A stretch of 64,000 nucleotides of DNA from Hadesarchaea archaeon (GTDB lineage: Archaea > Hadarchaeota > Hadarchaeia > Hadarchaeales > WYZ-LMO6): the NCBI GenBank assembly GCA_029259185.1, contig JAPDJF010000003.1, positions 14,875 to 78,874 on the forward strand, written 5' to 3'. Positions 1 to 64,000 of the stretch are shown here, piece by piece (the stretch's first letter is position 1; every line of letters starts with the position of its first letter). The notes under the pieces are model-generated. The model was not told the DNA's origin and made no database searches. It saw only the letters and a list, made by a program, of their open reading frames with translations. Both the position numbers and the translations under genes were made by a program.

Positions 1-1006
1 TGTGTCTCTTAGCTATAGTAGCCCCAAAAGCGACAAGAGGAACGATCGCGACCATTGTAAGAACCCCAAATCTGAAAGAATACAAAGGATCTATCACCCA
101 AGGTTGGGCACACACCATCCCTGCAAGCAGGGCAACAGCCAGCAAATAGACTGATCTATCACGGTGCTTGAGCACCAAGAAAAATGCGATGAACCCAACG
201 AGAATGAACGGGAGAAAAGCTGTTCCGGGGATTCCTACCGCTGTAAGAGTGAAAGGGAAGAGGCTGTCCGGCATCGGTTGACTCTCAGCGATGGCGTTCG
301 TGACGCCGACGATTTTTTCTCTGAGAGGAGCCGAAGTCATTCCGGCCAAGATGAGCAAAACGAGGACTCCTAGGAACTTCAACTCCCGGAATGGGAGTAT
401 TCGATGGTATCCCAATTGAAACATCACATGAGCCACAATCGTTATGAATATGAAACCAGTGGTCAGGAAGTGGCTTACCGTCAAAAGGCCGAAGAGCACA
501 ATTGAGAGAATAAAGTTCTGGTTCAAACGCAAGACCTTGAAATCAACAATTTTTCCTTCTCCTCGGATGAACTTGATGAAGAAGAGGTAAAAGAGAGGCA
601 TCAAAGCCATCGCGGCCATGTTTTTGAGGATTCCTACTTTGACCGACAAAGCACAACTCATGAGAGCATATACGGCAGTCACTATAAGCGAAATCCGATC
701 ATTTTTTGTTAGATAGTGAATCAGGGTAAAAGCCGACAACACCATCAGTGGGAAAAATATAGCTTGGGCGATTTTTGTCCCGAGGGTGAGGTCGTTGGTT
801 AGAACCGAAAACGCGGTGGCCGTGTAAAAAGCTACTGGCTGGTAGGGTTCGGGAAGTGGCTTGCCTTGCAGAAACTCGCGAATCGCGTAGGGGTAATAGG
901 GAGCGTCAACTCCGGAGATCAGAGGATTTGAAAGTACTCCAATCACCGCTCCGAGAAAAGTTATGGAGAAAATGGTGAGCGCGATTAGGAGGGTTTTTCG
1001 TCTCAT
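1..1006 (-). CDS. Polytopic integral membrane protein. Partial: the start codon is at 1006 and the gene runs off the left window edge.
   Basis: Minus-strand frame is open from the ATG at 1004-1006 (MRRKTLLIALTIFSITFLGAVIG...) to position 1. It has many hydrophobic helices. It is absent from the ORF track because the stop lies outside the window. Confidence 0.5.
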   Translation of the reverse strand, partial: MRRKTLLIALTIFSITFLGAVIGVLSNPLISGVDAPYYPYAIREFLQGKPLPEPYQPVAFYTATAFSVLTNDLTLGTKIAQAIFFPLMVLSAFTLIHYLTKNDRISLIVTAVYALMSCALSVKVGILKNMAAMALMPLFYLFFIKFIRGEGKIVDFKVLRLNQNFILSIVLFGLLTVSHFLTTGFIFITIVAHVMFQLGYHRILPFRELKFLGVLVLLILAGMTSAPLREKIVGVTNAIAESQPMPDSLFPFTLTAVGIPGTAFLPFILVGFIAFFLVLKHRDRSVYLLAVALLAGMVCAQPWVIDPLYSFRFGVLTMVAIVPLVAFGATIAKRH

Positions 1007-1121
1007 TTGCCGTCTGAGGAGAAAAAATGCCACCAACCATACAACCACCAGCAAGAACAAAATCAAGAGGCCGCCGGAAACACTTAGTCCAGCATACTTT
1101 CCTTCCAGTCCTTCCACCCTC

Positions 1122-1910
1122 TCACCTCTTCAATTTCCCAGCTCTTTGTCGGCGAAGGGAGATGATAGAGGCCGGAAAGAAGGCCAGCGCGATCATAACG
1201 TCGGTAAGTGCTCCGAGGTTGAATGATCCTCCCCAGAGGAACTGGAACGCGTAGCGGAAACCCGTGTCCATCCCGGGGGGCTGTCCGACATAGAGGAGGA
1301 GGAAAAAGCCCATTATGATAGCCACCAAGATGTTAAGCCGTCGCGGTGGGTACAGCAGGAGGAGGAAGCCGTAAACCATACCCAGAATGGCCGTTTCGTT
1401 GAGACCCAGCGGACCCCACTCCCCGGGCAGGACCTGAAGACCATTCAAGAAGCCGAAAAGGATGCCGATGATGGCGAGCGGATAGAAAATCTTTTCTCTG
1501 TTCAGGTCGAGACCAGCAGTAGGTCGGATTGCTTCACTCGCAAATGTCAAGTAGAACAGCGTGAAAATTAGCCAGATTGGAAACGCCAACAGTGCTACCG
1601 GGACCAGAAACCACGGGAGGATCTCCGCTACATCCATTGTGCCCATTTCGTAGGGTTTGGTGCCAGGAATCACGGTTGAGAGAACGTAGCTGAACATCAG
1701 TACGGCCGCCCAAGCCATTAGAATGCGGTACCACTGAAGCCGGCGGTTTTCCGGCACGAGGAAGTAGGCAGAGCACACGAGGAGAGTGGCAAGCGTGCTG
1801 TCGACTTGGAGACCCGGCCTCCAGCGCGGGTTCTCAGATGAATAGATTAGCCCAGCTACTCCCGCGATCGCGAGAACAGCAATAATGGAGAGCGCCACTA
1901 AAATCTTCAT
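1122..1910 (-). CDS. Integral membrane protein (about 7-8 TM), function unknown.
   Basis: Minus ORF. The likely true start is MKILVALSIIAVLA at 1910. The upstream extension in the ORF track (MGIIMSEDAQ...) is read-through of the IS-derived repeat. Confidence 0.55.
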   Translation of the reverse strand: MKILVALSIIAVLAIAGVAGLIYSSENPRWRPGLQVDSTLATLLVCSAYFLVPENRRLQWYRILMAWAAVLMFSYVLSTVIPGTKPYEMGTMDVAEILPWFLVPVALLAFPIWLIFTLFYLTFASEAIRPTAGLDLNREKIFYPLAIIGILFGFLNGLQVLPGEWGPLGLNETAILGMVYGFLLLLYPPRRLNILVAIIMGFFLLLYVGQPPGMDTGFRYAFQFLWGGSFNLGALTDVMIALAFFPASIISLRRQRAGKLKR

Positions 1911-2132
1911 TTTGACCACCGCGGAAGGTTTAAGGCACTTCCGCGGGGAGAAACGGCTTGGATGTGGTCCGGATACCCGAAAACCCGAATAGTGCTCCGG
2001 ACCGAAGCGGGCGGAGGAGTCGAGCAGGCTCGCTCTAGACTGGCCGCCGTCAACCGGCCCCGTGCGGGTCTGAGCGTCTTCGGACATGATGATCCCCATG
2101 CAAGCCCCTTCCTTTAGGCAGGGGTAGTTGAC
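1911..2132 (+). mobile_element. MITE-like non-autonomous derivative of an IS200/605 (TnpB-type) element. Its left end is shared with the element at 44800. Its right end (...gtcttcggacatgatgatc...gggtagttgac) is shared with the element at 46852-47777.
   Basis: Direct sequence identity of the terminal blocks among the three copies. It is inserted immediately 3' of TTCAT (1906-1910), which is the complement of the ATG-AA start of the adjacent gene. A perfect 9-bp subterminal hairpin (ccgcggaag...cttccgcgg) is present. Confidence 0.55.
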
Positions 2133-2329
2133 TCAGCCACTCTACTCCGAGACGCGATTTAGTCTTTTGCGTGTGGACATCGTTCAAATAAAAGCCTCCT
2201 CCCAAGCTTTTAGCTCTCCTTCTTCGCCTGATCACGAACTTCGTCCGTCATGGCAGACGGGAGACGCCAGCGCACCAAGCATGGGTCTGGCCGGAGCTTG
2301 GATGAAATAGCTGGATGGATAATCGCGCT

Positions 2330-2425
2330 CGCGCGCGCTCGGTGAGTGTCTACGCTGTGGCTCCAAAACGCCATCCAGACCCGGTGATGGATATCTCTCT
2401 CTAGGGCGAAAAAAAGTAATTCGAA
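2330..2425 (+). repeat. Repeat E, copy 1 (about 95 bp; about 80% identical to the copy at 3408-3505).
   Basis: Shared string cgctcg(c)tcggtgagtgt.ca.gctgtg.ctccaaaacgcc...gtgat.g.tat...aaaaaaagt seen in both copies. Confidence 0.4.
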
Positions 2426-3033
2426 GCCCTAAGCCGGTTAGCGACGCGGAGGTGCACAGCTTTGTGGAGCTGGAGCAGACGCTTGATGCTTCCACGTTGA
2501 GTTCAGCAGGGAGTCACGAGTTTTCGAAGAAAACCAGAAATGTGAAAAATATGTAAGTGGGCGGGGTGGTTTTTGAGAGGGCCAGAACGGTTCGAATTTA
2601 CGCTTGTGGACATCGAGATGCTCGTGACCCGCTCCGGTGGGGATCGAGTCCGGTGGATGAACTCAATGCAGAGCGCAATCCCTTTCCGAAAGGGAGGTAG
2701 TGAGGCGAAAATATTTATGGAGAAACAACAAACCAATGGCCGGTTAGGTTCCGAAGGAGATCAACACGCCTCTTTCGTATGGGGCGTGGGCTTCGGAGAA
2801 CGCCACCCAGCAGGCGTCAAACGCGCTGGGCGGTCAACTCTCCGAAATAGAAGTGCATCGGGCGAAAGCCGCAAAGCTGGTCGGAACCTGACTGAGGCGG
2901 CTCGGTATATCCGAACCGCCGGGGGCGCTACCGTGAGCACCCACGGTGGAGTGACCGCGCCCGAAAGTCCCGCCGGCAATGGCGTGCAAAGGACAACCGG
3001 AAGCCCCGTCCGAAAGGGCGGTCACTTCCGTAT

Positions 3034-3130
3034 GGGCCCGTGGTCTAGTGGTCATGAGGGGAGAACGGATCCCCTGACAAACGTCGCCTTGACGAGGCGA
3101 AGATCCTGGGTTCGAATCCCAGCGGGCCCA
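3034..3130 (+). tRNA. tRNA-Val(GAC) with a 24-nt intron at a non-canonical position (D-stem 3' side, between tRNA nt 24 and 25; genomic 3058-3081).
   Basis: Acceptor GGGCCCG/CGGGCCC with discriminator A. D-loop AGTGGTCA. T-arm CTGGG-TTCGAAT-CCCAG. Anticodon arm TCGCC-TTGACGA-GGCGA gives anticodon GAC with U33 and purine 37. Removing 3058-3081 restores a canonical ...GUCAUGACG... D-stem/position 26. The intron folds as an hBHBh'-like motif: a 4-bp helix GUCA/UGAC flanked by 3-nt bulges UGA and AAA, with an internal hairpin GGGGA-GAACGGA-UCCCC. Confidence 0.7.
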
Positions 3131-3407
3131 CCTTCTTTTGGATCGACTGAAGAGATGGTCGAGCGGAAGCAGACCTACGCCGAGCGCCTGCTGGGGGATG
3201 CGGAGGACAGAGGGTGTGTCGGAAGCTACACCGAGTCGGCGCTCAAGACGATCAAATGTAATATTGAAACGAGAAAGCATTTTTGAAGACTTCAAATTTA
3301 TGCACATAAAAATCGACTACAAAGGTCCTCTTCGGGACTTTTGACCTCTACCGTTGAGTGATATCTGAAGGCTGGTCTCGAGGAGGGTTCGAAGTGGGGC
3401 CGAAGCG

Positions 3408-3505
3408 TCCACGCTCGCTCGGTGAGTGTTCATGCTGTGACTCCAAAACGCCCACCAGACCAAGTGATTGGTATTTTCCCCAGTCAAAAAAAAGTCGTGT
3501 CCGAG
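3408..3505 (+). repeat. Repeat E, copy 2 (direct repeat of 2330-2425).
   Basis: See copy 1. The two copies bracket tRNA-Val and a GC-rich segment without ORFs. Confidence 0.4.
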
Positions 3506-3670
3506 ATTTCAAACGGCTGATAACGTAAAGATCGCATTTCGCGGGGGTTGGTAGGAACACTCGATGCTTATGCATCAGGTCGTAAGAAAGAGAGGTCACA
3601 AATTCCGAACAAAACCCTCGGTAGAAAAGCTGAAAAACTTGGCCAGTTGAATTCTCCGGCCATTGTTTGT

Positions 3671-4414
3671 TCAAACACACATCTCTCTGTACTCGCAGCG
3701 CTCGCATCTACCTCTGTTAGTCGTCGGCTCTGCTTCTCTCTCCCCACGCCAATACTGGAGGGCCCAATCCAGCTCCGCTCTTGCACGTTCCCAATCTGGA
3801 TCCCAAAGAAAAACGTTTTCCTTGCTCGTTTCTCCAACAATTAGCTTTGATATCTTTCTGAAATCCGGAACCAAGTCCGGAGGGATGAGGACGATAGCGT
3901 ACCTCAAGGCAGAGGTATCTAACCCCAACTTTTTGAGGATGAGACAATAGACCCTAGCCTGAACGTGGTGGTAGTGTGTGGGAGTTTTTGTCCCTGTGAA
4001 CTTGTACTCTACTACCCTCAGAGGTTTTCCTTCTTCGAAGACCACAGCGTCGGGTTTTCCGGTTACGAACACGTTTCGGAACTTCGAAAGGAGAAAAACT
4101 TCAGATGCCCAGGTCGGTTTCCCGAGCAAGGCGGAGCGAAGAATTTTTTCCGGAGGTTCGTAAGCCGCCCTTTCCACCAAACCTACGTGTCTGGTCGCAC
4201 CGTCCATCATTTCTTTCGTCCTGATCCTCCCGATGGTGTACCGGAGTTCAACCTTTCGTTCGCAGTAGAATTGGGAAGCGATGTCTGAAACGGTTACCGA
4301 GGGCAACCCGAATCTCAATGTACCTCCCCTTCGACGGAGATCGGAGAGTTCGGTAAGCATTCGCAAATAACGGGTCACGGGATCTTGCTCTTCAGTTCCC
4401 TCGTGAGAAGACAT
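3671..4414 (-). CDS. Cas4-like PD-(D/E)xK nuclease (DUF83/RecB-family fold with Fe-S cysteines), stand-alone.
   Basis: Four Cys residues are arranged as in Cas4: an N-terminal C (QFYCERK) and a C-terminal CERCEYREMC. Motif II/III is D..VVFEEGK...VVEYKFTG (EYK). A Q-h-x-x-Y motif (HHVQARVYC) is present. No cas1/cas2 or CRISPR array lies nearby. Confidence 0.6.
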   Translation of the reverse strand: MSSHEGTEEQDPVTRYLRMLTELSDLRRRGGTLRFGLPSVTVSDIASQFYCERKVELRYTIGRIRTKEMMDGATRHVGLVERAAYEPPEKILRSALLGKPTWASEVFLLSKFRNVFVTGKPDAVVFEEGKPLRVVEYKFTGTKTPTHYHHVQARVYCLILKKLGLDTSALRYAIVLIPPDLVPDFRKISKLIVGETSKENVFLWDPDWERARAELDWALQYWRGEREAEPTTNRGRCERCEYREMCV

Positions 4415-4731
4415 GCACTCTATTAATCCTCTCTCTTAATGAAAAAAGAATTTCGTGGAGGAACGACGAACTGGGAGTTGCTGGTCGGTCGTCCACACCG
4501 AGCGACTTCCTTCGGTTGCGGGTCGGATTCCTAATCCGTAACTAGAAGGCATTTCTACGATTTCAGATAGATTGAAACAGAGCTTGGAGGAAATGATCTC
4601 GAGTAGAAGATGGGGGAATTGGAATCCCAGAAAAAGATAAAAGAAAAATCCTATGGAAGGAAAAAAATCTCAAGTGGTCAGAGTTCGGTCCAGTCTCTGG
4701 GTGGGTTTGGGGATGTTAATAAACAGTCTGG

Positions 4732-5301
4732 GTGGCGAGAACAATGTCAGAAGCTCGGGATCGTCCTGAAGTCGTCGTCCTCCGGATAGGACATCGCCCG
4801 TTTCGGGATAAGCGAGTGACGACCCATGTAGGATTGACGGCCAGAGCCTTTGGTGCCAGTGGTATCGTAATAGCGGATTTCAAAGATAAGGCGGTGGAGA
4901 GAAGCATCGAAAAAATTGTCAGAGTGTGGGGAGGAGACTTCTGGGTCAGGAGCGGAGATTCTTGGAGAGAGGTCGTGGAGGAGTGGAAAAAGAGGGGAAA
5001 AACGGTGGTTCACCTCACCATGTACGGAAAATCCTTACAGGGGGCTCTATCTGAGCTCAGGGGGAAGGATTTGATGGTGGTGGTGGGATCCGAGAAGGTA
5101 CCAAGAGAGGTTTATGAGGTTGCAGACTTCAACGTAGCGATTGGGAATCAACCTCACTCTGAAGTTGCGGCCCTTGCCGTATTTTTGGACAGACTCTTTG
5201 AGGGGAAGGAGCTTCATATGGAGTTCAAGGGGGGAAAAATGAGAGTCATACCAAGTGAGAGGGGGAAAAGAGTGGAGAAGATCAGGATTGGGGGAGCCTA
5301 G
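4732..5301 (+). CDS. tRNA (cytidine56-2'-O)-methyltransferase aTrm56 (SPOUT).
   Basis: About 180 aa with [28 protein letters not shown], which matches the archaeal Trm56 family signature. Confidence 0.65.
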
Positions 5302-6301
5302 TGAGCTCAGTTTTCAGTTCGCTTATCTCCTCCACAGGGGTAGGGTCGACCCCACGTAGGATCGCGAGGTAAAAGGACACGAAATCCCCGAAGTACACGA
5401 GCGACAGTATACGGGAAAGTCTTCCCTTCCCTTCTCCTCTAAGCTCTATCGCTTTCTTTTCACCCACCAACTTCCTAGTGAACTCTATCCTTACTTTCAT
5501 TTTCTCACTCTCCTCTACATCCCTGAAAAATACGAAGGAGACATTCTTAGGAGCAGCTCCCAACCCCACTATCTCGTTGTGGCACAACTCTGGAAAGAAC
5601 TCCACTTTGGCTTGTATCTTGCTGTTCTCGTTGAGCTGGGTTTTGAATCTTTTCGCAGCTCCGTAAAGAGGAGGGGGGGCGTAGATGAAAGGTATCGTGT
5701 CCTTTATTTTTTTCGCCACCACCACCGCTCGATTATTTTCGATCTCCGGGTCCATCTTCTCCCGCAATTCTCTCAGGGTTTTGATGCTCTCCCGTATCTC
5801 TTCATCCCTTCTCGAAACGATACCGCATTCCTTCATGATGACTACGGTCGAGAAAAATAGGTAAGGTAAAGCCACTCTGGGAGGAAGACCGGGAGGGATC
5901 TTTATGAGGGGTTTACCAAACTTGTTACATTCTTCCTCCAGCTTTCCCCCCGAGGTTATTCCTATCAAAGCAGCATCTCTCCTCATCGCATCCGAGAAGC
6001 AGCTCAGCGTTTCTTCCGTGTTGCCTGAATAACTGGTAGCGACCACGAGTGTCTCCCCATCGACCCAATTCGGTAGAAGGTATCCCTTGCACGTCTCCAT
6101 CGGTATCGATGGATCGAGCCAGTCCCGGATGAGATCTCCCGCTATTCCGGATCCGCCCATTCCCGCTAGTACAACCCGGGAGATCTTCTGCTTGGGGGGT
6201 TCCACCCTGAAAGAAAGTGCCTCCTCACACATCTCGGGAAATCGCATCAACTTTTCTATCATCCCCCACCTGTCGATTTCCTTGATGTGGCCCCTTTTCA
6301 T
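5282..6301 (-). CDS. Bifunctional phosphoglucose/phosphomannose isomerase (archaeal SIS-domain PGI/PMI).
   Basis: SIS-domain motifs ([24 protein letters not shown]) and a length of 339 aa. Confidence 0.65.
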
Positions 6302-6302
6302 C

Positions 6303-7271
6303 TCATCTCCATCCCCCTTTTACATTGAAAGCTCTGATGGTTCCATATAAACCGACATCTACGCCCAAGGGTGTGAGGATTATCGTTGGGGTCTTGTTGT
6401 AGGCGTGGGCTCTCACCCACTTCCGGATGAAGGGTAGGATCAACTTTGAATTTCTTAGCGCAATGCTCCCTCCTACGGTCATCAATGATGGGTCGAAGAT
6501 CTCTACCAGATCGGTAAACCCTATTCCGTTGAATTTCCCCAGCTCCCTTACCAGTTCGAGTGAGAGCCTATCCCCCCGTCTAGCACATTCGAAGAGAAGT
6601 TTGGCATCAAGTTTGGAGAGATTTTTGCCACCGAGCTCGAACAGCTTGCTTTTCGTTTCCCTACCCTCTCTGATCCTCCACTTCACGAACTTCGGTATCC
6701 CAGCTCCCGAACAGTACGCCTCCCAGTGTCCCTTTTTCCCACATCCACACCTCAGCGATCCGGTAGGGTCTACGGTGAGATGTCCTATCTCGACAGCGTT
6801 TCCATCTTTCCCTTCAAGTAGGTGCCCGTCGACATACGCTCCCCCACCTATCCCCGTTCCCATCCCCACATAAACTAGATCCTCTACTCTTCTTCCAGCC
6901 CCGAACTCCCGTTCTCCAATCGCAGCAACCGTGCAGTCGTTCATCAGTAAAACAGGGATCCCGAACTCTTCCTCCAAGGGTTTGACGATCGGAATCCGCT
7001 CGAATGGAAAATTAGGTGGATCCCTAAGCTCTCCTCTGTTGAGATCTAGGGGCCCCGCTGAAGCTACGCATATCCCATCCAACTTCTGATGTCTGATACC
7101 AGATCTTTCACATAAGCGAGCAATGATTGAAATTATCTGGTTCGATGGGTCCTTGGGACTGTTCTTTTGTGTTCTTTCGTCGATCCTTTCTAAAAATTTT
7201 TTTCCGTCCGAAAGGGCAGCTCTTAACCTCGTAGCTCCAAGATCTACCCCAACCACGAGCATCGCCACCAC
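6303..7271 (-). CDS. ROK-family sugar kinase (glucokinase-like).
   Basis: N-terminal VGVDLGATRLR. ROK zinc motif GHLTVDP...CGCGKKGHWEAY. Confidence 0.7.
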   Translation of the reverse strand: MVAMLVVGVDLGATRLRAALSDGKKFLERIDERTQKNSPKDPSNQIISIIARLCERSGIRHQKLDGICVASAGPLDLNRGELRDPPNFPFERIPIVKPLEEEFGIPVLLMNDCTVAAIGEREFGAGRRVEDLVYVGMGTGIGGGAYVDGHLLEGKDGNAVEIGHLTVDPTGSLRCGCGKKGHWEAYCSGAGIPKFVKWRIREGRETKSKLFELGGKNLSKLDAKLLFECARRGDRLSLELVRELGKFNGIGFTDLVEIFDPSLMTVGGSIALRNSKLILPFIRKWVRAHAYNKTPTIILTPLGVDVGLYGTIRAFNVKGGWR

Positions 7272-7432
7272 CCGCTGGCACCCTACCCTATGCTGGGTTT
7301 TCCCCTTTATAAACGATCCCGACCAAAGGGGGGAACGGATTCCATTCCGTTAGCGATGGTCAATGATAACATCATTTTGTGGTGTTTACTCTTGGGTGTC
7401 TCTGGAAAGTTTAGTCGTCTGATCGGGTTTGT

Positions 7433-8143
7433 CTACAAGAAGCTATCCAGCCCCTTGGGCCTCGGTATCCCAGTCACGTATATTCCCTTTCTCGCGGGAA
7501 GGGAGACATTTACTACAAGGGTTCTCCCCATCATCACCTCGAGTTCGGAGGCTCTGTGTGCGTGGGCGTGAATCCAGAGATCCGGTTGTCTTCGCATGAT
7601 GACCTCCTCCAGTTTTCTGTTCCCTATTTCTGGCCATGCCTTCGGATTCTCCCCTTTGATGGTCGTATAGGTTGGAGCGTAGTGGGTCAACACGAGTTTA
7701 ACATCCGAGTTCAGCTTCTTCAACGATTCATCAATGATTTTTACCCTTTTCCGATACAGCTCTCGGATTCCCCGAATGTGGGTCCTTTGCCAAAAAGTTG
7801 GGCGGGCAAGGGATCCTTGGGAGCCAACGATACCGATTCTGAGTCCTTCTACCTCCAAGGTGAGAGAATCATCATCGATCCAACAGATTTCCTTGAACTC
7901 CATGTACTTTTCTCGGTCTTGAAGATATTCCTCGTTTCCAAAACATGCGAGGATTTTTCCTCCGTAGACTTCCCTCACGGCACTGAAAACAGTCTGCAGT
8001 TGAGCACGGTCGTTTTTAAGAACAATGTCTCCCGCGAACAGGAAGAGATCCACCTCGCCTACTCCCTTTAGAGCCTCCACAAACATCTCAAGGTACTTAG
8101 GTGAGTGAACATCCCCCACGGCTGCTATTCTTATCGTCTTCAA
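7433..8143 (-). CDS. Metallophosphoesterase (calcineurin-like phosphoesterase).
   Basis: Motifs AVGDVHS, AGDIV, GNEE and THYAP are typical of the MPP superfamily. Confidence 0.65.
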   Translation of the reverse strand: MKTIRIAAVGDVHSPKYLEMFVEALKGVGEVDLFLFAGDIVLKNDRAQLQTVFSAVREVYGGKILACFGNEEYLQDREKYMEFKEICWIDDDSLTLEVEGLRIGIVGSQGSLARPTFWQRTHIRGIRELYRKRVKIIDESLKKLNSDVKLVLTHYAPTYTTIKGENPKAWPEIGNRKLEEVIMRRQPDLWIHAHAHRASELEVMMGRTLVVNVSLPARKGIYVTGIPRPKGLDSFL

Positions 8144-8224
8144 GTTTCTCCAGAGACGGTCTCATTTATCGTTTTAAAAAATTAAAGACTGCGCGGTCGA
8201 ACTCAAGCAGCTGGTTGGGATCCA

Positions 8225-8485
8225 TCACTCCAAGTGGGTATCAAAAGCCGTTAGGGTAACCGTCTTGCGAACGTGTGGGAGTTTCCTTATCTCGATAATT
8301 GCTTTGTCTATATCCCCATAATTCCCCTCAAGAACGCATACCACATCATACTCCCCGTGAACGAAGTCCGCCTGGCTCACGTTCGGCATCTTCTGGATCT
8401 TGGGTATCACTGCTACTTCGTGCCCGGGCTCAACTTCCATCAGCACATAGGCCCGCTTTTTGAATGCTGCTAGCCCTTCTGCCAC
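8225..8485 (-). CDS. Stand-alone Lrp/AsnC C-terminal (RAM) domain protein.
   Basis: 86 aa. Resembles the ligand-binding domain of Lrp (VLMEVEPGHEVAV...VVCVLEG). Confidence 0.45.
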   Translation of the reverse strand: MAEGLAAFKKRAYVLMEVEPGHEVAVIPKIQKMPNVSQADFVHGEYDVVCVLEGNYGDIDKAIIEIRKLPHVRKTVTLTAFDTHLE

Positions 8486-8597
8486 TTTGTCACCACCCTA
8501 ACTCACCCACGGGGTTTTTAAACCCTATCGGTTTGGTTTGGCGTGTAATTAGAACGGACCCTCAATGTTTTTTTAACTTCCCGACCTTCTTTTCTTA

Positions 8598-11306
8598 ATG
8601 TGTTGTGAGTTCGACAAAAGTTTGAAAGTGCCTAAAGAGTACGATCCACACACCGTTGAACCGAAGTGGCAGAAGAAATGGGAGGAAATGGGTATCTACC
8701 GGTTCAACCCCCAGGATCGGGAGAGGCCAACTTATGTTATAGACACACCCCCCCCATACCCGAGCGGTGAGTTTCACCTCGGAACAGCTTTGAATTGGAC
8801 GTACATGGACATAGTGGCCCGATACAAGCGAATGCGGGGATATAACGTTTTGTTTCCCCAGGGGTGGGATTGTCATGGGTTGCCCACTGAAGTCCAAGTG
8901 GAGAGGAAATACGGTATCCGCAAGGGAGATCTCCCCCCCCAACGATTTCGTGAGCTGTGCGTGAAGCTGACGGAAGAAAACATAAAGCGGATGAAAGAAG
9001 AAATGCTTTCCTTAGGATTTTCGATCGATTGGACGACCGAGTACAAGACCATGGATCCGGAATACTTCTCAAAGACTCAGCTTTCATTCATTCGCTTGTA
9101 TAGGGATGGACTGATCTATCGTGGAGAACATCCTGTGAACTGGTGCCCGAGGTGTGAGACTGCAATAGCGGATGCTGAGGTTGAGTACGAGGAGAGGGAG
9201 GGGAGATTGAACTACCTAAAGTTCAGGATCCAAGGGAAGGATGAACACCTCATAATCGCAACAACACGGCCAGAGTTCTTACCGGCATGTGTGGCCGTGG
9301 CCGTGCATCCAGCCGATCGAAGGTACGAGAGGTACGTGGGAGAAAGAGTGGAGGTCCCCGCCTCCGGGCATGTGGTCGAGATTATAGCCGACCCCGAAGT
9401 CGACCCAGAATTCGGGACGGGGATAGTGATGATATGCACCTACGGGGATAAAACGGATGTACGCTGGGTGGCCAAACACAAGCTTCCTGTGATCAAACTC
9501 TTGGACGAGCGTGGAAGGATGACCGAGGTTGCTGGAAAGTATAAGGGTCTTGATATCGAGGGATGCAGGAGGGCCATACTCACGGATCTCAAGAGAGCGG
9601 GTTTGCTCGAAAGGGAAGAAAAGATATCTCAAAGCGTGGGGGTCTGCTGGAGATGTAAGACACCAGTTGAGATCTTGACAAAAAAACAGTGGTTTATGAG
9701 GGTTCTGGATGTCAAAGAGAGGGTCATAGAGGGGGCGAATCGTGTGAGGTGGGTCCCTGCACACATGAAACAGCGAATGATAAACTGGATCGAGTCCATG
9801 GATTGGGACTGGGTGATATCCAGACAGAGGGTATTCGCCACACCGATTCCCGTGTGGTATTGCAAGAGGTGTGGTGAGACCGTGGTTGCCGAGGAAGATC
9901 AGCTTCCGGTGGATCCGACCAAAAGCAGACCTAAGGTGGAGAAATGTCCGAAGTGTGGGGGGGAGGAATTCGAGGGGGAGCACGACGTGTTGGATACATG
10001 GATGGACAGTTCGATAACTGTAGCCGTCCATGCGGGCTGGCCAAACTTAAATCCTCGCCTCTTTCCGGCCGATCTCCAGCCGAACGGAACCGATATCATA
10101 AGGACATGGGACTATTACCTTTTAGTTCGACACTTAGCGCTTCTTAATGAGATCCCGTATCGAACTGTACTCATAAACGGAATGGTGTTCGGTGAGGATG
10201 GGCGCAAAATGTCGAAGTCTTTGGGCAACTTCATCGAGACGGCATCCGTTTATAAGAAATATGGGGCTGACGCTCTCCGACAGTGGAGCGCCCTCGGAGC
10301 CTCTACGGGCTCGGACGTACCCTTCTCTTGGAAAGAAATAATCTTTGGAAGGAGGTTTCTCCAGAAATTCTGGAACGCTGCGAGATTCGCGGGGCCACAC
10401 ATATCCAAAGCTGTGGAGCTCAGCCCCCGAAGATTGAGATTCAAACTATCTGATCGATGGATCCTGAGTAGGCTCAACCGAGTGATCGAGCGAGTGACGT
10501 CTTTCCTCGAAGAATTTCAGTTTAATCGGGCACTCATCACTATCCAGTCCTTCGTATGGCATGAGTTCTGTGATCAGTACATCGAGGAAGTTAAGTACAG
10601 GATCTATGAGGGGGGAGAAGATTCGGACGCAGCGAGGTATGCCCTGCGCGAGGTTATCTCGAAAGTATCCAAGTTGCTGGCACCATTCACACCCCACCTT
10701 TCGGAGGAGGTTTATCATACCTATCTCCGAGATGAGGGGTATCCAAGTGTGCATCTCGCACCTTGGCCTGAGCCTGACTTCGACATGATAGATGAAGAGG
10801 CGGAAAAAGCGGGTGAGGTACTGAATGCAGTGCTGAGTTCAATTCGGCAGTTCAAATCATCTAAAGGGCTTCCCCTCAGTCACGAGCTTGGAGAACTCAG
10901 AATCTTCACACCTCACAAATGGGTAACTGAAGTGCTTGAAGAAGCGAGGGACGACTTAGTCAATACGGGGCACGTGAAGAAACTTGTTGTGTCTACCGGT
11001 AGGCCAGAGCTAGAGGAGAGAGTGATATCGGTAGAACCCAACCTTTCGAAACTTGGACCGAAGCTACGCTCGCACGCTAAGCGTGTTATTGACTTTTTGA
11101 GGAAAACAGACGTCGGGGAGATCGTCAGACGCATCGAGAGGGGTCCCTTAACACTGGACGTCGAGGGCGCAAGGGTCGAAATAAGCCCTGAGGAGCTCGT
11201 CGTGAAGAAAGAAGTGGTATCCAAGAACGGGGCCGCTGATGTCGTTCGGGTAACTGATCCTGAGATGACCCTTCTCGTTTGGGTAGGATCATCCTCTGAC
11301 ACTTGA
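8598..11306 (+). CDS. valS: Valyl-tRNA synthetase.
   Basis: About 900 aa class I aaRS. It has PYPSGEFHLG (a HIGH-like motif), KMSKS (MSKSLGNF), editing-domain Cys clusters and a C-terminal coiled coil, in the archaeal ValRS arrangement. Confidence 0.85.
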   Translation: MCCEFDKSLKVPKEYDPHTVEPKWQKKWEEMGIYRFNPQDRERPTYVIDTPPPYPSGEFHLGTALNWTYMDIVARYKRMRGYNVLFPQGWDCHGLPTEVQVERKYGIRKGDLPPQRFRELCVKLTEENIKRMKEEMLSLGFSIDWTTEYKTMDPEYFSKTQLSFIRLYRDGLIYRGEHPVNWCPRCETAIADAEVEYEEREGRLNYLKFRIQGKDEHLIIATTRPEFLPACVAVAVHPADRRYERYVGERVEVPASGHVVEIIADPEVDPEFGTGIVMICTYGDKTDVRWVAKHKLPVIKLLDERGRMTEVAGKYKGLDIEGCRRAILTDLKRAGLLEREEKISQSVGVCWRCKTPVEILTKKQWFMRVLDVKERVIEGANRVRWVPAHMKQRMINWIESMDWDWVISRQRVFATPIPVWYCKRCGETVVAEEDQLPVDPTKSRPKVEKCPKCGGEEFEGEHDVLDTWMDSSITVAVHAGWPNLNPRLFPADLQPNGTDIIRTWDYYLLVRHLALLNEIPYRTVLINGMVFGEDGRKMSKSLGNFIETASVYKKYGADALRQWSALGASTGSDVPFSWKEIIFGRRFLQKFWNAARFAGPHISKAVELSPRRLRFKLSDRWILSRLNRVIERVTSFLEEFQFNRALITIQSFVWHEFCDQYIEEVKYRIYEGGEDSDAARYALREVISKVSKLLAPFTPHLSEEVYHTYLRDEGYPSVHLAPWPEPDFDMIDEEAEKAGEVLNAVLSSIRQFKSSKGLPLSHELGELRIFTPHKWVTEVLEEARDDLVNTGHVKKLVVSTGRPELEERVISVEPNLSKLGPKLRSHAKRVIDFLRKTDVGEIVRRIERGPLTLDVEGARVEISPEELVVKKEVVSKNGAADVVRVTDPEMTLLVWVGSSSDT

Positions 11307-11480
11307 GAGGACGAATATCAACCCAAGGATTATTGTCATCAGGAAGAAAAATAGGATCCTAGCACGTCTAATCCTTCTTTGTTGGATCATGAACACTTCT
11401 TCGCAAGCCTCGGAGCAAAACAGTTTGTCCCTTTCTATAGCTTTTCCACACATCATACAGTGGCGGTGATCTTCGACCAC
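11289..11480 (-). CDS. Small zinc-ribbon protein with a C-terminal TM helix (DUF2116-like).
   Basis: 63 aa with CMMCGKAI...FCSEAC and a hydrophobic tail. Confidence 0.4.
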   Translation of the reverse strand: MVEDHRHCMMCGKAIERDKLFCSEACEEVFMIQQRRIRRARILFFFLMTIILGLIFVLSSVRG

Positions 11481-11484
11481 GCGT

Positions 11485-12186
11485 TCACCTCAGTATTTCG
11501 GTTCCCCTATGTTTTTTTCCACCCAGTATATCGGGAAATCTGGAGATTTCTTCCTTTCCCAACACCAATATCCGGATATTCAAACGCTCGAATAGCTTAA
11601 CCGCTACCGGATCCAGCACCGTGTTCATACCGGGAGTCACCTTGGGCCCCACGAGTTTGAGCAATTCTTGAGTGGTTATCCTGTCAAATTTTCTCGCACT
11701 CGGATCAGATTTGGGGTCTGCGCTGTAGATCCCATCTACATCCGTGAAGTAGACCAACAAGTCTGAGTTGCTCGCCCTCGCCGCCATGGCTGCGACCGCA
11801 TCGGTCGTATGTCCGGGGACGGTTCCTCCCATCACCGGAACTTTCCCCTGAAGGAGGATTTGAATAGCCTCCCTGAAATTCAGCGGGGGTTCAGGATCAG
11901 AGAGATCCCCCAAAGCTAGGCTTAGCAACCTGGCGTTCACACGGGTGATGTCAATACCGAGTTTATGAAGGGAATTCTCAGAGATCCCGAAATTCCTGCC
12001 GACCTCTATGTATCTCCTAGCCGGTTTTCCTCCACCCACCACCACAAAGACATCGTGCTTTCTCGCTTTCAGTTCGCGGATCATGTTCACTGCAGACCTC
12101 ACCCAGCTGAAGTCTGGCCAATCAGGTACCAGAACCGAACCACCGAAATTGATTGTAACTCTCACACATATCCCTATTAAGCCCAT
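11485..12186 (-). CDS. pyrH: Uridylate (UMP) kinase, archaeal type.
   Basis: Amino-acid kinase fold motifs FGGSVL, VVVGGG and TDVDGIYSADP. Confidence 0.8.
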   Translation of the reverse strand: MGLIGICVRVTINFGGSVLVPDWPDFSWVRSAVNMIRELKARKHDVFVVVGGGKPARRYIEVGRNFGISENSLHKLGIDITRVNARLLSLALGDLSDPEPPLNFREAIQILLQGKVPVMGGTVPGHTTDAVAAMAARASNSDLLVYFTDVDGIYSADPKSDPSARKFDRITTQELLKLVGPKVTPGMNTVLDPVAVKLFERLNIRILVLGKEEISRFPDILGGKKHRGTEILR

Positions 12187-12198
12187 GACTAAAAATCG

Positions 12199-13458
12199 TT
12201 GGGAGCCATGTCAACCAAAGCGATATATCAGTTCAAGCGGATGCTGGAGGAGCTTGAGCAGAAGAGGGGAAGGGGAACTGAACTCATCTCCGTGTACATC
12301 ACCCCCGGATTCGATCTCAATAAGGTTGTCGCTCAGCTTCGCGAAGAGCAGGGGACGGCGGCGAACATCAAATCGAAAACCACACGTAAGAACGTGATAT
12401 CAGCGCTGGAGCGGATAATCCAATTCTTGAGGGCATTCATAGAAGCGAGGCAGACGACTCCTCCGAACGGGATGGCGATCTTCTGTGGAAACGTAGCCGG
12501 GAGAGAGGACACGGCAGACATACAGCTGTATTGGGTAGAGCCACCTGAGCCCGTGCCGATCCGCCTCTATCGGTGCGACCAGCAATTCGTGACGGGGCCA
12601 CTTCGAGAAATGCTTGAACCGAAAGAGGTAGTGGGCCTGATAACGATGGATGGAAAGGAGGCCACTATAGCCGTTCTTAAAGGAAAACACACGGAAGTGG
12701 TCGAACACCTAACTTCGGGGGTTTGGGGGAAACACTCCCGGGGAGGGCAATCTGCGAGGAGGTTCGAGCGTATAAGGGAATACGCGATGCACGAATACAT
12801 GAAGCGGGTAGCGGAATCCGCCACGAGTGCTTTTAAACAAGTCCCCAATCTCTACTGCATAATAGTAGGGGGGCCCGGTCCCACCAAGGAGGAGTTTTTG
12901 AAGAAGGAACTCCTTCCCCCCGAACTCAAAAAGAAAGTAGCGGCGGTGGTGGATACCGGATATACGGACGAATACGGCGTGAAAGAACTCGTGAACAAAT
13001 CGAGAGAGGTCTTGGAAAAGCTAGAGATAATGAAGGAAAAAACGATCATGCAGCGCTTCATGACAGGACTCGTGTCACCTGAGGTGGCCGTAGCCTATGG
13101 TGAAGACGATGTAAGGAAAAAACTGGAGGCTGGGGCGGTGGATCTCCTCCTCATCTCGGAAGTGCTTCGCAAAACCAGAGTGAAACTGCGCTGTTTGAAT
13201 TGTGGGAAGATATTCCAGGAATCCACGAGGAATTTAGGATTTTACGAACAACAACTTCGGGATAAGTCATGCCCATTCTGTGGAGAGAACAAGCTTTCAA
13301 TCATCGAGAGCAAAGACGTTGTCCAGGAGCTTATAGAGCTTGGGGAGAAGTTCAACTCCAAGATAGAATTCATCTCAACCGAAACCGAAGAGGGGAAGCA
13401 GCTCGCCGAGAGCTTCGGAGGGGTCGGAGCGATCCTCCGGTTTGAGGTCCACTACTAG
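12199..13458 (+). CDS. prf1: Peptide chain release factor aRF1 (eRF1 homolog).
   Basis: GGQ motif (HSRGGQSARRFER), NIKS-like region (NIKSKTTR) and a C-terminal zinc ribbon. Confidence 0.85.
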   Translation: MGAMSTKAIYQFKRMLEELEQKRGRGTELISVYITPGFDLNKVVAQLREEQGTAANIKSKTTRKNVISALERIIQFLRAFIEARQTTPPNGMAIFCGNVAGREDTADIQLYWVEPPEPVPIRLYRCDQQFVTGPLREMLEPKEVVGLITMDGKEATIAVLKGKHTEVVEHLTSGVWGKHSRGGQSARRFERIREYAMHEYMKRVAESATSAFKQVPNLYCIIVGGPGPTKEEFLKKELLPPELKKKVAAVVDTGYTDEYGVKELVNKSREVLEKLEIMKEKTIMQRFMTGLVSPEVAVAYGEDDVRKKLEAGAVDLLLISEVLRKTRVKLRCLNCGKIFQESTRNLGFYEQQLRDKSCPFCGENKLSIIESKDVVQELIELGEKFNSKIEFISTETEEGKQLAESFGGVGAILRFEVHY

Positions 13459-13892
13459 CTCGTCTCCTTAAAAGTCTCTATTGCCACCAAAGTCTCGATT
13501 TCTCTCACAGAATCTGAGGAGTCCGTCAGATTTTCTAGGAACTTGTTGAGGCTGGCCATATCCCGGGCCCTTATTTTCAACATCAGTCCATGTTTGCCCG
13601 TTACCCTGTGAAGTTCATACACCCCCTTGTATCGGGATAGCATCCGAATGAAATCCTTCACGTACCTAGGGTCTACGTCCAGATTGGCAAAAGCCGTTAG
13701 CCCCAGCCCCAGTTTCTTGTGATCCACTACCACCGTATACTTCTTTATCACCCTCAAGTTCTCTAAGCGTTTGATTCTCTTCCTCACCGCGGAAACGCTG
13801 AGTCCCACTTCTCTTCCGAGTTCCCGGAGCGTCCGTTTGGAATTTTCACCCAACAACCTCAACAGTTTGAGATCGATACTGTCAACTAACAT
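13455..13892 (-). CDS. Lrp/AsnC-family transcriptional regulator (HTH plus RAM domain).
   Basis: N-terminal HTH (LDLKLLRLLGENSKRTLRELGREVGLSVSAVRKRIKRLE) and a C-terminal RAM domain. Confidence 0.75.
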   Translation of the reverse strand: MLVDSIDLKLLRLLGENSKRTLRELGREVGLSVSAVRKRIKRLENLRVIKKYTVVVDHKKLGLGLTAFANLDVDPRYVKDFIRMLSRYKGVYELHRVTGKHGLMLKIRARDMASLNKFLENLTDSSDSVREIETLVAIETFKETS

Positions 13893-13976
13893 GGGTTTAA
13901 TTCCTTTTCTGAAATTTCTTATTTATTTTTTGTTTCCAGTTTTTGCTTTATCACAATTTCTGGAATATTTTAGAGC

Positions 13977-14160
13977 GGAATCGAGCGAGAAACCCCGCGC
14001 GCTTTAGCCGTGGGGTGAATGCGTGCCGAGGGCCGATTCCGCAATAGCTAACGGCCCGAGCGAACGCCCGGAGACCAAGACCCCCGTAACCCCCCTTCCA
14101 AGGGGGATCGAGCCTGGTCGTCGAAGCATGAAGCCACCGCTTTAGCGGTGCGGTAGTTCA
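13977..14160 (+). repeat. Repeat F, copy 1 (about 185 nt; hairpin-rich; other copies at 35552-35730 and 48487-48675).
   Basis: Near-identical blocks (gaatcgagcgagaaaccccgcg(c)gctttagc(c)gtgggg...ggccgattccgcaatagctaacggccc...ccgtaacc...gggggatcgagcc...ccgctttagcggtgcggtag) in all three copies. Confidence 0.5.
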
Positions 14161-15681
14161 TCTCCTTGCAGGTCTCTCGAACTTTCGGAGTTCAATTACC
14201 TCCACCCTCACGTTTGCCTTCGAGCAAGTTTCTACAAGCGAACTACCCCATCTCTTGGGATCGTTAAAGAGTAAAACCCTGCGATACATCTTTCCGTACC
14301 TTAAGAGATATTCCGAAAGCGATTCACACACCGTGTTAATCTGTGCTTCATCCAGCTCTTTTGGAACCACCACTTGGCCTAAGGGATAAAAATCCTCTAG
14401 CTCCTCGGGGACTACCCCGAATGGTGGCACGAGTCTCACCACGTGAATAGATTCAAGGTTCTCCAACATTACCTTGCGTTTCTCAAAGGATGGCAACAAA
14501 ACCAGAGTTTCGGCCGATGGGGGCTTATATCTCCTCATCCTAGATCGGTGTCGGAGAACCTCCGGACGTCTCACAGCCTCAGAACCGAGATAATCGAACG
14601 CCGAGGGTTTTGTGACGGGATCGAATCGCTCTATGAATTCGGTGTAGTTCATGAGTCTCCTGAGTCCCTCGAGTAGCTTGGGGTGAGATCTGCACTTTAG
14701 CTCAACGTATTCCCACAACCTCCCCTCGACTATCGCCTGTCTTATCCTTCGGATCTCCCCAAAGAGAACATGCAGGTTGTGTCGAGCCAGAACTCTGATC
14801 CTCTCGTCGGTTGGGGCTTCCTTCAGTTCTCCCACCGAATATCCAGTGCAGACCGGACACTCACACGGGAGGAAGGCGAGGTCCTCAAGTTTCAGGGTTT
14901 TCTCGTGGGTAAGATACCGACCGTCTCTTGCGTACAGTATGTATGAGGCTGAATCGAAGAGGTCACAGCCCATGAGCACCAACATCGATAGAACCATTGG
15001 GTGTCCAGCTCCGAAGAGATGGACTGGTCGATCTAGGGGAAGGTGCATTTTGGCGGTCATCACCAAATCGACGATGTCAGTGTACGCATATCCCTCCAAG
15101 AATTCGACAGGGCTACCGATCGCGTGGATATGGTAGTCCATCGTACCCATCCTCCGGGCACACTCAGCGACCAAATCCAAATATTTCCCCCCTTGGACGG
15201 GAGCACACCAAATCGTTTCTGGATTCGATCTGAAACGTGTTGCTCGTTCAGCACGCTCCACTGTCGCCCTAACCGTTTCCAGCGCATGATTCCTCGAAGC
15301 CGCTGCTCCGGTCGGGACATCCAAAATGGTCGCGATGTCTGAACCTATCGAATCTTGGTACTTCACCACTTCGTCAGGATCAGCATCGATTTCTCCGTAT
15401 CGAAGGATTTGATACCCTCCGGAATCGGTAGCGATGGGGCCGTTGTAGTCCAGCATCTCGTGGACTTCTCCGTCTCCAAACTTCTTCATCAAAAAATAAG
15501 CATTAGTCATAATCAAACTCTCTTTGAATTCTCGCTTGATCTCAGATGGTTTGATGATGAGGTTGGATGGATCGACTACGGGCATTAGAGCGGGGGTGAG
15601 CACTCGTCCATGTCCGGTTCTCAGTTCGCCTGTTCTACCCATCCCATCCCGGTGGATTATTCGAAAAAATCCTCTTGACAT
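14158..15681 (-). CDS. tgtA: Archaeosine tRNA-guanine transglycosylase (ArcTGT, TIM barrel plus C-terminal PUA).
   Basis: 507 aa. TGT signature (DSGGYQ, zinc CxCxxC ... LFGAGHP) and C-terminal extension domains. Confidence 0.8.
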   Translation of the reverse strand: MSRGFFRIIHRDGMGRTGELRTGHGRVLTPALMPVVDPSNLIIKPSEIKREFKESLIMTNAYFLMKKFGDGEVHEMLDYNGPIATDSGGYQILRYGEIDADPDEVVKYQDSIGSDIATILDVPTGAAASRNHALETVRATVERAERATRFRSNPETIWCAPVQGGKYLDLVAECARRMGTMDYHIHAIGSPVEFLEGYAYTDIVDLVMTAKMHLPLDRPVHLFGAGHPMVLSMLVLMGCDLFDSASYILYARDGRYLTHEKTLKLEDLAFLPCECPVCTGYSVGELKEAPTDERIRVLARHNLHVLFGEIRRIRQAIVEGRLWEYVELKCRSHPKLLEGLRRLMNYTEFIERFDPVTKPSAFDYLGSEAVRRPEVLRHRSRMRRYKPPSAETLVLLPSFEKRKVMLENLESIHVVRLVPPFGVVPEELEDFYPLGQVVVPKELDEAQINTVCESLSEYLLRYGKMYRRVLLFNDPKRWGSSLVETCSKANVRVEVIELRKFERPARR

Positions 15682-15690
15682 CTCAAACGA

Positions 15691-16902
15691 TCAGCAAACT
15701 TCGATCTTTCCTTCAGCTAGTGCATCACAGAAATCGTCTATGTGTTCAAGGGCTAGATTCATCTTCTCCAATATTTCATTCCTGATCTCCCCGATCGATG
15801 TTCCGGGTTTCGTTATCACCCTCGTTATACCTATCGTGGGCTGATCAATCGGCTTGCCAATTTGACTCACGAGCCAAACATAGACCTCCACCACACCCGG
15901 AATCTCCTCATAGATTCGTTGGGCAATGGAATGGGTGAGCAAATTGTATATCTTCCCCACATGACTCACAGGGTTCTTCCCCGCCGCAGCTTCTGAACCC
16001 ATCGGCCTGTTTAGTGGAATGACTCCATTTGAGCGGTTCCCCCTTCCGACTTGTCCCGAATCCGCACCATCCGCACTCGTTCCGAGCACGGTGAGGTATA
16101 CCCCCTCCTCTCCGTGACCACTCGTGTCCAGGGTATTGAGGTCAATTCTGACTTTCTTGAAATCTCCTCTTTCCTTCACGTACCTCTCTATATCTGCGAG
16201 TACCTCCGATTTTTTCCGGAAGTAGTCTTCTTCGTTCATGACGAATCTATCGACGAAAGCTATCCCCACTGTAAGATGTACCTCATCGTTCTTCCTTACC
16301 CCCATCACTTTCACATCCTCGCCGGATTCGGGGAAAGTTTTCTTGAATCGCTTGGAATTGATGTATTTCTCAAGGTCGAGCACCAGTCTTTCCAGGCGTG
16401 AGAGTGGGGCATAACCCACGGCGGCCGAGGTGTCGTTGGCATTAAAGGTTTTGCCTTTCCGCCTGAATATACTGGTGAGGGAAGCTGAGCCTGCTTTGAA
16501 CTCCACTTGATAGTTGATGTGTTTGTCTGGATAAACAAACCTCATGTGCTCAGAGAACCAGTTCTTAGCGGCTTTGATCGCGAGGTCTCCCACAGGAATT
16601 TCAACGTCTTCGACCTTAGAGGTCGCTCGGTCCCCAAAGACGAGCAACATGGGTTTTTTTACCTCCCCTCCACCGAACTTGGTTTCAACTTCTCCTGCAA
16701 CTAGGAGGGATTTGTCAACGTTGTAGTGGAGTATTTGGCCGAATCTCCTCTTGTACTCCCTATCTAGCTCCACCGAGATCTTGTCGAATATCAGATCACA
16801 GATCGTGTCGGGGTGACCCAATCCCTTGCGTTCGACTATTTCGAGTTTCTGTTCTTCCATCGGCTCTTGGTTCAGTTCCTCCACTATCAAATTCCTTCCC
16901 AA
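15691..16902 (-). CDS. S-adenosylmethionine synthetase, archaeal type.
   Basis: About 400 aa. GLGHPDTICD and other blocks are characteristic of archaeal MAT. Confidence 0.8.
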   Translation of the reverse strand: MGRNLIVEELNQEPMEEQKLEIVERKGLGHPDTICDLIFDKISVELDREYKRRFGQILHYNVDKSLLVAGEVETKFGGGEVKKPMLLVFGDRATSKVEDVEIPVGDLAIKAAKNWFSEHMRFVYPDKHINYQVEFKAGSASLTSIFRRKGKTFNANDTSAAVGYAPLSRLERLVLDLEKYINSKRFKKTFPESGEDVKVMGVRKNDEVHLTVGIAFVDRFVMNEEDYFRKKSEVLADIERYVKERGDFKKVRIDLNTLDTSGHGEEGVYLTVLGTSADGADSGQVGRGNRSNGVIPLNRPMGSEAAAGKNPVSHVGKIYNLLTHSIAQRIYEEIPGVVEVYVWLVSQIGKPIDQPTIGITRVITKPGTSIGEIRNEILEKMNLALEHIDDFCDALAEGKIEVC

Positions 16903-16997
16903 TTCTTCACCTGCTGAAGTAGATTTTTTTCACCACTTAAAGCTTTACCCCCAGCTAGTGTACCGACAAAGTTAATGGCTCGTCTCACATAATCTTT

Positions 16998-17720
16998 GTG
17001 GAAGATGGTATGGATCCTGTGAAGGAGCGGGTGGCGAAGCTGATAGCAGGAGACATTACCCTTTCTGATAGACCGAACGAGGCCCTGAAGAGATGGAGGG
17101 AAATATTCAACCTCAGCCAGAAAACACTCGCCGAAGCCCTGAAGGTTTCTCCCTCGTTTATAAGTGACTATGAAAGCGGGAGGAGAAAATCGCCCGGTAC
17201 TACCACTATAAAACGTATCGTCGAAACGCTTATCCGAGCGGATGAGGAACGTGGTGGAAAGATGATTCTGGCTTTCAAGGGGATGTTTGGTGCACACTTT
17301 TCACCAGATATCATCTTGGGTATCACCGAATTCAAGAAGCCCATCAACGGTCAAAGCGTTTGCAGGGCGGTGAACGGGAGGGTCGTAGCGAATCGGCATT
17401 TGCTCAACCGAAAGCTCTTCGGTTATACCGTTATAGACAGCTACAAAGCCGTAATGAAGTTATCGGTTGATGAATTTAAACAGCTTTACGGGCTCAGTTC
17501 TGAACGTGCGCTTGTCTTCACCAGGGTCACCACTGGGAGGACGCCCATGGTGGCCGTGAAGGTGATCGGTATCACTCCGGGAATGGTCGTGTTGCACGGG
17601 CCCCTAAAGCGTGTGGATCCCCTGGGGATAAGGCTGGCGGAAAGCCTACACGTTCCTCTCGTTCACTCTCACGTGCCATCCGTCGACGAACTTTTAGAAA
17701 AGTTGAGACATCTGGAATGA
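16998..17720 (+). CDS. HTH (XRE-like) domain transcriptional regulator, archaeal conserved.
   Basis: N-terminal HTH ([25 protein letters not shown]). The start may be the ATG at 17010. Confidence 0.45.
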
Positions 17721-17799
17721 AGCACTCGTTGACAGCTCCATCAAAAGAGTGGCCTGGGAAATATTTAAAATCCCAGTTCAAAGGTTGCTTGAGGTCTGG

Positions 17800-18849
17800 A
17801 TGAAAGTCGGGATAGTAGGATATGGGGGATACATACCCCGTTATCGCTTGAAGGTAGAGGAAATCGCGAAGGTGTGGGGGGTAAACCCGAGGCAGATCAA
17901 GAGGGGGTTGGGGGTAGAAGAGAAATCCGTGCCCGGTCCGGATGAGGATACTGTAACGATCTCGGTGGAGGCCGCTAGGAACGCCTTGAGGAGGGCGGGG
18001 ATAGATCCGAGATCCATAGGGGCCGTATACGTGGGGTCCGAATCTCACCCTTACACGGTGAAACCCACCGCAACCATCGTGTCCGAGGCAATAGGAGCCA
18101 CCCCCGAATTGACGGCGGCTGATTTCGAATTTGCTTGTAAAGCGGGTACGGCGGGGATCCAAGCGTGTATGGGGATGGTAGAATCCGGAATGATCAAGTA
18201 CGGTTTGGCCGTGGGGGCCGATACCGCCCAGAGTAGCCCCGGCGATGCTTTGGAATATGCCGCGGCGGCAGGGGGGGCTGCTGTGATAGTGGGAAAAGCT
18301 GAGGATGATGCCTTGGCCATCATCGAGGGAACTTATTCGTACACCACGGATACCCCAGACTTCTGGCGCAGGGAGATGAAGCCGTATCCAAAGCATGGTG
18401 GGAGGTTCACGGGGAAGCCTGGGTACTTCAAGCATACGCTCTCCGCAGCATACGGTCTGCTCAGGCAGCTGAAGCTGACTCCAAAGGACTTCGACCACGC
18501 GGTGTTCCATCAACCCAACGGGAAATTTCCAGTAGAGGCGGCAAAGGAACTCGGATTTTCAATGGATCAGATTCGAGCAGGTCTCCTCGCGCCTAAGATA
18601 GGGAACACGTACTCTGGCTCTAGTTTGCTTGGACTCGCGTCCGTGCTTGATCAGTCGAAAGAGGGTGATAGGATCCTCTTGGTATCCTACGGTTCTGGAG
18701 CAGGGAGTGATGCTTTTAGCCTCATCGTGACCGAAAGCATAGAGTCCAAACGAGATCTCAGCCCCAAAATTTCAGATTTCATCGAGGACAAGGTTTACAT
18801 CGACTATGCGACCTATTGTAAACTAACACGGAAGTTGGTGAGGAAGTAA
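17800..18849 (+). CDS. Hydroxymethylglutaryl-CoA synthase (archaeal HMGCS).
   Basis: [16 protein letters not shown] start. Thiolase-fold catalytic Cys region ([11 protein letters not shown]). The upstream extension in the ORF track starts at GTG. Confidence 0.8.
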
Positions 18850-20012
18850 TGAGAAGGGTAGCCTTGGTCGGGGTCGGTCAGACCAAATTCGGAGAGCTGT
18901 GGGACACATCTTTTAGACAGATGATAATCGAGGCTGGGACGAGGGCCATCGAGGATGCGGGGATGGAGGGTGAGAAAATAGGAGCGATGTACGTGGGGAA
19001 CATGTCGGCTGGGCAGTTCATCCATCAGGAGCACATAGCCTCCCTCATAGCCGATCACTCAGGACTAGCACCCATCCCTTGCACGAGGATCGAGGCTGCG
19101 TGTGCTTCGGGGGGGCTGGCGTTACGGGAGGCGATGATTGCAGTTGGCTCTGGGATTCATGATATCGTGGTCGCCGCTGGAATAGAGAAGATGACCGATG
19201 TGATTGCGGAACAGAGTCTCGAAGCACTAGCCACGGTTTCTGATCAAGAGTGGGAAGCTTTCGTTGGTGCGACATTTCCGGCCCTTTTCGCCCTGATGGC
19301 CCGCAGGCACATGCACGAATTTGGGACCACGGAGGAACAGATGGCGTTGGTAGCAGTGAAGAATCACCATAACGCTCGTCTCAACGCATACGCTCAGCAT
19401 CACATCGAGATAACCGTTGACCAAGTTCTGCAGTCGCCGCCCATATGCTCACCATTGAAAATGCTCGAATGCGCATCGATCACCGATGGTGCCGCGTGCG
19501 TGATCCTTGCCCCGTTGGAGGAGGCGAGGAAGTACACGGATACTCCCATAGAGATAGTGGGAGCAGGACAGGCTAGCGATACCATAGCACTCCATGATCG
19601 TCAATCGCTCGTGAACCTTCGCTCAACCCGTGAGGCAGCTAAGGCAGCCTACCAAATGGCGGGCTTGCGCCCGGAGGACGTAGATCTGGCTGAGGTACAG
19701 GATAGTACCACCATCTCAGAGATAATAGCTATCGAAGACCTTGGTTTTTGCAAGAAGGGTGAAGGAGGGAAGGTCACCGAGGACGGCATGACAGCCATAG
19801 ATGGAGCACTTCCCATAAATCCAAGCGGAGGTTTGAAGGGGAAGGGCCATCCCATAGGGGCTACCGGCATATCCCAGGCGGTTGAAATAGCACTTCAGCT
19901 CCGGGGGGAAGCGGGAAAGAGGCAGGTGAAGAATGCTGAGATAGGGTTGACCCACAACATAGGTGGAAGTGGGGGGACGGCAGTAGTTCACATATTCAGG
20001 AGGCAAGATTAA
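18849..20012 (+). CDS. Acetyl-CoA C-acetyltransferase (thiolase).
   Basis: [21 protein letters not shown] and a C-terminal GHPIGATG motif. 1-nt overlap with HMGCS. Confidence 0.85.
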
Positions 20013-20428
20013 TGCACGTACCACGTTTCTGGAGGGAGATACCGAACCGGTACAATCTGATAGGGACCAAATGTAATCACTGTAACAAGGTGTTTTTCCC
20101 GCCTAGAGCCATATGTCCGAATTGTAGAAGGGTGGGGAATCTAGAACCGTGCAAGCTTGAGGGGAAGGGAAAGGTTCTCTCCTTTACGGTGGTACATGTT
20201 GCCCCTCAAGACTTCAAGGACCAAGTCCCCTACGTGTTAGCCATAATCGAGCTCAAGGAGGGGCCGAAGCTCATGGCTCAGGTCACCGATTGTGATCCCG
20301 ATGAGGTGGAAATCGGAGCCGAAGTCGAAATAACCTTCAGGAGGATAAAGGAGGATAGCGAGGAGGGAATAATCCACTACGGACCCAAAGCCAAACTCTT
20401 GAGGTCTAAACCCTCCGAGCAAACGTGA
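20012..20428 (+). CDS. DUF35 OB-fold/zinc-ribbon protein (scaffold of the thiolase/HMGCS complex).
   Basis: CNHCNKVFFPPRAICPNCRR zinc ribbon followed by an OB fold. Adjacent to the thiolase. Confidence 0.75.
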   Translation: MHVPRFWREIPNRYNLIGTKCNHCNKVFFPPRAICPNCRRVGNLEPCKLEGKGKVLSFTVVHVAPQDFKDQVPYVLAIIELKEGPKLMAQVTDCDPDEVEIGAEVEITFRRIKEDSEEGIIHYGPKAKLLRSKPSEQT

Positions 20429-21164
20429 GATACCCCGTGTGGGCTACCATTCTTGTCTTGGGTCTTGTAGCTCCCGGTTTTACTTCGAATTCTCTGACCA
20501 AGCATTCGATCGTTTTGAGGTTCGTGAATTTGTATGCGGGGAACTCGGAGTAAAGACGTTGAACGTGTTCGATGCAGGGGGTAAAGGCAGCTAGGTATCC
20601 ACCCGGCTTTAAGGCCACCTCAGCATGAGGTAGCACCTTTTCAGGAGTTGGGATGTCGAGGGTTACTAAGTCGAGGTCCTCCTCCTCTATACCCTCACAT
20701 ATGTCTTTAAGCTTGATCTCGATGATCTTCTCGAGCCCTGCCATACGTACATTCTCCATCGCGACACGGGCGAAGTCTTCCCTCACTTCGTAGCTCACCA
20801 CCCTACCCCCGGGTTTTACGAGGTTTCCCAGAAAAATAGCCAATGAGCCCGAACCCGTTCCCCCATCCACCACTCTGTCTCCCGGTCCAACTCCTGTGTA
20901 TGCCACTATCTGGGCAGCGTCTTTGGGGAGCACTATTTGGGGCAGCCTGCGTATCTTTTGCAAGATGTCACTCATCCTAGGCTGAAGGACCGTGAATTCT
21001 CTTCCCATATGGGACTTCAGCTTGTCACCGAACGGGATCCCTATCGCGCTACCTAGGTCCACGACTCCAAGATCCGTGTGGATGGGTTTCCTAGTTGCGC
21101 GCACCAAGTACTTTCTCCCCAGTTCATCGATCAAGAGAATGCGTTGACCTTCCGTAACCCGCAT
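20406..21164 (-). CDS. trmI: tRNA (adenine57/58-N1)-methyltransferase TrmI.
   Basis: Class I MTase motif VVDGGTGSGSLA, with N- and C-terminal TrmI-like domains. Confidence 0.7.
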   Translation of the reverse strand: MRVTEGQRILLIDELGRKYLVRATRKPIHTDLGVVDLGSAIGIPFGDKLKSHMGREFTVLQPRMSDILQKIRRLPQIVLPKDAAQIVAYTGVGPGDRVVDGGTGSGSLAIFLGNLVKPGGRVVSYEVREDFARVAMENVRMAGLEKIIEIKLKDICEGIEEEDLDLVTLDIPTPEKVLPHAEVALKPGGYLAAFTPCIEHVQRLYSEFPAYKFTNLKTIECLVREFEVKPGATRPKTRMVAHTGYLTFARRV

Positions 21165-21213
21165 AGTTCTTTCATTTATTAACTCCGTTTACATTTAAAA
21201 ATGGACAAAGGGG

Positions 21214-22098
21214 ATGGGGTTGGATCTTACCCGACATCTCAAAGAGTGGAGTCCGCGCAGGATGGCACTTATCCCGCTAGCGATAGCCCTCTTTTTCTCG
21301 TGTAGCCTTTTGGTTTTCAACATCCCGCTGGGGAGGGACTTCAGAGGAGGAACACTGATTCAAGTGAGGGGACTCGAGACCGCTCCGTCCGTTGAGAACA
21401 TCCAGTTATTGGCGAGCCACTTGCTCGGAGCGAGCGTTGAGGTTCAACTCACCGAGTACGGGGGGACATTCGGTGTTGATATCGAGGCAGACAATCGTGA
21501 TCTCTCCGATGGGGTGAGGGAAGAGCTTGAGAACGCTCTCGCGAATACATTGGGGATAAGTGCGGATAAGGTTGGTGTGTACAACATGGGATCCGTGTTG
21601 ACAGAAATCTCGAAGGGTCAAGCAAAGAACGCGATAATCGCGGCCTCTATCGCTATGGCGATTATCGTGTTCATTAACTTTAGGAGGGGCGTGCTTGTGA
21701 GTTCCATGCTCGTGTCCATAGGGTTGGACGCGTTGGATGCCCTCGGTTGTATGGCGATTTTTGGTGTACCGCTGAGCATAGCATCTGTTGCTGGATTCTT
21801 GATGCTCATAGGATACTCTGTGGACACGAACGTTCTGTTGGTAACTCAAGTCGAGCGGGGAATCTCCGGAACGCCGAGAGAGCAGGCGGCCTCAGCGATG
21901 AAAACAGGTCTAACGATGAGCATCACCACACTGACGGTTCTCATCGCACTGAACATTCTGACTACCTCCCCCACCATCGCGGAACTGACATACGTTTTGA
22001 TCTTCGGGGTGATATTCGATATCATCAACACTTGGTTCTTCAATGCGAGTGTTGTCATCTCAAGAAAGAAGAGGAGGGAAATACCTGTTGCTCTCTAA
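21214..22098 (+). CDS. secF: Protein-export membrane protein SecF.
   Basis: SecD/F-family TM topology. Followed by secD. Confidence 0.7.
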   Translation: MGLDLTRHLKEWSPRRMALIPLAIALFFSCSLLVFNIPLGRDFRGGTLIQVRGLETAPSVENIQLLASHLLGASVEVQLTEYGGTFGVDIEADNRDLSDGVREELENALANTLGISADKVGVYNMGSVLTEISKGQAKNAIIAASIAMAIIVFINFRRGVLVSSMLVSIGLDALDALGCMAIFGVPLSIASVAGFLMLIGYSVDTNVLLVTQVERGISGTPREQAASAMKTGLTMSITTLTVLIALNILTTSPTIAELTYVLIFGVIFDIINTWFFNASVVISRKKRREIPVAL

Positions 22099-23935
22099 AG
22101 ACAAATACGTGCTCCTCACCCTGTTTTTGGTAGTCCTCTCTACACTCTCGATCTGGAGACCATGGGTACCCGTGGACGAGAGAGCAGAAAACACGATGGG
22201 GGTGGTGAGTCACTTCACCCGGGGGCTGAATTTCGGTGTAGATATAGTTGGTGGCTCTAGGATAATCCTAGCTCTAGAGGCATCCCACCTCACCATACAT
22301 CTCCCCCCAGATGACCCTGAAAACAAGTATCGAAAGGTGTGTGAACTGCTTGAGGATCGCCTCTTCACCAGGGTTCTGCCCGTAGACGCAGAAGGAAAGC
22401 TAATTTCTTCTGGTCTCCCCTACGATCCCGTGACGAACATCGCTATCATTGAAATAGGTCTGCCAGCCACAGGAGGCGTGTTGAGTTCGATCGAGAACCT
22501 AATAGGTGATCTCGTTGAGATAGTGAAAATCGAAAACGCGGTGTGCGGTGATACCCGTGACGAGGTGATAGAAATCCTGAAGAACCGGGTGGATCCCACC
22601 GGCACGCGCGGGGCCGTGTTGAAGTCATTGGGTGCGAACCTCGTTCTCTACGAGATTCCGGAACTCACTCCTCAGGAGGCTGAAGTCCTGCTGGGTAGAC
22701 GGGGGGAACTCGAGATATTCTTTGAAAACCAACGAGTGCTCCAAGGTGGTGATATAATCAGAGTGGATCCCCCCCATCCGAGTCTGGAGAAGACCAACAC
22801 GGTGGAACTCCCGTTCAGACTAACCGATGATGGTGCTGAAAGGTTCAGGAATGCGGCGGCGGGAAAACCTAATTATCCCACCGTGGTGTACGTCGACCGC
22901 CCCAAGGATGGAGTGATTCTCTTCGACGAATCCATTCTAGATCACCTCCACCGCTTCACCTATGATTCTTCTGCTTACATGTTTAAGGCCACGGGGATGC
23001 CTTCGGAGGGTGGTGGATATTATCTCCAAGTTCCAGCGGTTGGAACTCCGAAGGATGCTCTCTCAACCGATGCATTACGATTTCTGGAAGCTCAATCGGG
23101 GATCAAACTCAGAATCCTCTTAATCGGAGAATTCTCCCAGCGGGTGATAGGAAGCATTCCAAAGGGGTACTCGGTAGAGAACGTGGCGAGACTTACGGAG
23201 GTCGAGGATTGGATAAAGCAAGCGTGCGGATGTGAGAGCGTGATTACCATCAGCCCGGCGCTTGCTCAAGAGTTTGCAGAGGGAAAGGTGGTCAGAGACC
23301 TTGAGATAACCATCACGAGAGCATCGGTTGAGGAAGCGATGCGAGAAGCCAAAAACTTGAGAACAATTCTGACTCAGACCCTTCCGGTAAGTATCTCTAT
23401 CGAAGGAGAAACAGCGATAGAACCGAGGTTGGGGTCCATGTTCTTTAAGGAGATCGTGTGGGCGGGGATCATATCCCTTGTCGGGGTGGGACTAGTTATT
23501 TATCTCCGGTACAGGTGGTTGAGGATAAGCTTGGCCATCATGGGGGCGATGATATGTGAGCTCATCATCACCTTGGGTATAGCCTCCGTTCTTCCTTATA
23601 ACATGGATCTCGCGGAGCTTGGAGGAGTAATATTGGTAATAGGTACGGGTGTCGATTCACAGATAATCATTACGGACGAGCTAATGCGTGAAATGATTCC
23701 GTTCGTGAGACGGCCGAGCATGACCGAGCGAATAAAGAGGGCGTTCAGGGTGATATGGGGTTCCGCTTTGACCACGCTCGTGGCGATGATAGCGTTAGCC
23801 ACCCTTGGTTTCGGAGCGATGCGTGGGTTCGCCATCATCACTTTGCTCGGTATACTCGTCTCGGTGCTTATCACGAGACCATTTTATGCTAGGGTCGCGA
23901 GCAATATTATACCCGGAAAATCAAGTATGGGGTGA
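22043..23935 (+). CDS. secD: Protein-export membrane protein SecD.
   Basis: Large periplasmic domain plus a C-terminal 6-TM SecD/F domain. The true start is probably an internal TTG/ATG near 22090-22200. Confidence 0.7.
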   Translation: MRVLSSQERRGGKYLLLSKDKYVLLTLFLVVLSTLSIWRPWVPVDERAENTMGVVSHFTRGLNFGVDIVGGSRIILALEASHLTIHLPPDDPENKYRKVCELLEDRLFTRVLPVDAEGKLISSGLPYDPVTNIAIIEIGLPATGGVLSSIENLIGDLVEIVKIENAVCGDTRDEVIEILKNRVDPTGTRGAVLKSLGANLVLYEIPELTPQEAEVLLGRRGELEIFFENQRVLQGGDIIRVDPPHPSLEKTNTVELPFRLTDDGAERFRNAAAGKPNYPTVVYVDRPKDGVILFDESILDHLHRFTYDSSAYMFKATGMPSEGGGYYLQVPAVGTPKDALSTDALRFLEAQSGIKLRILLIGEFSQRVIGSIPKGYSVENVARLTEVEDWIKQACGCESVITISPALAQEFAEGKVVRDLEITITRASVEEAMREAKNLRTILTQTLPVSISIEGETAIEPRLGSMFFKEIVWAGIISLVGVGLVIYLRYRWLRISLAIMGAMICELIITLGIASVLPYNMDLAELGGVILVIGTGVDSQIIITDELMREMIPFVRRPSMTERIKRAFRVIWGSALTTLVAMIALATLGFGAMRGFAIITLLGILVSVLITRPFYARVASNIIPGKSSMG

Positions 23936-23939
23936 GAGA

Positions 23940-24761
23940 ATGATCAGGGTGTCCCTGTGTGGGGCGTGTGGGCGGATGGGTAAAACCATAGTTCAAAAGA
24001 TATCGAAACAAGAGGACATGAAGCTCGTGGCAGCGATCGATGCACCCCACACACCGTTGAAGGGAAAGGATGTAGGTGAGGTCGCAGGGGTGGGTAGGCT
24101 CGGGGTTGAAGTGGTGGGGGCGGATGAACTTGAGAGAGTCTTGGCGGAGACGAAGCCCGATGTGCTCGTGGACTTTACGATGGCAGAAGCAGCCGTTAGC
24201 AACATCAAAACGGCAGCCAAACTCAAGGTTCCAATCGTCGTTGGGACTACCGGGTTCTCGACGGGACAGATGGAAGAGATCCGGAGTGTTGTTAGGAATG
24301 CCAACATCCCTGCTTTGCTCGCTCCGAACATGTCCGTAGGTGTTAATGTCTTCTTTAAAATCCTCAGCGAGATGGCAAGGATTTTGGGAAAGGATTACGA
24401 TGTGGAGGTGGTGGAGATCCATCACCGTGGTAAACTCGATTCTCCAAGCGGTACGGCACTCAAAGCGGCGAAGATCGTGGCGGAGGAGTTCGGACGCGGC
24501 GAAGGAGCCGTGAAGATTGGAAGGTCCGCTGGAAAATCGAAGAGGGGTGGGGAGGTGTGTATTCATTCGATTCGGGTAGGAGACGTGGTGGGTGAACACA
24601 CAGCGATATTTGCCGGACCAGGTGAGAGAATGGAGCTTACCCACCGGGCACACAGCAGGGAAGCCTTCGCGGAAGGGGTGATAAAAGCCATCCGGTTCTT
24701 AGTGAAGGAGGGGAAACCTGGGGCGATCCTTGGTATGGAAAACGTGTTGGGTCTGAAGTAG
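23940..24761 (+). CDS. dapB: 4-hydroxy-tetrahydrodipicolinate reductase.
   Basis: MIRVSLCGACGRMG Rossmann N-terminus. HHRGKLDSPSGTA motif. Confidence 0.8.
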   Translation: MIRVSLCGACGRMGKTIVQKISKQEDMKLVAAIDAPHTPLKGKDVGEVAGVGRLGVEVVGADELERVLAETKPDVLVDFTMAEAAVSNIKTAAKLKVPIVVGTTGFSTGQMEEIRSVVRNANIPALLAPNMSVGVNVFFKILSEMARILGKDYDVEVVEIHHRGKLDSPSGTALKAAKIVAEEFGRGEGAVKIGRSAGKSKRGGEVCIHSIRVGDVVGEHTAIFAGPGERMELTHRAHSREAFAEGVIKAIRFLVKEGKPGAILGMENVLGLK

Positions 24762-24769
24762 GTGATCGG

Positions 24770-24979
24770 ATGCCTAACTGTATCCTTTGCGAGCATCTCA
24801 TGATTGATGGTGATGAGTATCTCTGTAAGGTGAAAGGAAAGCTCGACCTCCCGACTTGGCTTCTCCATCGATTTTCACCTTGTTGCGGCTGGAGCAGGTG
24901 TTCATCCTTTGATTATCTCCTCTTTTTGGAGATGGGGAAGATAGGAAAGGGGTGCACGAGTTTCAAGCGGAAGCACTAA
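24770..24979 (+). CDS. Small Cys-rich hypothetical protein (69 aa).
   Basis: ORF directly after dapB with CILCEH...YLCK...SPCCGW. Coding status uncertain. Confidence 0.25.
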   Translation: MPNCILCEHLMIDGDEYLCKVKGKLDLPTWLLHRFSPCCGWSRCSSFDYLLFLEMGKIGKGCTSFKRKH

Positions 24980-25163
24980 GATGTGCCGGGTCTGTGGTAA
25001 GGACATTTTATCCCCCTCTTGCAAAATCTACATTTCTCTGGGGGCGGGGGGGAGGGGAGAGGTTTTACCATGCGTCCGTACTTCCTCCGGGGCATAGGGG
25101 CACGCAAATCAATTAATGCATCAACACATAAAAAGTTCCGCGACGAGTAGGAAAAGGAAACCG

Positions 25164-26294
25164 ATGAGGATTCCCGTCGGAATACTCGGTGCTACGGGCG
25201 AAGTGGGGCAGAAATTCGTGCTCAACCTGCAGGAGCATCCTTGGTTCGAGATAGTGGGTTTGTACGCCTCCAAGCGGTCTGCAGGAAGGACCTATGGGAA
25301 GGCTTTGAATTATGGGGAAGAGACCTCTAGGTGGTTCTGTGCAGGGGAGCCCAAGCGGGATATATTGGATATCCAGGTTGGCAATGTGGACGAACCGGAT
25401 GAGGGTATAGATCTATTCTTTTCTGCCCTGCCTTCGGAGGCTGCGTTGGACGTAGAAGGGAAAATCGCGAAAAAAAAACCCGTGATCAGTACGGCCTCTG
25501 CGTACAGATACTTTGACGATAGCTTCGTGTTCCTTCCCGGGGTTAACGAGTCCCATGCCGGGATGATAAAGATCCAACGAGAAAGGAGAGGGTGGAAAGG
25601 TTTCGTAGTGCCCCAGCCGAATTGTACTACGATAGGACTCGCTATGTCCCTCAAGCCCATATATGCAGACTTTGGGCTCCGGCGAGTTATCATGGTGTCC
25701 ATGCAGGCGGTTTCCGGAGCGGGATACGAGGCGGTGGGTAAGTGGGCGGAGCAAAGAAAGATTCAGGGAATCGAGCTTCCCCGGCCGCTAGAGGAGTTCA
25801 TCCCCAACACCTTCGAGGGGAATGTTATCCCTCATATACCAAAAGAGGAGGAGAAGGTAAAGCGTGAAACTCTGAAGCTCCTCGGGGAGTTCGATGGGGA
25901 GAGGATAAAGCAAGCGAGCTTTCAGATAGCTTGTAAATGCAATCGCGTCCCCGTGCTTGAGGGGCACACGGAATCCGTGTTCATCGAGACCGAGAGGAAG
26001 TGTGGTGTGAACGAGCTGAAGGAGAGCTGGAGAAAATACCGGGGTGAGGCTCAGAGACTGAACCTCCCTTCCGCTTCTCCTCATCCGATTGTGGTCAAAG
26101 ATGAAGTCGATAGGCCCCAACCGAGATTCGATGCCAACACAGAGGGTGGGATGTGTGTAGTCATCGGTGGGGTCGAAAGCAACGTTTTCGAAAATGGCTT
26201 CCAGTACACCGTGCTTTCACACAACACAGAACTTGGTGCGGCGAAGGGGGCTGTGCTGGCTGCGGAGTATTTGCTCAAAACAGGATGGATCTAA
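25164..26294 (+). CDS. asd: Aspartate-semialdehyde dehydrogenase.
   Basis: MRIPVGILGATGEVGQ. Catalytic Cys region (PNCTTIGLAM). Length about 377 aa. Confidence 0.85.
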   Translation: MRIPVGILGATGEVGQKFVLNLQEHPWFEIVGLYASKRSAGRTYGKALNYGEETSRWFCAGEPKRDILDIQVGNVDEPDEGIDLFFSALPSEAALDVEGKIAKKKPVISTASAYRYFDDSFVFLPGVNESHAGMIKIQRERRGWKGFVVPQPNCTTIGLAMSLKPIYADFGLRRVIMVSMQAVSGAGYEAVGKWAEQRKIQGIELPRPLEEFIPNTFEGNVIPHIPKEEEKVKRETLKLLGEFDGERIKQASFQIACKCNRVPVLEGHTESVFIETERKCGVNELKESWRKYRGEAQRLNLPSASPHPIVVKDEVDRPQPRFDANTEGGMCVVIGGVESNVFENGFQYTVLSHNTELGAAKGAVLAAEYLLKTGWI

Positions 26295-26366
26295 GACCAT
26301 ACTGGATTTAGAACATCTCAATAGCTTTTGAAAGCATCTCCTGGACTCAAGACCAGATGTCTAGGA

Positions 26367-26525
26367 TGGTAGCGGGGGCTGGACTTGAACCAGCGACTTC
26401 CGGCACCCACGTTTTGCGCGGGCGTCTCCGGGTCTCGCAGAGGTTTGGGTTCTCCTATGAGCCCGGCGGGCACTCCACGCTGCCTTGGGGGCAGAGTAGG
26501 TGCTCTACTTCTGCTCTACCCCGCT
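26367..26525 (-). tRNA. tRNA-like gene with encoded 3' CCA. Too long (about 159 nt) for an intron-less tRNA; probably intron-containing; identity unresolved (possibly a CCA anticodon, Trp).
   Basis: Minus-strand 3' end ...GCTGG-TTCAAGT-CCAGC-CCCCGCT-A-CCA forms a canonical T-arm plus the acceptor 3' strand. The matching 5' strand AGCGGGG lies 150 nt upstream. Two internal hairpins carry CCCAA loops. Confidence 0.4.
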
Positions 26526-26642
26526 ACAATAACTCCCCGCTACCGTAGGTTGGTTTTACTTCTCGGGATAAATGATTTACGTATCCACCTCAGGCTCCCT
26601 AAGGGCATCTCCACTTAAATAACTGGAAGAGAGACTGAGCTT

Positions 26643-27563
26643 GTGGAAACCGTAGTGTATCTTTGTATCCTCTTGGCTAGCATCGCGCTGATCTGGAGAG
26701 CTGGAGATATTTTTGTAGATTCTGCTTGTGAGATCGCGCGTGGGTTGGGGATCTCCCGTGCTGTTGTTGGCTTGACGCTCGTAAGCTTCGCCACGACCGC
26801 CCCCGAGTTCGCTACTTCGACGATAGCAACAGCAACGGGAAGCGTGGGGATGGCCTATGGGAATGCCGTGGGGTCGGTCATCACGAACATGGGGCTCATC
26901 CTCGCTTTGGCCACCATTCTGTCAACGATAAAGATTGAAAAGGGAAGCTCGAAATGGGGGGGAACGATGTTGGGGTTAGGAATCATGGCCGTTTTCATGA
27001 CGCTGGATTTCGAACTCGCCCGCATTGAAGCGTCCCTGTTGTTTTTGGTTACCCTGTTGTTCCTGCTCGTCGTGTCGGTGAAAAACAGTGGGGGTGGAGG
27101 TGGGAGAGAAAAGGTTTACCTTCCAAAGGTATTTTCACTATTCGTCTTAGGCGCCGCTGGAGTCGTGGTGGGGAGCAGGCTACTCGTCTTTTCGGGGGTC
27201 GAACTCGCATCCTCCTTGGGGGTATCAGAGGCCGTGATAGGGTTCACGCTCATCGCGTTCGGAACCTCCGTCCCAGAGTTGACTACAGCTTTGATCTCCG
27301 TCTCGAAGAAGGTTCCCGAGCTATCGCTCGGAAACATCTTGGGGGCGAATATAATGGATTTGGGATGGGTACTTGGGGTGGCAGGGATCATAAGTCCACT
27401 TACCGTTGAATCAAACACTTTAGCGTTTGGAAACTCAGTAATGCTTTTGGCCATGGTTATCCTGCTTGTCTCTCTCACACGAAACAAACGATTGGGACGT
27501 CTCACCGGGTGCATGCTATTGGGATTGTACGGGATTTATCTGCTCGGGATGATTATTCTGTAG
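26643..27563 (+). CDS. Ca2+/cation antiporter (CaCA family, YrbG-like), 10 TM.
   Basis: Two alpha-repeat motifs (GLT..SFATTAPE and FGTSVPELTT). Confidence 0.7.
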   Translation: METVVYLCILLASIALIWRAGDIFVDSACEIARGLGISRAVVGLTLVSFATTAPEFATSTIATATGSVGMAYGNAVGSVITNMGLILALATILSTIKIEKGSSKWGGTMLGLGIMAVFMTLDFELARIEASLLFLVTLLFLLVVSVKNSGGGGGREKVYLPKVFSLFVLGAAGVVVGSRLLVFSGVELASSLGVSEAVIGFTLIAFGTSVPELTTALISVSKKVPELSLGNILGANIMDLGWVLGVAGIISPLTVESNTLAFGNSVMLLAMVILLVSLTRNKRLGRLTGCMLLGLYGIYLLGMIIL

Positions 27564-27579
27564 TCTTTCTCCGAATCTG

Positions 27580-27625
27580 TAATGTACAAAAGTGTACTAC
27601 AAAGTATTAAAAAGTACAACAAAGA
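27580..27625 (+). promoter_or_regulatory. TRP-box-like motifs (TGTACA, TGTACT, AGTACA) upstream of trpE.
   Basis: ...aatgTGTACAaaagTGTACTacaaagtattaaaaAGTACAac... lies immediately 5' of the trp operon. TGTACA is the TrpY operator motif described in Methanothermobacter. Confidence 0.35.
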
Positions 27626-27646
27626 AAGAAAAGGAGATGAGGGGAC

Positions 27647-29115
27647 TGGGAGAGAGCACGACCGTAGACATGGTAAAAGCGATGGTGGATGAGCTTGAGA
27701 GACCTTGTATAGTTCCCATGATAGCACGCGTCCAAGGGTACAAGGATCCAGCTAAGGTATACTTTAGCGTCCGTAGGAGATCCTCTGTCTCCTATCTGCT
27801 TGAGTCAGCGGAGATAGCTGGAGGGACCGCCCGTTATTCCGTCATAGGATATGATCCTCTGTTACATCTCAAAGTCAAGGGGAAAAGATACTTACTCGAA
27901 GGGAGAAAGGAGCTGGCAGATATGGGGAGCAAGAGGGGGGTGGGGGGGGACGCGCTGGAGGTTCTGAAAAGGATGTTTCTTTTCGATGAACTCGAGGTGC
28001 CGAGACTGAAGCCGGGGTACTTGGTGTCCGCGGTCGGATACGTGGGATATGACTACGTGCGTTCTTTCTTGGACCTGGGGGGACGAGCTAAAGACGATTT
28101 GGGGCAACCCGAGCTAGAGTTTTCGCTCCCCGGCAAAGTGATCGTCTTCGATCACGCGCGTGGGGAGACCATCTACTGTGTGAACACACTCCTTTCGGAG
28201 AACTCCGATTTCCAAGAAGTCTGTCACAGGGGAAAGATCGTATTGAAGGAAATGATGAAGGTGGGTGAAATTGAACCTCAAGAGAAAAGGAGGAAGATCA
28301 GGGTGAGGTCTAACCTCACGGCGAGAGAGTTTGGGAGAGCAGTAGAAATAGCCAAGCAGTACATCCACGAGGGAGATGTCATCCAAGTTGTACTCTCCAG
28401 GAGGATTGAGCTAGATCCCGCACCCCCTCTCGAATCGTTTTACGTTAACCTGCGCAGGATAAATCCTTCTCCGTACATGTTTTTCCTCGATTTTCCTGAG
28501 CGAAGCGTGATAGGATCCAGTCCTGAGGTTCAGGTGAAGCTGGATGGAGAGAGGGTAACGGTTCGCCCTATAGCGGGGACGAGGAGAAGGGGGGCGAATC
28601 CAAGCGAGGATGGAAGGCTGGAGCGGGAACTCCTGATGGATGAAAAAGAGAGAGCGGAGCACGTGATGCTCGTCGATCTCGCGAGGAACGATGTGGGGAA
28701 GATATCAAGGTTTGGTTCCGTGAAGGTTACGGAGTTCATGAGGGTGGAGAAGTACAGCCATGTCCAGCACCTAGTTTCGAACGTTGTAGGAGAACTCTCG
28801 CCGGGGAGAGACGCTTTTGACGCTTTTAAAGCGACCTTTCCGGCCGGGACCGTTACGGGTGCCCCAAAGGTCAGGGCAATGGAAATAATCGAAGAGCTTG
28901 AGGGAACGCAGAGGGGAATCTATGCCGGTGCTGTGGGCTCCTTCAGTTATATAGGGGACATGGACTTCGCCATAGCTATCAGAACTTTGATCGCGGAGCG
29001 AGGGAGGGGATACGTACAAGTTGGTGCGGGTGTGGTCGCGGACTCAGTTGGGTGGAAAGAGCACTATGAAACGAAAAATAAGGCCAAAGCATTGCTCCGT
29101 GCGGCGGGGATCTAG
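27647..29115 (+). CDS. trpE: Anthranilate synthase component I.
   Basis: LLESAE...RYS N-terminal block and a C-terminal chorismate-binding domain (GAVGSFSYIGDMD). Start uncertain; the track calls 27592. Confidence 0.85.
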
Positions 29116-29691
29116 ATGCGGGTCGTCGTCATAGACAATATAGATTCCTTTGTTTACAACCTCGTCCAGTATATTGGTGAACTCGGGGCCAAACCGGTGG
29201 TGTTCACCAATCGAGTTCCCATTCGAGAGATCAAGAAGGCCAAACCCGATCGGATAGTGATCTCCCCGGGGCCTAGGACACCCAAGGACGCAGGGATTTC
29301 GGTAGGGGCCGTGCGCGAGTTGGGGGAGAAGATACCCATCTTGGGTGTGTGTTTGGGACACCAATCCATAGCCTACGCTTTCGGTGCGCGGGTGGTGAAA
29401 GCTAAGCGGATAATGCACGGGAAGACCTCACGAATAAGGCATGATGGTTGCCCTCTCTTCAAAGGCGTGCCCAACCCATTTGAGGCAACGCGTTATCATT
29501 CCCTCGTGGTGGATGGTGGGAGCCTGCCAGAGTGTCTGCGTGTTACGGCTCTGACCGATGATGAGTATGGGGAGATCATGGGAATAAGGCATGAGAAGTT
29601 TCCCGTGTTCGGGGTCCAGTTCCATCCGGAGTCCATTCTCACTCCAAACGGGAAGACCATCATCAAAAACTTCTTGGAGGTGGAGCCGTGA
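29116..29691 (+). CDS. trpG: Anthranilate synthase component II (glutamine amidotransferase).
   Basis: GATase-1 motifs GVCLGHQ and HPES. Confidence 0.85.
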   Translation: MRVVVIDNIDSFVYNLVQYIGELGAKPVVFTNRVPIREIKKAKPDRIVISPGPRTPKDAGISVGAVRELGEKIPILGVCLGHQSIAYAFGARVVKAKRIMHGKTSRIRHDGCPLFKGVPNPFEATRYHSLVVDGGSLPECLRVTALTDDEYGEIMGIRHEKFPVFGVQFHPESILTPNGKTIIKNFLEVEP

Positions 29692-30758
29692 ATCCAATCC
29701 AGCTTGCCATCCGAAAGCTCGTGGAAAGAGTTAACCTCACTGGAGGAGAGGCCAAAGAGGCGATGAAACAAATAATGTCGGGCGAAGCAACGCCAGCCCA
29801 GATAGGAGCATTTCTCACGGCACTGAGGATGAAAGGGGAGACCGTGGAGGAGATCGCAGCTTTTGCAAGCGTTATGAGAGAATTCGCTTACAGGATAAGT
29901 CCGAGGATCAGAGATGAACTCGTTGACACATGCGGAACGGGAGGGGATAAGATTAAAACTTTTAATGTGAGTACTGCTGCAGCCTTCGTAGCCGCAGGGG
30001 CTGAGGTGTTCATAGCGAAGCACGGAAACCGATCGGTGACGAGCAGAGCGGGTAGTGCTGATGTGGTTGAAGTCCTTGGAATCAAGCTCGACCTCCCGCC
30101 CGAGAGGGTTCAGAGGTGTATTGAGGAGGTAGGGATAGGGTTCCTCTTCGCCCCCCAGTTTCACAGAGCTATGGGTCACGCAATCGGTCCCCGGAAGGAA
30201 ATGGGCATACGTACGGTCTTCAATATCTTGGGTCCTTTAACGAACCCGGCACGCTGTAGTGCCCAACTCGTGGGTGTTTATGATCCTTCTCTTACCGAAA
30301 AGCTCGCAGAAGTCCTCGCGAGGCTCGGGTGTAAGCGCGCGATGGTGGTTTCGGGGGTTGATGGTATAGACGAACTCTCGACCTTGGGTGAGACGAGGGT
30401 CTCGGAGGTGAGGGATGGCAGAGTTTTCACCTATACGGTGAGCCCAGAGGATTTCGGAATCGAGAGGACTATCCCCGCGAATATCGCGGGAATGGATCCT
30501 GAGCGTAATGCGAGGATCTTACTCAAAATTCTACGTGGAGAAAGAGGGCCGAGGAGGGATATAGTGGTGCTCAATGCCGGTGCAGCCATAACCGTGAGTG
30601 GGAAAACGGAGGATCTGAGAGATGGGATAGAGATGGCGAATGAAGCCATAGATTCGGGTAAGGCCTATCGAAAACTCCTCCAATTGGTGGAAGCCACGGG
30701 CGGTGATCCTCAGACGATCAAAACACTGGAGGAGGGGTTAGATGAACGTGCTAGATGA
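29688..30758 (+). CDS. trpD: Anthranilate phosphoribosyltransferase.
   Basis: DTCGTGGD motif and KHGNRSVTS. Confidence 0.85.
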   Translation: MNPIQLAIRKLVERVNLTGGEAKEAMKQIMSGEATPAQIGAFLTALRMKGETVEEIAAFASVMREFAYRISPRIRDELVDTCGTGGDKIKTFNVSTAAAFVAAGAEVFIAKHGNRSVTSRAGSADVVEVLGIKLDLPPERVQRCIEEVGIGFLFAPQFHRAMGHAIGPRKEMGIRTVFNILGPLTNPARCSAQLVGVYDPSLTEKLAEVLARLGCKRAMVVSGVDGIDELSTLGETRVSEVRDGRVFTYTVSPEDFGIERTIPANIAGMDPERNARILLKILRGERGPRRDIVVLNAGAAITVSGKTEDLRDGIEMANEAIDSGKAYRKLLQLVEATGGDPQTIKTLEEGLDERAR

Positions 30759-31506
30759 GATAGTGAGAAAGGTTAGAGCGAGGACCAAGGAACTGGCCGA
30801 GGCAAGACCCATCTCTTCGATGAATATTCCGAAGTATAAGAGGCGTAGCTTGGTCTCGGCGATAGAGAAAGCTTGGAAGGTAGCCCTTATAGGGGAGATA
30901 AAGAGGGCCTCTCCTTCTGCTGGAGTTATACGTTCAGGAGTCGATGTGGTCGATGTGGGGCTCGCCATCGAGAGAGGTGGCGGAACTGCGATTTCGGTGC
31001 TTACCGAGCCGGAGTACTTCATGGGGGATTTGTCCTCGATCAAGCTCTTGAAGAATGTGGTGAGGGTTCCGATACTCCGTAAAGATTTCATCGTGGAGGA
31101 GTATCAGCTTTACGAATCCGCTGAAGCTCAAGCTGATGCCGTGCTCCTCATAGTTAAGATCTTGGGGAAAAGATTGCCTAGATTTCTTGAACTCACTCAC
31201 GAGCTAGGAATGGAAGGACTCGTAGAAGTCACCACCGAAGAGGAGTTGGATCTTGCTCTCTCGGCTGGAGCTGAACTCATTGGAATCAACAACAGGGACT
31301 TAAGCACTTTTGAGGTGAATGTGGAGCGAACTCTCGAACTTGCCCCATTAGTTCCTGAAGAAGTGGTCCTAGTAAGCGAGAGTGGCATCAGGTCTCGTGA
31401 AGATGTGGAAAGGGTCGTGAATGCGGGCGTCGATGCCGTGCTCGTGGGGACCTCTCTGATGCGGGCTAAAAACATTGAGAAAAAGGTGAGATCCCTACTA
31501 GGGTGA
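30742..31506 (+). CDS. trpC: Indole-3-glycerol phosphate synthase.
   Basis: IGEIKRASPS and the IGINNRDL motif. Confidence 0.85.
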   Translation: MNVLDEIVRKVRARTKELAEARPISSMNIPKYKRRSLVSAIEKAWKVALIGEIKRASPSAGVIRSGVDVVDVGLAIERGGGTAISVLTEPEYFMGDLSSIKLLKNVVRVPILRKDFIVEEYQLYESAEAQADAVLLIVKILGKRLPRFLELTHELGMEGLVEVTTEEELDLALSAGAELIGINNRDLSTFEVNVERTLELAPLVPEEVVLVSESGIRSREDVERVVNAGVDAVLVGTSLMRAKNIEKKVRSLLG

Positions 31507-31510
31507 AGAT

Positions 31511-32158
31511 GTGGTGAAAGTCAAAATATGTGGGTTCAAAAGGGAGAGAGACGTGAGGGCGGCATGTAATATGGGGGTTGATATGATAGGCATAAATCTC
31601 GTGCTTGGGTCCCCTAGACGTGTAACACTAGGAACGGCGAAGAAGCTTTTCGAGGTAGTCCCGAGGGAAGTAAAAAAGGTTGCCGTGCTTAGACCTAGAG
31701 AGCCCTGGGAAATAGAGAAAGTTTCTGTGAGACTCAAGCCGGATGTCCTTCAAATTAATCCGCAGTTCTCCCTCTCCAAGCTAATGGGGGTGAAGATGGG
31801 GGGTGGGGAAGAGCTGATTCTCACTATTTCGATTCCATCCAGCGGAGTGAATCGTGGGGAGGTGATTAGAAAAGCTCTCGAGGCTAGTAGGATAGCGGAC
31901 TACATACTGCTTGATACGAGAGGACCAATTGGAGGTGGCACCGGGTTGCCTCACGACTGGACACTGAGTGGAGAGATACGGAAGATGTTGAAGAAACCGG
32001 TTTTCTTGGCCGGGGGACTCACACATTCCAATGTACGGAAGGCGATCGAAATCGTCCGACCTTACGGAGTGGATGTGGCGAGCGGGGTCGAATCCAAGCC
32101 CGGAATAAAAGATCCAGAACTCATGTATAAATTCGTGAAGGCCGTGAGGAGTCCATGA
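31511..32158 (+). CDS. trpF: Phosphoribosylanthranilate isomerase.
   Basis: VKICG...IGINLV N-terminal motif. Operon position. Confidence 0.8.
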   Translation: MVKVKICGFKRERDVRAACNMGVDMIGINLVLGSPRRVTLGTAKKLFEVVPREVKKVAVLRPREPWEIEKVSVRLKPDVLQINPQFSLSKLMGVKMGGGEELILTISIPSSGVNRGEVIRKALEASRIADYILLDTRGPIGGGTGLPHDWTLSGEIRKMLKKPVFLAGGLTHSNVRKAIEIVRPYGVDVASGVESKPGIKDPELMYKFVKAVRSP

Positions 32159-32260
32159 TGTTAATATCCTCTGTCCCTCCGAAGTTCAGCGGTACCAGCT
32201 TCGAGATCAGAAGATCGCGAGCGAGTACTAGCTCTCCTCCGAGGCTCGACTTAGAATTGG

Positions 32261-33496
32261 GTGAGGAGGGATGATGTGTCCTCGCGAACGATAAACTGGG
32301 CGCGACTTACGAGGAGATATCCGGATCATCGTGGATACTTTGGGCCCTATGGTGGAAAATTCGTACCGGAGACCTTAATGTCAGCTCTTGAGGAACTCGA
32401 GAGATACTACTTGAAGATCAAAAAAAGCAAAAGGTTTCAGCGAGAACTTCAAGCGTTGCTGAGGGAGTATGGGGGCAGGCCTACTCCTCTCTACCATGCT
32501 AAGAGGTTAAGCGAACTGATCGGTTCCAAACTGTACTTGAAAAGGGAAGACCTGTTGTTCGGCGGTGCACATAAACTCAACAACACGCTAGGGCAAGCGC
32601 TTCTGGCCAAATATATGGGGAAGAAGCGCATAGTCGCGGAGACCGGGGCGGGACAACACGGGGTCGCCACCGCCACGGCCGCTGCCATGCTCGGTTTGGA
32701 GTGTGATATCTATATGGGTGTCACGGACATGGAGCGACAGAAACTTAACGTGTTCCGGATGCGGTTGCTGGGGGCCAGGGTGATCCCGGTCAAGAGCGGT
32801 TCCCGCACCCTGAAGGATGCCATAAATGAAGCTCTTCGGGATTGGACGACGAACGTCGAGACCACCCACTATTTGCTCGGCTCCGTGGTCGGACCTCACC
32901 CTTATCCGATGATCGTGAGAGATTTTCAGCGGGTAATCGGTCGGGAGACCAAGAAACAGATTCTAAAGCATGAAGGGCGACTACCAGATGCAATCGTAGC
33001 CTGTGTTGGTGGGGGGAGCAACGCCATCGGGATATTCTATGATTTTCTAGATGACCCTGTTCAACTCTTCGGTATCGAGGCTGGAGGAGAGGGGCTTGAA
33101 ACAAACATGCATGCCGCTCCTCTCTGTGCCGGTTCTGAAGGTGTTCTTCATGGGTCACGGAGCTACGTTATGCAGGATCGATTCGGACAGATTCTCCAGA
33201 CCCACAGCATCGCTGCTGGGTTAGACTATCCAGGTGTAGGACCGGAGCACGCTTTTCTGAAGCTTCGGGGGAGGGTGAAGTATGACTACGTTACGGATGG
33301 GGAGGCCTTAGAAGCGTTTAGGATCGTATCGAAAACCGAAGGGATCATCCCTGCCCTTGAGTCGGCCCACGCGATAGCCTACCTGAGGAAGAGAGCCTCC
33401 AAATTCAGGGGCAAGCTTGTGGTAGTTAACCTCTCGGGGAGGGGGGATAAGGATGTGGAACTTGTGGCGAAAACTTTGGGGGGATCTAAGGATTGA
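32261..33496 (+). CDS. trpB: Tryptophan synthase beta chain.
   Basis: [13 protein letters not shown] and PLP-binding HKLNN. The in-frame start is apparently GTG. Confidence 0.85.
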
Positions 33497-34308
33497 GTCG
33501 AATAGCGGAAAAATTTGAGGAACTCCGGAGAAGAGGAGAGGGTGCGCTCATAGCATTCATCACCGCGGGGGATCCGGCACCAGAAATAACCCCTTCGATC
33601 GTTCAGGTGTTAGCTAAACATGCTGATGTTGTGGAGTTGGGGTTGCCTTTTTCCGATCCCATAGCGGATGGACCAACTATCCAAGAAGCCACGGATAGAG
33701 CCCTGAGAGCCGGGACAGACACCGATACGGTGCTCGAGATCGTTAAGGAAATCCGAGAAGGGAGCGATGTGCCACTTGTGATTCTCACGTATTTCAACCC
33801 AGTACTACAATTCGGTATCCGGGAATTCTTAAGCAGGTTAGCTCACATGGGGGGCGATGGGATAATCGTGCCCGACCTCCCCATAGACGAGTCCGGAGAG
33901 TTTAGGAAGATCGCGAGGGAGGTGGGAATCGATACCATTCAACTCGTGGCACCCACCACTCCACCTTCGCGCGTGAAGACTATATGTGAAAGATCGAGTG
34001 GCTTCGTGTACGTGGTGTCCTTGTTGGGTGTCACGGGGCCGAGAGAAAGGCTCTCTGAACTCGTGAGGCCGACGATCAAGAAGGTAAAGAGGCTTTCGAA
34101 AATACCAATAGCTGTGGGGTTCGGTATCTCAAAACCTGAGCACGTGAGGGCCGTGCTGGACGCTGGAGCGGATGGAGCTATAGTGGGCAGCGCGTTCGTT
34201 AAACTCATCAAGGAGAATCTCAGCGATGTCGGAAAAATGTTGGAGGAGCTGGAAACCTTTAGTGCGGACCTGAAGAGGGCAACGAAGAAGTTGGCAAAGT
34301 TTAAATGA
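33493..34308 (+). CDS. trpA: Tryptophan synthase alpha chain.
   Basis: [11 protein letters not shown] and TIM-barrel TrpA blocks. 4-nt overlap with trpB. Confidence 0.85.
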
Positions 34309-34352
34309 ATAAATATAAGTGTAGAGAGGACATATCACGGATGACTGAATAG

Positions 34353-34913
34353 GTGGTTTTCACGAAGGAGGGAGTACTCAAACTGTCTTTGACCGCACTT
34401 TCGATAATCCTTTGGATTGCACCTCTTATCGCCGCCTTCGGGGCGAGTGGATGGGACCTGCAGACCACGCTCGCACCCCGAGAAGACATCGAATCCCTAA
34501 CGAGCAGGACTGAGAGCATCGTCACCAGCCTCGAGGATGTGAGGAATTCCATCGAGAACGCTTGGGTTGGGTGGACGGATGAGCTAACCTTAGAGGTCAA
34601 GATCTCCCTAAGCGTACCGGAGGGAAATGTGAGGATAGATAACTTCTCGGCTAATGCGTATTGTGCTACACACGATGTATTCCTGGGGACGATCAAACTT
34701 CAAGCCCCCGTTGAACTTTCTCCTGAGACGAGCGGGGAGGTGGCCATAGTTTTAACACTGACACGAGAGGGCAAGGCCCACATCGACTCCGCACACGGTG
34801 GAGAAAACTCGTTGGAGATCAGAATTGAAAACTTGCAAGTAGCGATCTACGGTATTAAGGTCTCTATCGGAGAGTCATTAGTGGTTACAATTCCACTGGG
34901 GGAGACGGTATGA
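34353..34913 (+). CDS. Signal-anchored beta-rich extracellular protein, hypothetical.
   Basis: N-terminal TM/signal (LSLTALSIILWIAPLIAAFGASG) followed by a soluble domain. Confidence 0.45.
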   Translation: MVFTKEGVLKLSLTALSIILWIAPLIAAFGASGWDLQTTLAPREDIESLTSRTESIVTSLEDVRNSIENAWVGWTDELTLEVKISLSVPEGNVRIDNFSANAYCATHDVFLGTIKLQAPVELSPETSGEVAIVLTLTREGKAHIDSAHGGENSLEIRIENLQVAIYGIKVSIGESLVVTIPLGETV

Positions 34914-35515
34914 ACATGGATCTTGTCAAAGGGATAAACTGGTTCGGGGTCGCAGGAGGGGTTCTAATGCTTATCCTCCCCTTTTCAGGACCGTGGTGGC
35001 AAGCTCACGCGGGGGATGGAATGATGGATTTATCCTTCTCACCTTTCGATCTCCATTTGTCTATCCTCGACCAATCCATGGAGTCTCCTCTCGTGAACTA
35101 CGCCCTTCTGGCTGCGAAGCTTACGGTTCTGGTGGGGGGGCTCCTGCTGGTACTCGGGTCTATTTTCACCGGTCGGTGGTGGTCTAAGCATTTAATGAAG
35201 TTTGGTGCTACCAAGGTATTTTGGATGGTGGTGGGGATGGTGTTGCTTCTCGTGATGGGAGCGTTCTTAGCGAATAGATTCCTTCCGACCTTGGTTTCCT
35301 CCATAGTCAAAGAGGGAAACATCGACATCGATGTGGAAATCCCTTACCTCAGCGGCGAGAGCAGCGGCATAACCGTGCAGGCGGGTTCCACCGCAGTAAA
35401 CGTTCCCATCACAACCTTTTTGACCTCTAGGTTCTGGATCGCCACCGTCGTGGGATTTCTCGGAATAGCCGCCCGCGTTTATCATCGGAAGTTCACCCAC
35501 CAAAGTATGGGGTGA
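34910..35515 (+). CDS. Polytopic membrane protein (4-5 TM), hypothetical.
   Basis: ATGA overlap with the upstream gene suggests translational coupling. Hydrophobic segments present. Confidence 0.45.
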   Translation: MNMDLVKGINWFGVAGGVLMLILPFSGPWWQAHAGDGMMDLSFSPFDLHLSILDQSMESPLVNYALLAAKLTVLVGGLLLVLGSIFTGRWWSKHLMKFGATKVFWMVVGMVLLLVMGAFLANRFLPTLVSSIVKEGNIDIDVEIPYLSGESSGITVQAGSTAVNVPITTFLTSRFWIATVVGFLGIAARVYHRKFTHQSMG

Positions 35516-35551
35516 ATTCGACCTGGGAAAATTGATGATGAAGCTTTAGAA

Positions 35552-35730
35552 CGGAATCGAGCGAGAAACCCCGCACTTTAGCGTGGGGTGAATGCGTGCC
35601 GAGGTCCGATTCCGCAATAGCTAACGGCCCGAGCGAACACCTGGAGATCAATACCTCCGTAACCCCCTTCCATGGGTGATCGAGCCTAGTCGTCGAGGAG
35701 GAAGCCCCGCTTCAGCGGTGCGGTAGTCCA
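35552..35730 (+). repeat. Repeat F, copy 2.
   Basis: See F copy 1. The first hairpin has compensatory changes (ccccgcactttagcgtgggg). Confidence 0.5.
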
Positions 35731-35850
35731 CTGTCTTAGTAACCTCAAACCCGTACCTCGAACGAGTGGGCCCCCCGGATTTTGGGTATACCGGAAAATG
35801 GGCCTTAGATTTGACCACAAGTATTTAAAAGGTCTTGAGGAAGAGGGAAG

Positions 35851-36216
35851 ATGGAAGAGCTATCGAGGAACTTAGAAGCCGAACTTAAAGAGGAGCTGTC
35901 CAGGGTCATCAAGACCGAACTCCAGCAGAGTTTGGCCGAGGAACTCAAGCGCATGATGGAATCCAACTTGAAACAAGTTATCGCAGAAAGCCTCGATAAA
36001 TTGAAAATGAACGAACTTAAGGTTTCGATCGTCCAGAAGATCAAGAAAAAAATAGAGGGGAGGCTGGATCAGCTCATCGAGGAGGTGCTAGATCGGACTA
36101 CCCCCCAAGACATAAGCCGAGCGCTCCTCTCAGCGCTGAGCATGAGCATCGAGGAGGTCAAAAAGGTGCTTGAGGGAGTGGGAGCCGAAAAAACTGGAGA
36201 AAACTCCAATCCGTAG
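35851..36216 (+). CDS. Charged coiled-coil protein, hypothetical (121 aa).
   Basis: Heptad-like E/K/L-rich sequence (ELKEELSRVIKTELQQSLAEELKRMMESNLKQ). Confidence 0.4.
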   Translation: MEELSRNLEAELKEELSRVIKTELQQSLAEELKRMMESNLKQVIAESLDKLKMNELKVSIVQKIKKKIEGRLDQLIEEVLDRTTPQDISRALLSALSMSIEEVKKVLEGVGAEKTGENSNP

Positions 36217-36218
36217 AG

Positions 36219-37232
36219 GTGGAAGCGATGGGGATACTCGAATCGATTGAACTACTTAAATCCAAGTTCGGTGGTGAGTTCGATAAGGGAAAGATTTCGG
36301 TCGTTCTCCGGCCCTTAGAAGAGAAGCCTTCTGAGGTGGGTGGAGCGGAGATCACCCGGGAGATCTCAGCAGGTGAAGCCAAGCCCACGGGAGACCTATC
36401 TCAAGTTGGGGGGAAAACCCGTCACATGTTTCCTAAGTGGGATAACTTGGTTGAGAAATGGAACTCCGTAGCCCTTGCGATAGGGTTGGGGTTTTTGAAT
36501 CTCTGGAACAAAAAACACTGGGTGTTTCCGATTCTCTTGTTCGGATGTGGTATAGCACTGTGGTATCAGAGCGTTTCATCCTCTCTCCTCTCATTCACCC
36601 TTTGTATAACGGTGCTTCTCACGACCCTTGTCTTGGCTTTCGTTGGGCTTGTGGTAATGGATCAGATCCAGCGGGATATCGCCTCCACCGGAAGGATAGT
36701 AACCCAAACGCTGGTCGGCATCGTGATGATAGTTGGGTTCCTCCTCTACTTGGACCTCTCCATAGGAGGTTTCCTCCCGGCACCCCCTCTGGTGCTGTTG
36801 ATAGGGGTGATGTGGGCTATTCCACTCGTTCCCTATGTCACGCTAGCAATACTCCTTCCCCCCTTGCTTGGGAGTATCCCTAGGTTCAAACCTAAATGGA
36901 ACGCGTTGAGGGGAAAGTATCCATTTTGGGGGATATATTGTGCAGTACTTGGGGGATTGCTCATCCTGTACGTTCCACTAAAATTCTTTCCACTTTACAT
37001 GTACTCCTCTCTAGTCTTCTGGGGGATGTTTTTGGGGAGTTCCACTTTAGCTTTGGCGGCTATCCTAGCTATGTTTCCACGAAAGGATTCCACTAAGGTG
37101 ACTGGTCTGTTCTTGGTCATCTTGGCTGCGCTTTCATGGGTAGGGACGCTAGGAGGTGTTATACTGGGATCCATCCTCTGCGTGGTGGGGGGAGCCCATG
37201 CGTATGCATGGACTCCAACTTCAAGGTCATAG
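36219..37232 (+). CDS. Membrane protein: N-terminal soluble domain of about 80 aa followed by 7-8 TM helices. Hypothetical.
   Basis: Hydropathy visible by eye. The start is 3 nt after the preceding stop. Confidence 0.45.
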   Translation: MEAMGILESIELLKSKFGGEFDKGKISVVLRPLEEKPSEVGGAEITREISAGEAKPTGDLSQVGGKTRHMFPKWDNLVEKWNSVALAIGLGFLNLWNKKHWVFPILLFGCGIALWYQSVSSSLLSFTLCITVLLTTLVLAFVGLVVMDQIQRDIASTGRIVTQTLVGIVMIVGFLLYLDLSIGGFLPAPPLVLLIGVMWAIPLVPYVTLAILLPPLLGSIPRFKPKWNALRGKYPFWGIYCAVLGGLLILYVPLKFFPLYMYSSLVFWGMFLGSSTLALAAILAMFPRKDSTKVTGLFLVILAALSWVGTLGGVILGSILCVVGGAHAYAWTPTSRS

Positions 37233-37269
37233 GAGGGCCTATGACAAAAAACGAAGGAGGGAGTAAAGA

Positions 37270-37773
37270 ATGGAAGGATTTGGAAAAATAGCAGGTGTGG
37301 GGCTGGCGTCTATCTTCGGTATAGTGGTGATGACTTCGATGGCGGGAGTGAGCCTAGGAATGCCAGTGAGTGACTTCCAATTCAGTGCCGATGGGATCCA
37401 GGGACGAGGATTAAACCTCTATGCTGGGACTATATCTGAAAATTCTGGAGAGCTGGGAAAGATTTTCATAGAGCTGGATGGTGCCGATATAGCGGAGATG
37501 TGTATATCCAAGGAGATGTCTATTGGAGGACTCACCGTGAGAGCTATTGTTAAGGGATCTAGCGCTGAAGCGATGAGTGTGCTGATGAAGTGCGAAAACT
37601 TCATGGCGACCACGATGGCGGCGGAGAACTTGGGAATGGGTCCCTCCGGGGACAAAGAGTTCGCTACTACTGCCGACGTTCTCAACGTTAAAAATGTCAG
37701 GGCTTGGGTGAGTCATATGAACGTGGGCTCCATCGACTTAAACGATCTCGTGATAAAGCTCGAAATAGTGTAG
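37270..37773 (+). CDS. Secreted/anchored protein, hypothetical (167 aa).
   Basis: N-terminal hydrophobic segment (IAGVGLASIFGIVVMTSMAGVSLG). Confidence 0.4.
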   Translation: MEGFGKIAGVGLASIFGIVVMTSMAGVSLGMPVSDFQFSADGIQGRGLNLYAGTISENSGELGKIFIELDGADIAEMCISKEMSIGGLTVRAIVKGSSAEAMSVLMKCENFMATTMAAENLGMGPSGDKEFATTADVLNVKNVRAWVSHMNVGSIDLNDLVIKLEIV

Positions 37774-37813
37774 CCGTAAGACGCCAGCCTCTTTTAATTT
37801 TTGGGGGACCTGC

Positions 37814-38338
37814 ATGCGATTTCATCAAGGTTTCAAGTTAGCCTTCCTCGTTTTCCTGAGTTTATTTGCTCTCATCATCTTTCCCGTTCCCTTGCTTGGG
37901 GGAAGCGAGCCCACTTTCCAAATCTGGGCAAACTCTTCTTCCACCGATCAAATAAATATCGTGGGGGATGTCAACGAAAACATCACTTTGGTCACCACCC
38001 TATCGATACATCTTGAAGGGGTGACGATACTAATCGATAACGTGTGCTTGTGCTTGGACGACGTGGATCTCGAAAATTTTTACATGTGTGTGGAGTATCT
38101 GGAAACCGATATCGAGATCTTCGGTGTGATCCCGCTCGCCCATCTCGTCATAAACGGGTCCCATGTTGATGAGGGGATACCACTCCTCGGGGCGATATTG
38201 GGTCTTCAAACGTGCCATACGGCCGATGCCCATCTTGGTCCACCCTTGACTTCCCTCATCCGGATGAATAACATGTATGTCGTGGCCAGAGAGCTGAGTT
38301 GTAAGCTGGAGGCCGAAAACGTGGTCATACGGGTGTGA
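37814..38338 (+). CDS. Secreted protein, hypothetical (174 aa).
   Basis: N-terminal signal-like segment (FKLAFLVFLSLFALIIFPVPLLGG). Confidence 0.4.
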   Translation: MRFHQGFKLAFLVFLSLFALIIFPVPLLGGSEPTFQIWANSSSTDQINIVGDVNENITLVTTLSIHLEGVTILIDNVCLCLDDVDLENFYMCVEYLETDIEIFGVIPLAHLVINGSHVDEGIPLLGAILGLQTCHTADAHLGPPLTSLIRMNNMYVVARELSCKLEAENVVIRV

Positions 38339-38412
38339 AACGTACTCTCAAGTGCTCGACCTAGGTCCGGAAGGGATATCTACCCCTTGCACCTAGTTTT
38401 TTTTGGATAAGG

Positions 38413-38787
38413 GTGTACAGGTGGAGACACTTCAGACACGGGCCCGGGAGGCCCATGAAACCCAGATTCATAGGGTTAAAACCATGTCTCTTCACGTTTA
38501 TTCCTTCCTCATGTGAAGAATTTCCCCCTGGAACTCCGGATCCAATTTATATGGCATACGATGAGTATGAGGCATTTCGGCTAGTGTACCATGAGGGGTT
38601 GAATCAAGAGGAGGCTGCCAAGCGGATGAGAATTTCGCGGGGGACGCTGTGGCGCTGTCTTGAGAGTGCGAGGAACAAAATAGCGCGTATGCTAGTGGAA
38701 CACCGCCCCCTTGTGGTCACCCCCGCACCCCATCCGACTCCGGGAGCCACCTCGACTGGGAGTTCCCCTCCGCTCATCCATCGTTAG
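38413..38787 (+). CDS. Sigma-70 region-4-like HTH protein (archaeal DUF134/UPF0251-type).
   Basis: LNQEEAAKRMRISRGTLWRCLESARNKIA resembles a sigma-70 r4/LuxR-type HTH. Confidence 0.45.
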   Translation: MYRWRHFRHGPGRPMKPRFIGLKPCLFTFIPSSCEEFPPGTPDPIYMAYDEYEAFRLVYHEGLNQEEAAKRMRISRGTLWRCLESARNKIARMLVEHRPLVVTPAPHPTPGATSTGSSPPLIHR

Positions 38788-39845
38788 AAATACTTGTCTA
38801 TATTCTCTAACGCTTTTGTGACCAAGGAGCTTGCTGAAGTCATGTCATGCATGTCCAGCATCTCTACTGAGGAGTGGATGTATCTGGTGGGAATACCTAC
38901 TACTCCTGTGGGAATGCCGGCCCGTGTTAGGGATATGGCGGTCGCATCAGTAGTTCCACCCTTAGCCACGTCCAACTGGTATGGGATTTTGTGCGCTTCC
39001 GCTGTTTCGGTCAGCCACTTCAGTACGTTTCTGGAGACGATGATCCCCCTTCCACTCGCATCCACCACCGTTATGGATGGTCCCTTCCCTAGCTCCAGAG
39101 ACGAGTCTTTCTTCTCTATTCCTAAGTGATCACCAGGTATTGAGACATCCAAGGCTATAGCCACGGATGGCTGAAGCCCAAAAGCGGAGGTTTTAGCTCC
39201 TTTCAGTCCAACCTCCTCCTGCACAGTCCCTACCGCATACACGGTGGCACTCGTTTTTGTCTTCTTCACAGCGTCTATCATTATAGCTAGTCCCGCCCTA
39301 TTGTCGAACCCTTTTCCCGTCACCCTATTGTTTATGAGGAATCTGACCGTTCTATCCAAAGTCGCCACGCTACCGATCGTTACCCCAGCTTTTTTTACCT
39401 CTTCCTCGCTTCGAGCTCCCACATCTATGAACATGTCGTCTGCTTTGATGGGTTTCTTCTTCTCCTCTTCCTCTAACAAGTGGGGCGGCTTTGACCCTAT
39501 CACTCCGTACACCTCTCCTCTCTCGGTTTTGAACACAACTCTTTCGTTCAGGAGAGTTTGTTCGAACCATCCCCCTATGGGAACGAAACGTATGAACCCC
39601 CGTTCGTCTATGTATTTGACCATCAACCCGATTTCATCCATGTGAGCCGCAAGCATGCAAGAGGTAGACGAACCATTTTTGATTGCTATCAAGTTTCCCA
39701 TCGTGTCGATCTTTATCTCATCCACATGACCTTCCAACTCCTCCTTGAGGATCTCTCTTATCTCATCCTCACGACCCGAAACACCGTGGGCATTGGACAG
39801 CTTCTCCAGAAGTTCTTTCATCTCGGACACCCAAACCTCTCTCAC
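38784..39845 (-). CDS. M42-family aminopeptidase (TET/FrvX-like).
   Basis: 353 aa with M42 blocks (AHMDEIGLMV, GKGFDNRAG, DVAKGGTTDA). Confidence 0.75.
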   Translation of the reverse strand: MREVWVSEMKELLEKLSNAHGVSGREDEIREILKEELEGHVDEIKIDTMGNLIAIKNGSSTSCMLAAHMDEIGLMVKYIDERGFIRFVPIGGWFEQTLLNERVVFKTERGEVYGVIGSKPPHLLEEEEKKKPIKADDMFIDVGARSEEEVKKAGVTIGSVATLDRTVRFLINNRVTGKGFDNRAGLAIMIDAVKKTKTSATVYAVGTVQEEVGLKGAKTSAFGLQPSVAIALDVSIPGDHLGIEKKDSSLELGKGPSITVVDASGRGIIVSRNVLKWLTETAEAHKIPYQLDVAKGGTTDATAISLTRAGIPTGVVGIPTRYIHSSVEMLDMHDMTSASSLVTKALENIDKYF

Positions 39846-40045
39846 TTTAATTCAAAAAACTTTTCCCATGTCGAAACGAGGACTCGGCAGAAAATTTCAT
39901 CCCGTGAGCACAGTTGCAGGAGGTTCGGTCCCTCGTGTGTGCCACCCCGGCCGTTTTATCGGTACCTCAGTACTGGTCGGTGAACTACCCCGCCCTAAAG
40001 GACGGGGCTTCTGCGCTCGCTGGCCAACGGGTAACTTCAGGGTCT

Positions 40046-40210
40046 TCATCGCTTGGGCCATTTGACTTCACCTTTTCGATCCTTTTCCACAAGCTTGAGC
40101 ATGTACTCGCTCGTGTCCTTAAACTTCAGAACCTTCGCCCGGTACTGTGCCCAAGCCCACAGCTCCTCGTCACTCTCGTCATGGAGCACCAAGGATGTGT
40201 GTTTTGCCAT
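40046..40210 (-). CDS. Small ribbon-helix-helix-like protein (54 aa). Below the ORF-track length cutoff.
   Basis: Manual translation gives MAKHTSLVLHDESDEELWAWAQYRAKVLKFKDTSEYMLKLVEKDRKGEVKWPKR. The beta-strand/helix/helix pattern is typical of CopG/Arc-type RHH proteins. Confidence 0.35.
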   Translation of the reverse strand: MAKHTSLVLHDESDEELWAWAQYRAKVLKFKDTSEYMLKLVEKDRKGEVKWPKR

Positions 40211-40430
40211 ACTTGCCAAACGTATATACGTGGCTAGGTTTTATATCTTTTTGGGGTAATCGGCCCCATCCCCTCCCTTGCGGAGGGGTCTTCTCGCGGA
40301 GGCAGATAAATTCTCGTCTTTGATCTTCGAGCTGACTTTCGTCATCCGTTATCTTGGACTCGGTGAGAGACTTGGTTTTTTTTCAAAAAATGTCTAGCGG
40401 TAGAATTAAACGGTAATTTGTCCGAGTCAG

Positions 40431-41129
40431 GTGATGGGGGCGGATTTCGATCGAATAGCATCTAGTTACGACAAGTGGTATGACACCCCTCTTGGCAAAT
40501 ATGCTCATGAGCTGGAGAAGGAATTGATCCTCCAGTTCGCCGCTCCGAAGAAAGGTGAAAGGATACTTGATGTGGGGTGTGGAACCGGGATATATGCCAT
40601 AGAACTAGCGAAAATGGGATTAGATGTAACGTGTTATGACCGTTCCAGAAACATGCTTCGAGTTTCTTGGAACAAAGCACAGGAGAGGAGAATCCATATG
40701 AATTTCGTGTTGGGGACAGCCGAAAAGCTTCCTTTTAGAGACAGGAGCTTTGATCTCATCATCTCGATAACAACTTTAGAGTTCATAGAACACCCAGCAC
40801 TCGTAGTAAATGAGATGAAACGGGTTCTCCGGAGGAGCGGGAGAATAGTCCTTGGAGTCCTTAACAGCTGGAGTTCTTGGGCTATCGAGAGGAAACTCAA
40901 ATCCTTGGTGCGAGAGTCCGTCTTCAAGTATGCCAGATTCTATAACCCTTTGGAGCTGACAACGATGTTACGACCTATGAAGGTAGAGTGGGATTCGACT
41001 CTCCTCCTCCCACCCGAGACTCCAGAGTTCGTTTTGAATGGGGGTAAAAAGATAGAAAAGTTCTTGGTGAAGATACTCAAACCCTTTGGGGCGTTCATAT
41101 GTTTAAAAGCGACATGGAGGGGGAGATGA
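40431..41129 (+). CDS. Class I SAM-dependent methyltransferase.
   Basis: Motif I ILDVGCGTGIYA, an acidic residue after beta2 (CYDRS) and motif post I. Confidence 0.75.
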   Translation: MMGADFDRIASSYDKWYDTPLGKYAHELEKELILQFAAPKKGERILDVGCGTGIYAIELAKMGLDVTCYDRSRNMLRVSWNKAQERRIHMNFVLGTAEKLPFRDRSFDLIISITTLEFIEHPALVVNEMKRVLRRSGRIVLGVLNSWSSWAIERKLKSLVRESVFKYARFYNPLELTTMLRPMKVEWDSTLLLPPETPEFVLNGGKKIEKFLVKILKPFGAFICLKATWRGR

Positions 41130-41917
41130 TGGAGATAATCTATGGTCCGGTTTCCTCTTGGAGACTTGGTAGGTCACTTGGGATTGACCTGATATGCAAA
41201 GAGGAAGGGAAAGTATGCAGCTTCGATTGTATATATTGCTCGCTCGGAAGAACCACCGAGAAAACCCTTGAGAGAAAGCTCTACGTTCCCACCGATCTAA
41301 TGGAGGAGGATTTACGAAAAACGTTGAAGGAAGTTGATGCTGATATCATCACTTTTTCGGGAACGGGTGAGCCGACCCTAGCTCTCAATTTGGGGGAAGC
41401 CATAATGGCCGTGCGGAAGATAACCGATCTCCCGGTTGCGGTGTTAACCAATTCTACGCTGATGGTTAGAGAGGATGTGAGGAGGGAGTTGGCCAAAGCG
41501 GACGTGATTAAGGGAAAGCTAGATGCTCCGAATGGAGAAGTGCTCGAAGCGGTGAACCGCCCCCACCAAGGTGTTGGGTTCGAGGAGCTCGTGAAGGGGA
41601 TGAAGCTTTTTCGGAAAGGTTACAGAGGAAAGTTCTCTATCGAAGTGATGTTCGTGCCTCAGAACGTAAGGTATGCTGGGAGGATAGCGGAAGTGATTAA
41701 GGAAATCGGACCAGACGAAGTGCAGATCAATACACCTACCCGACCGAGCCCCGTTGGTCCCCTCACACCAAAACAGATCGAGGAAATCGAAGAGAACTTC
41801 AAGACAATGAATTTCATATCGGTTTATAGGGCTGAGAGGGTGAGAATCGAGAAGATCGTTGGGGGGAAAAAAGTGGGGAGGTTAAAGCGTCGAGAGGGTG
41901 GAGGCTCCCGAAGTTAA
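41099..41917 (+). CDS. Radical SAM protein (archaeal COG0731-like).
   Basis: CxxxCxxC (CSFDCIYCSLG) preceded by GPVSSWRLGRSLGIDL. The start probably lies within 41099-41130. Confidence 0.65.
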   Translation: MFKSDMEGEMMEIIYGPVSSWRLGRSLGIDLICKEEGKVCSFDCIYCSLGRTTEKTLERKLYVPTDLMEEDLRKTLKEVDADIITFSGTGEPTLALNLGEAIMAVRKITDLPVAVLTNSTLMVREDVRRELAKADVIKGKLDAPNGEVLEAVNRPHQGVGFEELVKGMKLFRKGYRGKFSIEVMFVPQNVRYAGRIAEVIKEIGPDEVQINTPTRPSPVGPLTPKQIEEIEENFKTMNFISVYRAERVRIEKIVGGKKVGRLKRREGGGSRS

Positions 41918-41950
41918 ATTTTTCAATGGAATCTCCAGAGTTATACAGAA

Positions 41951-42703
41951 ATGAAAATCGTTTACGGTGAGAAATATCGTACCGTCTACTCTTCTGATCC
42001 AGCGGCTGCGCCTGGCAGGATGGAATCAATCTTGGACGAACTCGGCGGGGCCTTTGATTTCGTGGAACCAGAACCCGCAAGCGAGGAAGACATTTGCTTG
42101 GTCCATACCCGTTCCCACTTGGATCGGATCAAGAAGAAACCCGTGATTTACGAGGTAGCGCTGTTATCGGCGGGAGGTGCGATAAAGGCATCCGAGATAG
42201 CTATGGAAGAGGGCCCCGCGTTTGGACTTATAAGACCTCCAGGACATCACGCGAACCCTGATAACTGTTGGGGATTTTGTTATTTCAACAACATCGCTGT
42301 TTCGGTTGAGAAGCTGAGAAAAAGTGGAAAAATAAAGAGCGCGGTGATCGTGGATTTTGATCTCCACTATGGTGATGGTACCGCGAATATTTTCGCACAC
42401 GTGGATGAGGTCGTCTACCACCACCTAGGGGGGAGAGACAGAATCGCCATCTTGGAAGATCTGGAGTCATTCCTTTCCAGCCTCCGTACGTGCGATGTTA
42501 TATGCGTTTCTGCAGGATTCGACAACCATGAGGAGGACTGGGGTGGCGCGCTGAAGACCCAAGATTACAACGAAATCGGAAAGATCATTAAAGAGCGAGC
42601 CGATGCCTTGTGTGGTGGAAAGAGATACGGAGTTCTAGAGGGGGGGTATAATCATGTGGTGCTCGGTAAGAATGTTCGGGCATTTCTTGCTGGATTTGGA
42701 TGA
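41951..42703 (+). CDS. Histone deacetylase-family (HDAC/AcuC-like) amidohydrolase.
   Basis: RPPGHHA and DFDLHYGDGT zinc-site motifs. Confidence 0.7.
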   Translation: MKIVYGEKYRTVYSSDPAAAPGRMESILDELGGAFDFVEPEPASEEDICLVHTRSHLDRIKKKPVIYEVALLSAGGAIKASEIAMEEGPAFGLIRPPGHHANPDNCWGFCYFNNIAVSVEKLRKSGKIKSAVIVDFDLHYGDGTANIFAHVDEVVYHHLGGRDRIAILEDLESFLSSLRTCDVICVSAGFDNHEEDWGGALKTQDYNEIGKIIKERADALCGGKRYGVLEGGYNHVVLGKNVRAFLAGFG

Positions 42704-43834
42704 ATGTGGGGGGAAGGGATGCTTGAGTTGGAAATGCTTAAAAAAATCTCGTATGAAATCGGGCCTATAAGACCACCCTCGGAAGGGAGGCACTCGTTAC
42801 TCTTGAGGCTCACGAGGAACTGTCCTTGGGGTCTCTGTAAGTTCTGCTACGGTAAGCCCTACAACCGAGAGAGGTTCAAGATCCGAGGGATACAGGAGAT
42901 CGAGAGGGAGATCGAGAATGTGAAAACCTTGAAGGATGGGATAGAGACCATCTCCAAGAAGCTAGGTGGTATGGAGTGGACAGCGTTGGCTCTAAGCAGT
43001 TACTCCCTTTATGGGAAAGAAGTTTCTGAGCTGAATCTAGGCGAGTTCTTGAATTTTCAGTGCATAATGAATGTATTTAGTTGGATCAGGGATGGCGCTA
43101 GGACCGTGTTCCTCCAAGATGCGGATAACTTGATGATGCGAACAGACGACTTGGTAGAGATTTTGAGGTTTTTCAAGAGAACTCTTGGAGCTCCGGAGCG
43201 AGTGACTTCGTACGCTAGGGGTAGAACTGTTTTCAAGAAACCTATGAGTGAATTGAAAGAGATCAAAAAGGCTGGGCTCTCAAGACTTCACGTGGGGTTA
43301 GAAAGTGGGGATGAGCTAGTCCTGAAGTATATGAACAAAGGGATGACGCCCCAAGAACTCATCGTGGGTGGGAAGAAAGCTATAGAGGCTGGGTTCGAGC
43401 TCTCCCTTTACGTCATTTTGGGACTGGGTGGGAAATCGATGTGGAGGCGACACGCGGAAAACACGGCGAAAGTGTTGAACGAGATAAACCCTGATTTCGT
43501 AAGGGTTCGCCGACTGGTTCCACTGAAAGACACTCCTCTTTTCGAAGAATGGAAGAGGGGAGAATTCATCCTGCTGTCACCTCACGAGGAGCTGAAAGAA
43601 ATAGCAACTCTTATCAAAGGGTTGGAATTTGAGGGAAAGGTATGCTTTGATCACTTTGCTAACCCATTTTATCACACGGGAGCGGGTTTTAGGTGGGTCT
43701 TCAAACAAGACAGTGAGGGGTACCAATTTCCTCAAGAAAAAGAAGAAGTTCTAAGGAGGATAGAGAAAGCGCTGGAGATAGATGAATCTAACTTCATCGC
43801 GGCGGGGGATCTTTCCACGCTGGAAACTTTGTGA
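42704..43834 (+). CDS. Radical SAM protein (376 aa), unknown specificity.
   Basis: CPWGLCKFCYG (CxxxCxxC). Its start is adjacent to the stop of the HDAC-like gene. Confidence 0.6.
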   Translation: MWGEGMLELEMLKKISYEIGPIRPPSEGRHSLLLRLTRNCPWGLCKFCYGKPYNRERFKIRGIQEIEREIENVKTLKDGIETISKKLGGMEWTALALSSYSLYGKEVSELNLGEFLNFQCIMNVFSWIRDGARTVFLQDADNLMMRTDDLVEILRFFKRTLGAPERVTSYARGRTVFKKPMSELKEIKKAGLSRLHVGLESGDELVLKYMNKGMTPQELIVGGKKAIEAGFELSLYVILGLGGKSMWRRHAENTAKVLNEINPDFVRVRRLVPLKDTPLFEEWKRGEFILLSPHEELKEIATLIKGLEFEGKVCFDHFANPFYHTGAGFRWVFKQDSEGYQFPQEKEEVLRRIEKALEIDESNFIAAGDLSTLETL

Positions 43835-43840
43835 TTTGGA

Positions 43841-44020
43841 TCATTCCGGAAAACTTATGGCACCCGCAGTACATACTGCTTCACATGCTCTGCAGTCTAC
43901 ACACTCGTCGGGCTTAACGACCTCACATTTTTCATCCTTGACTTCTAGCACTTCGACAGGACAGGCGTTTACACACTCCCCGCAACCGGTGCACTTCTCT
44001 CTATCTATTACGGGTGGCAT
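43841..44020 (-). CDS. 2x[4Fe-4S] ferredoxin (59 aa). Below the ORF-track cutoff.
   Basis: Manual translation gives MPPVIDREKCTGCGECVNACPVEVLEVKDEKCEVVKPDECVDCRACEAVCTAGAI, which has two CxxCxxCxxxCP motifs. Confidence 0.55.
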   Translation of the reverse strand: MPPVIDREKCTGCGECVNACPVEVLEVKDEKCEVVKPDECVDCRACEAVCTAGAISFPE

Positions 44021-44154
44021 TTTATTTGATGGATTCTAGTTATATTTAAATTTTTAGTTATGGGGCGATTCGTTGGAGGTTCGAGCGAAGTGCAGTGCGA
44101 GATCGCGGAAGGGATTAGACCACCGTTTCGGCTTGGATCGTTTGGGGGAGGGTT

Positions 44155-44799
44155 CTACAAAAAGTACTCCTTTATGAATTCAAAATTTCTTTTAGTCTTT
44201 TCCGCCCCTTTGACCACGCCACCGTGGCCTGGGAGCAGGTAGTGAATATCCAACTCGGAAACCCTTCTTATGGAGTCCTTCAATTTCTCCAGATCACCGC
44301 CTGGAAAGTCTGTGCGACCCACACCACCCTCGAACAGGAGATCCCCGCACATCAGTAACTTCAGTTCCTCACAGTAAAAGCTCACACTCCCGGGTGTGTG
44401 ACCGGGAGTGTGAATCACCACGAATTTCATTTTTCCCCCCAGTTTGTCCTCCAAAAAAATATCAACATCGAACTTCGGCATCTCCATTCCGAAGTACCCA
44501 GCGAACTCCATACTGAATGAGAGGTGTTCTAATTCCTCACGGTGCATCGCTATCTTAGCCCCTGAGAGGGTCTGAAGTGCACGGTTGGCCCCGCAGTGAT
44601 CGGGGTGGCTGTGGGTGTTCGCTATTAGGTCTATTTCTCTGATATCGAAACCATCGTTTTCCATCTCCGATAAGCGCTGACTCAAATATCTTGGATTTCC
44701 GGGATCGATGAGCACGCAAGGATTGTTGTCTATCAAGTAGGTGTTGCAGTCACCGATAGCTTTCTCGGGATACCAATAGACATTTTTGACCAGTTTCAT
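44155..44799 (-). CDS. MBL-fold metallo-hydrolase (glyoxalase II-like).
   Basis: THSHPDHCG (HxHxDH) motif. The probable start is MKLVKNV at 44799. Confidence 0.7.
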   Translation of the reverse strand: MKLVKNVYWYPEKAIGDCNTYLIDNNPCVLIDPGNPRYLSQRLSEMENDGFDIREIDLIANTHSHPDHCGANRALQTLSGAKIAMHREELEHLSFSMEFAGYFGMEMPKFDVDIFLEDKLGGKMKFVVIHTPGHTPGSVSFYCEELKLLMCGDLLFEGGVGRTDFPGGDLEKLKDSIRRVSELDIHYLLPGHGGVVKGAEKTKRNFEFIKEYFL

Positions 44800-45627
44800 C
44801 TCGACCACCGCGAGGAGACCCCGTCCGAAAGGGCTGGGAGATTTTTAGGTGAAAATGCGCGTGCGATCTTTGAAGACAGTCCAGCAGGGAGAAACGGCTT
44901 GGATGTGGGCCGGATACCCGAAAACCCGAATAAGCTTGTACAGAAATTCTTTCTGGCTCCGCGGATAGCTTTGCAGGAGCCATGAGTTCCTCCGCTACCT
45001 GACACTCTCTACCACCATTCTCGCTTTGTTTGAACACATACCGTAGAGCCTGCTAGAGAAGCTGGCGACGACGGAGGGGAGATCTCCGACTAACTCCTCG
45101 TGGGGAGTTCGTTCTTCTCGTTCATTTACCACTTCTATTCGAGCGCCGAGATCCTCAGCGTGATTTTTCAAATACTCAAAGCCAAAGCGGGTGAGGCGAT
45201 CTTTCCACGCAACGATCACGGTATCGGCCTCGCCAGCCCTAAGCATCTCGAACACTTTTTTCAACCCCCGTCGGTTCTCGAAAGTCGCAACCACTCGTAT
45301 CGCTTGCCCCTCGCGTATTCCTGAAGCATTCGTTTTTGACGTTTCAAATCTTCTTTCTGATCTACTGAGGAAACCCGTGCGTAGGCGATAGCCCGATTTT
45401 TTGGGACTCGTTGACCGAGCAACCGTTTGATTCCGCTCTCTGGGATACGATACCTTTTGGCCGCAGCCTGATGGCCTTGACCCTGCCCGCGTAAATCCAG
45501 CGCTTTATGGTGATGAACGAAATCTCCAAGAGCTTGGCCGCTTGCCCCGGTGGGCAGAGTTTTTCCCCTCGCATGTTCACCTGGGATATAAAAGGATATT
45601 TTAGGTAGCAGTTACATCACCTTCGAC
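44800..45627 (+). mobile_element. Chimeric/degenerate IS: an IS200/605-type left end (shared with the 1911 and 46852 copies) followed by an inverted, frameshifted IS607-type tnpA. The right boundary is approximate.
   Basis: Left-end identity (ctcgaccaccgcgaggagaccccg...gtgaaaatgc) and the block gagaaacggcttggatgtgg.ccggatacccgaaaacccgaata shared with copy A. Inserted 3' of TTCAT (44795-44799). Confidence 0.45.
44995..45580 (-). pseudogene. tnpA: IS607-family tnpA (MerR-like HTH plus serine-recombinase catalytic domain), disrupted by at least two frameshifts.
   Basis: Three minus-strand frames carry consecutive TnpA blocks: HTH (AAKLLEISFITIKRWIYAGRVKAIRL), the active-site region (AIAYARVSSVDQKEDLKRQ) and RGLKKVFEMLRAGEADTVIVAWKDRLTRFGFEYL. 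Confidence 0.6.
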
Positions 45628-45634
45628 AAAGCTT

Positions 45635-46054
45635 TTAGGGGGACGTTATGATTTTAGCTTTTCTTAGTACTTGGGAGGTCGTTTCTGTAATAATTTTTTC
45701 ATTCAACTCACTCGGTGAGAACCACCTGACGTCTGAAACATCTTTCCCTCTTCTGAGCTCACCACCCATGGGTTCTCCCTCAAAGCACACTACGACGTAG
45801 TGATATCTGAGATCCCCCTTCCCATCTCTCCCAATCACGTCATACACACCAAACAAATCAAGCAATTTTATCTTCAGTCCCGTTTCCTCCTCCACTTCTC
45901 GGATTGCTGTGTCTCTAATACCCTCTCCTGGCTCCACTAATCCTCCAGGGAGTGCCCACAACCCTTTTCCCGGATCAGATACTCTCTTAATGAGCACTAC
46001 CCTGTTTTTCCCGTCACGGATCAATGCGGAGGCTCCCACGAGTGGGCCGATCAT
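45635..46054 (-). CDS. Nudix hydrolase.
   Basis: Nudix box GGLVEPGEGIRDTAIREVEEETGL. Confidence 0.75.
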   Translation of the reverse strand: MIGPLVGASALIRDGKNRVVLIKRVSDPGKGLWALPGGLVEPGEGIRDTAIREVEEETGLKIKLLDLFGVYDVIGRDGKGDLRYHYVVVCFEGEPMGGELRRGKDVSDVRWFSPSELNEKIITETTSQVLRKAKIITSP

Positions 46055-46056
46055 CT

Positions 46057-46851
46057 CTATCCACTTGAAGCCGCTCTCTCCACCACTTCACTTAGCTCTG
46101 TCATTTTCTCTAGAATTCTCTCACCCCCCTCCGCATCGAATACAGAGACTCCCTTGAGTTCAGCTCTAGCCACACTTTCTTCGTATGGGATAGAGTATAT
46201 GGGAGGAACCCCAATTTTTTGGAGCTTCGTTGAAATGAATTCATTTTCTCTATCACGATATTTGTTTATTACCCCGAATATCTTGGTTATCCCTAGATCC
46301 TCTCCAAGCTTTTTTATCCGTCCAGCTGTTTCGATGGACCTCAGGCTCGGTTCCACCACTGTCAGGAGGATCTCCACTTTTCTCGTCGTTCCCCTTCCAA
46401 GATGTTCCACTCCAGCTTCCATGTCTAGGAGTAAAACATCAGCGACGCCTGAGAGGTGATCCACGAGTCTCCTCGCCAAGGCATTAGCTGGACAGAAACA
46501 ACCCTGTCCCCCCCTTCTGATTCTTCCAACGATAAGGAGTTTAACGCCATCCTTGCATTGGACTCCGAACTTATCTAATAAATCATCGACTTTCGGATTT
46601 AATTTGAAGATCAGTCCATATCCTTCAGGTGGTGCTCCGGTTCTCTCTTCGATGAGGGAGTCTCTCTCCATCAAAGGGATCAGTTTTCTTTCCGGAACTT
46701 CCCCACCAACTCCTAAGGCCGTGATGAGATTCGGGGAAGGATCGACATCCAGTGCAATGACTTTTTTCCCCCTTCTAGCGTAGGCTCTGGATAGTCCTGC
46801 GGCGATCGTTGTCTTTCCAACACCACCTTTTCCCGTTATGGCGATCTTCAT
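46057..46851 (-). CDS. cooC: CooC/AcsF-type Ni-insertion ATPase (MinD/ParA fold) for CO dehydrogenase/ACDS maturation.
   Basis: Walker A GKGGVGKTT plus the CooC-specific CxC motif (GQGCFCPANA). The probable start is MKIAITG at 46851. Confidence 0.7.
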   Translation of the reverse strand: MKIAITGKGGVGKTTIAAGLSRAYARRGKKVIALDVDPSPNLITALGVGGEVPERKLIPLMERDSLIEERTGAPPEGYGLIFKLNPKVDDLLDKFGVQCKDGVKLLIVGRIRRGGQGCFCPANALARRLVDHLSGVADVLLLDMEAGVEHLGRGTTRKVEILLTVVEPSLRSIETAGRIKKLGEDLGITKIFGVINKYRDRENEFISTKLQKIGVPPIYSIPYEESVARAELKGVSVFDAEGGERILEKMTELSEVVERAASSG

Positions 46852-47777
46852 CTCGACCACCGCGAGGAGACCCCGACCTTTTGAGGCGGGGAGGAACTGC
46901 GGGGGGGTTTTAAGTGAAAATGCATATACGCTGTTCTGATGAGGCTCGCCAAGACCGTCGCGTGCAGGCTTGAGCTCAGCGACGAGGAACGGCATAAGCT
47001 CCTCGCACGCTCCAGGCTTTTCGGGATGCCTGCAACCACATCTCCAAGATCGCCTTCGAGCGCAGGGTGTTCAACCCCGTCGCCCTGCACCACATGGTTT
47101 ACAGAGATACCAGGGCCAAATTCGGCCTGCCTGCGAACCTCGCAATCCGCGCCAGGGATCGGGTGGCCAAAGCATACAAGCAAAGGCGGAACAGGCTCCT
47201 CCGGTTCGACAAGCTCTCGCTCGACCTCGACGCTAGGCTCTTCCGTGTGTTCGAGAAGCCCGACGGGTGGCACGCCTCCATCGCAACGGTTCAGAAGCGG
47301 ATCAAGCCCCCGCTCAAAATAGGCGAATACCAGCGGAAACTGCTCGAGGGTGTCAAGCCGACCCACGCCGTGCTCACCTACAAGAACAAGCGGTTCTTCC
47401 TGCACGTCACCGTCGAGCGAGAAGTCCCGGAGCCAAAAGGAGATAACCCAGCCGCTGTTGATGCGGGAATGAACAATTTGCTCGTCGCTTCCAACGGCTT
47501 CAAGGTCAGGGGCAAAGGTATCCTCAAACGAAGACAGCACTTTCGAGCCTTGCGCTCCTCCCTCCAAGCCAAAGGCAAGCCGTCTGCCAAGCGCGGGCTG
47601 AAACGGCTCGGCTCGAAGGAGGGGAGATGGGTTGCTCGCGTGAACTTGGAGCGGAGAGCCGGCTCTCCCTCCATGGGCCGCCCCGTCAACCGGCCCTATG
47701 CGGGTTTGAGTGTCTTCGGACATGATGATCACCCTGCAAGCCCATCCTTTAGGGAAGGGTAGTTGACCTTCTTAACC
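46852..47777 (+). mobile_element. Degenerate IS200/605-family (TnpB-only type) element. It consists of a left end, a tnpB pseudogene with an internal deletion, and a right end.
   Basis: The left end is shared with 44800 and the right end with 2040-2132. Inserted 3' of TTCAT (46847-46851), which overlaps the cooC start. Confidence 0.6.
46939..47762 (+). pseudogene. tnpB: tnpB (IS605 OrfB family) remnant. N-terminal part only, with one frameshift near 47010 and a deletion of the RuvC/zinc-finger C-terminal region.
   Basis: MRLAKTVACRLELSDEERHKLLAR, then after a frame change TLQAFRDACNHISKIAFERRVFNPVALHHMVYRDTRAKFGLPANLAIRARDRVAKAYK...AAVDAGMNNLLVASNG...KRLGSKEGRWVARVN. The remnant then runs directly into the right end. 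Confidence 0.6.
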
Positions 47778-47804
47778 AAATACTTTAAGAACTCAAAACT
47801 GTTA

Positions 47805-48050
47805 CGTTCACTTTCCCTCGCGCTTCGCGGAAGCTTTCCCCGCTTTAGCGGTGCTCTAGCCCCTGCTTCATCCACCGACCCGATCCCATCCCCCTTCGGG
47901 CGGTTACGGAGATCCAATGTCCATCCTACCCGCGTCGTGGAGGTTTACAGGCGTTGGGTTCGGGGTGGCCCTCTCCACCTCCCGGAAGATTTTCGGCTCT
48001 CATCCCCAGCTCTCGCAGGGAACTTTCCGCTGACAGAATTAAAATAGGAG
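47805..48050 (+). repeat. Repeat D, copy 1 (about 245 nt; candidate structured RNA/MITE; the inverted copy is at 56912-57185).
   Basis: Four long conserved blocks match the inverted copy. They are separated by two variable insertions (19 vs 28 nt and 1 vs 24 nt). Confidence 0.5.
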
Positions 48051-48074
48051 ACATCACAACATTGCTTTGGAAGC

Positions 48075-48485
48075 ATGGGAGAGAAAATAGCGAGAATAAG
48101 CATCACTTTGCCCCAAGAGCTCCTTAAGGAACTCGATAAATCATTGAGGGCTCAACGATATGCAAGCCGGTCTGAGGCGATAAGAGATGCGGTCAGAGAC
48201 TTCTTGGCGGCATACAAGTGGCGAACGGAGTTAAGGGGAGAACAGTTGGGAGTTATCGTCCTCCTTTATGATCACCATACCCGCGGGCTTACGGATGTGA
48301 TCACCGAGATCCAGCACGAAAAAAGTGAGGTGATAAGAGCCTCCCAGCATATGCACATCGATCAGGAAAACTGTATGGAAACCTTGATGGTAAAGGGACC
48401 ATCGGAAGAGATAAAACGACTGGTAGATAGGCTAGGGGCACTACGTGGAGTCAAGCAAGCTAAGCTCATAGTGGTATCGTCTTAG
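48075..48485 (+). CDS. nikR: Nickel-responsive regulator NikR (RHH plus C-terminal metal-binding domain).
   Basis: N-terminal RHH (KIARISITLPQELLKELD...RSEAIRDAVRDFL) and a C-terminal domain with His/Cys ligands (HH...H...C). Confidence 0.7.
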   Translation: MGEKIARISITLPQELLKELDKSLRAQRYASRSEAIRDAVRDFLAAYKWRTELRGEQLGVIVLLYDHHTRGLTDVITEIQHEKSEVIRASQHMHIDQENCMETLMVKGPSEEIKRLVDRLGALRGVKQAKLIVVSS

Positions 48486-48486
48486 G

Positions 48487-48675
48487 TGAACTACCGCACC
48501 GCTAAGGCGGTGGGCCTCTTGCTTCAACGATGAGGCTCGATCCCCCTTGGAAGGACGGGTTACGGAGGTCTTGACCTCACGGGCGTTCGTTCGGGCCGTT
48601 AGCTATTGCGGAATCGGCCCTCGGCACGCATTCGCCCCACGGCTAAAGCGCGCGGGGTTTCGATCCCGTTCTAAA
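48487..48675 (-). repeat. Repeat F, copy 3 (reverse orientation).
   Basis: The reverse complement aligns along its full length to F copies 1 and 2. Confidence 0.5.
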
Positions 48676-48859
48676 TTTTCGATCCGGAGTCCTTTAGCCT
48701 TTTTTTGGAAATCTTTCTAACCTCTTCCCACTCTTTCATTGATTCTAATTTTTTCTTCTTTCGAAAAGCCTCCATTATTTTGTTTTCTTCCATGGCTACT
48801 TCAATATCCCCACTTTCACATCCCAACTACATCACCATCCTCCTTTTTCCTAGACTCTT

Positions 48860-48900
48860 AACCGTAATATATTTATGTGCATTTGCACATAAAGGGGAAG
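48860..48900 (+). promoter_or_regulatory. TATA-like box (aatatattta) followed by a perfect palindrome TATGTGCA-TT-TGCACATA. Candidate promoter/operator.
   Basis: Seen in the sequence (taaccgtaatatatttatgtgcatttgcacataaagggg), 10-50 nt upstream of the 48909 ORF and about 400 nt downstream of nikR. Confidence 0.4.
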
Positions 48901-48908
48901 GTGAAAAA

Positions 48909-49103
48909 ATGTGGTGGTCTGGTTTCGGAAGAGGTCGGGGCTGGTATGGGCCTTGGCCGGGAAGGGGACCGTTCAGCTACCTCCCACCTTGGCAGAGGCC
49001 GGGGTGGATTTTCGGTAGAGGAGCCTGCTGGTGGCTTCTCGGGCCGTGGGCTGGGTGGTACTACTACACACCCTATTACGGATTGCCTCTCTACCCCCTC
49101 TGA
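48909..49103 (+). CDS. Candidate 64-aa W/G/Y/P-rich small protein (MWWSGFGRGRGWYGPWPGRGPFSYLPPWQRPGWIFGRGACWWLLGPWAGWYYYTPYYGLPLYPL).
   Basis: ATG preceded by GGTGA 5 nt upstream. It sits behind the TATA box plus palindrome. Composition is extremely biased. Overlapping ORFs in the other frames make the coding status uncertain. Confidence 0.3.
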   Translation: MWWSGFGRGRGWYGPWPGRGPFSYLPPWQRPGWIFGRGACWWLLGPWAGWYYYTPYYGLPLYPL

Positions 49104-49166
49104 TCTGGGGGGTTGGAGCTTGAGAGGTAGCACCAGCAGCTTACTAGGTGAGAGGAGAGTAGGTGT

Positions 49167-49820
49167 TTGAAAGCTCGGAGCGGATCGGAATCATACAAAT
49201 ACCATGAGCCTATATTACTTTTGATGGGGCTAGAAGTCCTGATCTTGCTACGGGGGGAATACACCCAAGAAAACCTAGCTCTTCCAGCTACTATGGCTTG
49301 TAACATCACTGAGGAGGGAGAGACCCTCTTAGTCCCCTTTCCGTTGGATTCTCCCCGATACTTCCGGTGTGACTCTCCCCCCACCAAGTATACGGTCCCT
49401 CCCGCGATCAGAGATCTCGATTTCGAGGTAATCCTCAGTGATTGGGAGAGTGGATGTCTGGACGTGGGCAAGGCAGTCGTGATATGCGGATTGAGGGGGG
49501 AGAAACTGAAGCCAAGATATGTAAGGGAGAGGGGAATCCCATGTCAAGAGAACATTCTATTCTACACGAGGGGATACACGAGGATCACGGCCCAACCCCA
49601 TGGAGATATAACCATCGAGAGGTTTACCCCAAGATTGACTAAGGAAAAGGAAGTAATAGAGATAAATCATGAGGCATTATGGAGTGGAAATCGAAAAGAT
49701 CTCCCAGAGGAACTTTCATGTTATAAACCCGCAGTAGAGGCGGCGGTAGAAAAAGCTAACTGTCCCAGTTGTAGAGAACCCCATTACGCGTTGAGCAATT
49801 CAAGGTTGGGTAAATCTTAA
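49167..49820 (+). CDS. Hypothetical protein (217 aa; the start may be the internal Met near 49290).
   Basis: ORF only. No recognisable motifs apart from a terminal CPSC. Confidence 0.35.
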   Translation: MKARSGSESYKYHEPILLLMGLEVLILLRGEYTQENLALPATMACNITEEGETLLVPFPLDSPRYFRCDSPPTKYTVPPAIRDLDFEVILSDWESGCLDVGKAVVICGLRGEKLKPRYVRERGIPCQENILFYTRGYTRITAQPHGDITIERFTPRLTKEKEVIEINHEALWSGNRKDLPEELSCYKPAVEAAVEKANCPSCREPHYALSNSRLGKS

Positions 49821-49824
49821 TACT

Positions 49825-50502
49825 ATGTTCAAAATACCCATTCTAATGTCGGAGCTGAAGCTTGTCCTTGAGGCTCTGCTCGATTTCAAAGGGGAAAAAA
49901 TAAGAGACTTTTGTGAGCGGAAACTTGGGGAAGGAACGAGCGCATACGAGATACTCCAAGAACTCAATCGGGGTTTGGATGAGATAGGGAAAGGATATGA
50001 AAATAAAGAGTTCAGAAGATACTTCGAATCAGACCTGATCGTTTCTGGAGCTAACATGAGGAGGGCCATAGAAATCTTAAAACCCGAACTTGAGAAGGAG
50101 GCGAGGAAAGAAACGAAGAGAAGGGGAAAAGTGCTCATCGGCACCGTGAAGGGGGACGTACACGATATCGGTAAAACAATTGCAGGTATCGTTTTACAAT
50201 CGAACGGATTCGAGATCATAGATCTCGGTACGGATGTGGATAAAGCGACATTCGTAAATAAGGTAAGAGAACTCAAGCCTGACATCGTGGGCATGTCGGC
50301 ACTCCTCTCATCCACCGTGCCTTACATGGGGGAAGTGATCAAGGCCTTGGAAGCTGAAGGGTTGAGGAACAGAGTTAAGGTGATAGTGGGTGGCAGAGCC
50401 GTGAGCAAGGAGTTCGCCGAGCGGATAGGAGCTGATGCGTATGCAGAAGATGCGATAGACGGGCTAAAAAAGTGTATTTCTCTCATGGAGGGGAAAGAGT
50501 GA
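49825..50502 (+). CDS. Corrinoid (cobalamin-binding) protein, MtaC/MtbC/MttC-like.
   Basis: N-terminal helical cap plus a B12-binding Rossmann domain with DVHDIGK (DxHxxG), SALL and GG motifs. Confidence 0.75.
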   Translation: MFKIPILMSELKLVLEALLDFKGEKIRDFCERKLGEGTSAYEILQELNRGLDEIGKGYENKEFRRYFESDLIVSGANMRRAIEILKPELEKEARKETKRRGKVLIGTVKGDVHDIGKTIAGIVLQSNGFEIIDLGTDVDKATFVNKVRELKPDIVGMSALLSSTVPYMGEVIKALEAEGLRNRVKVIVGGRAVSKEFAERIGADAYAEDAIDGLKKCISLMEGKE

Positions 50503-51407
50503 GAATTTACATCATCTATAGGGGACCTTTCGGCGAGCAGATCACGAACAATCTCGCGCTTAAGGGATTCGCTGAAATGATCTCTGGAATTTACGAGCTG
50601 AAGCCCGAAACGATAGAGGAAGAGTATCAAGAGGAGGATCTTTGGAACAAGGTGTGGGAGGAACCAGCCAAGTACGTCCCCAAGAGTTTACCTATCAAAA
50701 GGTGTGATCTCCTGCTGGTTTTGGGCATCCATTCTAAACTTGGTGACTTTATTCCCCCTATAGCGGAGAAACTGGGGGCCAAAGCCGTACTTTACCCAAT
50801 AGATGATAAGCAACACGCTCCCGAAGCTAGGAAAACGGTGGAAGAGGATCTGAGAGCGAAGGGAATACACGTGGAATTTCCAGAGCCATTTTGTGTTCTG
50901 GAGGGGAGTGAGGATCCCATGATAAACGAGTTTGCACAACACTTTGGGAGACCGAAATTCAAGATAATCTCAGAAGGGAGCACTATTCACTCCGTAGAGG
51001 TGTTGAGGGACACCCCCTGTGGCTCGGCGACTTCTGTAGCAAAAAAAATGGTGGGGTTCAGTTGTGCGAATCTGAAGGCCTTAAAAGAAAAGCTGTTTAG
51101 TGAACACCACAACGAAGAGAACGAAAATTACTGTCTAGCGGAAATGGATCCCCTCCATCCCTACATGCAGGAAGCTGGTGACATACTAGTGGATGCTTTC
51201 TTCGAGGCCTGTGGCGTTCCCACCCTCCAAGAACTTATCTTGAAAGAAATAGAATCGACCGGGAAGCTGGATCTTTCAATCCTCAAGAGTAAATTCGTCG
51301 ATGAGGAGAAACGATGTGAAACGGGTATGACTATCGAGCGAGTTGTTGATGAGCTAGTTCGGAAAGGAAAGATACCGAGGGACTTGCTTCACTCCCATAC
51401 CGAGTGA
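50472..51407 (+). CDS. Conserved archaeal hypothetical protein (DUF166-like).
   Basis: ORF of about 300 aa. The probable start is the GTG at 50499 (MRIYIIYRGPFGE). Function unknown. Confidence 0.45.
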   Translation: MYFSHGGERVRIYIIYRGPFGEQITNNLALKGFAEMISGIYELKPETIEEEYQEEDLWNKVWEEPAKYVPKSLPIKRCDLLLVLGIHSKLGDFIPPIAEKLGAKAVLYPIDDKQHAPEARKTVEEDLRAKGIHVEFPEPFCVLEGSEDPMINEFAQHFGRPKFKIISEGSTIHSVEVLRDTPCGSATSVAKKMVGFSCANLKALKEKLFSEHHNEENENYCLAEMDPLHPYMQEAGDILVDAFFEACGVPTLQELILKEIESTGKLDLSILKSKFVDEEKRCETGMTIERVVDELVRKGKIPRDLLHSHTE

Positions 51408-51424
51408 ACTCGGTTAGAAACTAG

Positions 51425-53122
51425 TCAGGGGGAGGTGCACTGGTCGAACACTAGTTCACCCATGAGTCTGTAGAGGAAGTTGCTCTCCGATTCGAGGTTC
51501 AAATGCTCGATCCGGCTTACCATTTCTTCCACTTCTTTTCGTTTCTTCCTCGAGACCAACACCTGTCGGGCCCCCTCTAGTGCCGCATTCCCCACCCGTT
51601 CGACCCTACTGAGGGAAACTTCAGGGAGTAGACCTATCCGGTAAGAGTTTTCTACGTTTATGTAGTTTCCGAATGCCCCGGCGAGGTAAATCTTTTTTAC
51701 CTCACCTAGGCTGGTCCCATATTTCTCCAGAAGCACCTTATTTCCCACACAAACCGCCGCTTTCGCGAGCTTCAGCTTGTCTATATCCTCCCCATCTATT
51801 TTTATGGGTCTCTCTCCGGCGACTACCACGAATTCCCGCCCGCCCTTTTTGAATTTTCCTGTTTTGTCTATTATCCCACGATCCAGCATCTGGGCCAGGA
51901 TATCGATCAGGCCAGATCCACATATCCCCACGGGTGGGAGGTCACCTATGGTCTCGTATCGAACCCGCATGCTTTCGTCTATTTCTACCTTGTGTATTGC
52001 CCCCTCTACTGCCCCACTCCCACATTTTATCCCGCTTCCCTCGAAGGCGGGTCCGGAGGCGCATGAGGTGGCGATCATCCTATCTTTATTTCCTATCACT
52101 ATCTCGGTGTTGGTTCCTATGTCTATCATCATGCTCACCTCTCGCCTCTTGTGCATCCCTGTAGCTAAAATGGCAGCAGAGGTGTCGGCCCCCACGAAAC
52201 CCCCGATGAGGGGAAGAGCATAGACGTTTCCCTTGGGATTCATCTTTATTCCTAGCTCTCCTCCACTTCTGTTCACGGGATCTTTGGTGAACGGCTCAAA
52301 CGGGGCCACCCCTAGAGAATCCACCGGGTGGCCTAGGAAGAGATCCCTCATCGTTGAGTTTCCTACCACGACCATCTCGTATACGTGCTGCGGATCGACT
52401 TTCAGCCCCTCGATCATCTCGTTCACCCCACTTCTCACAACGGTCTCCAGTTTGTGCTGCTTTTTCTCCCGAGCACGGGTTATCCTGGCGATGACATCGC
52501 TTCCATACACTTCTTGAGGGTTCTTCATAGCAGTAGTCCCCACGATGAGTCCTTTTTCTAAATCCACGCAGTACATCGCTAGTGTGGTTGTTCCAATATC
52601 CAGAGCTAGCCCGAGCATCTCCCCCTCATAATCCCCGATCTCCCTCACAATTCCATTCCACTCCCAGCGCACCCTCCGTGTTTCTCCTTCACCACCAACT
52701 ACACCTATCACCGGTTCGAGGGGTACTGGAACGACCTTGCCTCTCTCCAGCACCTTGTACCTCCGCTTTGGGACTTCCACGTATATGTTTGCATCTTCTT
52801 TCTCCACTCTGGCTTGGCAGGCGAGTCTGTATCCGGTTTCTTTGATGAACTTCTTTTCGATGTCTCCGGGTTCGTTCAGCCCTTCTCCTTCTACTTTTAC
52901 CACACACTGGCCACACGCTCCGATGCCTCCGCAGAGGGAGCTTATGTCTATCCCGAGTTCTTGGCAATAAGAGAGGATCGTCTTGCCCTTGGTCAGTTTC
53001 GCTTCCTTTCCGTAGTTCCGAAAAAAAATCTTCCCCAATCTCTCCCCTCTAACAAACACTTTTCTTGGATTTAATCTCACCGGCAAGAGGCTTTGTGGTG
53101 GATGAGCGGAGATTCGTTCCAA
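51425..53122 (-). CDS. Reductive activator of corrinoid Fe-S protein (RACo-like; COG3894, ASKHA ATPase with an N-terminal [2Fe-2S] ferredoxin domain).
   Basis: Plant-type 2Fe-2S motif (CGGIGACGQCVV...C) followed by an actin-like ATPase fold (DIGTTT, VDIGTNTE). Confidence 0.7.
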   Translation of the reverse strand: MERISAHPPQSLLPVRLNPRKVFVRGERLGKIFFRNYGKEAKLTKGKTILSYCQELGIDISSLCGGIGACGQCVVKVEGEGLNEPGDIEKKFIKETGYRLACQARVEKEDANIYVEVPKRRYKVLERGKVVPVPLEPVIGVVGGEGETRRVRWEWNGIVREIGDYEGEMLGLALDIGTTTLAMYCVDLEKGLIVGTTAMKNPQEVYGSDVIARITRAREKKQHKLETVVRSGVNEMIEGLKVDPQHVYEMVVVGNSTMRDLFLGHPVDSLGVAPFEPFTKDPVNRSGGELGIKMNPKGNVYALPLIGGFVGADTSAAILATGMHKRREVSMMIDIGTNTEIVIGNKDRMIATSCASGPAFEGSGIKCGSGAVEGAIHKVEIDESMRVRYETIGDLPPVGICGSGLIDILAQMLDRGIIDKTGKFKKGGREFVVVAGERPIKIDGEDIDKLKLAKAAVCVGNKVLLEKYGTSLGEVKKIYLAGAFGNYINVENSYRIGLLPEVSLSRVERVGNAALEGARQVLVSRKKRKEVEEMVSRIEHLNLESESNFLYRLMGELVFDQCTSP

Positions 53123-53219
53123 GTATTCGGATTTCAGCGATCACCATACCAAAAGTTTTTATGTGCAATAGCTAAAAAACATAAGCTTAAAGATGGATGA
53201 GTAAAAGGGGGGAAGGGCC

Positions 53220-53639
53220 GTGAATGGACATGAACCGAGGATTATAGCTTTCTTCTGCAACTTCTGCTCCTATTTAGCAGCAGATATGGCTGGAGTGAGC
53301 AGGATCCAGTATCCGCCGAACGTGCGGATTATCCGACTGATGTGTACAGGAAGATTGAGTCCTCTTTATATTCTAGAAGCGTTCGCGCGAGGTGCTGACG
53401 GGGTGTTGGTGGCGGGATGCCATCCCGGTGATTGTCACTTCATAAAAGGAAACCTGTATGCGAGGAGGAGAGTTTCCATGTTGAAGAAACTGCTTGAGAT
53501 GATGGGGATAGACCCGAGGAGACTCCGACTCGAGTGGGTTTCAGCCTCCGAAGGAAACAAACTCGCGAACGTGATCAAGGAATTCGTTGAAGAAGTTAGA
53601 TCGCTCGGAGCCAACCCGCTGAAGGAGGTTAACGCGTGA
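53220..53639 (+). CDS. mvhD: MvhD-type [2Fe-2S] protein (methyl-viologen-reducing hydrogenase delta subunit family).
   Basis: IIAFFCNFCSY...MCTGR...GADGVLVAGCHPGDCH shows the typical MvhD cysteine pattern. Confidence 0.7.
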   Translation: MNGHEPRIIAFFCNFCSYLAADMAGVSRIQYPPNVRIIRLMCTGRLSPLYILEAFARGADGVLVAGCHPGDCHFIKGNLYARRRVSMLKKLLEMMGIDPRRLRLEWVSASEGNKLANVIKEFVEEVRSLGANPLKEVNA

Positions 53640-55663
53640 TCGACTACGTGCCCACCATCTGTCCGTACTGCGGGTGCGGGTGTGGTATGTACTTGGTGGT
53701 GAAAGAGGGGAGGATAGTGGGTGTGGAGCCATGGAAGGAACATCCAGTGAGTGAAGGAAAGCTGTGTCCAAAAGGGAGGAATTCTTACGAGTTCCTGTAC
53801 AGCCATGATAGATTGAAAAAACCATTGGTACGTCGGGGAGATAGACTTGTGGAAGGATCTTGGGAGGATGCGCTTCGCCGAGTGGTCAACGAGTTCAGAG
53901 ATACCTCTCCAGAGGATTTTGGAATTCTCGCATCGGGAAAGACAACAAATGAGGAGAGCTATGTGTTGCAGAAGTTCGGGAGGGTAGTTATAGGAACCAA
54001 CAACATAGACTACTGTGCTAGGTTCTGTCACGCAACCACGGTTGGTGGGTTGGGGCCCACCTTAGGTTCTGGAGTGATGGCATCTTCCGTGCTAGACTAC
54101 GAGCTTCCCGATTGTTTTTTGATAGCCGGGGTGAATGTTCAGGAGACATTCCCTGCTATCGCGAGACGCATCAAAAGGGCAAAAGAACGTGGGGCAAAGA
54201 TAATAGTTATCGACCCCCGGAAGACGCTTACGGCTAAGCTTTATGCAGATATACATCTCCAACTCTTTCCGGGAACCGATGTTGCACTCATAAATGGGAT
54301 GATGCGCGTGATACTGGATGAGGGACTTGAAAACGGAGAGTTCATCGAGAAGAGAACCAAAGGTTTTGAGGAGCTCAAAGAATACTTGCTCAGCATCGAT
54401 CTCAAAGAAGTGGAAGAAACCACGAACGTCTCGCTAGATGAAATCAAAAAGGCGGCTGAAACATATGCCGGGGCAAAAACCGGTAGCATCCTTTACGATG
54501 AGGGGATCACGGAGTACACGACGGGAGCGGAGAAAATAACCGCGTTGGCCGACTTAGCTTTGCTTACCGGACACGTGGGTAAGCCGGGTGCGGGCGTGAA
54601 TCCGATGAGGGGGCAAATAAATGGAGAAGGCACAGGAGACATGGGGTGTTTCCCGGTGTTCTATCCCGGGTTCAAGCCTCTAACCGAGCAGACATTCGAA
54701 TTTTTCAGGGACGTCTGGAATGTTGAGTCAATTCCCGAGAAAGCAGGCAAGACCGTTATGGAGATGCTCGAGGACTGCAAAAAACTCTACATCGTGGGTT
54801 TTAATCCCATGGTCTCTGCGCCCCACGTCACTCGGGTAAAGGAATTGTTGGAGCAGAAAGAGTTCGTGGTTGTTCAGGACATTTTTCTAACGGAGACCGC
54901 AGCTTTGGCAGATGTTGTCTTACCGAGCGCAGCGTGGGGGGAGAAAATGGGTACACACACATGGACCGATCGAAGGGTTCAACTCGTTAGGAAAGCCGTG
55001 GATCCACCTGGAGAAGCCATTCCCGATTGGCAGATAATCTGCAGGTTAGCTGAGATGATGGGATACGGCGATCACTTCGAATACAAATCTCCACGTGATA
55101 TTTTCGAGGAGATAAGGAGGTGTGTTCCCCAATATAGAGGGATCAGCTATGAAAGATTGGAGAAGAGTTCAGGAGGGATTCAGTGGCCCTGTCCTTCGGA
55201 AGATCATCCAGGGACCTCCACGATGTTCGTGGAGAGATTTAACACCCCTGATGGATTCGGACACTTTGGAGTAGTTCAGTACAGGCCCCCGGCGGAACTT
55301 CCGGATAACGAATATCCGTTCATGCTTACCACGGGGAGGGTGATATTCCATTACCACACCGGCACGATGACGAGGAGAACCGAGAGACTCAGCAACGAAG
55401 TCCCCACGGGTTTTGCCGTGATCCATCCCGAAAATGCTGAGGAGCTCGGGATAATGGATGGGGATGAGATCCTACTTGTCTCAAGACGTGGGAGAGTTAA
55501 AACTTTTGCGAGAGTCTCAAACGAGGTTGCGAGGGGGCTCATATTCATGCCGTTTCATTTCGCCGAACGTGCGGCGAATATCCTGACGAACCCCGTGTTG
55601 GCACCCACTAAGATGCCCGAGTTCAAACTCTGTGCTGTCAGGATCGAGAGGGAGGGCAGTTGA
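53636..55663 (+). CDS. fdhA: Formate dehydrogenase alpha subunit (molybdo/tungstopterin; Cys type).
   Basis: N-terminal 4Fe-4S (CPYCGCGCG...C), the MopB domain and a C-terminal MoCo-binding domain. No in-frame TGA. Confidence 0.85.
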   Translation: MIDYVPTICPYCGCGCGMYLVVKEGRIVGVEPWKEHPVSEGKLCPKGRNSYEFLYSHDRLKKPLVRRGDRLVEGSWEDALRRVVNEFRDTSPEDFGILASGKTTNEESYVLQKFGRVVIGTNNIDYCARFCHATTVGGLGPTLGSGVMASSVLDYELPDCFLIAGVNVQETFPAIARRIKRAKERGAKIIVIDPRKTLTAKLYADIHLQLFPGTDVALINGMMRVILDEGLENGEFIEKRTKGFEELKEYLLSIDLKEVEETTNVSLDEIKKAAETYAGAKTGSILYDEGITEYTTGAEKITALADLALLTGHVGKPGAGVNPMRGQINGEGTGDMGCFPVFYPGFKPLTEQTFEFFRDVWNVESIPEKAGKTVMEMLEDCKKLYIVGFNPMVSAPHVTRVKELLEQKEFVVVQDIFLTETAALADVVLPSAAWGEKMGTHTWTDRRVQLVRKAVDPPGEAIPDWQIICRLAEMMGYGDHFEYKSPRDIFEEIRRCVPQYRGISYERLEKSSGGIQWPCPSEDHPGTSTMFVERFNTPDGFGHFGVVQYRPPAELPDNEYPFMLTTGRVIFHYHTGTMTRRTERLSNEVPTGFAVIHPENAEELGIMDGDEILLVSRRGRVKTFARVSNEVARGLIFMPFHFAERAANILTNPVLAPTKMPEFKLCAVRIEREGS

Positions 55664-56904
55664 TGGAAGGAAGGATGTATCTGGCGATCGCTTCTGACGT
55701 CGAAATGCGAAGGAGGGGGGAATGCGGAGGGGTGGTCACTGCACTGCTCAAGTTCTTGTTAGAGAGCAAAACCGTAAACGCCGTCCTGGCCGTGAAGAAA
55801 AGGGGAAATCGATACGATGGAGTTTCCCAGCTGATCACGGATCCTGAAGAGGTGCTAGAATGTGCTGGATCCCTCCACTGTGTTTCTCCTAACATAGCCA
55901 AGAATTTGAAGAATTATCTCGATGGGGCTCAAAACATGAAGATAGCCGTGGTGTGTAAACCATGTGATGCTCGTGCGATCGTGGAGCTGACCAAGCGAGA
56001 ACAAGTGAACTTCGAGAACCTCATCCTAATAGGTGTTAACTGCACGGGTATCTTCCCTCCCAATATCGCGAAAAGAATGTTGGTGGAGGAATATGGTGTA
56101 GATCCTTCTGAAGTGGTCAGGGAGGACATAGATGGGAAAAATCTGATCATCACGCTTAGGGATGGATCCAGGAGGATGAGGGATCTGGAGGAGTTGGAGA
56201 GGAAGGGATATGGGAGAAGAGCGAATTGCAAGAGATGTGATGTGAAGATCCCGCGGATGGCCGATTTGGCATGCGGGAAGTGGGGAGCGGAGAAGGAAGA
56301 TCAGACATTCGTAGAAGTCTGTAGCGAAAGGGGAGCGGAAATACTGGAGAACGCCGTGAAATCAGGATACGTGATCGTGGAGCCTCCCAGCAGAGAGGCC
56401 ATCGAAGAAAGAAAAAGAAAAGAAACTGAGGCTATCGAGTTTGCCAGAAAGGAAAGAAGGGAGGAGTTTGCCGAGATAGAGAAGATGAATCTTGAAGAGA
56501 GATTCAAGTATTGGAACGGGTATTTGGAGAGATGTGTAAAGTGTTTTGGGTGTAGGGACGTTTGTCCGATATGCTATTGCAGGGAATGTTATCTGGAAGC
56601 AGATCGTGGGCTTGTGAAACCCGGGCGGATTCCCCCCGAGCGAATGTTTCCACTCGTTCGGATAGCTCACGTAGCAGACTCATGTGTTAACTGCGGTCAG
56701 TGTGAGGACGCATGCCCGATGGAGATTCCGATATCTAAGTTATGTTCCATGTTAAACCAATATCTCAGTTCGATGTTTAGGTACATCCCCGGAATGGATC
56801 CTAGGGAGAAACCACCCCTTACCATGGTAACGGATGGGGAGTTCTCTGTTGAGGACATCGATCTCTTCTTTAATCTTAAGTTCGTGTCTGGTAAACCGAG
56901 TTGA
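55660..56904 (+). CDS. fdhB: Formate dehydrogenase beta subunit (F420-reducing FdhB/FrhB family).
   Basis: FrhB-like N-terminal domain plus C-terminal 2x[4Fe-4S] (CVKCFGCRDVCPIC ... CVNCGQCEDACP). 4-nt overlap with fdhA. Confidence 0.8.
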   Translation: MMEGRMYLAIASDVEMRRRGECGGVVTALLKFLLESKTVNAVLAVKKRGNRYDGVSQLITDPEEVLECAGSLHCVSPNIAKNLKNYLDGAQNMKIAVVCKPCDARAIVELTKREQVNFENLILIGVNCTGIFPPNIAKRMLVEEYGVDPSEVVREDIDGKNLIITLRDGSRRMRDLEELERKGYGRRANCKRCDVKIPRMADLACGKWGAEKEDQTFVEVCSERGAEILENAVKSGYVIVEPPSREAIEERKRKETEAIEFARKERREEFAEIEKMNLEERFKYWNGYLERCVKCFGCRDVCPICYCRECYLEADRGLVKPGRIPPERMFPLVRIAHVADSCVNCGQCEDACPMEIPISKLCSMLNQYLSSMFRYIPGMDPREKPPLTMVTDGEFSVEDIDLFFNLKFVSGKPS

Positions 56905-56911
56905 ATCCGGG

Positions 56912-57185
56912 TTTTAACTCTGTCGGCGGGAAGTTCCCTGCGAGAGCTGGGGATGAGAGCCGAAAACCATGTTATTTCCCCTCCAATTTCTTCCGGGAGG
57001 TGGAGAGGGCCACCCCGAACCCAACGCCTTGGAAAACCGATGACCTGCACAGCGCAGGTAGGATGGACATTGGATCTCCGTAACCGCCCGAAGGGGGATG
57101 GGATCGGGTCGGTGGATGAAGCAGGGGCTAGAGCACGCTAAAGCGGGGAAAGCTTCCGCGAAGCGCGAGGGAAAAGCGGAAGCCC
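56912..57185 (-). repeat. Repeat D, copy 2 (inverted relative to copy 1), in the convergent fdhB/cdhE intergenic region.
   Basis: Its reverse complement aligns to 47805-48050. Confidence 0.5.
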
Positions 57186-57214
57186 CCTGCAAAAGCGAGG
57201 GGAGGAGGTCACGC

Positions 57215-58621
57215 TTATTTCCACTTTTCGGCAAGAAACTTTGGGATCCCGGAGGAATCTCTGGGGCCTATGAGAACCTCCCACTCGAAGTTAAGCAGTT
57301 CCTCCAGTTCGCCTTTGTAGCGAGCGGCCATACCGGGTAGGATGACTTTTCGATGCTTTACTTTTTCTTTAACCCCAGATTCCTTGATGGCTTCCGCTAT
57401 TTTCTCGGCCGTCAGTTTTCTTCCCGCTATCGCCGATTCCACACTTATCCCTTCAGTATCGACAACGATCAGATAGGAAGGTACCTTGGAGGATTCTATA
57501 TCACTCACCACCGTGAAGTAGGTCAGGGCGAAATTAGATGTTACCATGATGGGAGAGTTCTCGCCCACGTCTCCAATAGTTCTCATCCCAGGATCCACGC
57601 TTACAGGCTTTCTCGGATCCGTGTATATGTTTTCCCTCAGGATCACTTGGGGCAGAAGAACCCACATCTCGTCGGATTTCAGTATGAGCAGGTCGGCGTA
57701 TCTCACCATCAATATAGTTGCGAGTGAGGTTTCCATCCACATGTTTGCTTCCGACGTTTTTCCCCCGTCTTCCCAGACTCTCAGAGGAGTTCCGACTAGT
57801 GGAAATCCGACTAGTTCATCCCCGCCTTTTATGGCCGTGTTTCTCAATGCCGTGAAGTTATTTATGGTTTCCTTTATTTTTTCCCCGAAGCTAGCTCCCG
57901 GATCCAGCAGGATGTCTTCGATCCCATAAGCTAGTATCGTTTTGGTTAAGGACTTGAGCATTTTCAGGTTCCCGGGGGAATAAATCGTGAGAGGACACCC
58001 ATACTTCGAGGCGAGTTCTGCCATCCCTTTCCAGTTATCCTCGGTAGCGGCATACAACAACGGCTTTCTTTCGGAAACCGTGCTCAGTGCACGCTCCATT
58101 GTTTTTGGATCCATACACCAGAGGATCAAGGGGAGCTTAGTCATCGATGCTTTCTTCACAGCTCTCTCGAATTTTTCAGGATCATTCGTTACACACCGAA
58201 CAGCTATCATGTCGAGCTTGAGGGTCTTCCCTATGTATGTATATCCAAATTCCTCCACTCTTTTGATTCTTTTCAGGATGTCGATTTCGGACATGTCGTC
58301 ATCGACCGTGATCGCTATCGGCACGGGATTGAAATATCGATACTCATGTCTTCTAACCACGAGTTGACCACCCACCTTCACTTGACTTTCTCCAGTACCT
58401 ATGGTGACCTCCTTAACGGGAGGCTTGAGCATCTCTTGCAGCTTTTGGAGGCTCGCCTTGTACTTATCTTCAAAGAGCTCAGGGCACTCCTCGATCGAAA
58501 TTGTTCGCTCAGCCAGCCTAGCCGCGAAGGCCATACAAACACCGGGTTCACATTTGCCACAGTTGGTCTTCGGCAAAAGCGCGTATATGTCCAAAGGTCC
58601 TATCTTCTTCTTGGCGGCCAA
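57215..58621 (-). CDS. cdhE: Acetyl-CoA decarbonylase/synthase gamma subunit (corrinoid Fe-S protein large subunit).
   Basis: N-terminal CGKCEPGVC 4Fe-4S motif, a TIM-barrel/pterin-binding-like domain and a length of 468 aa. Confidence 0.85.
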   Translation of the reverse strand: MAAKKKIGPLDIYALLPKTNCGKCEPGVCMAFAARLAERTISIEECPELFEDKYKASLQKLQEMLKPPVKEVTIGTGESQVKVGGQLVVRRHEYRYFNPVPIAITVDDDMSEIDILKRIKRVEEFGYTYIGKTLKLDMIAVRCVTNDPEKFERAVKKASMTKLPLILWCMDPKTMERALSTVSERKPLLYAATEDNWKGMAELASKYGCPLTIYSPGNLKMLKSLTKTILAYGIEDILLDPGASFGEKIKETINNFTALRNTAIKGGDELVGFPLVGTPLRVWEDGGKTSEANMWMETSLATILMVRYADLLILKSDEMWVLLPQVILRENIYTDPRKPVSVDPGMRTIGDVGENSPIMVTSNFALTYFTVVSDIESSKVPSYLIVVDTEGISVESAIAGRKLTAEKIAEAIKESGVKEKVKHRKVILPGMAARYKGELEELLNFEWEVLIGPRDSSGIPKFLAEKWK

Positions 58622-58625
58622 GACT

Positions 58626-59804
58626 TCACTCCCCTATCCCTATCCAATCTTGGAAGGTAGGTTCCCCTTTTTCACCCATTAGCCATTTGATGACATCTTT
58701 CATCGTTCGGATGGCAGCTGGATGAAGCGTGATGTACAAATCATTTCCCGCCATGAGCATCGTGAGAGCCATGGCCGCCTCCCACATGGGCCCTCTGTAC
58801 CGCCTCGGCCCGAGTTCGGGCTCCGGTTTCCAAGCCTCTCGAGCACCCCATGCGTTCGCGGTTGCGGATCCCATTGGGCACTGAAGCTCTTCATCCCCCA
58901 TCAAGCCTGCCAAACGTATCCGTTCCATGATCGAGAATGCGTATTCGATCCCGTACCCCAAGGGGGCGGAGGTTGGATCTATTATTACTCTCTCCTTCGG
59001 CACATAATCGAAGAGCTTTCGATTCAGCTCCTTAGCTTGGGCCATGTCGATGGAGGTCCAAGCGAGTACTACATGCCCATGTTTTTTGGCAGCCTCGGCA
59101 ACAGGCTCCCACATGTCTAAGGTAGCCGAGCTCAGCAGGACGCGCTCTCCTTCGCAAGTTTCTGCTACCTTCGGTAGGAGCTTGGCATCTTTCTCCGGGT
59201 TGCCCGAGCCCCCCACGACGAGGGGGACGTCAACCGCCTGAAGGATATTTTCAACTAGCTTGCATGATTCTTCGATGGGCGTATTCTTCGTGTAAGGGTC
59301 ACTACTCACTAGCTCTATGTCTACCATATCAGCTCCAAATTTTTCAACGGCTATCCTAGCCCACTCCACAGGATCCTCTAGTGCATCTCCCAAGACCGTC
59401 TTCACCGGGCCTGGAAGCCTGATAGGCATGTCGAACACATCGCCAGCTATCACGGGGGGGTTTGGGAACTTTCCTTCGAAGAAATGCCAGGGGGGAGCGG
59501 TAGCCCCACCTATTTTTATGACTTTTCCTCTAGTGCCCCCATCGGCCCTCGTGGCTCCGAGTGTTACTTCTGCTATCGATCCAGGGTACTCCTGCACGAA
59601 TGGCGAGAATTCGGTCTCCAAAATCGAACTCGGTTTGGGTAGGGAGGGTGGTGAGGGCAAAACGGTTGGAGCGACTTGAGCCAGCGATCTGAACACAAGT
59701 TTGAGATCCTCAGCGTTGAGTTCTACGTTTTGAAGTTCAAACTCATTGTATTGCTTGAGAAGCTCCAATAAACCATCTATTGGGGTTCTCTCCCCTGCCT
59801 TCAT
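58626..59804 (-). CDS. cdhD: Acetyl-CoA decarbonylase/synthase delta subunit (corrinoid Fe-S protein small subunit).
   Basis: 392 aa CdhD/AcsD-like TIM barrel. Position in the operon. Confidence 0.8.
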   Translation of the reverse strand: MKAGERTPIDGLLELLKQYNEFELQNVELNAEDLKLVFRSLAQVAPTVLPSPPSLPKPSSILETEFSPFVQEYPGSIAEVTLGATRADGGTRGKVIKIGGATAPPWHFFEGKFPNPPVIAGDVFDMPIRLPGPVKTVLGDALEDPVEWARIAVEKFGADMVDIELVSSDPYTKNTPIEESCKLVENILQAVDVPLVVGGSGNPEKDAKLLPKVAETCEGERVLLSSATLDMWEPVAEAAKKHGHVVLAWTSIDMAQAKELNRKLFDYVPKERVIIDPTSAPLGYGIEYAFSIMERIRLAGLMGDEELQCPMGSATANAWGAREAWKPEPELGPRRYRGPMWEAAMALTMLMAGNDLYITLHPAAIRTMKDVIKWLMGEKGEPTFQDWIGIGE

Positions 59805-61252
59805 TCTTTGCCACCCTTTCTCTTCTCAATCCTTCGCACTATGAGCTTCTCAGCGAAAATCTTTGCGTTCTTGAGGATTATCTCGAATTCCATTCCTCCG
59901 GGAACCCCCGAGACGGGCATGGTGATGGTGGGTGCAGTCACTACTTCCGTGGGGGGTGCCGCTTCCTCAGCGGTAGCGGCAACCTCGGCCTCGACACCTT
60001 TTAGCCCCTTCACACCGAGCTTCTTTAGGTGTTCACTCGGTTCGACTATGGGGTGACCATGGGCTTTCAGAAATTCTTTCAGCTCCTCAACGCTTTTCAC
60101 GTCCTCCTCGGTGGGGATCTTATCCACCACATCTGGAGGAATGAAATCTTTGACTCTTTCCTTGGCTTCTTTTGGAATCCAAACTATCCTATACCACCCC
60201 CCATCTGCTTGGAGGAATTTCGGAGATCTCATGTATTCAAACGACAGACCATGGAATCCGTCCACCTGCCTCCCACCTGCGGTCGAGTCGGCCATGGTTG
60301 AGAAAGGCACACCATTTATAGCTGGTCCCTTGAAGTCTCGGTGAACGATTCCGAGTCCATCGACCTCAGGTATGTAGAACGCTATGGCCTCGAAACATCC
60401 ACAGGAAGTGTGGGGGTATCCGAACGCCGTGTATAACCACACCTTCTTGACCTCCCCGAGCGATTTTTCCTTAACGGATTCGTTAGCACCAGTCCATTCT
60501 CCCTTCAACGGATCTATGCACTCCCCTATTTTGACCTCGTATATAGGCCCCTTCGGGTCCACCTTTGCAGCGGCTCTTCCATCGAACCATCCGATGGCAC
60601 CACAATTTGCATACCTCTGAGGCGTTATCACGCACACATGGGTGGGGGCAAAAGACTGGCACAGCGTACACCCATAGAACACGTCTACATCTTCATCCTT
60701 GAGCCCCCTCGCGCGGGCGTCACGGGCATCATAAATTTTTAGAGCTTCTGAATACAGTTTTTCCACTTCAGCGGGATCCGTGTAGAACGTCACCTGAACT
60801 TTCTCTATTATGGGACACTCGCTGTGGTACAACCTGGCGATAACCTTTCCCAAGTGCTCTAAGGTCAGCCCTCTTTGTACAGATTTTTTACTCACCCTAC
60901 ACCATATCGTGTTTCTCTGGTTAAGGTGCATGAACCCCTCAACCCAGTTGGTGAAGTAGTGAAGACGTCTCTCAAAGACTCCCTCCATCTCCTCCTCAAG
61001 ATCTTTTCCGCTAGCTTCGACAATGATGGCGAACGGCAGCTTACTTCCTTCCTGCATGTCCTTGAACTCTGGGCCGACCACCTTTATCTTGCCGTCTTCA
61101 ACTTTGTCGGGAGATTTCACTCGAAAGAGTTCAAACTTATGCTTGATGTCTGGACCGCCCAACTCAGCATGCATCTCCCCCTTTCTTATCCGCTCACCTT
61201 CGTACACAACCCCCACGTCAACGGGGATATCCCCAAACATTCCTGATTTCAT
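59801..61252 (-). CDS. cdhC: Acetyl-CoA decarbonylase/synthase beta subunit (A-cluster, acetyl-CoA synthase).
   Basis: MFGDIPVDVGVVYEGERIRK N-terminus and the C..C..GC A-cluster region (HTSCGCFEAI). Confidence 0.85.
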   Translation of the reverse strand: MKSGMFGDIPVDVGVVYEGERIRKGEMHAELGGPDIKHKFELFRVKSPDKVEDGKIKVVGPEFKDMQEGSKLPFAIIVEASGKDLEEEMEGVFERRLHYFTNWVEGFMHLNQRNTIWCRVSKKSVQRGLTLEHLGKVIARLYHSECPIIEKVQVTFYTDPAEVEKLYSEALKIYDARDARARGLKDEDVDVFYGCTLCQSFAPTHVCVITPQRYANCGAIGWFDGRAAAKVDPKGPIYEVKIGECIDPLKGEWTGANESVKEKSLGEVKKVWLYTAFGYPHTSCGCFEAIAFYIPEVDGLGIVHRDFKGPAINGVPFSTMADSTAGGRQVDGFHGLSFEYMRSPKFLQADGGWYRIVWIPKEAKERVKDFIPPDVVDKIPTEEDVKSVEELKEFLKAHGHPIVEPSEHLKKLGVKGLKGVEAEVAATAEEAAPPTEVVTAPTITMPVSGVPGGMEFEIILKNAKIFAEKLIVRRIEKRKGGKE

Positions 61253-61791
61253 TTTTTCTCCATCCCCTGAGCGATTTTTTCGAGGTTCTTATACCACTCC
61301 TCCACGGGGAGATTGGGAAATGACCAACTACAATGTGGCTGATAAAATCTATTTAAAGATATCGTCTTGAGGTGGGGGGCAAAAGATTTGAGTCCAGAGC
61401 CTACCAACCATTCCATGTAATATGGACCAAGGCCTAGCATCAAGACGAGATCGTGGGGGGCTCCGTTATCCGAAACACTCCACTCCGGATCCGTGAGTCT
61501 CCCCCCTATCTCCATCAGGGACATTCTGGCGGTGGGAGTGAAACCCCTCCTCTTGAACTCTACTACGGTCTGAGCCGTGGCTACCACAGGAATGTTGCCA
61601 CCCTTAGCTATGCGGATCGCATAGTCTATGGGAAATTTACCATTGAATTCGTCTCTCAGTGCTCCCGTCCCTACTATGAATAATGGCTTTTTAGCTTTCT
61701 TCACCAAAGCTGGGACCATCTCGGGTTTGTTTATCACCACAGCTTTAATCGGTCCTGGGATTTCCCCCCTCTGCCATGGTTCGAATGCCAA
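61249..61791 (-). CDS. cdhB: Acetyl-CoA decarbonylase/synthase epsilon subunit.
   Basis: 180 aa CdhB-like protein between cdhA and cdhC. Confidence 0.8.
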   Translation of the reverse strand: MAFEPWQRGEIPGPIKAVVINKPEMVPALVKKAKKPLFIVGTGALRDEFNGKFPIDYAIRIAKGGNIPVVATAQTVVEFKRRGFTPTARMSLMEIGGRLTDPEWSVSDNGAPHDLVLMLGLGPYYMEWLVGSGLKSFAPHLKTISLNRFYQPHCSWSFPNLPVEEWYKNLEKIAQGMEKK

Positions 61792-61794
61792 ATT

Positions 61795-64000
61795 TTATCC
61801 CTCCGACTTGGCTCTCACCAGCCTAGGCAATAATGTGGGATCTGGATTGGGATTTTCGTTTTCTTCCCAGCCCTTTTCCTTCAGGAGGGCCATCACCTCG
61901 TCCTTCATCGTCACCGGAATGTCTGCGATCGTTCGAACAAAAAGGTGAACATCGTCAGGAAGCTCTCCGAAGAATCGCCTATGGAGGTCTATGTAGTGGT
62001 TAAGCTTTATCGCTCTGCCTTTAGTGGTATCACTGGCCCTCATGCAGAGTTTGGGGATCAATACCATAGCTTCCTCCATCGTTTCGGCCGCGATGAACAG
62101 GTGTTCGGGGACTGGGCCGGCGTACGCGCTTTTCCCTGTTCTGGCATCTATGACGTACCAAGCTTCTTTGTCATCCTTTCTGCCAAGGAGCATGCGCCTG
62201 TATTTGGAGCCATGGGGACCAACGATGACCGGAATCCCCAGCCTCCAGAATCCGCTCGCTATGGAGGAGGCTTTTTGGGAATATGCACCCCAAGCCACGC
62301 CAACTGCTCCAACCCTGTTGTGGATGTAATCAGCGATCTCCTCATAGTTTGACCTGAGCTTACGCTTTGCGAATATACTAGCGATCTTTATCGCGGCTCC
62401 AGAGATGTGCGGGTTGGAAACGCACGACCCGCAGTTGATCAGACCACCCGCTTCGAACGCGCCTGGGTATGCCTCATACGGGCTTTGTCCGTTTTCGTCT
62501 TTATACATCCCTATTGACATCGCTGCACACCCGGTCGTGCACACGATGTATCTCCGTTTTGTGAACTCGGATGCCATGATAGGGACTTCCTTCCAGGTTC
62601 CGGGATAGTTCGCACAGCCCACGAATGCCACTACTCCCGGGATCTCCCCCATCACGATCGGCTGACCAACTCTCCTTATCTCGACATCTTGAATCGCACC
62701 CCTACCTGCCCGCATCTTGTGCTTTTCCTCCGCTATCCTACGCTTGGAGGCCCCCACTATCAAGGTGTGGGGATGGATTTGAGCTGGGCATATTCCTTCC
62801 TGTTCACACCGACCACACCCGACGCATGACTCGTACAGCTCGGAAAGCGGCTGCAAGTTCCCTTTGCTGGCCTCCTCTAGGGCTTCGGGGATTGGGAGGG
62901 TATTGGGGCAAACCCTGACACAGGCATAGCACTTTCTGCACTTTTTGGCCTCTTCTATGACCGCAGATTCCTCCGGTACTATTTTGAATTTCTTCCGCTT
63001 GGGCGCGATCGCTGTAGCTACCCTAACGGCCACTTCTCCAGCTTTTTCGGAATCTAGGATAGCCACTCCTGGGACTCTTCCCTCTACCAGATCTCGCACT
63101 ATATCGTCAACGGAATCCCCAGTTCGATCTTGGAGACCTTGGAAGTTTTTGTAATGGGTTGAAATCAGCGGGGCGTGCACTTTCTGGGCTTCGACCACGA
63201 TGTCTGTTCTGATGCACTGCTCATCAACTACTATGACATCCGCAAAACCTGATCGGACGAATCTCAATTGGAAGGAAATCGGCCCCACGATCTTTGCCTT
63301 TTGAGAATACCTCGTGAGATCGATAGCTGTGCAACATATCCCACAAACTTCTATACTGTCTTCCAATCCATGATTTCTCATGTAATCAGCTATCTCTACG
63401 GCCGGCGGCACGTTGTGGCCTATTACGAGAATAACGGGTTTGGATTTATCTATGCACCCCATCCCCACTTCGATGAGCGGTGCATCGGGGTCGGCCTTTG
63501 GGAAACCATAAGTAGAGATCTGTGCGATATCAGCGACTTCCATGGAGACGTGATCGATCATTCCCGCGTGGAACACCTTTGATTCGAAATCTATATTGTC
63601 GCCCTCTTGACCCGTATGACATGAGGAGAGCAAATGTACTATTTCAGTCTCACAGTAGTCGAGCACATCCTCCAAGTCCGCCAGCGTTCTAGGCTTTATA
63701 CCCGTAACCAGCCTAATGTTTGGCGCTTCTAAATACACATTTTCCCCCCCCACATCCAGTGGATGATCTCTGCCGAACTTCGCTATTAGCTCTTCCACCA
63801 TGTGTCGGGCGTGACCACAGTGGGTGGCTGCACCTATGGAGCATGAGAGCAGTACGAATCTAGAGAGTTGGGCTTTCATGTCGAGTCCGCATGCACCTCG
63901 CTTACCCTTGCTCAGATCGCACTTACCAAAAGTACACAAACAGCAGAGATCACACCAGGGGAGGTAAAAGGGTTTATACTTGGTGAGGAGCTTGTGATCC
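61795..64000 (-). CDS. cdhA: Acetyl-CoA decarbonylase/synthase alpha subunit (CODH catalytic subunit). Partial: the frame remains open to the window end.
   Basis: CODH C-cluster and Fe-S motifs, including two ferredoxin-like CxxCxxCxxxCP inserts. The minus-strand frame continues past 63939 (...KYKPFYLPWCDLCCLCTFGKCDLSKGKRGACGLD...) to 64000. Confidence 0.85.
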   Translation of the reverse strand, partial: DHKLLTKYKPFYLPWCDLCCLCTFGKCDLSKGKRGACGLDMKAQLSRFVLLSCSIGAATHCGHARHMVEELIAKFGRDHPLDVGGENVYLEAPNIRLVTGIKPRTLADLEDVLDYCETEIVHLLSSCHTGQEGDNIDFESKVFHAGMIDHVSMEVADIAQISTYGFPKADPDAPLIEVGMGCIDKSKPVILVIGHNVPPAVEIADYMRNHGLEDSIEVCGICCTAIDLTRYSQKAKIVGPISFQLRFVRSGFADVIVVDEQCIRTDIVVEAQKVHAPLISTHYKNFQGLQDRTGDSVDDIVRDLVEGRVPGVAILDSEKAGEVAVRVATAIAPKRKKFKIVPEESAVIEEAKKCRKCYACVRVCPNTLPIPEALEEASKGNLQPLSELYESCVGCGRCEQEGICPAQIHPHTLIVGASKRRIAEEKHKMRAGRGAIQDVEIRRVGQPIVMGEIPGVVAFVGCANYPGTWKEVPIMASEFTKRRYIVCTTGCAAMSIGMYKDENGQSPYEAYPGAFEAGGLINCGSCVSNPHISGAAIKIASIFAKRKLRSNYEEIADYIHNRVGAVGVAWGAYSQKASSIASGFWRLGIPVIVGPHGSKYRRMLLGRKDDKEAWYVIDARTGKSAYAGPVPEHLFIAAETMEEAMVLIPKLCMRASDTTKGRAIKLNHYIDLHRRFFGELPDDVHLFVRTIADIPVTMKDEVMALLKEKGWEENENPNPDPTLLPRLVRAKSEG

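Follow-up and report, generated by a model that had tools for sequence, protein, structure and literature searches.

The stretch 34353-38787 of the window, by which is meant the whole 64,000-nucleotide sequence that was analysed here, carries seven open reading frames (P1 to P7), all confirmed on the + strand and flanked by trpA and a convergent M42 peptidase gene (Table 1). The same genes are called independently in three public assemblies of this genome, and the seven frames, their order and the accompanying repeat are all present as an earlier, sequence-only reading of this DNA had described them. Hydropathy gives one N-terminal hydrophobic segment each in P1, P5 and P6. That reading also saw no recognisable enzyme motifs, which holds at the window locus, where none of the seven proteins matches an enzyme family in Pfam, NCBIfam or PHROGs, although in paralogous loci the membrane domain that P4 carries is fused to signal peptidase I. 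With moderate confidence the stretch is regarded as a composite of three parts, an orphan pair P1-P2 with a repeat copy, a conserved block P3-P6 and an unlinked DUF134 gene.

Table 1. Genes and other features at and around the stretch (positions are those of the window)
Feature	Position	Strand	Description
trpA	33493-34308		Trp_syntA; upstream flank
P1	34353-34913	+	186 aa; N-terminal hydrophobic anchor at aa 7-34, acidic ectodomain (hydropathy)
P2	34910-35515	+	201 aa; about 4 TM segments (hydropathy); ATG overlaps P1 stop as ATGA
Dispersed intergenic repeat, core	35545-35731		about 190 bp (blastn)
Second repeat copy	13969-14160		89% identity (blastn)
Third repeat copy	48486-48675	-	83% identity (blastn)
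TATA-like box TATTTAAAA	35822-35830	+	21 nt before P3 ATG; read from sequence
P3	35851-36216	+	121 aa; first gene of the four-gene core
P4	36219-37232	+	337 aa; variable soluble N-terminus, 8-10 TM helices, C-terminal DUF6114
P5	37270-37773	+	167 aa; DUF6230; signal peptide and all-beta body
P6	37814-38338	+	174 aa; exported or anchored beta protein; fourth gene of the core
Run of eight T	38397-38404	+	59 nt after P6 stop; read from sequence
P7	38413-38787	+	124 aa; DUF134 (UPF0251) HTH protein
M42 peptidase	38784-39845		convergent; downstream flank

The orphan pair, the repeat and the DUF134 gene

No relative of P1 is found in Pfam, NCBIfam, PHROG or PDB, and a metagenome scan returned no relatives for it, only 38-aa partial matches. 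P2 likewise has no family match in Pfam, NCBIfam or PHROGs, and its alignment to DUF6114 with hhalign has a probability of 0.6%. Neither protein has a detectable relation to the profiles of the conserved core and each is a singleton in 90% clustering; judged by sequence, they are lineage-specific orphans that stand outside the core.

The 335 bp between P2 and P3 hold a TATA-like box and one of the three copies of the repeat in the window, and it is at this copy that synteny with other Hadarchaeales breaks. The repeat has no Rfam family, its folding z-scores are 0.1 and 0.7, and it is not found in the relatives' loci or in viral contigs. The spacing between the genes from P3 to P6 is 2-40 nt. 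TATA-like boxes before P1 and before P3, together with the T run after P6, suggest three transcription units, with the TATTTAAAA box as the putative promoter of the P3-P6 unit (a sigma-70 scan being inapplicable to archaea) and the T run as a candidate archaeal oligo-T terminator that would close it.

P7 was described earlier as sigma-70-r4-like, a label that is not upheld, as its Sigma70_r4 score of 22.5 bits lies under that family's cut-off of 24.1, and Pfam PF02001 (DUF134) is matched with 69.5 bits. The PF02001 match covers aa 12-102, so the long 124-aa form is the right one, and not the 78-aa form that public gene calls start from an internal ATG. NCBIfam PRK04217 gives 97 bits, below its cut-off of 115. 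DUF134 is a widespread family and has no link to loci of the P3-P6 type.

The conserved core and the DUF6114-DUF6230 pair

It is apparent that P3-P6 (35851-38338) form a block of their own, which at least four other lineages of Hadarchaeales share at 49-69% identity, likewise beside the convergent M42 peptidase gene (MAG loci L004/L018, L007-L009, L017 and L019). In the relatives P3 is preceded by a divergent HD/metallo-beta-lactamase pair and P6 is directly followed by the peptidase gene; these loci have no P1, P2, repeat or DUF134 gene. The synteny within Hadarchaeales could in part reflect common descent.

P3 is a highly charged protein (20 K+R, 24 D+E) that lacks hydrophobic segments; its matches in Pfam are sub-threshold and to helical families only, and it is probably a helical or coiled-coil cytoplasmic protein. 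Its orthologues are 52-58% identical and immediately precede the P4 orthologue in L004, L007 and L008, with the two genes overlapping by 4 nt in L007; outside the orthologous loci P3 was not found. The next gene, P4, probably starts at ATG 36228 (334 aa) because its homologues begin MGILE. About 85 aa of soluble N-terminus precede the TM segments indicated by hydropathy, and the C-terminal four-helix part at aa 228-332 is DUF6114 (Pfam PF19609, 47.4 bits, cut-off 27.9). Orthologues of P4 share 58-69% identity, and the membrane part is very conserved. Its structural model is poor and unusable (pLDDT 44), and the protein has no peptidase domain.

P5 belongs to DUF6230 (Pfam PF19741, 41.1 bits, cut-off 27.5), its orthologues are 54-58% identical, and a profile of its family finds only 9 proteins at E<=1e-3 in the whole library. 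The signal peptide is predicted at aa 1-30, with cleavage between VSLG and MPVSDF, after nucleotide 37359; in a 13-sequence alignment DUF6230 signal peptides end at a site of the form [A/G] then x-Pro, with a small residue in position -1 and Pro nearly invariant at +2. The P5 model (pLDDT 79, pTM 0.71) has an N-terminal helix and an all-beta body and matches no solved structure. P6, whose orthologues are 49-52% identical, has an N-terminal hydrophobic segment and two conserved features, an ENF..Y motif and an N-x-T sequon. It is probably related, at a distance, to the beta-domain proteins found beside DUF6114 and DUF6230 in paralogous loci, with hhalign giving a probability of 63-74% (E 3e-6 to 7e-5) against the flanking domains of L010/L013 and non-circular HMM tests giving a weak relation (E 0.002-0.3).

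DUF6114 and DUF6230 are uncharacterised families without a described function, the only paper found to name either being a promoter screen. Their genes are adjacent in 6 of the 7 independent loci with enough flank, among them L010/L011, L013/L021, L015/L020, L012 and the megaplasmid NZ_CP132295 of Natronococcus sp. AD-5, where the two genes are 6 nt apart and DUF6114 is found with E 1e-25. A weak DUF6230-like gene (P0027 in L025) lacks a DUF6114 neighbour. Other loci add a surface context, with a DUF6230 domain joined to Flg_new_2 surface repeats and, in the paralogous locus L021, with BACON, DUF5305, an M10 peptidase and a second signal peptidase.

In three of these loci, from two lineages (L010, L013 and L021), DUF6114 and an archaeal-type signal peptidase I are parts of one fusion protein, of which the L010 example shares 33% identity with P4 in its C-terminal domain (E 4e-13). 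The fusions of L010 and L013, the two covered by the NCBIfam scan, reach 78.3 and 71.7 bits for TIGR02228 (cut-off 51.85), and 46 and 40 bits for the SipW model, below its cut-off of 190. All three keep the SM-P Ser, HRV His and GDAN boxes of a catalytically intact peptidase. In L010 and L013 DUF6230 is the next gene after the fusion (start and stop codons overlap in L013), and the L021 contig ends directly behind the fusion gene. No signal peptidase is encoded in the 64-kb window; on the sequences compared, coupling of the module to processing appears in the paralogous loci only.

A possible envelope module and its alternatives

We consider it about evenly balanced that P3-P6 are the Hadarchaeales version of a DUF6114-DUF6230 envelope module in which export and processing are coupled, and because relatives of P4 are fused to signal peptidase the block probably serves to put a processed protein at the cell surface. 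The four genes would be transcribed together, and P5, and probably P6, would be made with N-terminal signal peptides and exported by Sec. A type I signal peptidase would then cut P5 after Gly30, at the family-wide site, as is suggested by family conservation, by Edman data on relatives in Geobacillus and by the gene fusions; with none in this locus, that peptidase must be encoded elsewhere in the genome. Conserved adjacency and the peptidase fusion in paralogous loci point to the four-helix DUF6114 domain of P4 as a dedicated membrane partner, which may receive, retain or assemble the mature beta proteins at the outer face of the membrane. More speculatively, P3 might be a cytoplasmic coiled-coil accessory bound to the cytoplasmic N-terminus of P4. 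The product would be a cell-surface assembly of beta proteins, for which a coat or matrix and the handling of hydrophobic substrates are candidate roles.

The latter role can be spelled out, with DUF6230 proteins as surface-retained, beta-barrel-like binders of long-chain alkanes or lipids and DUF6114 as a membrane receptor or hand-over partner, a reading that is unlikely but concerns the cargo's job and is compatible with the export-processing scheme. If true, the module would be the extracellular capture and uptake step of alkane or lipid metabolism in Hadarchaeota. It draws on the Geobacillus proteins P21 and P16, which are induced by long-chain alkanes, the more strongly the longer the chain, but not by fatty acids or triacylglycerols, and are abundant in the insoluble/membrane fraction (PMC2676291). 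P21 is GK2770, beside the alkane-oxidation cluster GK2771-2782, and its AlphaFold model is described as a large beta-barrel with an N-terminal helix (PMC10867098); the P5 model likewise has such a helix and an all-beta body. Compared as peptides of 13-17 residues only, the Edman N-termini of P21 and P16 have their best matches among 1,959 ORFs in the DUF6230 proteins of L012 and L022, and these coincide precisely with the predicted mature end (E 5e-4, 2e-3 and 0.01). The two N-termini also resemble a Streptomyces lavendulae 'cholesterol esterase' (PMC2676291), and on such short peptides all three proteins are candidate members of DUF6230. The orthologous locus L019 comes from the MAG WYZ-LMO6, after which the GTDB family is named that contains all alkane-oxidising Hadarchaeota encoding Acr (PMC10811742, PMC11297162), and the source of P0025 is a hydrocarbon metagenome. 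However, the similarity of P21 and P16 to the esterase over full length is negligible according to the authors, and disruption of both genes was attempted without success (PMC2676291). The window has no alkane-metabolism genes, and the family also occurs in Natronococcus, which has no known alkane link.

It is distinctly unlikely that the locus instead builds a fibre of TasA/ABP type, for which the tapA-sipW-tasA operon of Bacillus and the bundling-pili operon of Pyrobaculum serve as models. P5 would be a pilin-like subunit joined by donor-strand exchange, P6 a TapA/AbpB-like anchor or nucleator and P4 the assembly platform. The paralogous loci do place a dedicated SipW-type peptidase beside a secreted subunit (below cut-off for the SipW model, above it for TIGR02228), with several paralogues of the subunit family and membrane-anchored beta proteins in the same loci, and the mix of parts in the ABP operon is similar (PMC9245690). 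Against this, neither P5 nor P6 matches Pfam Peptidase_M73/TasA, a profile search against PDB sequences found nothing, and the window is without a peptidase. The P5 model is not TasA-like.

The model that was proposed earlier, a seven-gene surface module between trpA and the peptidase gene under control of the HTH protein, is very unlikely. All seven genes do share a strand and are closely packed, and all but P3 and P7 encode membrane or exported proteins. The model is contradicted by synteny, as relatives retain only P3-P6 beside the M42 peptidase; P1 and P2 are orphans set apart from P3 by the gap with its repeat and box, and P7 lies beyond the T run. The idea of a dedicated envelope module thus survives for P3-P6 and fails for its seven-gene extent, and P7 can hardly be the module's own regulator, with no DUF134 counterpart between P6 and the M42 peptidase in the relatives. 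Comparison of gene neighbourhoods finds the P3-P6 block co-localised in other Hadarchaeales and the DUF6114/DUF6230 pair also in distant archaea, but not P1, P2 or P7.

That the genes are chance neighbours, or kept together by common descent alone with no shared function, would fit orthologous loci that all come from one order, but is extremely unlikely given that DUF6114 and DUF6230 are adjacent in loci otherwise sharing no genes and in another archaeal class, that the signal peptidase fusion lies directly upstream of DUF6230, and that start and stop codons of neighbouring genes overlap (L007, L013).

Comparison with known systems

The pair in Natronococcus consists of the same two families as P5 and the C-terminus of P4, both above curated cut-offs, and its genes are likewise adjacent. 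There DUF6114 stands alone, as a four-helix protein of 171 aa whose gene comes after DUF6230. The window has it at the C-terminus of the 337-aa P4, which adds a soluble N-terminus and 4-6 more helices, comes before DUF6230 and has P3 and P6 as companions.

With tapA-sipW-tasA of Bacillus subtilis the common logic is a secreted beta-rich protein with a second exported or anchored protein, and L010, L013 and L021 also match it in having a dedicated archaeal/ER-type signal peptidase I in the same operon (PMC9245690). The window locus differs in having no peptidase, and the peptidase of the three paralogous loci carries a fused DUF6114 membrane domain, which SipW does not; no similarity of sequence or fold was found between P5 or P6 and TasA or TapA. 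The ABP operon of Pyrobaculum calidifontis has a secreted beta subunit, a TapA-like protein, three 4-TM proteins, a wHTH gene and a protein with a single N-terminal TM segment and beta-rich ectodomain, and no dedicated peptidase (PMC9245690). It is thus alike as an archaeal operon of a beta subunit and second beta protein with several 4-TM proteins and an HTH gene; the likeness is one of part mix, and fold searches with the window proteins did not recover AbpA.

P21 (GK2770) and P16 (GK3040) of Geobacillus thermoleovorans / kaustophilus, and the esterase, are similar in size (196-201 aa) and have long signal peptides. Window P5 differs from them in carrying a shortened version of the motif, MPVSDFQFSADGI. 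The experimentally determined mature N-termini of the Geobacillus proteins, AFPLSGVGGFTISADLI and VPISGVGEFxVTFDKL, match those predicted for the DUF6230 proteins P0022 and that of L022, and the beta-barrel with N-terminal helix reported for P21 resembles the P5 model.

Gene layout and the conserved core

The seven open reading frames (P1-P7) of the sequence-only reading are confirmed, all on the + strand between trpA and a convergent M42 aminopeptidase gene, and gene calls made independently for public assemblies of this genome agree (see table). By a simple hydropathy scan P1, P5 and P6 have one N-terminal hydrophobic segment each, P2 has about four membrane segments, P4 carries 8-10 helices after a soluble N-terminus, and P3 is very charged with no hydrophobic segment. 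It was also correct that the cluster lacks recognisable enzyme motifs, with zero enzyme-family matches for all seven proteins in Pfam, NCBIfam and PHROGs; family searches gave no assignment for P1, P2, P3 or P6. The nearest named homologues come from Candidatus Hadarchaeales MAGs, the source organism being a Hadarchaeota archaeon. The start of P4 is most likely the ATG at 36228 and not the GTG at 36219, because P4 homologues begin at MGILE. In public gene calls P7 has 78 aa and starts at an internal ATG, but its match to Pfam already starts at residue 12 of the GTG-initiated form, which is 124 aa long.

Features of the window and of the fetched comparison loci
Sequence	Feature	Positions	Strand	Description
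Window	P1	34353-34913	+	ORF
Window	P2	34910-35515	+	ORF; start overlaps P1 stop as ATGA
Window	P3	35851-36216	+	ORF
Window	P4	36219-37232	+	ORF
Window	P5	37270-37773	+	ORF
Window	P6	37814-38338	+	ORF
Window	P7	38413-38787	+	ORF
Window	Repeat copy	35545-35731	+	~190 bp, G+C-rich; in P2-P3 gap
Window	Repeat copy	13969-14160	+	~190 bp, G+C-rich
Window	Repeat copy	48486-48675	-	~190 bp, G+C-rich
Window	Rfam tRNA match	3034-3130	+	57 bits, spanning 97 nt
Window	Wood-Ljungdahl genes	51425-63939		RACo; F420-dependent formate dehydrogenase (molybdopterin and FrhB-like subunits); CODH/ACS subunits (CdhD, CdhC, Prismane/CdhA-like)
L010 (JGI 3300033144)	Small ORFs	2500-8167		About a dozen, downstream of DUF6230
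L015 (= L020, Ca. Hadarchaeota ERP127260_co1_66)	DUF6230-like paralogues	2664-4993		In tandem
L021 (Ca. Hadarchaeales JZ-2_201705_bins_146, scaffold 22)	Gene order	1-7613		BACON-domain protein, 635-aa polytopic signal-peptidase protein, DUF5305, M10 matrixin-like peptidase, TM+beta protein, fusion
L022 (Natronococcus sp. AD-5 plasmid NZ_CP132295)	Acidic ORF	6791-8383		~530 aa, directly after DUF6230-DUF6114 pair
L025 (GCA_905333535.1)	P0027	5001-5609		Weak DUF6230-like gene

An A/T-rich TATA-like box after the trpA stop, a TATTTAAAA box 21 nt upstream of the P3 start and a run of eight T residues 3' of P6, all read from the sequence, suggest that the stretch holds three transcription units, with P3-P6 as a putative operon. 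A bacterial promoter and terminator scan is uninformative here, as the host is an archaeon.

The order P3-P4-P5-P6, together with the same convergent M42 peptidase, is kept in at least four other Hadarchaeales lineages, with orthologue identities of 52-58% (P3), 58-69% (P4), 54-58% (P5) and 49-52% (P6). These relatives lack P7 (the DUF134 gene) and the repeat as well as P1 and P2; they have an HD/metallo-beta-lactamase pair, transcribed divergently, on the upstream side of P3, and their peptidase gene comes directly after P6. P3-P6 are therefore a conserved four-gene unit and the remaining genes are lineage-specific neighbours. The proposal of a seven-gene cluster with its own regulator thus falls, since relatives keep P3-P6 alone, and it is the four-gene core that deserves follow-up; the larger 'module' should be dropped.

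P1 and P2 are orphans, each a singleton cluster at 90% identity, with the matches of P1 in a metagenome scan limited to partial ones of 38 residues and with no relation of either to the core profiles detected. Sequence and profile comparisons rejected P1-P2 as a third divergent copy of the beta-protein/DUF6114 pair. As for a phage or defence origin, the PHROG search matched the HTH alone.

P7 had been described as a sigma-70-r4-like HTH protein, a likeness that holds at the level of the HTH only, the score against PF04545 being 22.5 bits with a gathering threshold of 24.1. On its profile match P7 is a member of DUF134/UPF0251 (PF02001), with 69.5 bits over aa 12-102 and a gathering threshold of 27 bits; the score against the NCBIfam equivalog PRK04217 is 97 bits, under the cut-off of 115.

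The repeat noticed in the 335-bp gap between P2 and P3 is real; it is dispersed and intergenic, with two further copies in the window and 82-89% identity among them. Its candidacy as a structured RNA was ruled out by the lack of an Rfam family, by folding no better than that of shuffled sequence (z 0.1 and 0.7) and by the lack of compensatory pairs when the three copies were compared. It was not found in the relatives' loci or in viral contigs. As the copy beside P3 sits exactly at the synteny break with other Hadarchaeales, it may mark a point of rearrangement or insertion.

Elsewhere in the window a block of genes is Wood-Ljungdahl machinery, consistent with Hadarchaeota, and SecDF and further housekeeping genes are also carried. 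The Rfam tRNA match is probably an intron-containing archaeal tRNA; ARAGORN reported no tRNA anywhere in the window.

DUF6230, DUF6114 and their partners

Two proteins of the core belong to catalogued families. P5 matches DUF6230 (PF19741) with 41.1 bits (E 2.7e-10) where the gathering threshold is 27.5, the match taking in positions 4-139 of the 145 in the profile, and the precomputed annotation of P0001, which is identical to P5, is likewise DUF6230. Residues 228-332 of P4, its C-terminal four helices, match DUF6114 (PF19609) with 47.4 bits (gathering threshold 27.9 bits) over positions 2-106 of 106, covering the four-helix domain, and the motifs RYPFWGIY and GGAHAYAWxP are common to P4, L010, L013, L015 and Natronococcus. 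The two families are already listed as being of 'unknown function' and so are not a new kind of object; a full-text literature search found one paper that names either, a promoter screen. A profile of the P5 family searched against 1.84 billion representative proteins recovered nine proteins only at E<=1e-3, mostly weak or clear DUF6230 members, and a DUF6114-alignment profile searched against genome contigs matched in Hadarchaeota only, under two narrow search patterns.

The genes for P4 and P5 are immediate neighbours on the same strand, 37 nt apart, and DUF6114-DUF6230 adjacency is seen in six of the seven independent loci with enough flank. The sole exception is P0027 of L025, which stands without a DUF6114 neighbour between housekeeping genes (Fae/OMPdecase, PALP). 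The form of the pair varies from locus to locus. In L010/L011 and L013 a gene that fuses an archaeal-type signal peptidase I to DUF6114 lies immediately upstream of DUF6230, and the same fusion is found in L021, where the contig ends just after it, so that no DUF6230 gene is seen there. Scores against TIGR02228, the archaeal-type signal peptidase I model, are 78.3 bits (L010) and 71.7 bits (L013), above its cut-off of 51.85. All three fusion proteins have intact Ser, His and Asp boxes in the peptidase, and P4 residues 230-335 share 33% identity with the DUF6114 domain of L010 (E 4e-13). The 635-aa polytopic protein of L021 combines a signal peptidase I domain with a Cys-rich tail. L021 is a second, paralogous surface-protein locus in a MAG that also has one of the orthologous loci, so both the orthologous and the peptidase-fusion form can occur in Hadarchaeales.

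In L015/L020 a long-form DUF6114 like that of P4 (34% identity) lies amid three or four DUF6230-like paralogues, one of which continues, across an assembly gap (a run of X), into Flg_new_2 (InlB B-repeat-like) surface domains. The gene order is DUF6230 followed directly by a DUF6114-like protein gene in L012, and by a stand-alone DUF6114 protein gene on the Natronococcus megaplasmid. The adjacency in six of seven loci and the gene fusion with a peptidase are together good evidence that DUF6230 and DUF6114 are functionally linked.

Two of these loci hold further genes. Several of the small ORFs of L010 encode membrane proteins and none has a Pfam match; this region may be a mobile element or virus-like. 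The protein encoded by the ORF that follows the pair in Natronococcus is extremely acidic; it has a hydrophobic segment resembling a signal peptide and long tandem repeats rich in D, E and T (DDTEES.DET-like), and may represent a third haloarchaeal component.

In L010, L013 and L021 the fusion gene is flanked by genes for membrane-anchored beta-domain proteins, to which P6 is probably distantly related, with hhalign probabilities of 63-74% and weak results in non-circular HMM tests. That P5 and P6 are paralogues was rejected, as neither BLASTP nor hhalign of the orthologue alignments found anything; wider alignments gave only a 28-column common motif (probability 10%), and because reciprocal HMM matches are weak the two would share a distant superfamily at most.

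The predicted mature N-terminus and the Geobacillus proteins

In 13 aligned DUF6230 proteins the hydrophobic N-terminus closes with a small residue, after which comes x-Pro with a nearly invariant Pro, and the conserved pattern of the mature N-terminus runs on to F-x-[IV]-x-A-D. The hydrophobic segment of P5 spans aa 6-31, Pro32 and Ala40 are nearly invariant in alignment A4, and the sequence has the form of a signal peptide with cleavage predicted between VSLG and MPVSDF, i.e. VSLG followed by MPVSDFQFSADGI.

Support for the site came unexpectedly from published work on Geobacillus thermoleovorans, in which P21 and P16 are two abundant proteins of the membrane fraction that long-chain alkanes induce, and Edman degradation gave AFPLSGVGGFTISADLI and VPISGVGEFxVTFDKL for P21 and P16, after signal peptides of 38 and 45 residues (PMC2676291). 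When these N-terminal peptides were compared with 1,959 ORFs from the window and the fetched loci the best matches were the DUF6230 proteins of L012 and Natronococcus (L022), precisely where the mature protein is predicted to begin (E 5e-4, 2e-3 and 0.01, for short peptides); P5 of the window was not among the matches. An internal P21/P16 peptide matched the Hadarchaeal P5 orthologues only at E 0.48. P21 is GK2770, adjoining an alkane-oxidation cluster, and PMC10867098 describes the AlphaFold model of P21 as a beta-barrel that carries an N-terminal helix. The bridge from DUF6230 to these proteins, made by short peptides, is tentative, and the P21/P16 data are apparently the only experiments that bear on the family.

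The model of P5, built from a 13-sequence alignment (pLDDT 79, pTM 0.71), combines a helix at the N-terminus with a meander of long strands that is all-beta. Foldseek found no significant match in the PDB (best E 0.02, TM <=0.22) and none among the BFVD viral models at E<=0.001. The model of P4 was unusable (pLDDT 44), and P1, P2, P4, P5 and P6 gave nothing meaningful against PDB sequences.

A proposed envelope module and its possible roles

A dedicated envelope module had been proposed for all seven genes, and it survives as the four-gene core conserved in at least four lineages. The reading we commit to is that P3-P6 would be an envelope module in which export and processing are coupled. In it P5, and probably P6 too, would be exported by Sec and cleaved by a type I signal peptidase, presumably at the family-specific site. 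P4, via its DUF6114 domain, would interact with P5 and be the dedicated membrane partner of the P5/P6 proteins, a role which would account for DUF6114 being physically joined to a peptidase in other loci, and P3 would be a cytoplasmic accessory. Within this scheme family membership, conservation, adjacency, fusion and motif are shown, and export, the precise cut, the contact of P4 with P5 and the operon are inferred.

What the mature proteins do may be read in two ways. The Geobacillus data suggest that they bind or take up hydrophobic substrates, and one orthologous locus (L019) comes from MAG WYZ-LMO6, the namesake of the family that holds all Acr-encoding, alkane-oxidising Hadarchaeota (PMC10811742, PMC11297162); the link is one of short peptides and correlation. 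Taken further, DUF6114-DUF6230 would be an unrecognised envelope system of archaea and Gram-positive bacteria for the capture of very hydrophobic substrates (long-chain alkanes, lipids) at the surface and their hand-over to the membrane, which we regard as quite unlikely. Were it true, P3-P6 would, in Hadarchaeota, with their Acr-encoding family that grows on hexadecane and longer alkanes, supply the first, extracellular step in the anaerobic use of long-chain alkanes, and the fusions to signal peptidase would indicate that the binder has a maturation route of its own. The second reading, that the mature proteins form a fibre or matrix, is suggested by a TasA/SipW-like logic and a likeness in parts to the bundling-pili (ABP) operon of Pyrobaculum, but the defining test of fold failed, as the TasA/camelysin (Peptidase_M73) jelly-roll was rejected for the major subunit when fold searches with the P5 model recovered neither TasA nor AbpA among solved structures.

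The proposed module brings together two families with almost no literature, with the conserved site after [A/G] and before x-Pro and the peptidase fusion as a biochemical handle. The new elements are the Hadarchaeal four-gene architecture (long-form DUF6114, predicted coiled-coil partner and P6 partner), the link of the DUF6114-DUF6230 pair to signal peptidase I and the tentative bridge to alkane-induced proteins. Culture of Hadarchaeota on alkanes is recent and little has been described of their cell surface, which makes the conserved locus a concrete target for proteomics and imaging. In the TasA/SipW/TapA system a dedicated archaeal/ER-type signal peptidase I is encoded in the locus; whilst the signal-peptidase HMM has no match among the ORFs of the 64-kb window, such a peptidase is present in the paralogous loci L010, L013 and L021.

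Follow-up and report, generated by a model that had tools for sequence, protein, structure and literature searches.

Among the closest described systems, Tyw1 (Tyw1/Taw1, 4-demethylwyosine synthase, COG0731) needs an auxiliary second [4Fe-4S] cluster, which is bound by additional conserved cysteines. The NifB radical SAM domain with NifX-like (PF02579) carrier proteins is also listed among these systems. Elp3 is the radical SAM/KAT enzyme for tRNA U34 cm5 (6ia8, 5l7j), and MgmA, also designated QCMT, is the B12-dependent radical SAM glutamine C-methyltransferase of methyl-coenzyme M reductase (MCR) (PDB 9ccb; PMC11796369). The zinc deacylases of the class II HDAC/bacterial HDAH/APAH/AcuC type (e.g., HDAC6 5g0h, HDAH 1zz0 and APAH 3q9b) are proteins of 300-370 aa. 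In the DNA analyzed here, a window of 64,000 nucleotides from a Hadesarchaea archaeon (GCA_029259185.1 JAPDJF010000003.1:14875-78874), a tightly packed run of four plus-strand genes encodes a methyltransferase, a radical SAM enzyme (rSAM1), an HDAC-fold hydrolase and a second radical SAM enzyme (rSAM2), and is followed by a ferredoxin gene on the minus strand. The initial annotation regarded these genes as resembling a multi-step modification pathway. On balance, we judge the four-gene run to be a mosaic pieced together from three or more unrelated synteny blocks and not a dedicated pathway. An ORF listing of 40431-44020 confirmed the five ORFs, which are given below together with the flanking genes.

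38413..38787, plus strand: DUF134 (UPF0251) putative DNA-binding protein (Pfam DUF134, E 4e-19)
38784..39845, minus strand: M42 aminopeptidase (Pfam Peptidase_M42, E 3e-105)
40431..41129, plus strand: class I SAM-dependent methyltransferase of UbiE/COQ5-like fold, 232 aa (by Pfam), first gene of the co-oriented run
41126..41917, plus strand: rSAM1, small radical SAM enzyme of COG0731 type, not Tyw1, 263 aa (ORF open from 41099, 272 aa)
41951..42703, plus strand: compact HDAC-fold zinc amidohydrolase/deacylase, 250 aa (by Pfam, PDB matches and catalytic residues)
42704..43834, plus strand: rSAM2, radical SAM enzyme with CX4CX2C at C40/C45/C48, 376 aa (371 aa from 42719)
43841..44020, minus strand: 2x[4Fe-4S] ferredoxin, 59 aa, convergent with rSAM2, 6 nt separating the stop codons
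44155..44808, minus strand: metallo-beta-lactamase-fold (MBL) protein of ODP (di-iron) type, 217 aa (Lactamase_B, E 6e-37; ODP, E 1e-13)
44995..45580, minus strand: fragmented IS607-type serine-recombinase gene (Resolvase domain, E 3e-11, on a 99-aa fragment)
47067-47762: TnpB (OrfB_IS605) fragment
48075..48485, plus strand: NikR-type nickel-responsive regulator (Pfam NikR_C, E 8e-30; RHH_1)

The methyltransferase, rSAM1, HDAC and rSAM2 genes are all co-oriented, with junction gaps of -4, 33 and 0-15 nt, and none of the three plus-strand junctions contains a terminator-like site. Co-orientation, gaps of at most 33 nt, one ATGA overlap and Shine-Dalgarno-like sequences suggest that the four genes probably form a single transcript. 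Co-transcription is often a sign of related function, and the tight packing and probable single transcript count against a mosaic. Many orthologs with 50-68% identity were found for every protein searched, indicating that the genes are real and not chance ORFs. The family assignments of the initial annotation are borne out by Pfam: Methyltransf_11 (E 2e-26) for the class I SAM methyltransferase; Radical_SAM (E 5e-14) for the archaeal COG0731-type radical SAM enzyme, whose homologs carry the COG0731 name in the JGI annotation; Hist_deacetyl (PF00850; E 1.5e-43; 149.7 bits versus a cut-off of 27.9) for the HDAC-family deacetylase/amidohydrolase; and Fer4 (E 9e-14) with two CxxCxxCxxxC motifs for the convergent 59-aa 2x[4Fe-4S] ferredoxin. 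One half of the outcome that it had named as refuting a common pathway, in which each gene falls into a separate well-known one, was not obtained, as none of the five proteins reaches the cut-off of a named NCBIfam family. In PADLOC, the matches were weak and at the domain level only (rSAM1 to pVip, ~38 bits; methyltransferase domain of mad2, 86 bits). The methyltransferase, which also matches Ubie_methyltran (E 2e-18) and has a class I SAM-binding fold, stays far under the cut-off in all of its NCBIfam matches.

Regarding rSAM1, the likely start is 41126, at an ATGA overlap with the methyltransferase stop, and GGAGGGGGAG precedes this start. The CX3CX2C motif (C31/C35/C38) contains the sole invariant cysteines in 26 orthologs; this three-Cys site, located where a partial or full TIM barrel begins, is predicted to bind a [4Fe-4S] cluster, in agreement with PF04055. 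rSAM1 resembles Tyw1/Taw1 in being a small radical SAM enzyme of archaea with COG0731-named homologs, whereas its structural match to 2z2u is unexceptional and its genomic context is related to iron and Fe-S, not to tRNA. An assignment as Tyw1/Taw1 was rejected based on the TIGR03972 score (19.5 bits versus a cut-off of 317.95) and the absence of auxiliary-cluster cysteines beyond C31/C35/C38 in the 26 orthologs. An assignment as pVip was also rejected, considering that NF038283 gives 32.8 bits versus a cut-off of 180, that the PADLOC match (38 bits) is at the domain level only, and that the neighbours are iron/Fe-S genes with no defence or kinase context. Relatives of rSAM1 were found in six distinct contexts, all six of which include iron or Fe-S genes; the neighbours are DUF134, DtxR-type iron repressors, FeoB/ZIP/VIT1 transporters, NifX-like PF02579 proteins and MinD/CbiA-ferredoxin ATPases, and HDAC or rSAM2 is present in none of the six. 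This neighbourhood implies that rSAM1 most likely functions in connection with the handling of iron or metalloclusters.

The HDAC-fold protein matches HDAC6 (E 4e-37), bacterial HDAH and APAH in the PDB. It has the same fold as the class II HDAC/HDAH/APAH/AcuC proteins and shares with them the tandem His, the Asp-His-Asp ligands and the Gly-Gly-Tyr. Across 24 orthologs, H99/H100, D135/D137/H139, D191 and Y233 do not vary; the metal ligands are provided by D-x-H and the GFD aspartate, and the catalytic tyrosine lies in GGY, so that the sequence contains all Zn ligands and the complete His-His-Tyr catalytic set. In contrast to these hydrolases, the protein has only ~250 aa and lacks several loops, among them the YPGTG loop seen in a paralog of Bathyarchaeota BA2. 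The enzyme would hydrolyze an amide (deacylation), and its pocket may be more open than those of canonical HDACs.

The second radical SAM gene was initially described as a 376-aa gene directly following the HDAC stop. The ORF does open at 42704, one base past that stop (42703/42704), but the likelier start is the ATG at 42719, giving 371 aa; it is preceded by GGGGGGAAGGG, and the same start is called on the twin contig. rSAM2 matches Radical_SAM (E 3e-15) and, weakly, the Elp3-type Radical_SAM_C, and its invariant C40/C45/C48 would bind a [4Fe-4S] cluster, as expected for PF04055 radical SAM proteins. An Elp3/HemN/MgmA-type core is combined with a helical insertion after the cluster loop (residues 63-129) and a small C-terminal beta/alpha region ending at residue 376; Pfam detected neither a B12-binding domain (no match to PF02310) nor an acetyltransferase domain. 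Elp3 was rejected as an identity (TIGR01211, 28.8 bits versus a cut-off of 350; no GNAT/KAT domain in Pfam), as were MgmA (TIGR04014, 23.8 bits versus 360) and a class B cobalamin-dependent methyltransferase, since the Cys motif is at 40-48 with nothing Rossmann-like before it. Unlike Elp3, rSAM2 has no C-terminal GNAT/KAT domain and alone cannot perform acetyl-CoA-dependent carboxymethylation. In a further difference from MgmA, members of the rSAM2 family are abundant in Dehalococcoidia and Desulfobacterota, two groups that are not known to have MCR. As the B12 and KAT domains are lacking, rSAM2 would be neither a methylase nor a carboxymethylase. Both rSAM1 and rSAM2 are expected to cleave SAM reductively to a 5'-deoxyadenosyl radical for H-abstraction chemistry.

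The ferredoxin also matches the dicluster models Fer4_7 and Fer4_10, and its two motifs (C10-x2-C-x2-C-x3-CP and C40-x2-C-x2-C-x3-C) are those of a bacterial-type ferredoxin. The remark that it was accessible by manual translation only does not hold, because gene calling on the twin contig picked it up. It may reduce the clusters of the radical SAM enzymes but would be a generic, non-conserved neighbour; at the related loci L172, L176 and L177 it is absent between rSAM2 and MBL. In the window's clade, MBL is a conserved neighbour that converges on rSAM2: its orthologs (62-66% identical) are the next gene downstream of rSAM2 at these three loci, in convergent orientation. In L039, L040 and L048, MBL-fold genes are located just upstream of rSAM2.

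Synteny was scanned in the best 80 loci each for rSAM2 (80 MAGs) and HDAC orthologs, and about ten look-ups were added. The five-gene order was found only in contigs that are 98-100% identical at the protein level (L081, L082 and L163). At the best 80 rSAM2 loci, rSAM1 never occurs and no ferredoxin adjoins rSAM2 (the closest matches being larger Fe-S proteins at distances of 640 bp to 5 kb), while a methyltransferase adjoins it once (L056) and HDAC four times; de novo clustering of the neighbours gave no partner in more than 11 of the 80 loci, and the top partners are lineage-specific housekeeping genes, e.g., ffh, PAC2, nuoEF and ychF. The best 80 HDAC ortholog loci contain neither rSAM1 nor rSAM2 (0/80 each), and their neighbours include a DRG-type GTPase (17 loci), RadA (9), a macro domain protein (8) and M42 (6). 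L095, with a weak match (28% identity, 50 bits) ~130 nt downstream of HDAC on the opposite strand, is the only locus besides L056 with a methyltransferase beside an anchor gene. The restriction of the five-gene order to near-identical contigs, together with the scattering of its components in relatives, points to a mosaic. As these components occupy at least three separate neighbourhoods in related genomes, the five genes side by side look like a species-specific juxtaposition, not a dedicated pathway, and the enzymes of the run most likely act on different substrates. The conserved-linkage test thus failed for the multi-step pathway first proposed, which is largely refuted by synteny. We regard as very unlikely a lineage-specific version of it, in which the four plus-strand genes and the ferredoxin as reductant would yield a modified nucleoside, cofactor or peptide. 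Co-orientation, tight packing, translational coupling at the methyltransferase/rSAM1 junction, the adjoining low-potential ferredoxin and the fact that no protein belongs to a characterized family are all consistent with such a pathway; however, the arrangement does not extend beyond the near-identical contigs, the components sit in different neighbourhoods in every more distant relative, no precursor-peptide, transporter or tRNA-related genes are conserved alongside the run, and IS remnants next door and missing intervening genes indicate recent juxtaposition. Even less credible is a wyosine-type tRNA-modification pair (Taw1/Tyw1 plus methyltransferase) made up of the methyltransferase and rSAM1, with the remaining genes unrelated. 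JGI names the rSAM1 homologs COG0731 'wyosine synthetase', a class I methyltransferase is adjacent in the window and in L164/L165, and TrmO and TRM5/TYW2-like methyltransferases lie ~1-5 kb away in L164 and L167, but the TYW1 score of rSAM1 is 19.5 bits against 318, no invariant Cys for an auxiliary cluster exists outside the CX3CX2C triad, and the genes conserved next to it relate to iron/Fe-S and not to tRNA.

The claim of linkage fails for the four-gene set and survives in part for HDAC and rSAM2, the sole cluster genes found together elsewhere, which stay near each other in the wider clade; an HDAC-family gene also adjoins rSAM2 in two unrelated lineages. These two genes, possibly with the MBL/ODP protein, might represent a real functional module with the methyltransferase, rSAM1 and ferredoxin as bystanders, a reading that we consider doubtful. 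In that case, an acylated amine carried by a protein, a polyamine or a cofactor precursor would be deacylated or bound by the HDAC-fold hydrolase, and the Elp3/MgmA-like rSAM2 would modify the same substrate by radical chemistry. In the window, HDAC and rSAM2 are direct neighbours, and they stay within 0.1-0.8 kb of each other in the clade relatives L172 and L176 (57-68% protein identity), a proximity that counts against a mosaic; in both, however, an opposite-strand DUF498 gene splits HDAC and rSAM2, so that there is no operon there. Bathyarchaeota BA2 and two relatives have a same-strand pair with HDAC upstream and a 21-bp gap, in which HDAC is a different paralog, 35-40% identical; the BA2 ortholog of the window HDAC (P0164) sits on another contig. 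In a Desulfobacteraceae MAG, rSAM2, a 101-aa gene and HDAC are encoded on one strand. The pairings in the window clade, Bathyarchaeia and Desulfobacteraceae fall into three independent clades of the rSAM2 tree, and the adjacency of HDAC-family genes and rSAM2 in two other lineages is a further observation against a mosaic; our back-of-envelope estimate of the chance expectation is ~0.1 HDAC-rSAM2 adjacencies among ~50 independent lineages. Nevertheless, the pairing is missing in 76 of 80 rSAM2 loci and in all 80 HDAC ortholog loci, and L007 has no upstream HDAC, although its rSAM2 shares 81% identity with the L001 protein. MBL-fold genes are found next to rSAM2 with about the same frequency as HDAC, implying that recurrence at that level is not very specific. 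We consider it unlikely that the HDAC-fold hydrolase and the uncharacterized, widespread rSAM2 constitute an undescribed two-enzyme module for deacylation-coupled radical modification, assembled independently at least three times, i.e., in the clade of the window, in Bathyarchaeia of the BA2 type (with the different HDAC paralog) and in Desulfobacteraceae. If true, such a module would modify a protein, a polyamine or a cofactor, and its hosts would be strictly anaerobic archaea and bacteria of the subsurface.

In the mosaic that we favour, the first block would be rSAM1, which in relatives belongs to a DUF134/iron-homeostasis/Fe-S context and here is coupled translationally to the methyltransferase gene. 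The window DUF134 protein is 56-58% identical to those at the rSAM1 loci L167 (one gene upstream) and L166 (three upstream) and is their ortholog; in the window, the M42 peptidase gene, a 57-aa ORF and the methyltransferase gene intervene between DUF134 and rSAM1. A methyltransferase is also found near rSAM1 elsewhere, which counts against a mosaic: it is convergent to rSAM1 in L164 (37% identical to the window protein) and L165, and at most 1.3 kb away in L167. The second block would consist of M42 (minus strand) and HDAC (plus strand), as L083, L086 and L088 have a divergent M42 gene upstream of the HDAC ortholog, and M42 lies farther upstream in L084, L090 and L151. The third block would be rSAM2/MBL-ODP (minus strand)...NikR, which in the window's clade lies just downstream of HDAC. 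The order is HypA-HDAC-NUDIX-DUF498(-)-rSAM2-MBL(-) in the close relative L176, HDAC-DUF498(-)-rSAM2-MBL(-)...NikR in L172, and M42(-)-VIT1-membrane protein-HDAC in L173, where rSAM2 is absent; the methyltransferase, rSAM1 and ferredoxin are all missing from the HDAC...rSAM2-MBL arrangement of the closest relatives. In L172, NikR is ~1.3 kb beyond MBL, is part of the rSAM2-MBL block and is 67% identical to the window NikR. VIT1, NUDIX and DUF498, which separate the blocks in relatives, are absent from this position in the window species, and IS607/IS605 remnants are located next door. The IS607 fragment is inserted between the MBL gene and the remainder of the block and marks a recent rearrangement. 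Upstream of the resolvase fragment, 53-aa and 72-aa ORFs contain an N-terminal catalytic-serine segment and an HTH-like segment, suggesting that they and the 99-aa fragment derive from one broken recombinase gene.

In the window, four plus-strand genes are followed by two minus-strand genes, and their identities were assigned from ORF and Pfam evidence as follows.

40431-41129, plus strand: class I SAM methyltransferase, 232 aa (Pfam Methyltransf_11, E 2e-26)
41099-41917 (ORF), plus strand: radical SAM enzyme rSAM1, of COG0731 type, 272 aa (Pfam, E 5e-14)
41951-42703, plus strand: HDAC, a protein of the histone-deacetylase fold, 250 aa (Pfam, E 1.5e-43)
42704-43834 (ORF), plus strand: larger radical SAM enzyme rSAM2, 376 aa (Pfam, E 3e-15; weak match to the Elp3-type Radical_SAM_C)
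43841-44020, minus strand: 2x[4Fe-4S] ferredoxin, 59 aa (Pfam), convergent to the plus-strand run
44155-44808, minus strand: ODP-type metallo-beta-lactamase (MBL), 217 aa (Pfam)

The initial annotation had named the first five of these correctly. Refinement with junction sequences and the gene calls on a near-identical twin contig (L081; ENA ERZ25515408, 163 kb; proteins 98-100% identical) places the start of rSAM1 most likely at 41126, where its start codon and the stop codon of the methyltransferase share an ATGA, with GGAGGGGGAG upstream, and the start of rSAM2 most likely at 42719, with GGGGGGAAGGG upstream. With these starts, the gaps across the four plus-strand genes are -4, 33 and 15 nt, and a single transcript is therefore plausible. 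Generic assignments can be made for the individual proteins, that is, SAM-dependent methyl transfer for the methyltransferase, radical initiation by [4Fe-4S]/SAM for both rSAM1 and rSAM2, and a predicted Zn-dependent amide hydrolase for HDAC; the ferredoxin is of a generic low-potential type and could serve as reductant of the radical SAM clusters. In searches of Pfam, NCBIfam and PADLOC, no cluster protein reached a curated NCBIfam cut-off, and the closest named matches are from Hadarchaeales for rSAM1 and HDAC and from Bathyarchaeia/Nezhaarchaeales for rSAM2.

The same annotation had likened the combination of two radical SAM enzymes, HDAC and methyltransferase to a multi-step modification pathway, a proposal that gained no support when the linkage was examined in homologous loci (L-numbers). 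The five-gene order was found only in L081, L082 and L163, which are 98-100% identical to the window at the protein level. A genome scan anchored on rSAM2 (best 80 ortholog loci, flanks up to 10 kb) revealed rSAM1 at none of the 80 loci, and neither rSAM1 nor rSAM2 was present at any of the best 80 HDAC ortholog loci (54-66% identity) of an HDAC-anchored metagenome scan. Likewise, neither HDAC nor rSAM2 stood beside rSAM1 in the six distinct contexts that were read (L164, L166, L167, L169, L171 and L175). The cluster is probably, with some reservation, a mosaic that is specific to this species and combines three or more blocks, in which rSAM1, together with the methyltransferase, would derive from an iron/Fe-S neighbourhood, M42 peptidase and HDAC would form a second block, and rSAM2, MBL and NikR would form a third. 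This species-specific arrangement provides no basis for inferring the function of the four families, and the region carries little weight as a pathway candidate. Two leads are worth keeping: the pair of HDAC-fold protein and rSAM2, and the setting of the COG0731-type rSAM1, which is metal-related and not that of wyosine synthesis.

The nearest rSAM2, HDAC and MBL orthologs (57-68% identity) are held by three contigs of one hydrocarbon-seep metagenome, ordered HypA-HDAC-NUDIX-DUF498(-)-rSAM2-MBL(-) in L176, HDAC (truncated at the contig end)-DUF498(-)-rSAM2-MBL(-)...NikR in L172, and DUF498(-)-rSAM2-MBL(-) in L177. These orders indicate that synteny of HDAC...rSAM2-MBL(-)...NikR is shared across the clade as a block, which is not an operon in the relatives because a gene on the opposite strand interrupts it. 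The block contains no methyltransferase, rSAM1 or ferredoxin. A hydrothermal-vent contig (L173, HDAC 67% identical) shows the order M42(-)-VIT1-membrane protein-HDAC and has no rSAM2. In the window, the intervening genes of the relatives are absent at this position, and the methyltransferase-rSAM1 pair lies between M42 and HDAC. Insertion-sequence remnants lie between MBL and NikR and break the synteny seen in L172.

44995-45580, minus strand: degraded IS607-type serine recombinase, split into three ORFs (recombinase fragments)
47067-47762, within the remnant region 46848-47762: truncated TnpB (OrfB_IS605; E 3e-5)

These fragments directly downstream are consistent with a recent rearrangement. 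A 294-aa antisense ORF that matches no family overlaps the truncated TnpB.

The origin of rSAM1 can be approached through its own neighbours. At each of the six loci read, rSAM1 is surrounded by members of this set: DtxR-type iron repressors, FeoB, ZIP and VIT1 transporters, DUF134, an MBL-fold gene, NifX-like PF02579 proteins, CbiA/MinD-type ATPases with ferredoxin domains, and DUF5320-like proteins. Parts of this scaffold are kept in the window, namely DUF134 (38413-38787), which is 56-58% identical to the DUF134 of L166 and L167, and a Gly/Arg/Pro-rich ORF (48705-49103) matching a 94-aa protein that adjoins the NifX-like gene in L166. A class I methyltransferase convergent to rSAM1 and 37% identical to that of the window occurs in L164/L165, and another methyltransferase lies 1.3 kb from rSAM1 in L167, which hints only weakly at a tie between the two genes. 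The CX3CX2C motif of rSAM1 is invariant at C31/C35/C38 (263-aa numbering), and the aligned orthologs contain no further invariant cysteine. JGI gives the homologs the COG0731 name "wyosine synthetase", and rSAM1 scores 19.5 bits against TIGR03972 (TYW1), for which the cut-off is 318. Membership in the wyosine (Tyw1-type) family was rejected because a defining feature is missing, and NifB membership was rejected on the same kind of ground. The recurring iron/Fe-S neighbours suggest that rSAM1 functions in metal or metallocluster handling, not in wyosine synthesis, and the family name is a probable mis-annotation. If true, a metal-related role would correct a common error arising from automatic COG0731 naming.

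rSAM2 belongs to a large uncharacterised radical SAM family, with a CX4CX2C motif invariant at C40/C45/C48 and sequence links to Elp3 structures (E 3e-7) and MgmA. Neither a B12-binding nor an acetyltransferase domain was found in it by Pfam and NCBIfam, so that both class B radical SAM methylase and Elp3 membership were rejected. The family is distributed in archaea (Bathyarchaeia, Nezhaarchaeota, Methanolliviera, Syntrophoarchaeum, Methanomethylicia and Hadarchaeota) and bacteria (Dehalococcoidia and Desulfobacterota). Neighbours at the best 80 rSAM2 loci were sought by tblastn and HMM searches with the window proteins; a methyltransferase adjoins rSAM2 at one locus (L056), a small ferredoxin at none, an MBL-fold gene at three (L039, L040 and L048) and an HDAC-family gene at four (L001, L003, L004 and L059). 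De novo clustering of neighbouring ORFs revealed no universal partner, since no cluster occurred at more than 11 of the 80 loci. The commonest clusters (ffh, PAC2-family, nuoE/F-like and ychF) represent lineage-specific housekeeping synteny, and HDAC-fold and MBL/ODP-fold genes are the only neighbours recurring across lineages in the loci examined. In Dehalococcoidia, ffh (SRP54) lies directly upstream of rSAM2 in ten loci (L025, L028, L035, L037, L042, L044, L045, L047, L050 and L066), about half of which carry one to three PAC2-family genes after rSAM2; such a housekeeping-like setting differs greatly from that in archaea.

In the rSAM2 protein tree, HDAC-adjacent cases occur at three separate places: the window clade, L001/L003/L004 and L059. 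As the rSAM2 proteins of L001, L003 and L004 are mutually 83-88% identical, these loci were counted as one event. In L003 (Bathyarchaeota BA2, LIHK01000055.1, 9092-11116), an HDAC paralog of 291 aa (9092-9967) precedes rSAM2 (9989-11116), with 21 bp between the two genes and both on one strand, and L001 and L004 contain the same two-gene unit, the paralogs being ~283-291 aa long. The BA2 paralog, in which the canonical YPGTG loop is present, is only 35-40% identical to the window HDAC, and the BA2 ortholog of the window HDAC (P0164, 62% identical) is located on another contig. In L059, from a Desulfobacteraceae MAG, rSAM2, a 101-aa ORF that we take, by eye from its sequence, to be ferritin-like, and a short HDAC (50% identical) follow on one strand. 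By a rough estimate, two extra independent adjacencies among ~50 lineages amount to ~20 times the chance expectation, a recurrence that would favour a functional module of HDAC and rSAM2. However, the pairing is missing from 76 of the best 80 rSAM2 loci and from all of the best 80 HDAC loci; L007, whose rSAM2 is 81% identical to that of L001, has no upstream HDAC; and MBL-fold genes adjoin rSAM2 about as frequently. When the recurrence is weighed against this counter-evidence, such a module appears rather unlikely. The pairing nevertheless is a useful lead that offers experimenters a concrete pair.

The window HDAC, nearest to HDAC6, HDAH and APAH-type enzymes, is unusually compact, although it retains all catalytic residues (H99/H100, D135, D137, H139, D191 and Y233, invariant in 24 orthologs). 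Several loops are missing from it, among them the YPGTG loop that the Bathyarchaeota paralog possesses, and compared with characterised HDACs the entrance to its active site is therefore probably far more open. The 250-aa family is present in Bathyarchaeia, Hadarchaeales, Thermoproteota, Armatimonadota and Bacillota MAGs. Recurrent neighbours at its best 80 loci are a DRG/Obg-type GTPase (17), RadA (9), ribosomal protein S7 (9), a macro-domain protein (8), whose gene lies directly upstream of HDAC in eight relatives, and a divergent M42 peptidase (6). The window M42 (38784-39845) is an upstream divergent neighbour too, but the methyltransferase and rSAM1 intervene before HDAC. The sole methyltransferase match at these 80 loci is weak (L095; 28% identity, 50 bits) and lies ~130 nt downstream of HDAC on the opposite strand.

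PADLOC gave weak, domain-level matches only for the cluster proteins (pVip for rSAM1, mad2 for the methyltransferase), and a defence system was rejected as there is no defence context. An Rfam gathering scan of 36-50 kb and a tRNA scan of the whole window gave no hits, and sigma-70 promoter and terminator scans, whose models are ill-suited to an archaeon, remained at or below shuffle expectation. Literature searches on DUF134 with radical SAM, COG0731, Bathyarchaeota HDAC with radical SAM, and Hadarchaeota HDAC returned nothing relevant.

Several further features surround the cluster. A GC-rich, hairpin-like inverted repeat at 39985-40012 (CCCCGCCC-TAAAGGA-CGGGG), between M42 and the methyltransferase, has no Rfam or tRNA match, and its reading as a repeated element was rejected because a 20-nt probe is single-copy in the window. 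The same 585-bp gap contains a 57-aa ORF (40046-40219, minus strand) with no Pfam match, whose counterpart on L081 is called as a 54-aa gene (7328-7492). Upstream of DUF134, three uncharacterised genes in succession (36219-38338, plus strand) code for a membrane protein with DUF6114, a DUF6230 protein and a 174-aa protein that has no annotation. Ni/Co/corrinoid-related genes abound in the downstream region (46057-46995, minus strand; 48075-48485, plus strand; and ~49850-53700, the last taken from the L081 annotation with an offset of +32718), comprising a CooC/CbiA-type ATPase, NikR, a B12-binding protein, DUF166, a RACo-type corrinoid activase, FlpD and a molybdopterin oxidoreductase; in the relative L176, HypA adjoins HDAC.

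Follow-up and report, generated by a model that had tools for sequence, protein, structure and literature searches.

TnpB-less IS200/IS605-type elements with predicted omega-RNA scaffolds in a Hadesarchaea genome

Insertion elements in the window

The window, i.e. the whole 64-kb stretch of Hadesarchaea DNA that was analysed, contains two blocks of about 93 nt at positions 2040-2132 (copy A) and 47675-47767 (copy B), which are 84-85% identical. Exactly two occurrences of the 19-mer GTCTTCGGACATGATGATC were counted in the window (at 2076 and 47712), compared to 0.01 expected from shuffled sequences. Positions 2047-2123 and 47683-47759 were paired by a repeat finder (84%, gap-free), and in a pairwise alignment of both copies the similarity breaks off sharply past GGGTAGTTGAC. 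A conserved block of 90 nt had been described in a sequence-only reading of the same DNA. The 19-mer, the repeat finder and the alignment confirm that the block is real, and its range in copy A was found to be correct. The range given for copy B (47685 or 47690 to 47777) is shifted by about 10 nt; the correct range is 47675-47767. Since the block of copy B ends at 47767, the final 10 nucleotides of the shifted range are flanking DNA. The reverse-strand ORF with the motif 'MIIMSED.QTR' could be identified for copy B (46848-47732, minus strand), and for copy A matching reverse-strand codons were read by eye only.

The blocks had been regarded as isolated, retained scaffolds. Instead, they form the right ends of two non-autonomous elements, both of which are complete, with TCAT and a hairpin on the left side. 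The boundaries are exact, with TCAT on the left and GTTGAC on the right side. A consistent target duplication is absent, and no direct repeat is common to the flanks of A, B and a further copy of B described below (L157).

Element A (1911..2132, plus strand) is a PATE-like, non-autonomous element of 222 bp, in which a left-end hairpin is followed by decayed sequence from the 3′ part of tnpB and by the right end. Its TCAT transposon-adjacent motif (TAM) is located at 1907..1910 on the plus strand, and the CAT corresponds to the ATG of a minus-strand ORF for a 262-aa membrane protein. The left-end hairpin is remodelled to a perfect 9-bp stem (1919-1946). The tnpB remnant comprises about 200 nt of the decayed 3′ end, with a marginal match to TnpB (E 0.18). 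The right end with the predicted omega-RNA scaffold (2005..2132, plus strand) was delimited with the covariance model R1 and contains the stem S2 (2042-2046/2055-2059), GTCAAC (2049-2054), TTTA (2113-2116) and the terminal GTTGAC (2127-2132). By analogy with ISDra2 (PMC10097598), the 16 nt of flanking DNA at 2133..2148 on the plus strand, TCAGCCACTCTACTCC, are the predicted guide of A.

Element B (46852..47767, plus strand) is a 916-bp non-autonomous element of the IS200/IS605 type (tnpB-only) with both ends intact. The TCAT TAM of B is found at 46848..46851 (plus strand). The CAT of this motif provides the ATG of a gene for a CooC-like ATPase (46057-46851, minus strand), in which a CbiA domain covers residues 4-236 and profile positions 3-124 of 125. 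The left end (46858..46914, plus strand) can be folded into a nested hairpin with the outer stem CCGC 46860-46863/GCGG 46899-46902 and the inner stem 46870-46875/46887-46891. The TATA-like sequence TTTTAAG at 46908-46914 may be part of a promoter.

The tnpB pseudogene of B (46939..47762, plus strand) is disrupted by a 1-nt deletion at about 47006 and by an in-frame deletion of about 110 codons with the junction at about 47642/47643. The fragment represents residues 1-235 of a TnpB of about 383 aa. Residues 236 to 345 (approximately) are deleted in frame, and the RuvC-II Glu, the zinc finger and the RuvC-III Asp are gone; beyond these catalytic residues, the deletion takes most of the RuvC fold. 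Past the deletion, the frame runs through the right end to the TAG at 47760-47762. The N-terminal TnpB fragment with a deleted RuvC/zinc-finger part, as proposed earlier for this site, was borne out by the comparison with full-length TnpBs of 382-387 aa, in which residues 1-235 and the last 30 or so residues are 69-71% identical over the whole sequence (73-77% in BLASTP local alignments). The Pfam model OrfB_IS605 scored 24.5 bits against a cut-off of 30.5, because the protein is truncated. The absence of a functional tnpB from both copies was likewise confirmed, and no intact tnpB or Y1 tnpA was found within the 64-kb window.

The right end of B with the predicted omega-RNA scaffold (47640..47767, plus strand, R1) comprises the hairpins S1 (47647-47673), S2 (47675-47680/47691-47696, with GTCAAC at 47685-47690), S3 (47699-47738) and S4 (47740-47760, with TTTA at 47748-47751), followed by GTTGAC at 47762-47767. 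The 3′ breakpoint of the deletion lies just upstream of S1, and the putative promoter region of the left end is kept. The predicted 16-nt guide of B, CTTCTTAACCAAATAC, would be read from 47768..47783 on the plus strand. For three predicted guides, a search of the window for second targets gave only chance matches with 4 mismatches, none of them with TCAT.

Two further elements are related to A and B. Element C (44796..44932, plus strand) has TCAT, a B-like left end and the deletion junction of A; it breaks off at 44932, and a right end is missing. The CAT of its TCAT is the ATG of a gene for an MBL-fold hydrolase (Lactamase_B domain from residue 16). Positions 1929-1991 of A match 44870-44932 of C with 89%, and one deletion junction is common to A and C at two insertion sites. 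Element D (39980..40305, minus strand; left boundary inferred) is a TnpB-less element of 326 bp from a related lineage. It comprises a hairpin in the left end, an ORF of 53 aa and a right end with the final sequence GGGGTAGTTCAC. The motifs of family 1 are TCAT and TTGAC, and those of D and F2 are TTCAC.

Next to the two blocks, the left ends of related elements were analyzed. TCAT was invariant in 21 out of 21 related left ends, and the alignment of these 21 loci revealed compensatory changes at 10 of the 12 predicted pairs. Within single elements (L001, L003, L004), the left- and right-end hairpins are alike. Family-1 elements have two similar subterminal hairpins, one at either end, their adjacent motif comprises 4 nt and target duplication is absent, all of which are hallmarks of Y1 TnpA elements. 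In agreement with the IS200/IS605 family, a TnpB homologue, a subterminal hairpin in each end, an adjacent motif and a conserved GTTGAC at the right tip were found here, and both terminal inverted repeats and target duplication were absent.

In the IS607 family, tnpB is preceded by a tnpA for a serine recombinase, and both genes point in one direction. A tnpA of this kind (44995-45580), with a Resolvase domain and an N-terminus read as MerR-like without a Pfam match, adjoins element C and is followed by the first 17 or so codons of a tnpB, which would fit elements moved by its serine recombinase. However, this sole serine-recombinase gene in the window is a frameshifted pseudogene. It is oriented opposite to C, to which it is joined at the deletion junction 44932/44933, and adjoins neither A nor B. 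In addition, the ends of family 1 show the Y1 TnpA hallmarks, and no serine-recombinase gene was found at the listed relatives L001, L003, L004, L153-L155 and L163/L164. Movement by this recombinase is regarded as very improbable.

Fold and conservation of the right end

For the covariance model R1, 16 right ends that follow intact tnpB genes were taken from other metagenomes, and the window sequence was excluded. Copy B (47640-47767) scored 78.8 bits (E 2.2e-21) and copy A (2005-2132) 67.9 bits (E 3.5e-18), each over model positions 1-138 of 138. These two were the only strong matches in the window; for element D, a score of 20.1 bits (E 3e-4) was obtained at 39980-40098. The tnpB-attached ends of protein-fetched relatives, most of which are full-length, scored 68.6-156.5 bits. 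All 38 protein-fetched relatives gave one R1 match each, located at the 3′ end of tnpB where the gene was on the contig. In the intact relatives judged, the stop codon is found 1-15 nt before the tip of the element, and the right end overlaps the last tnpB codons. Right ends located downstream of intact tnpB genes of other archaeal MAGs can be aligned with A and B alike, and they terminate at the same sequence, GGGTAGTTGAC.

Compensatory changes were detected at 16 of 27 RNAalifold pairs. In 29 distinct ends that were fetched by protein and not by pattern, 97.6% of the cells pair and double changes occur in 21 of 35 pairs. This pairing level was reached by none of 500 shuffles, and slid controls ranged between 33 and 42%. 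In the terminal hairpin, five of seven pairs covary. In both copies in the window, the loop of S2 contains GTCAAC, which is complementary to GTTGAC at the tip. This pseudoknot helix lies outside the model and covaries as well (AU to GC, CG to AU) in 7 of the 29 distinct sequences. In both scaffolds, no part is missing between the stem of the pseudoknot loop and the last base, and the TTTA loops (2113-2116 in A, 47748-47751 in B) occupy positions −20 to −17.

A fold of the right end had been suggested as a check by the sequence-only reading, and in the fold the hairpin-loop GTCAAC is indeed predicted to pair with the last six bases, GTTGAC, which gives the pseudoknot plan of an omega-RNA. The overlap with the 3′ end of tnpB, the pseudoknot and the UUUA-type loop at −20 to −17 are the sequence features expected of an omega-RNA. 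The earlier assignment of the block as a TnpB-type right end with omega-RNA scaffold architecture is thus supported by the external covariance model, by covariation including the pseudoknot and by the ISDra2 geometry. The block forms the right end of a tnpB-only (IS1341) insertion sequence of the IS200/IS605 family and, judged by its fold, a guide-RNA scaffold.

When folded alone, the right end of B formed all four hairpins with a z-score of −3.6, and none of 200 shuffles was equally stable. The right end of A was of ordinary stability compared to shuffled sequences (z −0.57) and contains more non-canonical pairs than B; the scaffold of copy A may be decaying. No Rfam family matched any right end, neither at the gathering thresholds nor at E values up to 1, and nothing was found using ARAGORN.

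At least 42 of the 66 related right ends judged in other genomes, among the matches listed, have no open tnpB frame. The same GTCAAC...CAAGCCC...GGGTAGTTGAC end was identified in Geobacillus and Anoxybacillus genomes among the matches listed. TnpB-less ends occur alongside intact copies in other genomes, e.g. Nitrososphaeria DRTY1_bin.15 and Geobacillus zalihae. A near-identical copy of the ends in the window was not among the matches listed from the scan of genome contigs, and a literature search for the end sequence, or for TCAT as an archaeal TAM, gave nothing relevant.

Copying of element B after the decay of tnpB

In related assemblies (L157 and L156), element B was found at a different locus (prephenate dehydrogenase/shikimate dehydrogenase) with an identity of 99.4%. 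Apart from a common CTTCAT on the left side and a single matching base on the right, the loci are no longer identical beyond TCAT and GTTGAC. A segmental duplication carrying the flanks was ruled out as the origin of this second locus by the alignments, in which identity is confined to the element. The frameshift is common to L157 and the window copy of B. A copy with the same frameshift at a different locus means that B was copied after its tnpB had died, and consequently it was moved by a protein encoded elsewhere. Element B was thus mobilised in trans after the death of its tnpB, and at least one of the two crippled elements was copied to a new site. In the assembly ERZ25515408, the contigs of both B loci are of equal coverage (108.1x and 107.7x). 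An empty B site was not found, as the contigs with an identical NikR all carry B or end shortly upstream of nikR.

The ORF of B is frameshifted at both loci of the ERZ assemblies and in the window. The sole exception among the copies examined is L156 (P0122, JGI sample 3300010264), which has an extra C at 47006 and an intact ORF of 274 aa. Three of the four classifiable substitutions between B copies are non-synonymous. None of all nine substitutions is located in the right end (14% of the length, about 1.3 expected), and extra constraint is not indicated by this number. Because B was copied after the decay of tnpB, the conservation of the right end can be explained by recent common descent and by its role in transposition in cis, with no RNA function needed. 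Furthermore, the copies of B are very young, so their intactness needs no selection.

The 274-aa TnpB remnant and/or the RNA could have been domesticated as a TldR-like regulator or as a regulatory RNA for the CooC/NikR neighbours. TldRs are nuclease-dead TnpB-like repressors with intact conserved genes and promoter-targeting guides, which have lost the transposon ends. Similar to B, they combine a TnpB relative without RuvC catalytic residues with a neighbouring guide-RNA scaffold. The deletion in B is in frame, and the intact ORF of L156 retains the WED and REC parts, the RuvC-I strand and the following basic stretch, which by position, though unaligned, probably corresponds to the RNA-binding RuvC helices of ISDra2. 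In addition, B is inserted exactly at the start codon of a host gene. In contrast to TldRs, the ORF of B is frameshifted in all examined copies but L156, the ends are intact and the element transposes. The loss of most of the RuvC fold and the predominance of non-synonymous substitutions also speak against domestication. Since the ends are intact, a second guide target with TCAT is absent from the window and most copies of the remnant ORF carry a frameshift, domestication, which had been proposed for the RNA by the earlier reading, is unsupported and appears extremely unlikely.

PATEs derive from IS605-type elements through deletion of the core (PMC3119063). According to Meers et al. (2023; PMC10055086), they 'often encode omega-RNAs', for which TnpB has to be supplied in trans. 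The best explanation, to which a probability of roughly 80% is assigned, is that A and B are complete non-autonomous PATE-like derivatives of a tnpB-only element, with B being mobile after its decay. A Y1 TnpA acting on the hairpins would have been the mover, and the right end was probably kept due to its need in cis for the TnpA reaction and to the youth of the copies. The tnpB of B first lost 110 codons in frame and then acquired the frameshift. TnpB-less elements with omega-RNAs are already known (Dyall-Smith, 2011; Meers et al., 2023), and no new kind of RNA or system is represented here.

In the presence of a compatible TnpB, a transcript from the putative left-end promoter would be trimmed to a scaffold of about 110-130 nt with about 16 nt of flank. 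The guide-loaded TnpB would then cut the emptied site (TCAT and flank), and the element would be restored by recombination. Cutting of the emptied site and restoration of the element in the Hadesarchaea genome are regarded as possible, but as less likely than not. A and B could also be active orphan guide RNAs whose scaffolds are kept by selection and are loaded by the TnpB of another element in the same genome, with the emptied sites being cut and the TnpB-less elements thereby protected from loss. Service in trans had been suggested by the sequence-only reading. The completeness of both scaffolds and a deletion in B that spares everything from S1 onward together with the putative promoter region are consistent with such a function. 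At least 120 nt on the right-end side are retained in each of the six TnpB-less right-end modules of the window, compared to PATEs that can be as short as 52 bp (PMC3119063). According to Meers et al. (PMC10055086), PATE omega-RNAs would be used in trans, and the joint occurrence of TnpB-less and intact copies in Nitrososphaeria DRTY1_bin.15 and Geobacillus zalihae points in the same direction. However, the young copies would be intact without selection, and a partner is missing from the window. Among 5.8 billion proteins, including assemblies of the source organism, the nearest intact TnpB is 77% identical, and the close intact TnpBs P0002, P0005, P0006, P0014 and P0010 all come from other samples. 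Active orphan guides are therefore considered unlikely.

Comparison with known systems and insertion at start codons

Deleted IS605-type elements and PATEs (PMC3119063, PMC10055086) resemble A and B in being non-coding or pseudogene-bearing and in keeping the subterminal hairpins. They also lack inverted terminal repeats and target duplication, have undergone core deletion and are mobilised in trans. Some retain the C-terminal coding part of tnpB, as was found here. In accordance with PATEs, neither A with its 222 bp nor B with its deleted and frameshifted tnpB can encode a transposase, their ends match those of intact relatives, and the defective forms occur at more than one site (B at two loci, the junction of A also in C). 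Compared to PATEs, element B with its 916 bp and its in-frame-deleted tnpB is an intermediate that is still spreading. In contrast to the PATEs described, the elements reside in an uncultured archaeon, and their TnpB relatives were found in MAGs of Methanomethylicia, Bathyarchaeota and Asgard archaea.

In ISDra2, as observed here, the scaffold extends over the 3′ end of tnpB as far as the transposon boundary; for ISDra2, a scaffold of about 116 nt is sufficient (Nakagawa et al., 2023; PMC10097598). The pseudoknot between the pre-guide bases and the first stem-loop and the UUUA at −20 to −17 are also shared, with the match being one of geometry and not of a solved structure. The adjacent motif is TTGAT in ISDra2 and TCAT here. 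The middle stem of the window copies, a UUCG-capped hairpin, is far shorter than that of ISDra2.

For ISGst of Geobacillus stearothermophilus, the motifs TTCAT and TTTAT and the transposon-encoded TTCAC were described (Meers et al., 2023), which are close to TCAT/TTGAC and TTCAC in this study. Many tnpA-less and PATE-like copies of ISGst have common ends, as is the case here. ISGst differs in being bacterial and in having a known cognate TnpA and a demonstrated activity.

The elements represent a clean, datable example of the decay of a TnpB element, in which the nuclease core was lost, a frameshift occurred and the element was copied on with an untouched scaffold. For a widespread archaeal/bacterial clade, the ends (TCAT ... 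GTTGAC) and the nearest intact TnpBs are now defined, together with an omega-RNA model that includes the pseudoknot and is supported by covariation, which could be useful in mining for compact RNA-guided nucleases. Annotation would benefit as well, since spurious 'MIIMSED...' ORFs are called from ends of this type.

Read on the opposite strand, the adjacent motif TCAT becomes ATGA. Between 30 and 39% of all ATGA sites have an ATG that opens an ORF of at least 50 aa, which makes this statistic a weak one. Therefore, the placement at start codons was judged by Pfam domain-start checks. The L157 locus was left out of the count, since the shikimate dehydrogenase frame does not fit an ATGA stop/start overlap. 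Nothing relevant to docking on start codons was found in the literature. It is rather improbable, but conceivable, that the elements are guide-RNA parasites which borrow the transposase and nuclease of others and that the family is perhaps adapted to dock on start codons. In that case, an insertion would swap the 5′ leader of the host gene, the gene would survive and the guide would correspond to the former upstream region. On the bottom strand of the left end, GGAGG or GAGGTG is located 6-8 nt before the host ATG, with an AT-rich box further up.

The conserved block as a TnpB right end

In the pairwise alignment, the regions at about 2040-2132 (element A) and 47675-47767 (element B) match each other, and the similarity ends abruptly past ...GGGTAGTTGAC in both. 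For the central 19-mer GTCTTCGGACATGATGATC, the window has exactly two occurrences (0.01 expected), and the block pair was reported by the repeat finder (pair D2) with 84% identity. These results confirm the conserved right-end block at two sites that had been noticed in the sequence-only reading. Its coordinates were right for the first copy, whereas the range of the second lay about 10 nt too far to the right, 47768-47777 being flanking DNA. The minus-strand MIIMSEDTQTR ORF was correctly recognized as the reverse reading of the block.

Both window copies align with the DNA at and just beyond the tnpB 3′ end of three loci where this gene is intact (L001, L003 and L004), and all of these sequences diverge beyond the same GTTGAC. 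A covariance model (R1) was built from 16 right ends like these, leaving out the window. It matched 47640-47767 (78.8 bits, E 2e-21) and 2005-2132 (67.9 bits, E 3.5e-18) over all 138 model positions, with a weaker third match at 39980-40098 on the minus strand. The window copies score like genuine ends, since R1 identified one end per locus in 38 of 38 relatives fetched by their protein, the majority with a full-length tnpB, at 68.6 to 156.5 bits. The closest right ends are those of L154 and L155, the loci whose proteins most resemble that of element B.

The end pattern GTCAAC...CAAGCCC...GGGTAGTTGAC matched at least 114 sites in genomes of archaea and bacteria; among the matches listed, the bacterial ones include Geobacillus and Anoxybacillus. 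Enough upstream DNA for a judgement was present at 66 of the listed ends, of which 24 lie behind an open frame of at least 330 aa and 42 do not. The invariance of the motifs in this set proves nothing, since the pattern itself fixed them; the independent test was the protein-fetched set of 29 distinct ends.

Predicted fold of the right-end RNA

Four hairpins (S1-S4) were predicted using RNAalifold, with compensatory changes in 16 of 27 pairs. For the covariation count in the 29 distinct ends, which were retrieved via their protein and not via the DNA pattern, the structure comprised S1-S4 and a pseudoknot of the S2 loop (GTCAAC) with the terminal six bases (GTTGAC). Standard pairs were found in 97.6% of the cells, compared to 33-42% in slid controls, and double changes in 21 of 35 pairs, a level that none of 500 shuffles reached. 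In the pseudoknot helix, which is absent from the model, seven sequences show covarying changes at two positions.

For ISDra2, a pseudoknot joining the guide-adjacent bases to the stem 1 loop and a last hairpin with a UUUA loop at −20 to −17 were described, and a 116-nt scaffold suffices, anything further 5′ being dispensable (PMC10097598). The right ends analyzed here match this layout in the pseudoknot and in the loop position, with TTTA at exactly −20 to −17 in A and in B. Both copies keep all parts, from the pseudoknot hairpin through the tip. Folded alone, the right end of B forms all four hairpins (z −3.6; −4.8 for the end of an intact relative), while that of A is indistinct from shuffles (z −0.57). 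An omega-RNA architecture, the failure of which had been named as a refutation, is thus supported by the covariation, the ISDra2-like layout and the fold of B, clearly in B and less clearly in A.

Element structure and copying of element B

Upstream of tnpB, the intact relatives share an invariant TCAT, about six variable bases, a nested hairpin (10 of 12 pairs covary), an AT-rich box and a GCATATATGC palindrome, followed by the tnpB start. All these parts are found in the complete left end of B (46848-46941). Element A has a TCAT at 1907-1910 and a remodelled 9-bp hairpin at 1919-1946, directly followed by decayed tnpB sequence (zinc-finger/RuvC-III part) and the right end; this direct succession makes it an element of 222 bp. 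The truncated third copy, element C (44796-44932; repeats D4 and D5), has the left end of B and the deletion junction of A. Left and right hairpins are alike within one element, and no consistent target duplication was found at these elements. Counterparts of TCAT and TTGAC are described for ISGst, with TTCAT, TTTAT and TTCAC as adjacent and encoded motifs (Meers et al., PMC10055086). Judged by these sequence features, the layout of A, B and C is the IS200/IS605 plan. A reading as isolated scaffolds could not be upheld, as A and B are whole elements with TCAT and a left-end hairpin.

The TnpB pseudogene adjoining copy B on its upstream side has a 1-nt frameshift near 47006. Rebuilt across it, the protein is 64-77% identical to full-length TnpBs (380-388 aa) from archaeal MAGs of Asgard, Freyarchaeota, Methanomethylicia and Bathyarchaeota. 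The protein alignment bears out the described fragment without its RuvC/zinc-finger part: residues ~236-345 were lost in frame, with the RuvC-II glutamate, both zinc-finger CxxC pairs and the RuvC-III aspartate. Past the deletion, the frame runs across the right end as far as a TAG within GGGTAGTTGAC. An HMM of 100 relatives detected no further TnpB-like reading frame in the window, except a marginal remnant within copy A.

Clustering groups the 231-aa ORF of B with two further sequences, in whose contigs the same element lies at a different locus, between the prephenate dehydrogenase and shikimate dehydrogenase genes. The DNA is 99.4% identical to B from just past TCAT through GTTGAC; outside, the two loci are unrelated, save a common CTTCAT (left) and one base (right). 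The copy in L157 (ERZ25515408) has the frameshift of the window. That in L156 (36-860; JGI 3300010264) has an extra C at this position, which restores the frame and results in an intact 274-aa ORF, a TnpB without RuvC-II, zinc finger and RuvC-III. The CooC/NikR locus of ERZ25515408 (L158) likewise carries B, and the equal coverage of the two contigs (108.1x and 107.7x) indicates one genome with at least two copies. Since the second-locus copy in L157 has the same deletion and frameshift and the identity stops at the element ends, B moved after the loss of tnpB. Proteins with genes outside the element thus copied it to a new site when its tnpB was already deleted and frameshifted.

Copying after decay is enough to account for the intact right end of B, with copies of recent origin and an end that would be required in cis. 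Domestication of the remnant protein or the right-end RNA is very improbable. The remnant protein looks neutral in sequence, since its ORF is frameshifted in all copies examined but L156 and three of four classifiable substitutions among the copies alter the amino acid.

The orphan-scaffold idea was already published: PATEs derive from IS605-type elements by core deletion, some forms retaining part of the tnpB C-terminal region (Dyall-Smith et al., PMC3119063), and often encode omega-RNAs, which would need the TnpB of other elements in trans (Meers et al., PMC10055086). Such service of the A and B RNAs by a TnpB from elsewhere is a tentative and rather unlikely candidate. In a protein collection including assemblies of the source organism, the nearest intact TnpB is 77% identical; all traced intact relatives are from other samples, and no second match to the predicted guides was found in the window.

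In L157 (NODE_42 of ERZ25515408), no stop codon ends the shikimate dehydrogenase ORF ahead of the junction, and the ORF continues for 38 nt into the right end of B (3136-3174). In the absence of the element, it would read through to the ATG of prephenate dehydrogenase in the same frame. The explanation would be either a former fusion of the two genes or a C-terminus changed by the insertion.

Further modules, repeats and gene neighbourhood

The window contains at least six TnpB-less right-end modules (A, B, D and three copies of a ~195-nt repeat) and no intact tnpB. Element D (39980-40305, minus strand, 326 bp) is of a related lineage. Its left-end hairpin is GACCCCTCC-GCAA-GGGAGGGG, its 53-aa ORF (MAKHTSLVLHDESDEEL...) is without Pfam match, and its right end terminates in GGGGTAGTTCAC. 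GTGAA, in place of GTCAAC, is its probable pseudoknot partner and thus a change that compensates.

The ~195-nt repeats ending in ...CACCGCTTTAGCGGTGCGGTAGTTCAY (13969-14163 and 35545-35731, plus strand; 48484-48661, minus strand) are ~90-98% alike, with hairpins near both ends. Their 3′ end (...GAAGCC-CACCGC-TTTA-GCGGTG-CGGTAGTTCAY) is laid out like the TnpB right end, and they probably represent a PATE family from a different IS200/IS605 lineage.

Element C is cut off at 44932. Joined to it there, within a region spanning 44796-45580, are the initial ~17 codons of a different tnpB (MAPAKLSAEPERISVQAY...) and a frameshifted IS607-type serine-recombinase tnpA on the minus strand, with an N-terminal stretch that is MerR-like by eye, followed by a Pfam Resolvase domain. 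An inverted repeat of ~235-265 nt (47812-48044 and 56912-57174) shows 96-100% identity along the greater part of its length and has two short indels; one of its copies begins 45 nt downstream of the right end of B. Direct repeats of 70 nt (2325-2394 and 3405-3474; 80% identical) flank a 97-nt Rfam tRNA match without ARAGORN call (3034-3130), presumably an intron-containing archaeal tRNA.

At most related loci, a complete, divergent host gene has the CAT of TCAT as its start codon. TCAT is the reverse complement of the host ATG(A) start at 1907-1910, 44796-44799 and 46848-46851, and outside the window at L003, L004, L130, L133, L140, L149 and others. In the host genes checked (CooC-like ATPase, MBL hydrolase, RNase HII, SIS protein, VapB and ArsR regulator), the Pfam domains start at profile positions 1-4. 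On its bottom strand, the left end has GGAGG or GAGGTG 6-8 nt ahead of the host ATG and an AT-rich, TATA-like box ~55 nt upstream of it; by these motifs, the element may supply the leader of the host gene. No account of such a start-codon placement was found in literature searches. The pattern is a lead and not a result, since the simple ORF statistic is weak.

Element B lies in a nickel/carbon-monoxide-dehydrogenase neighbourhood (46057-63939) with genes for a CooC-like ATPase, NikR, a corrinoid activation protein, formate dehydrogenase alpha and the CODH/ACS subunits gamma and alpha. The organism is marked as archaeal by TgtA and by the type of its CdhA.
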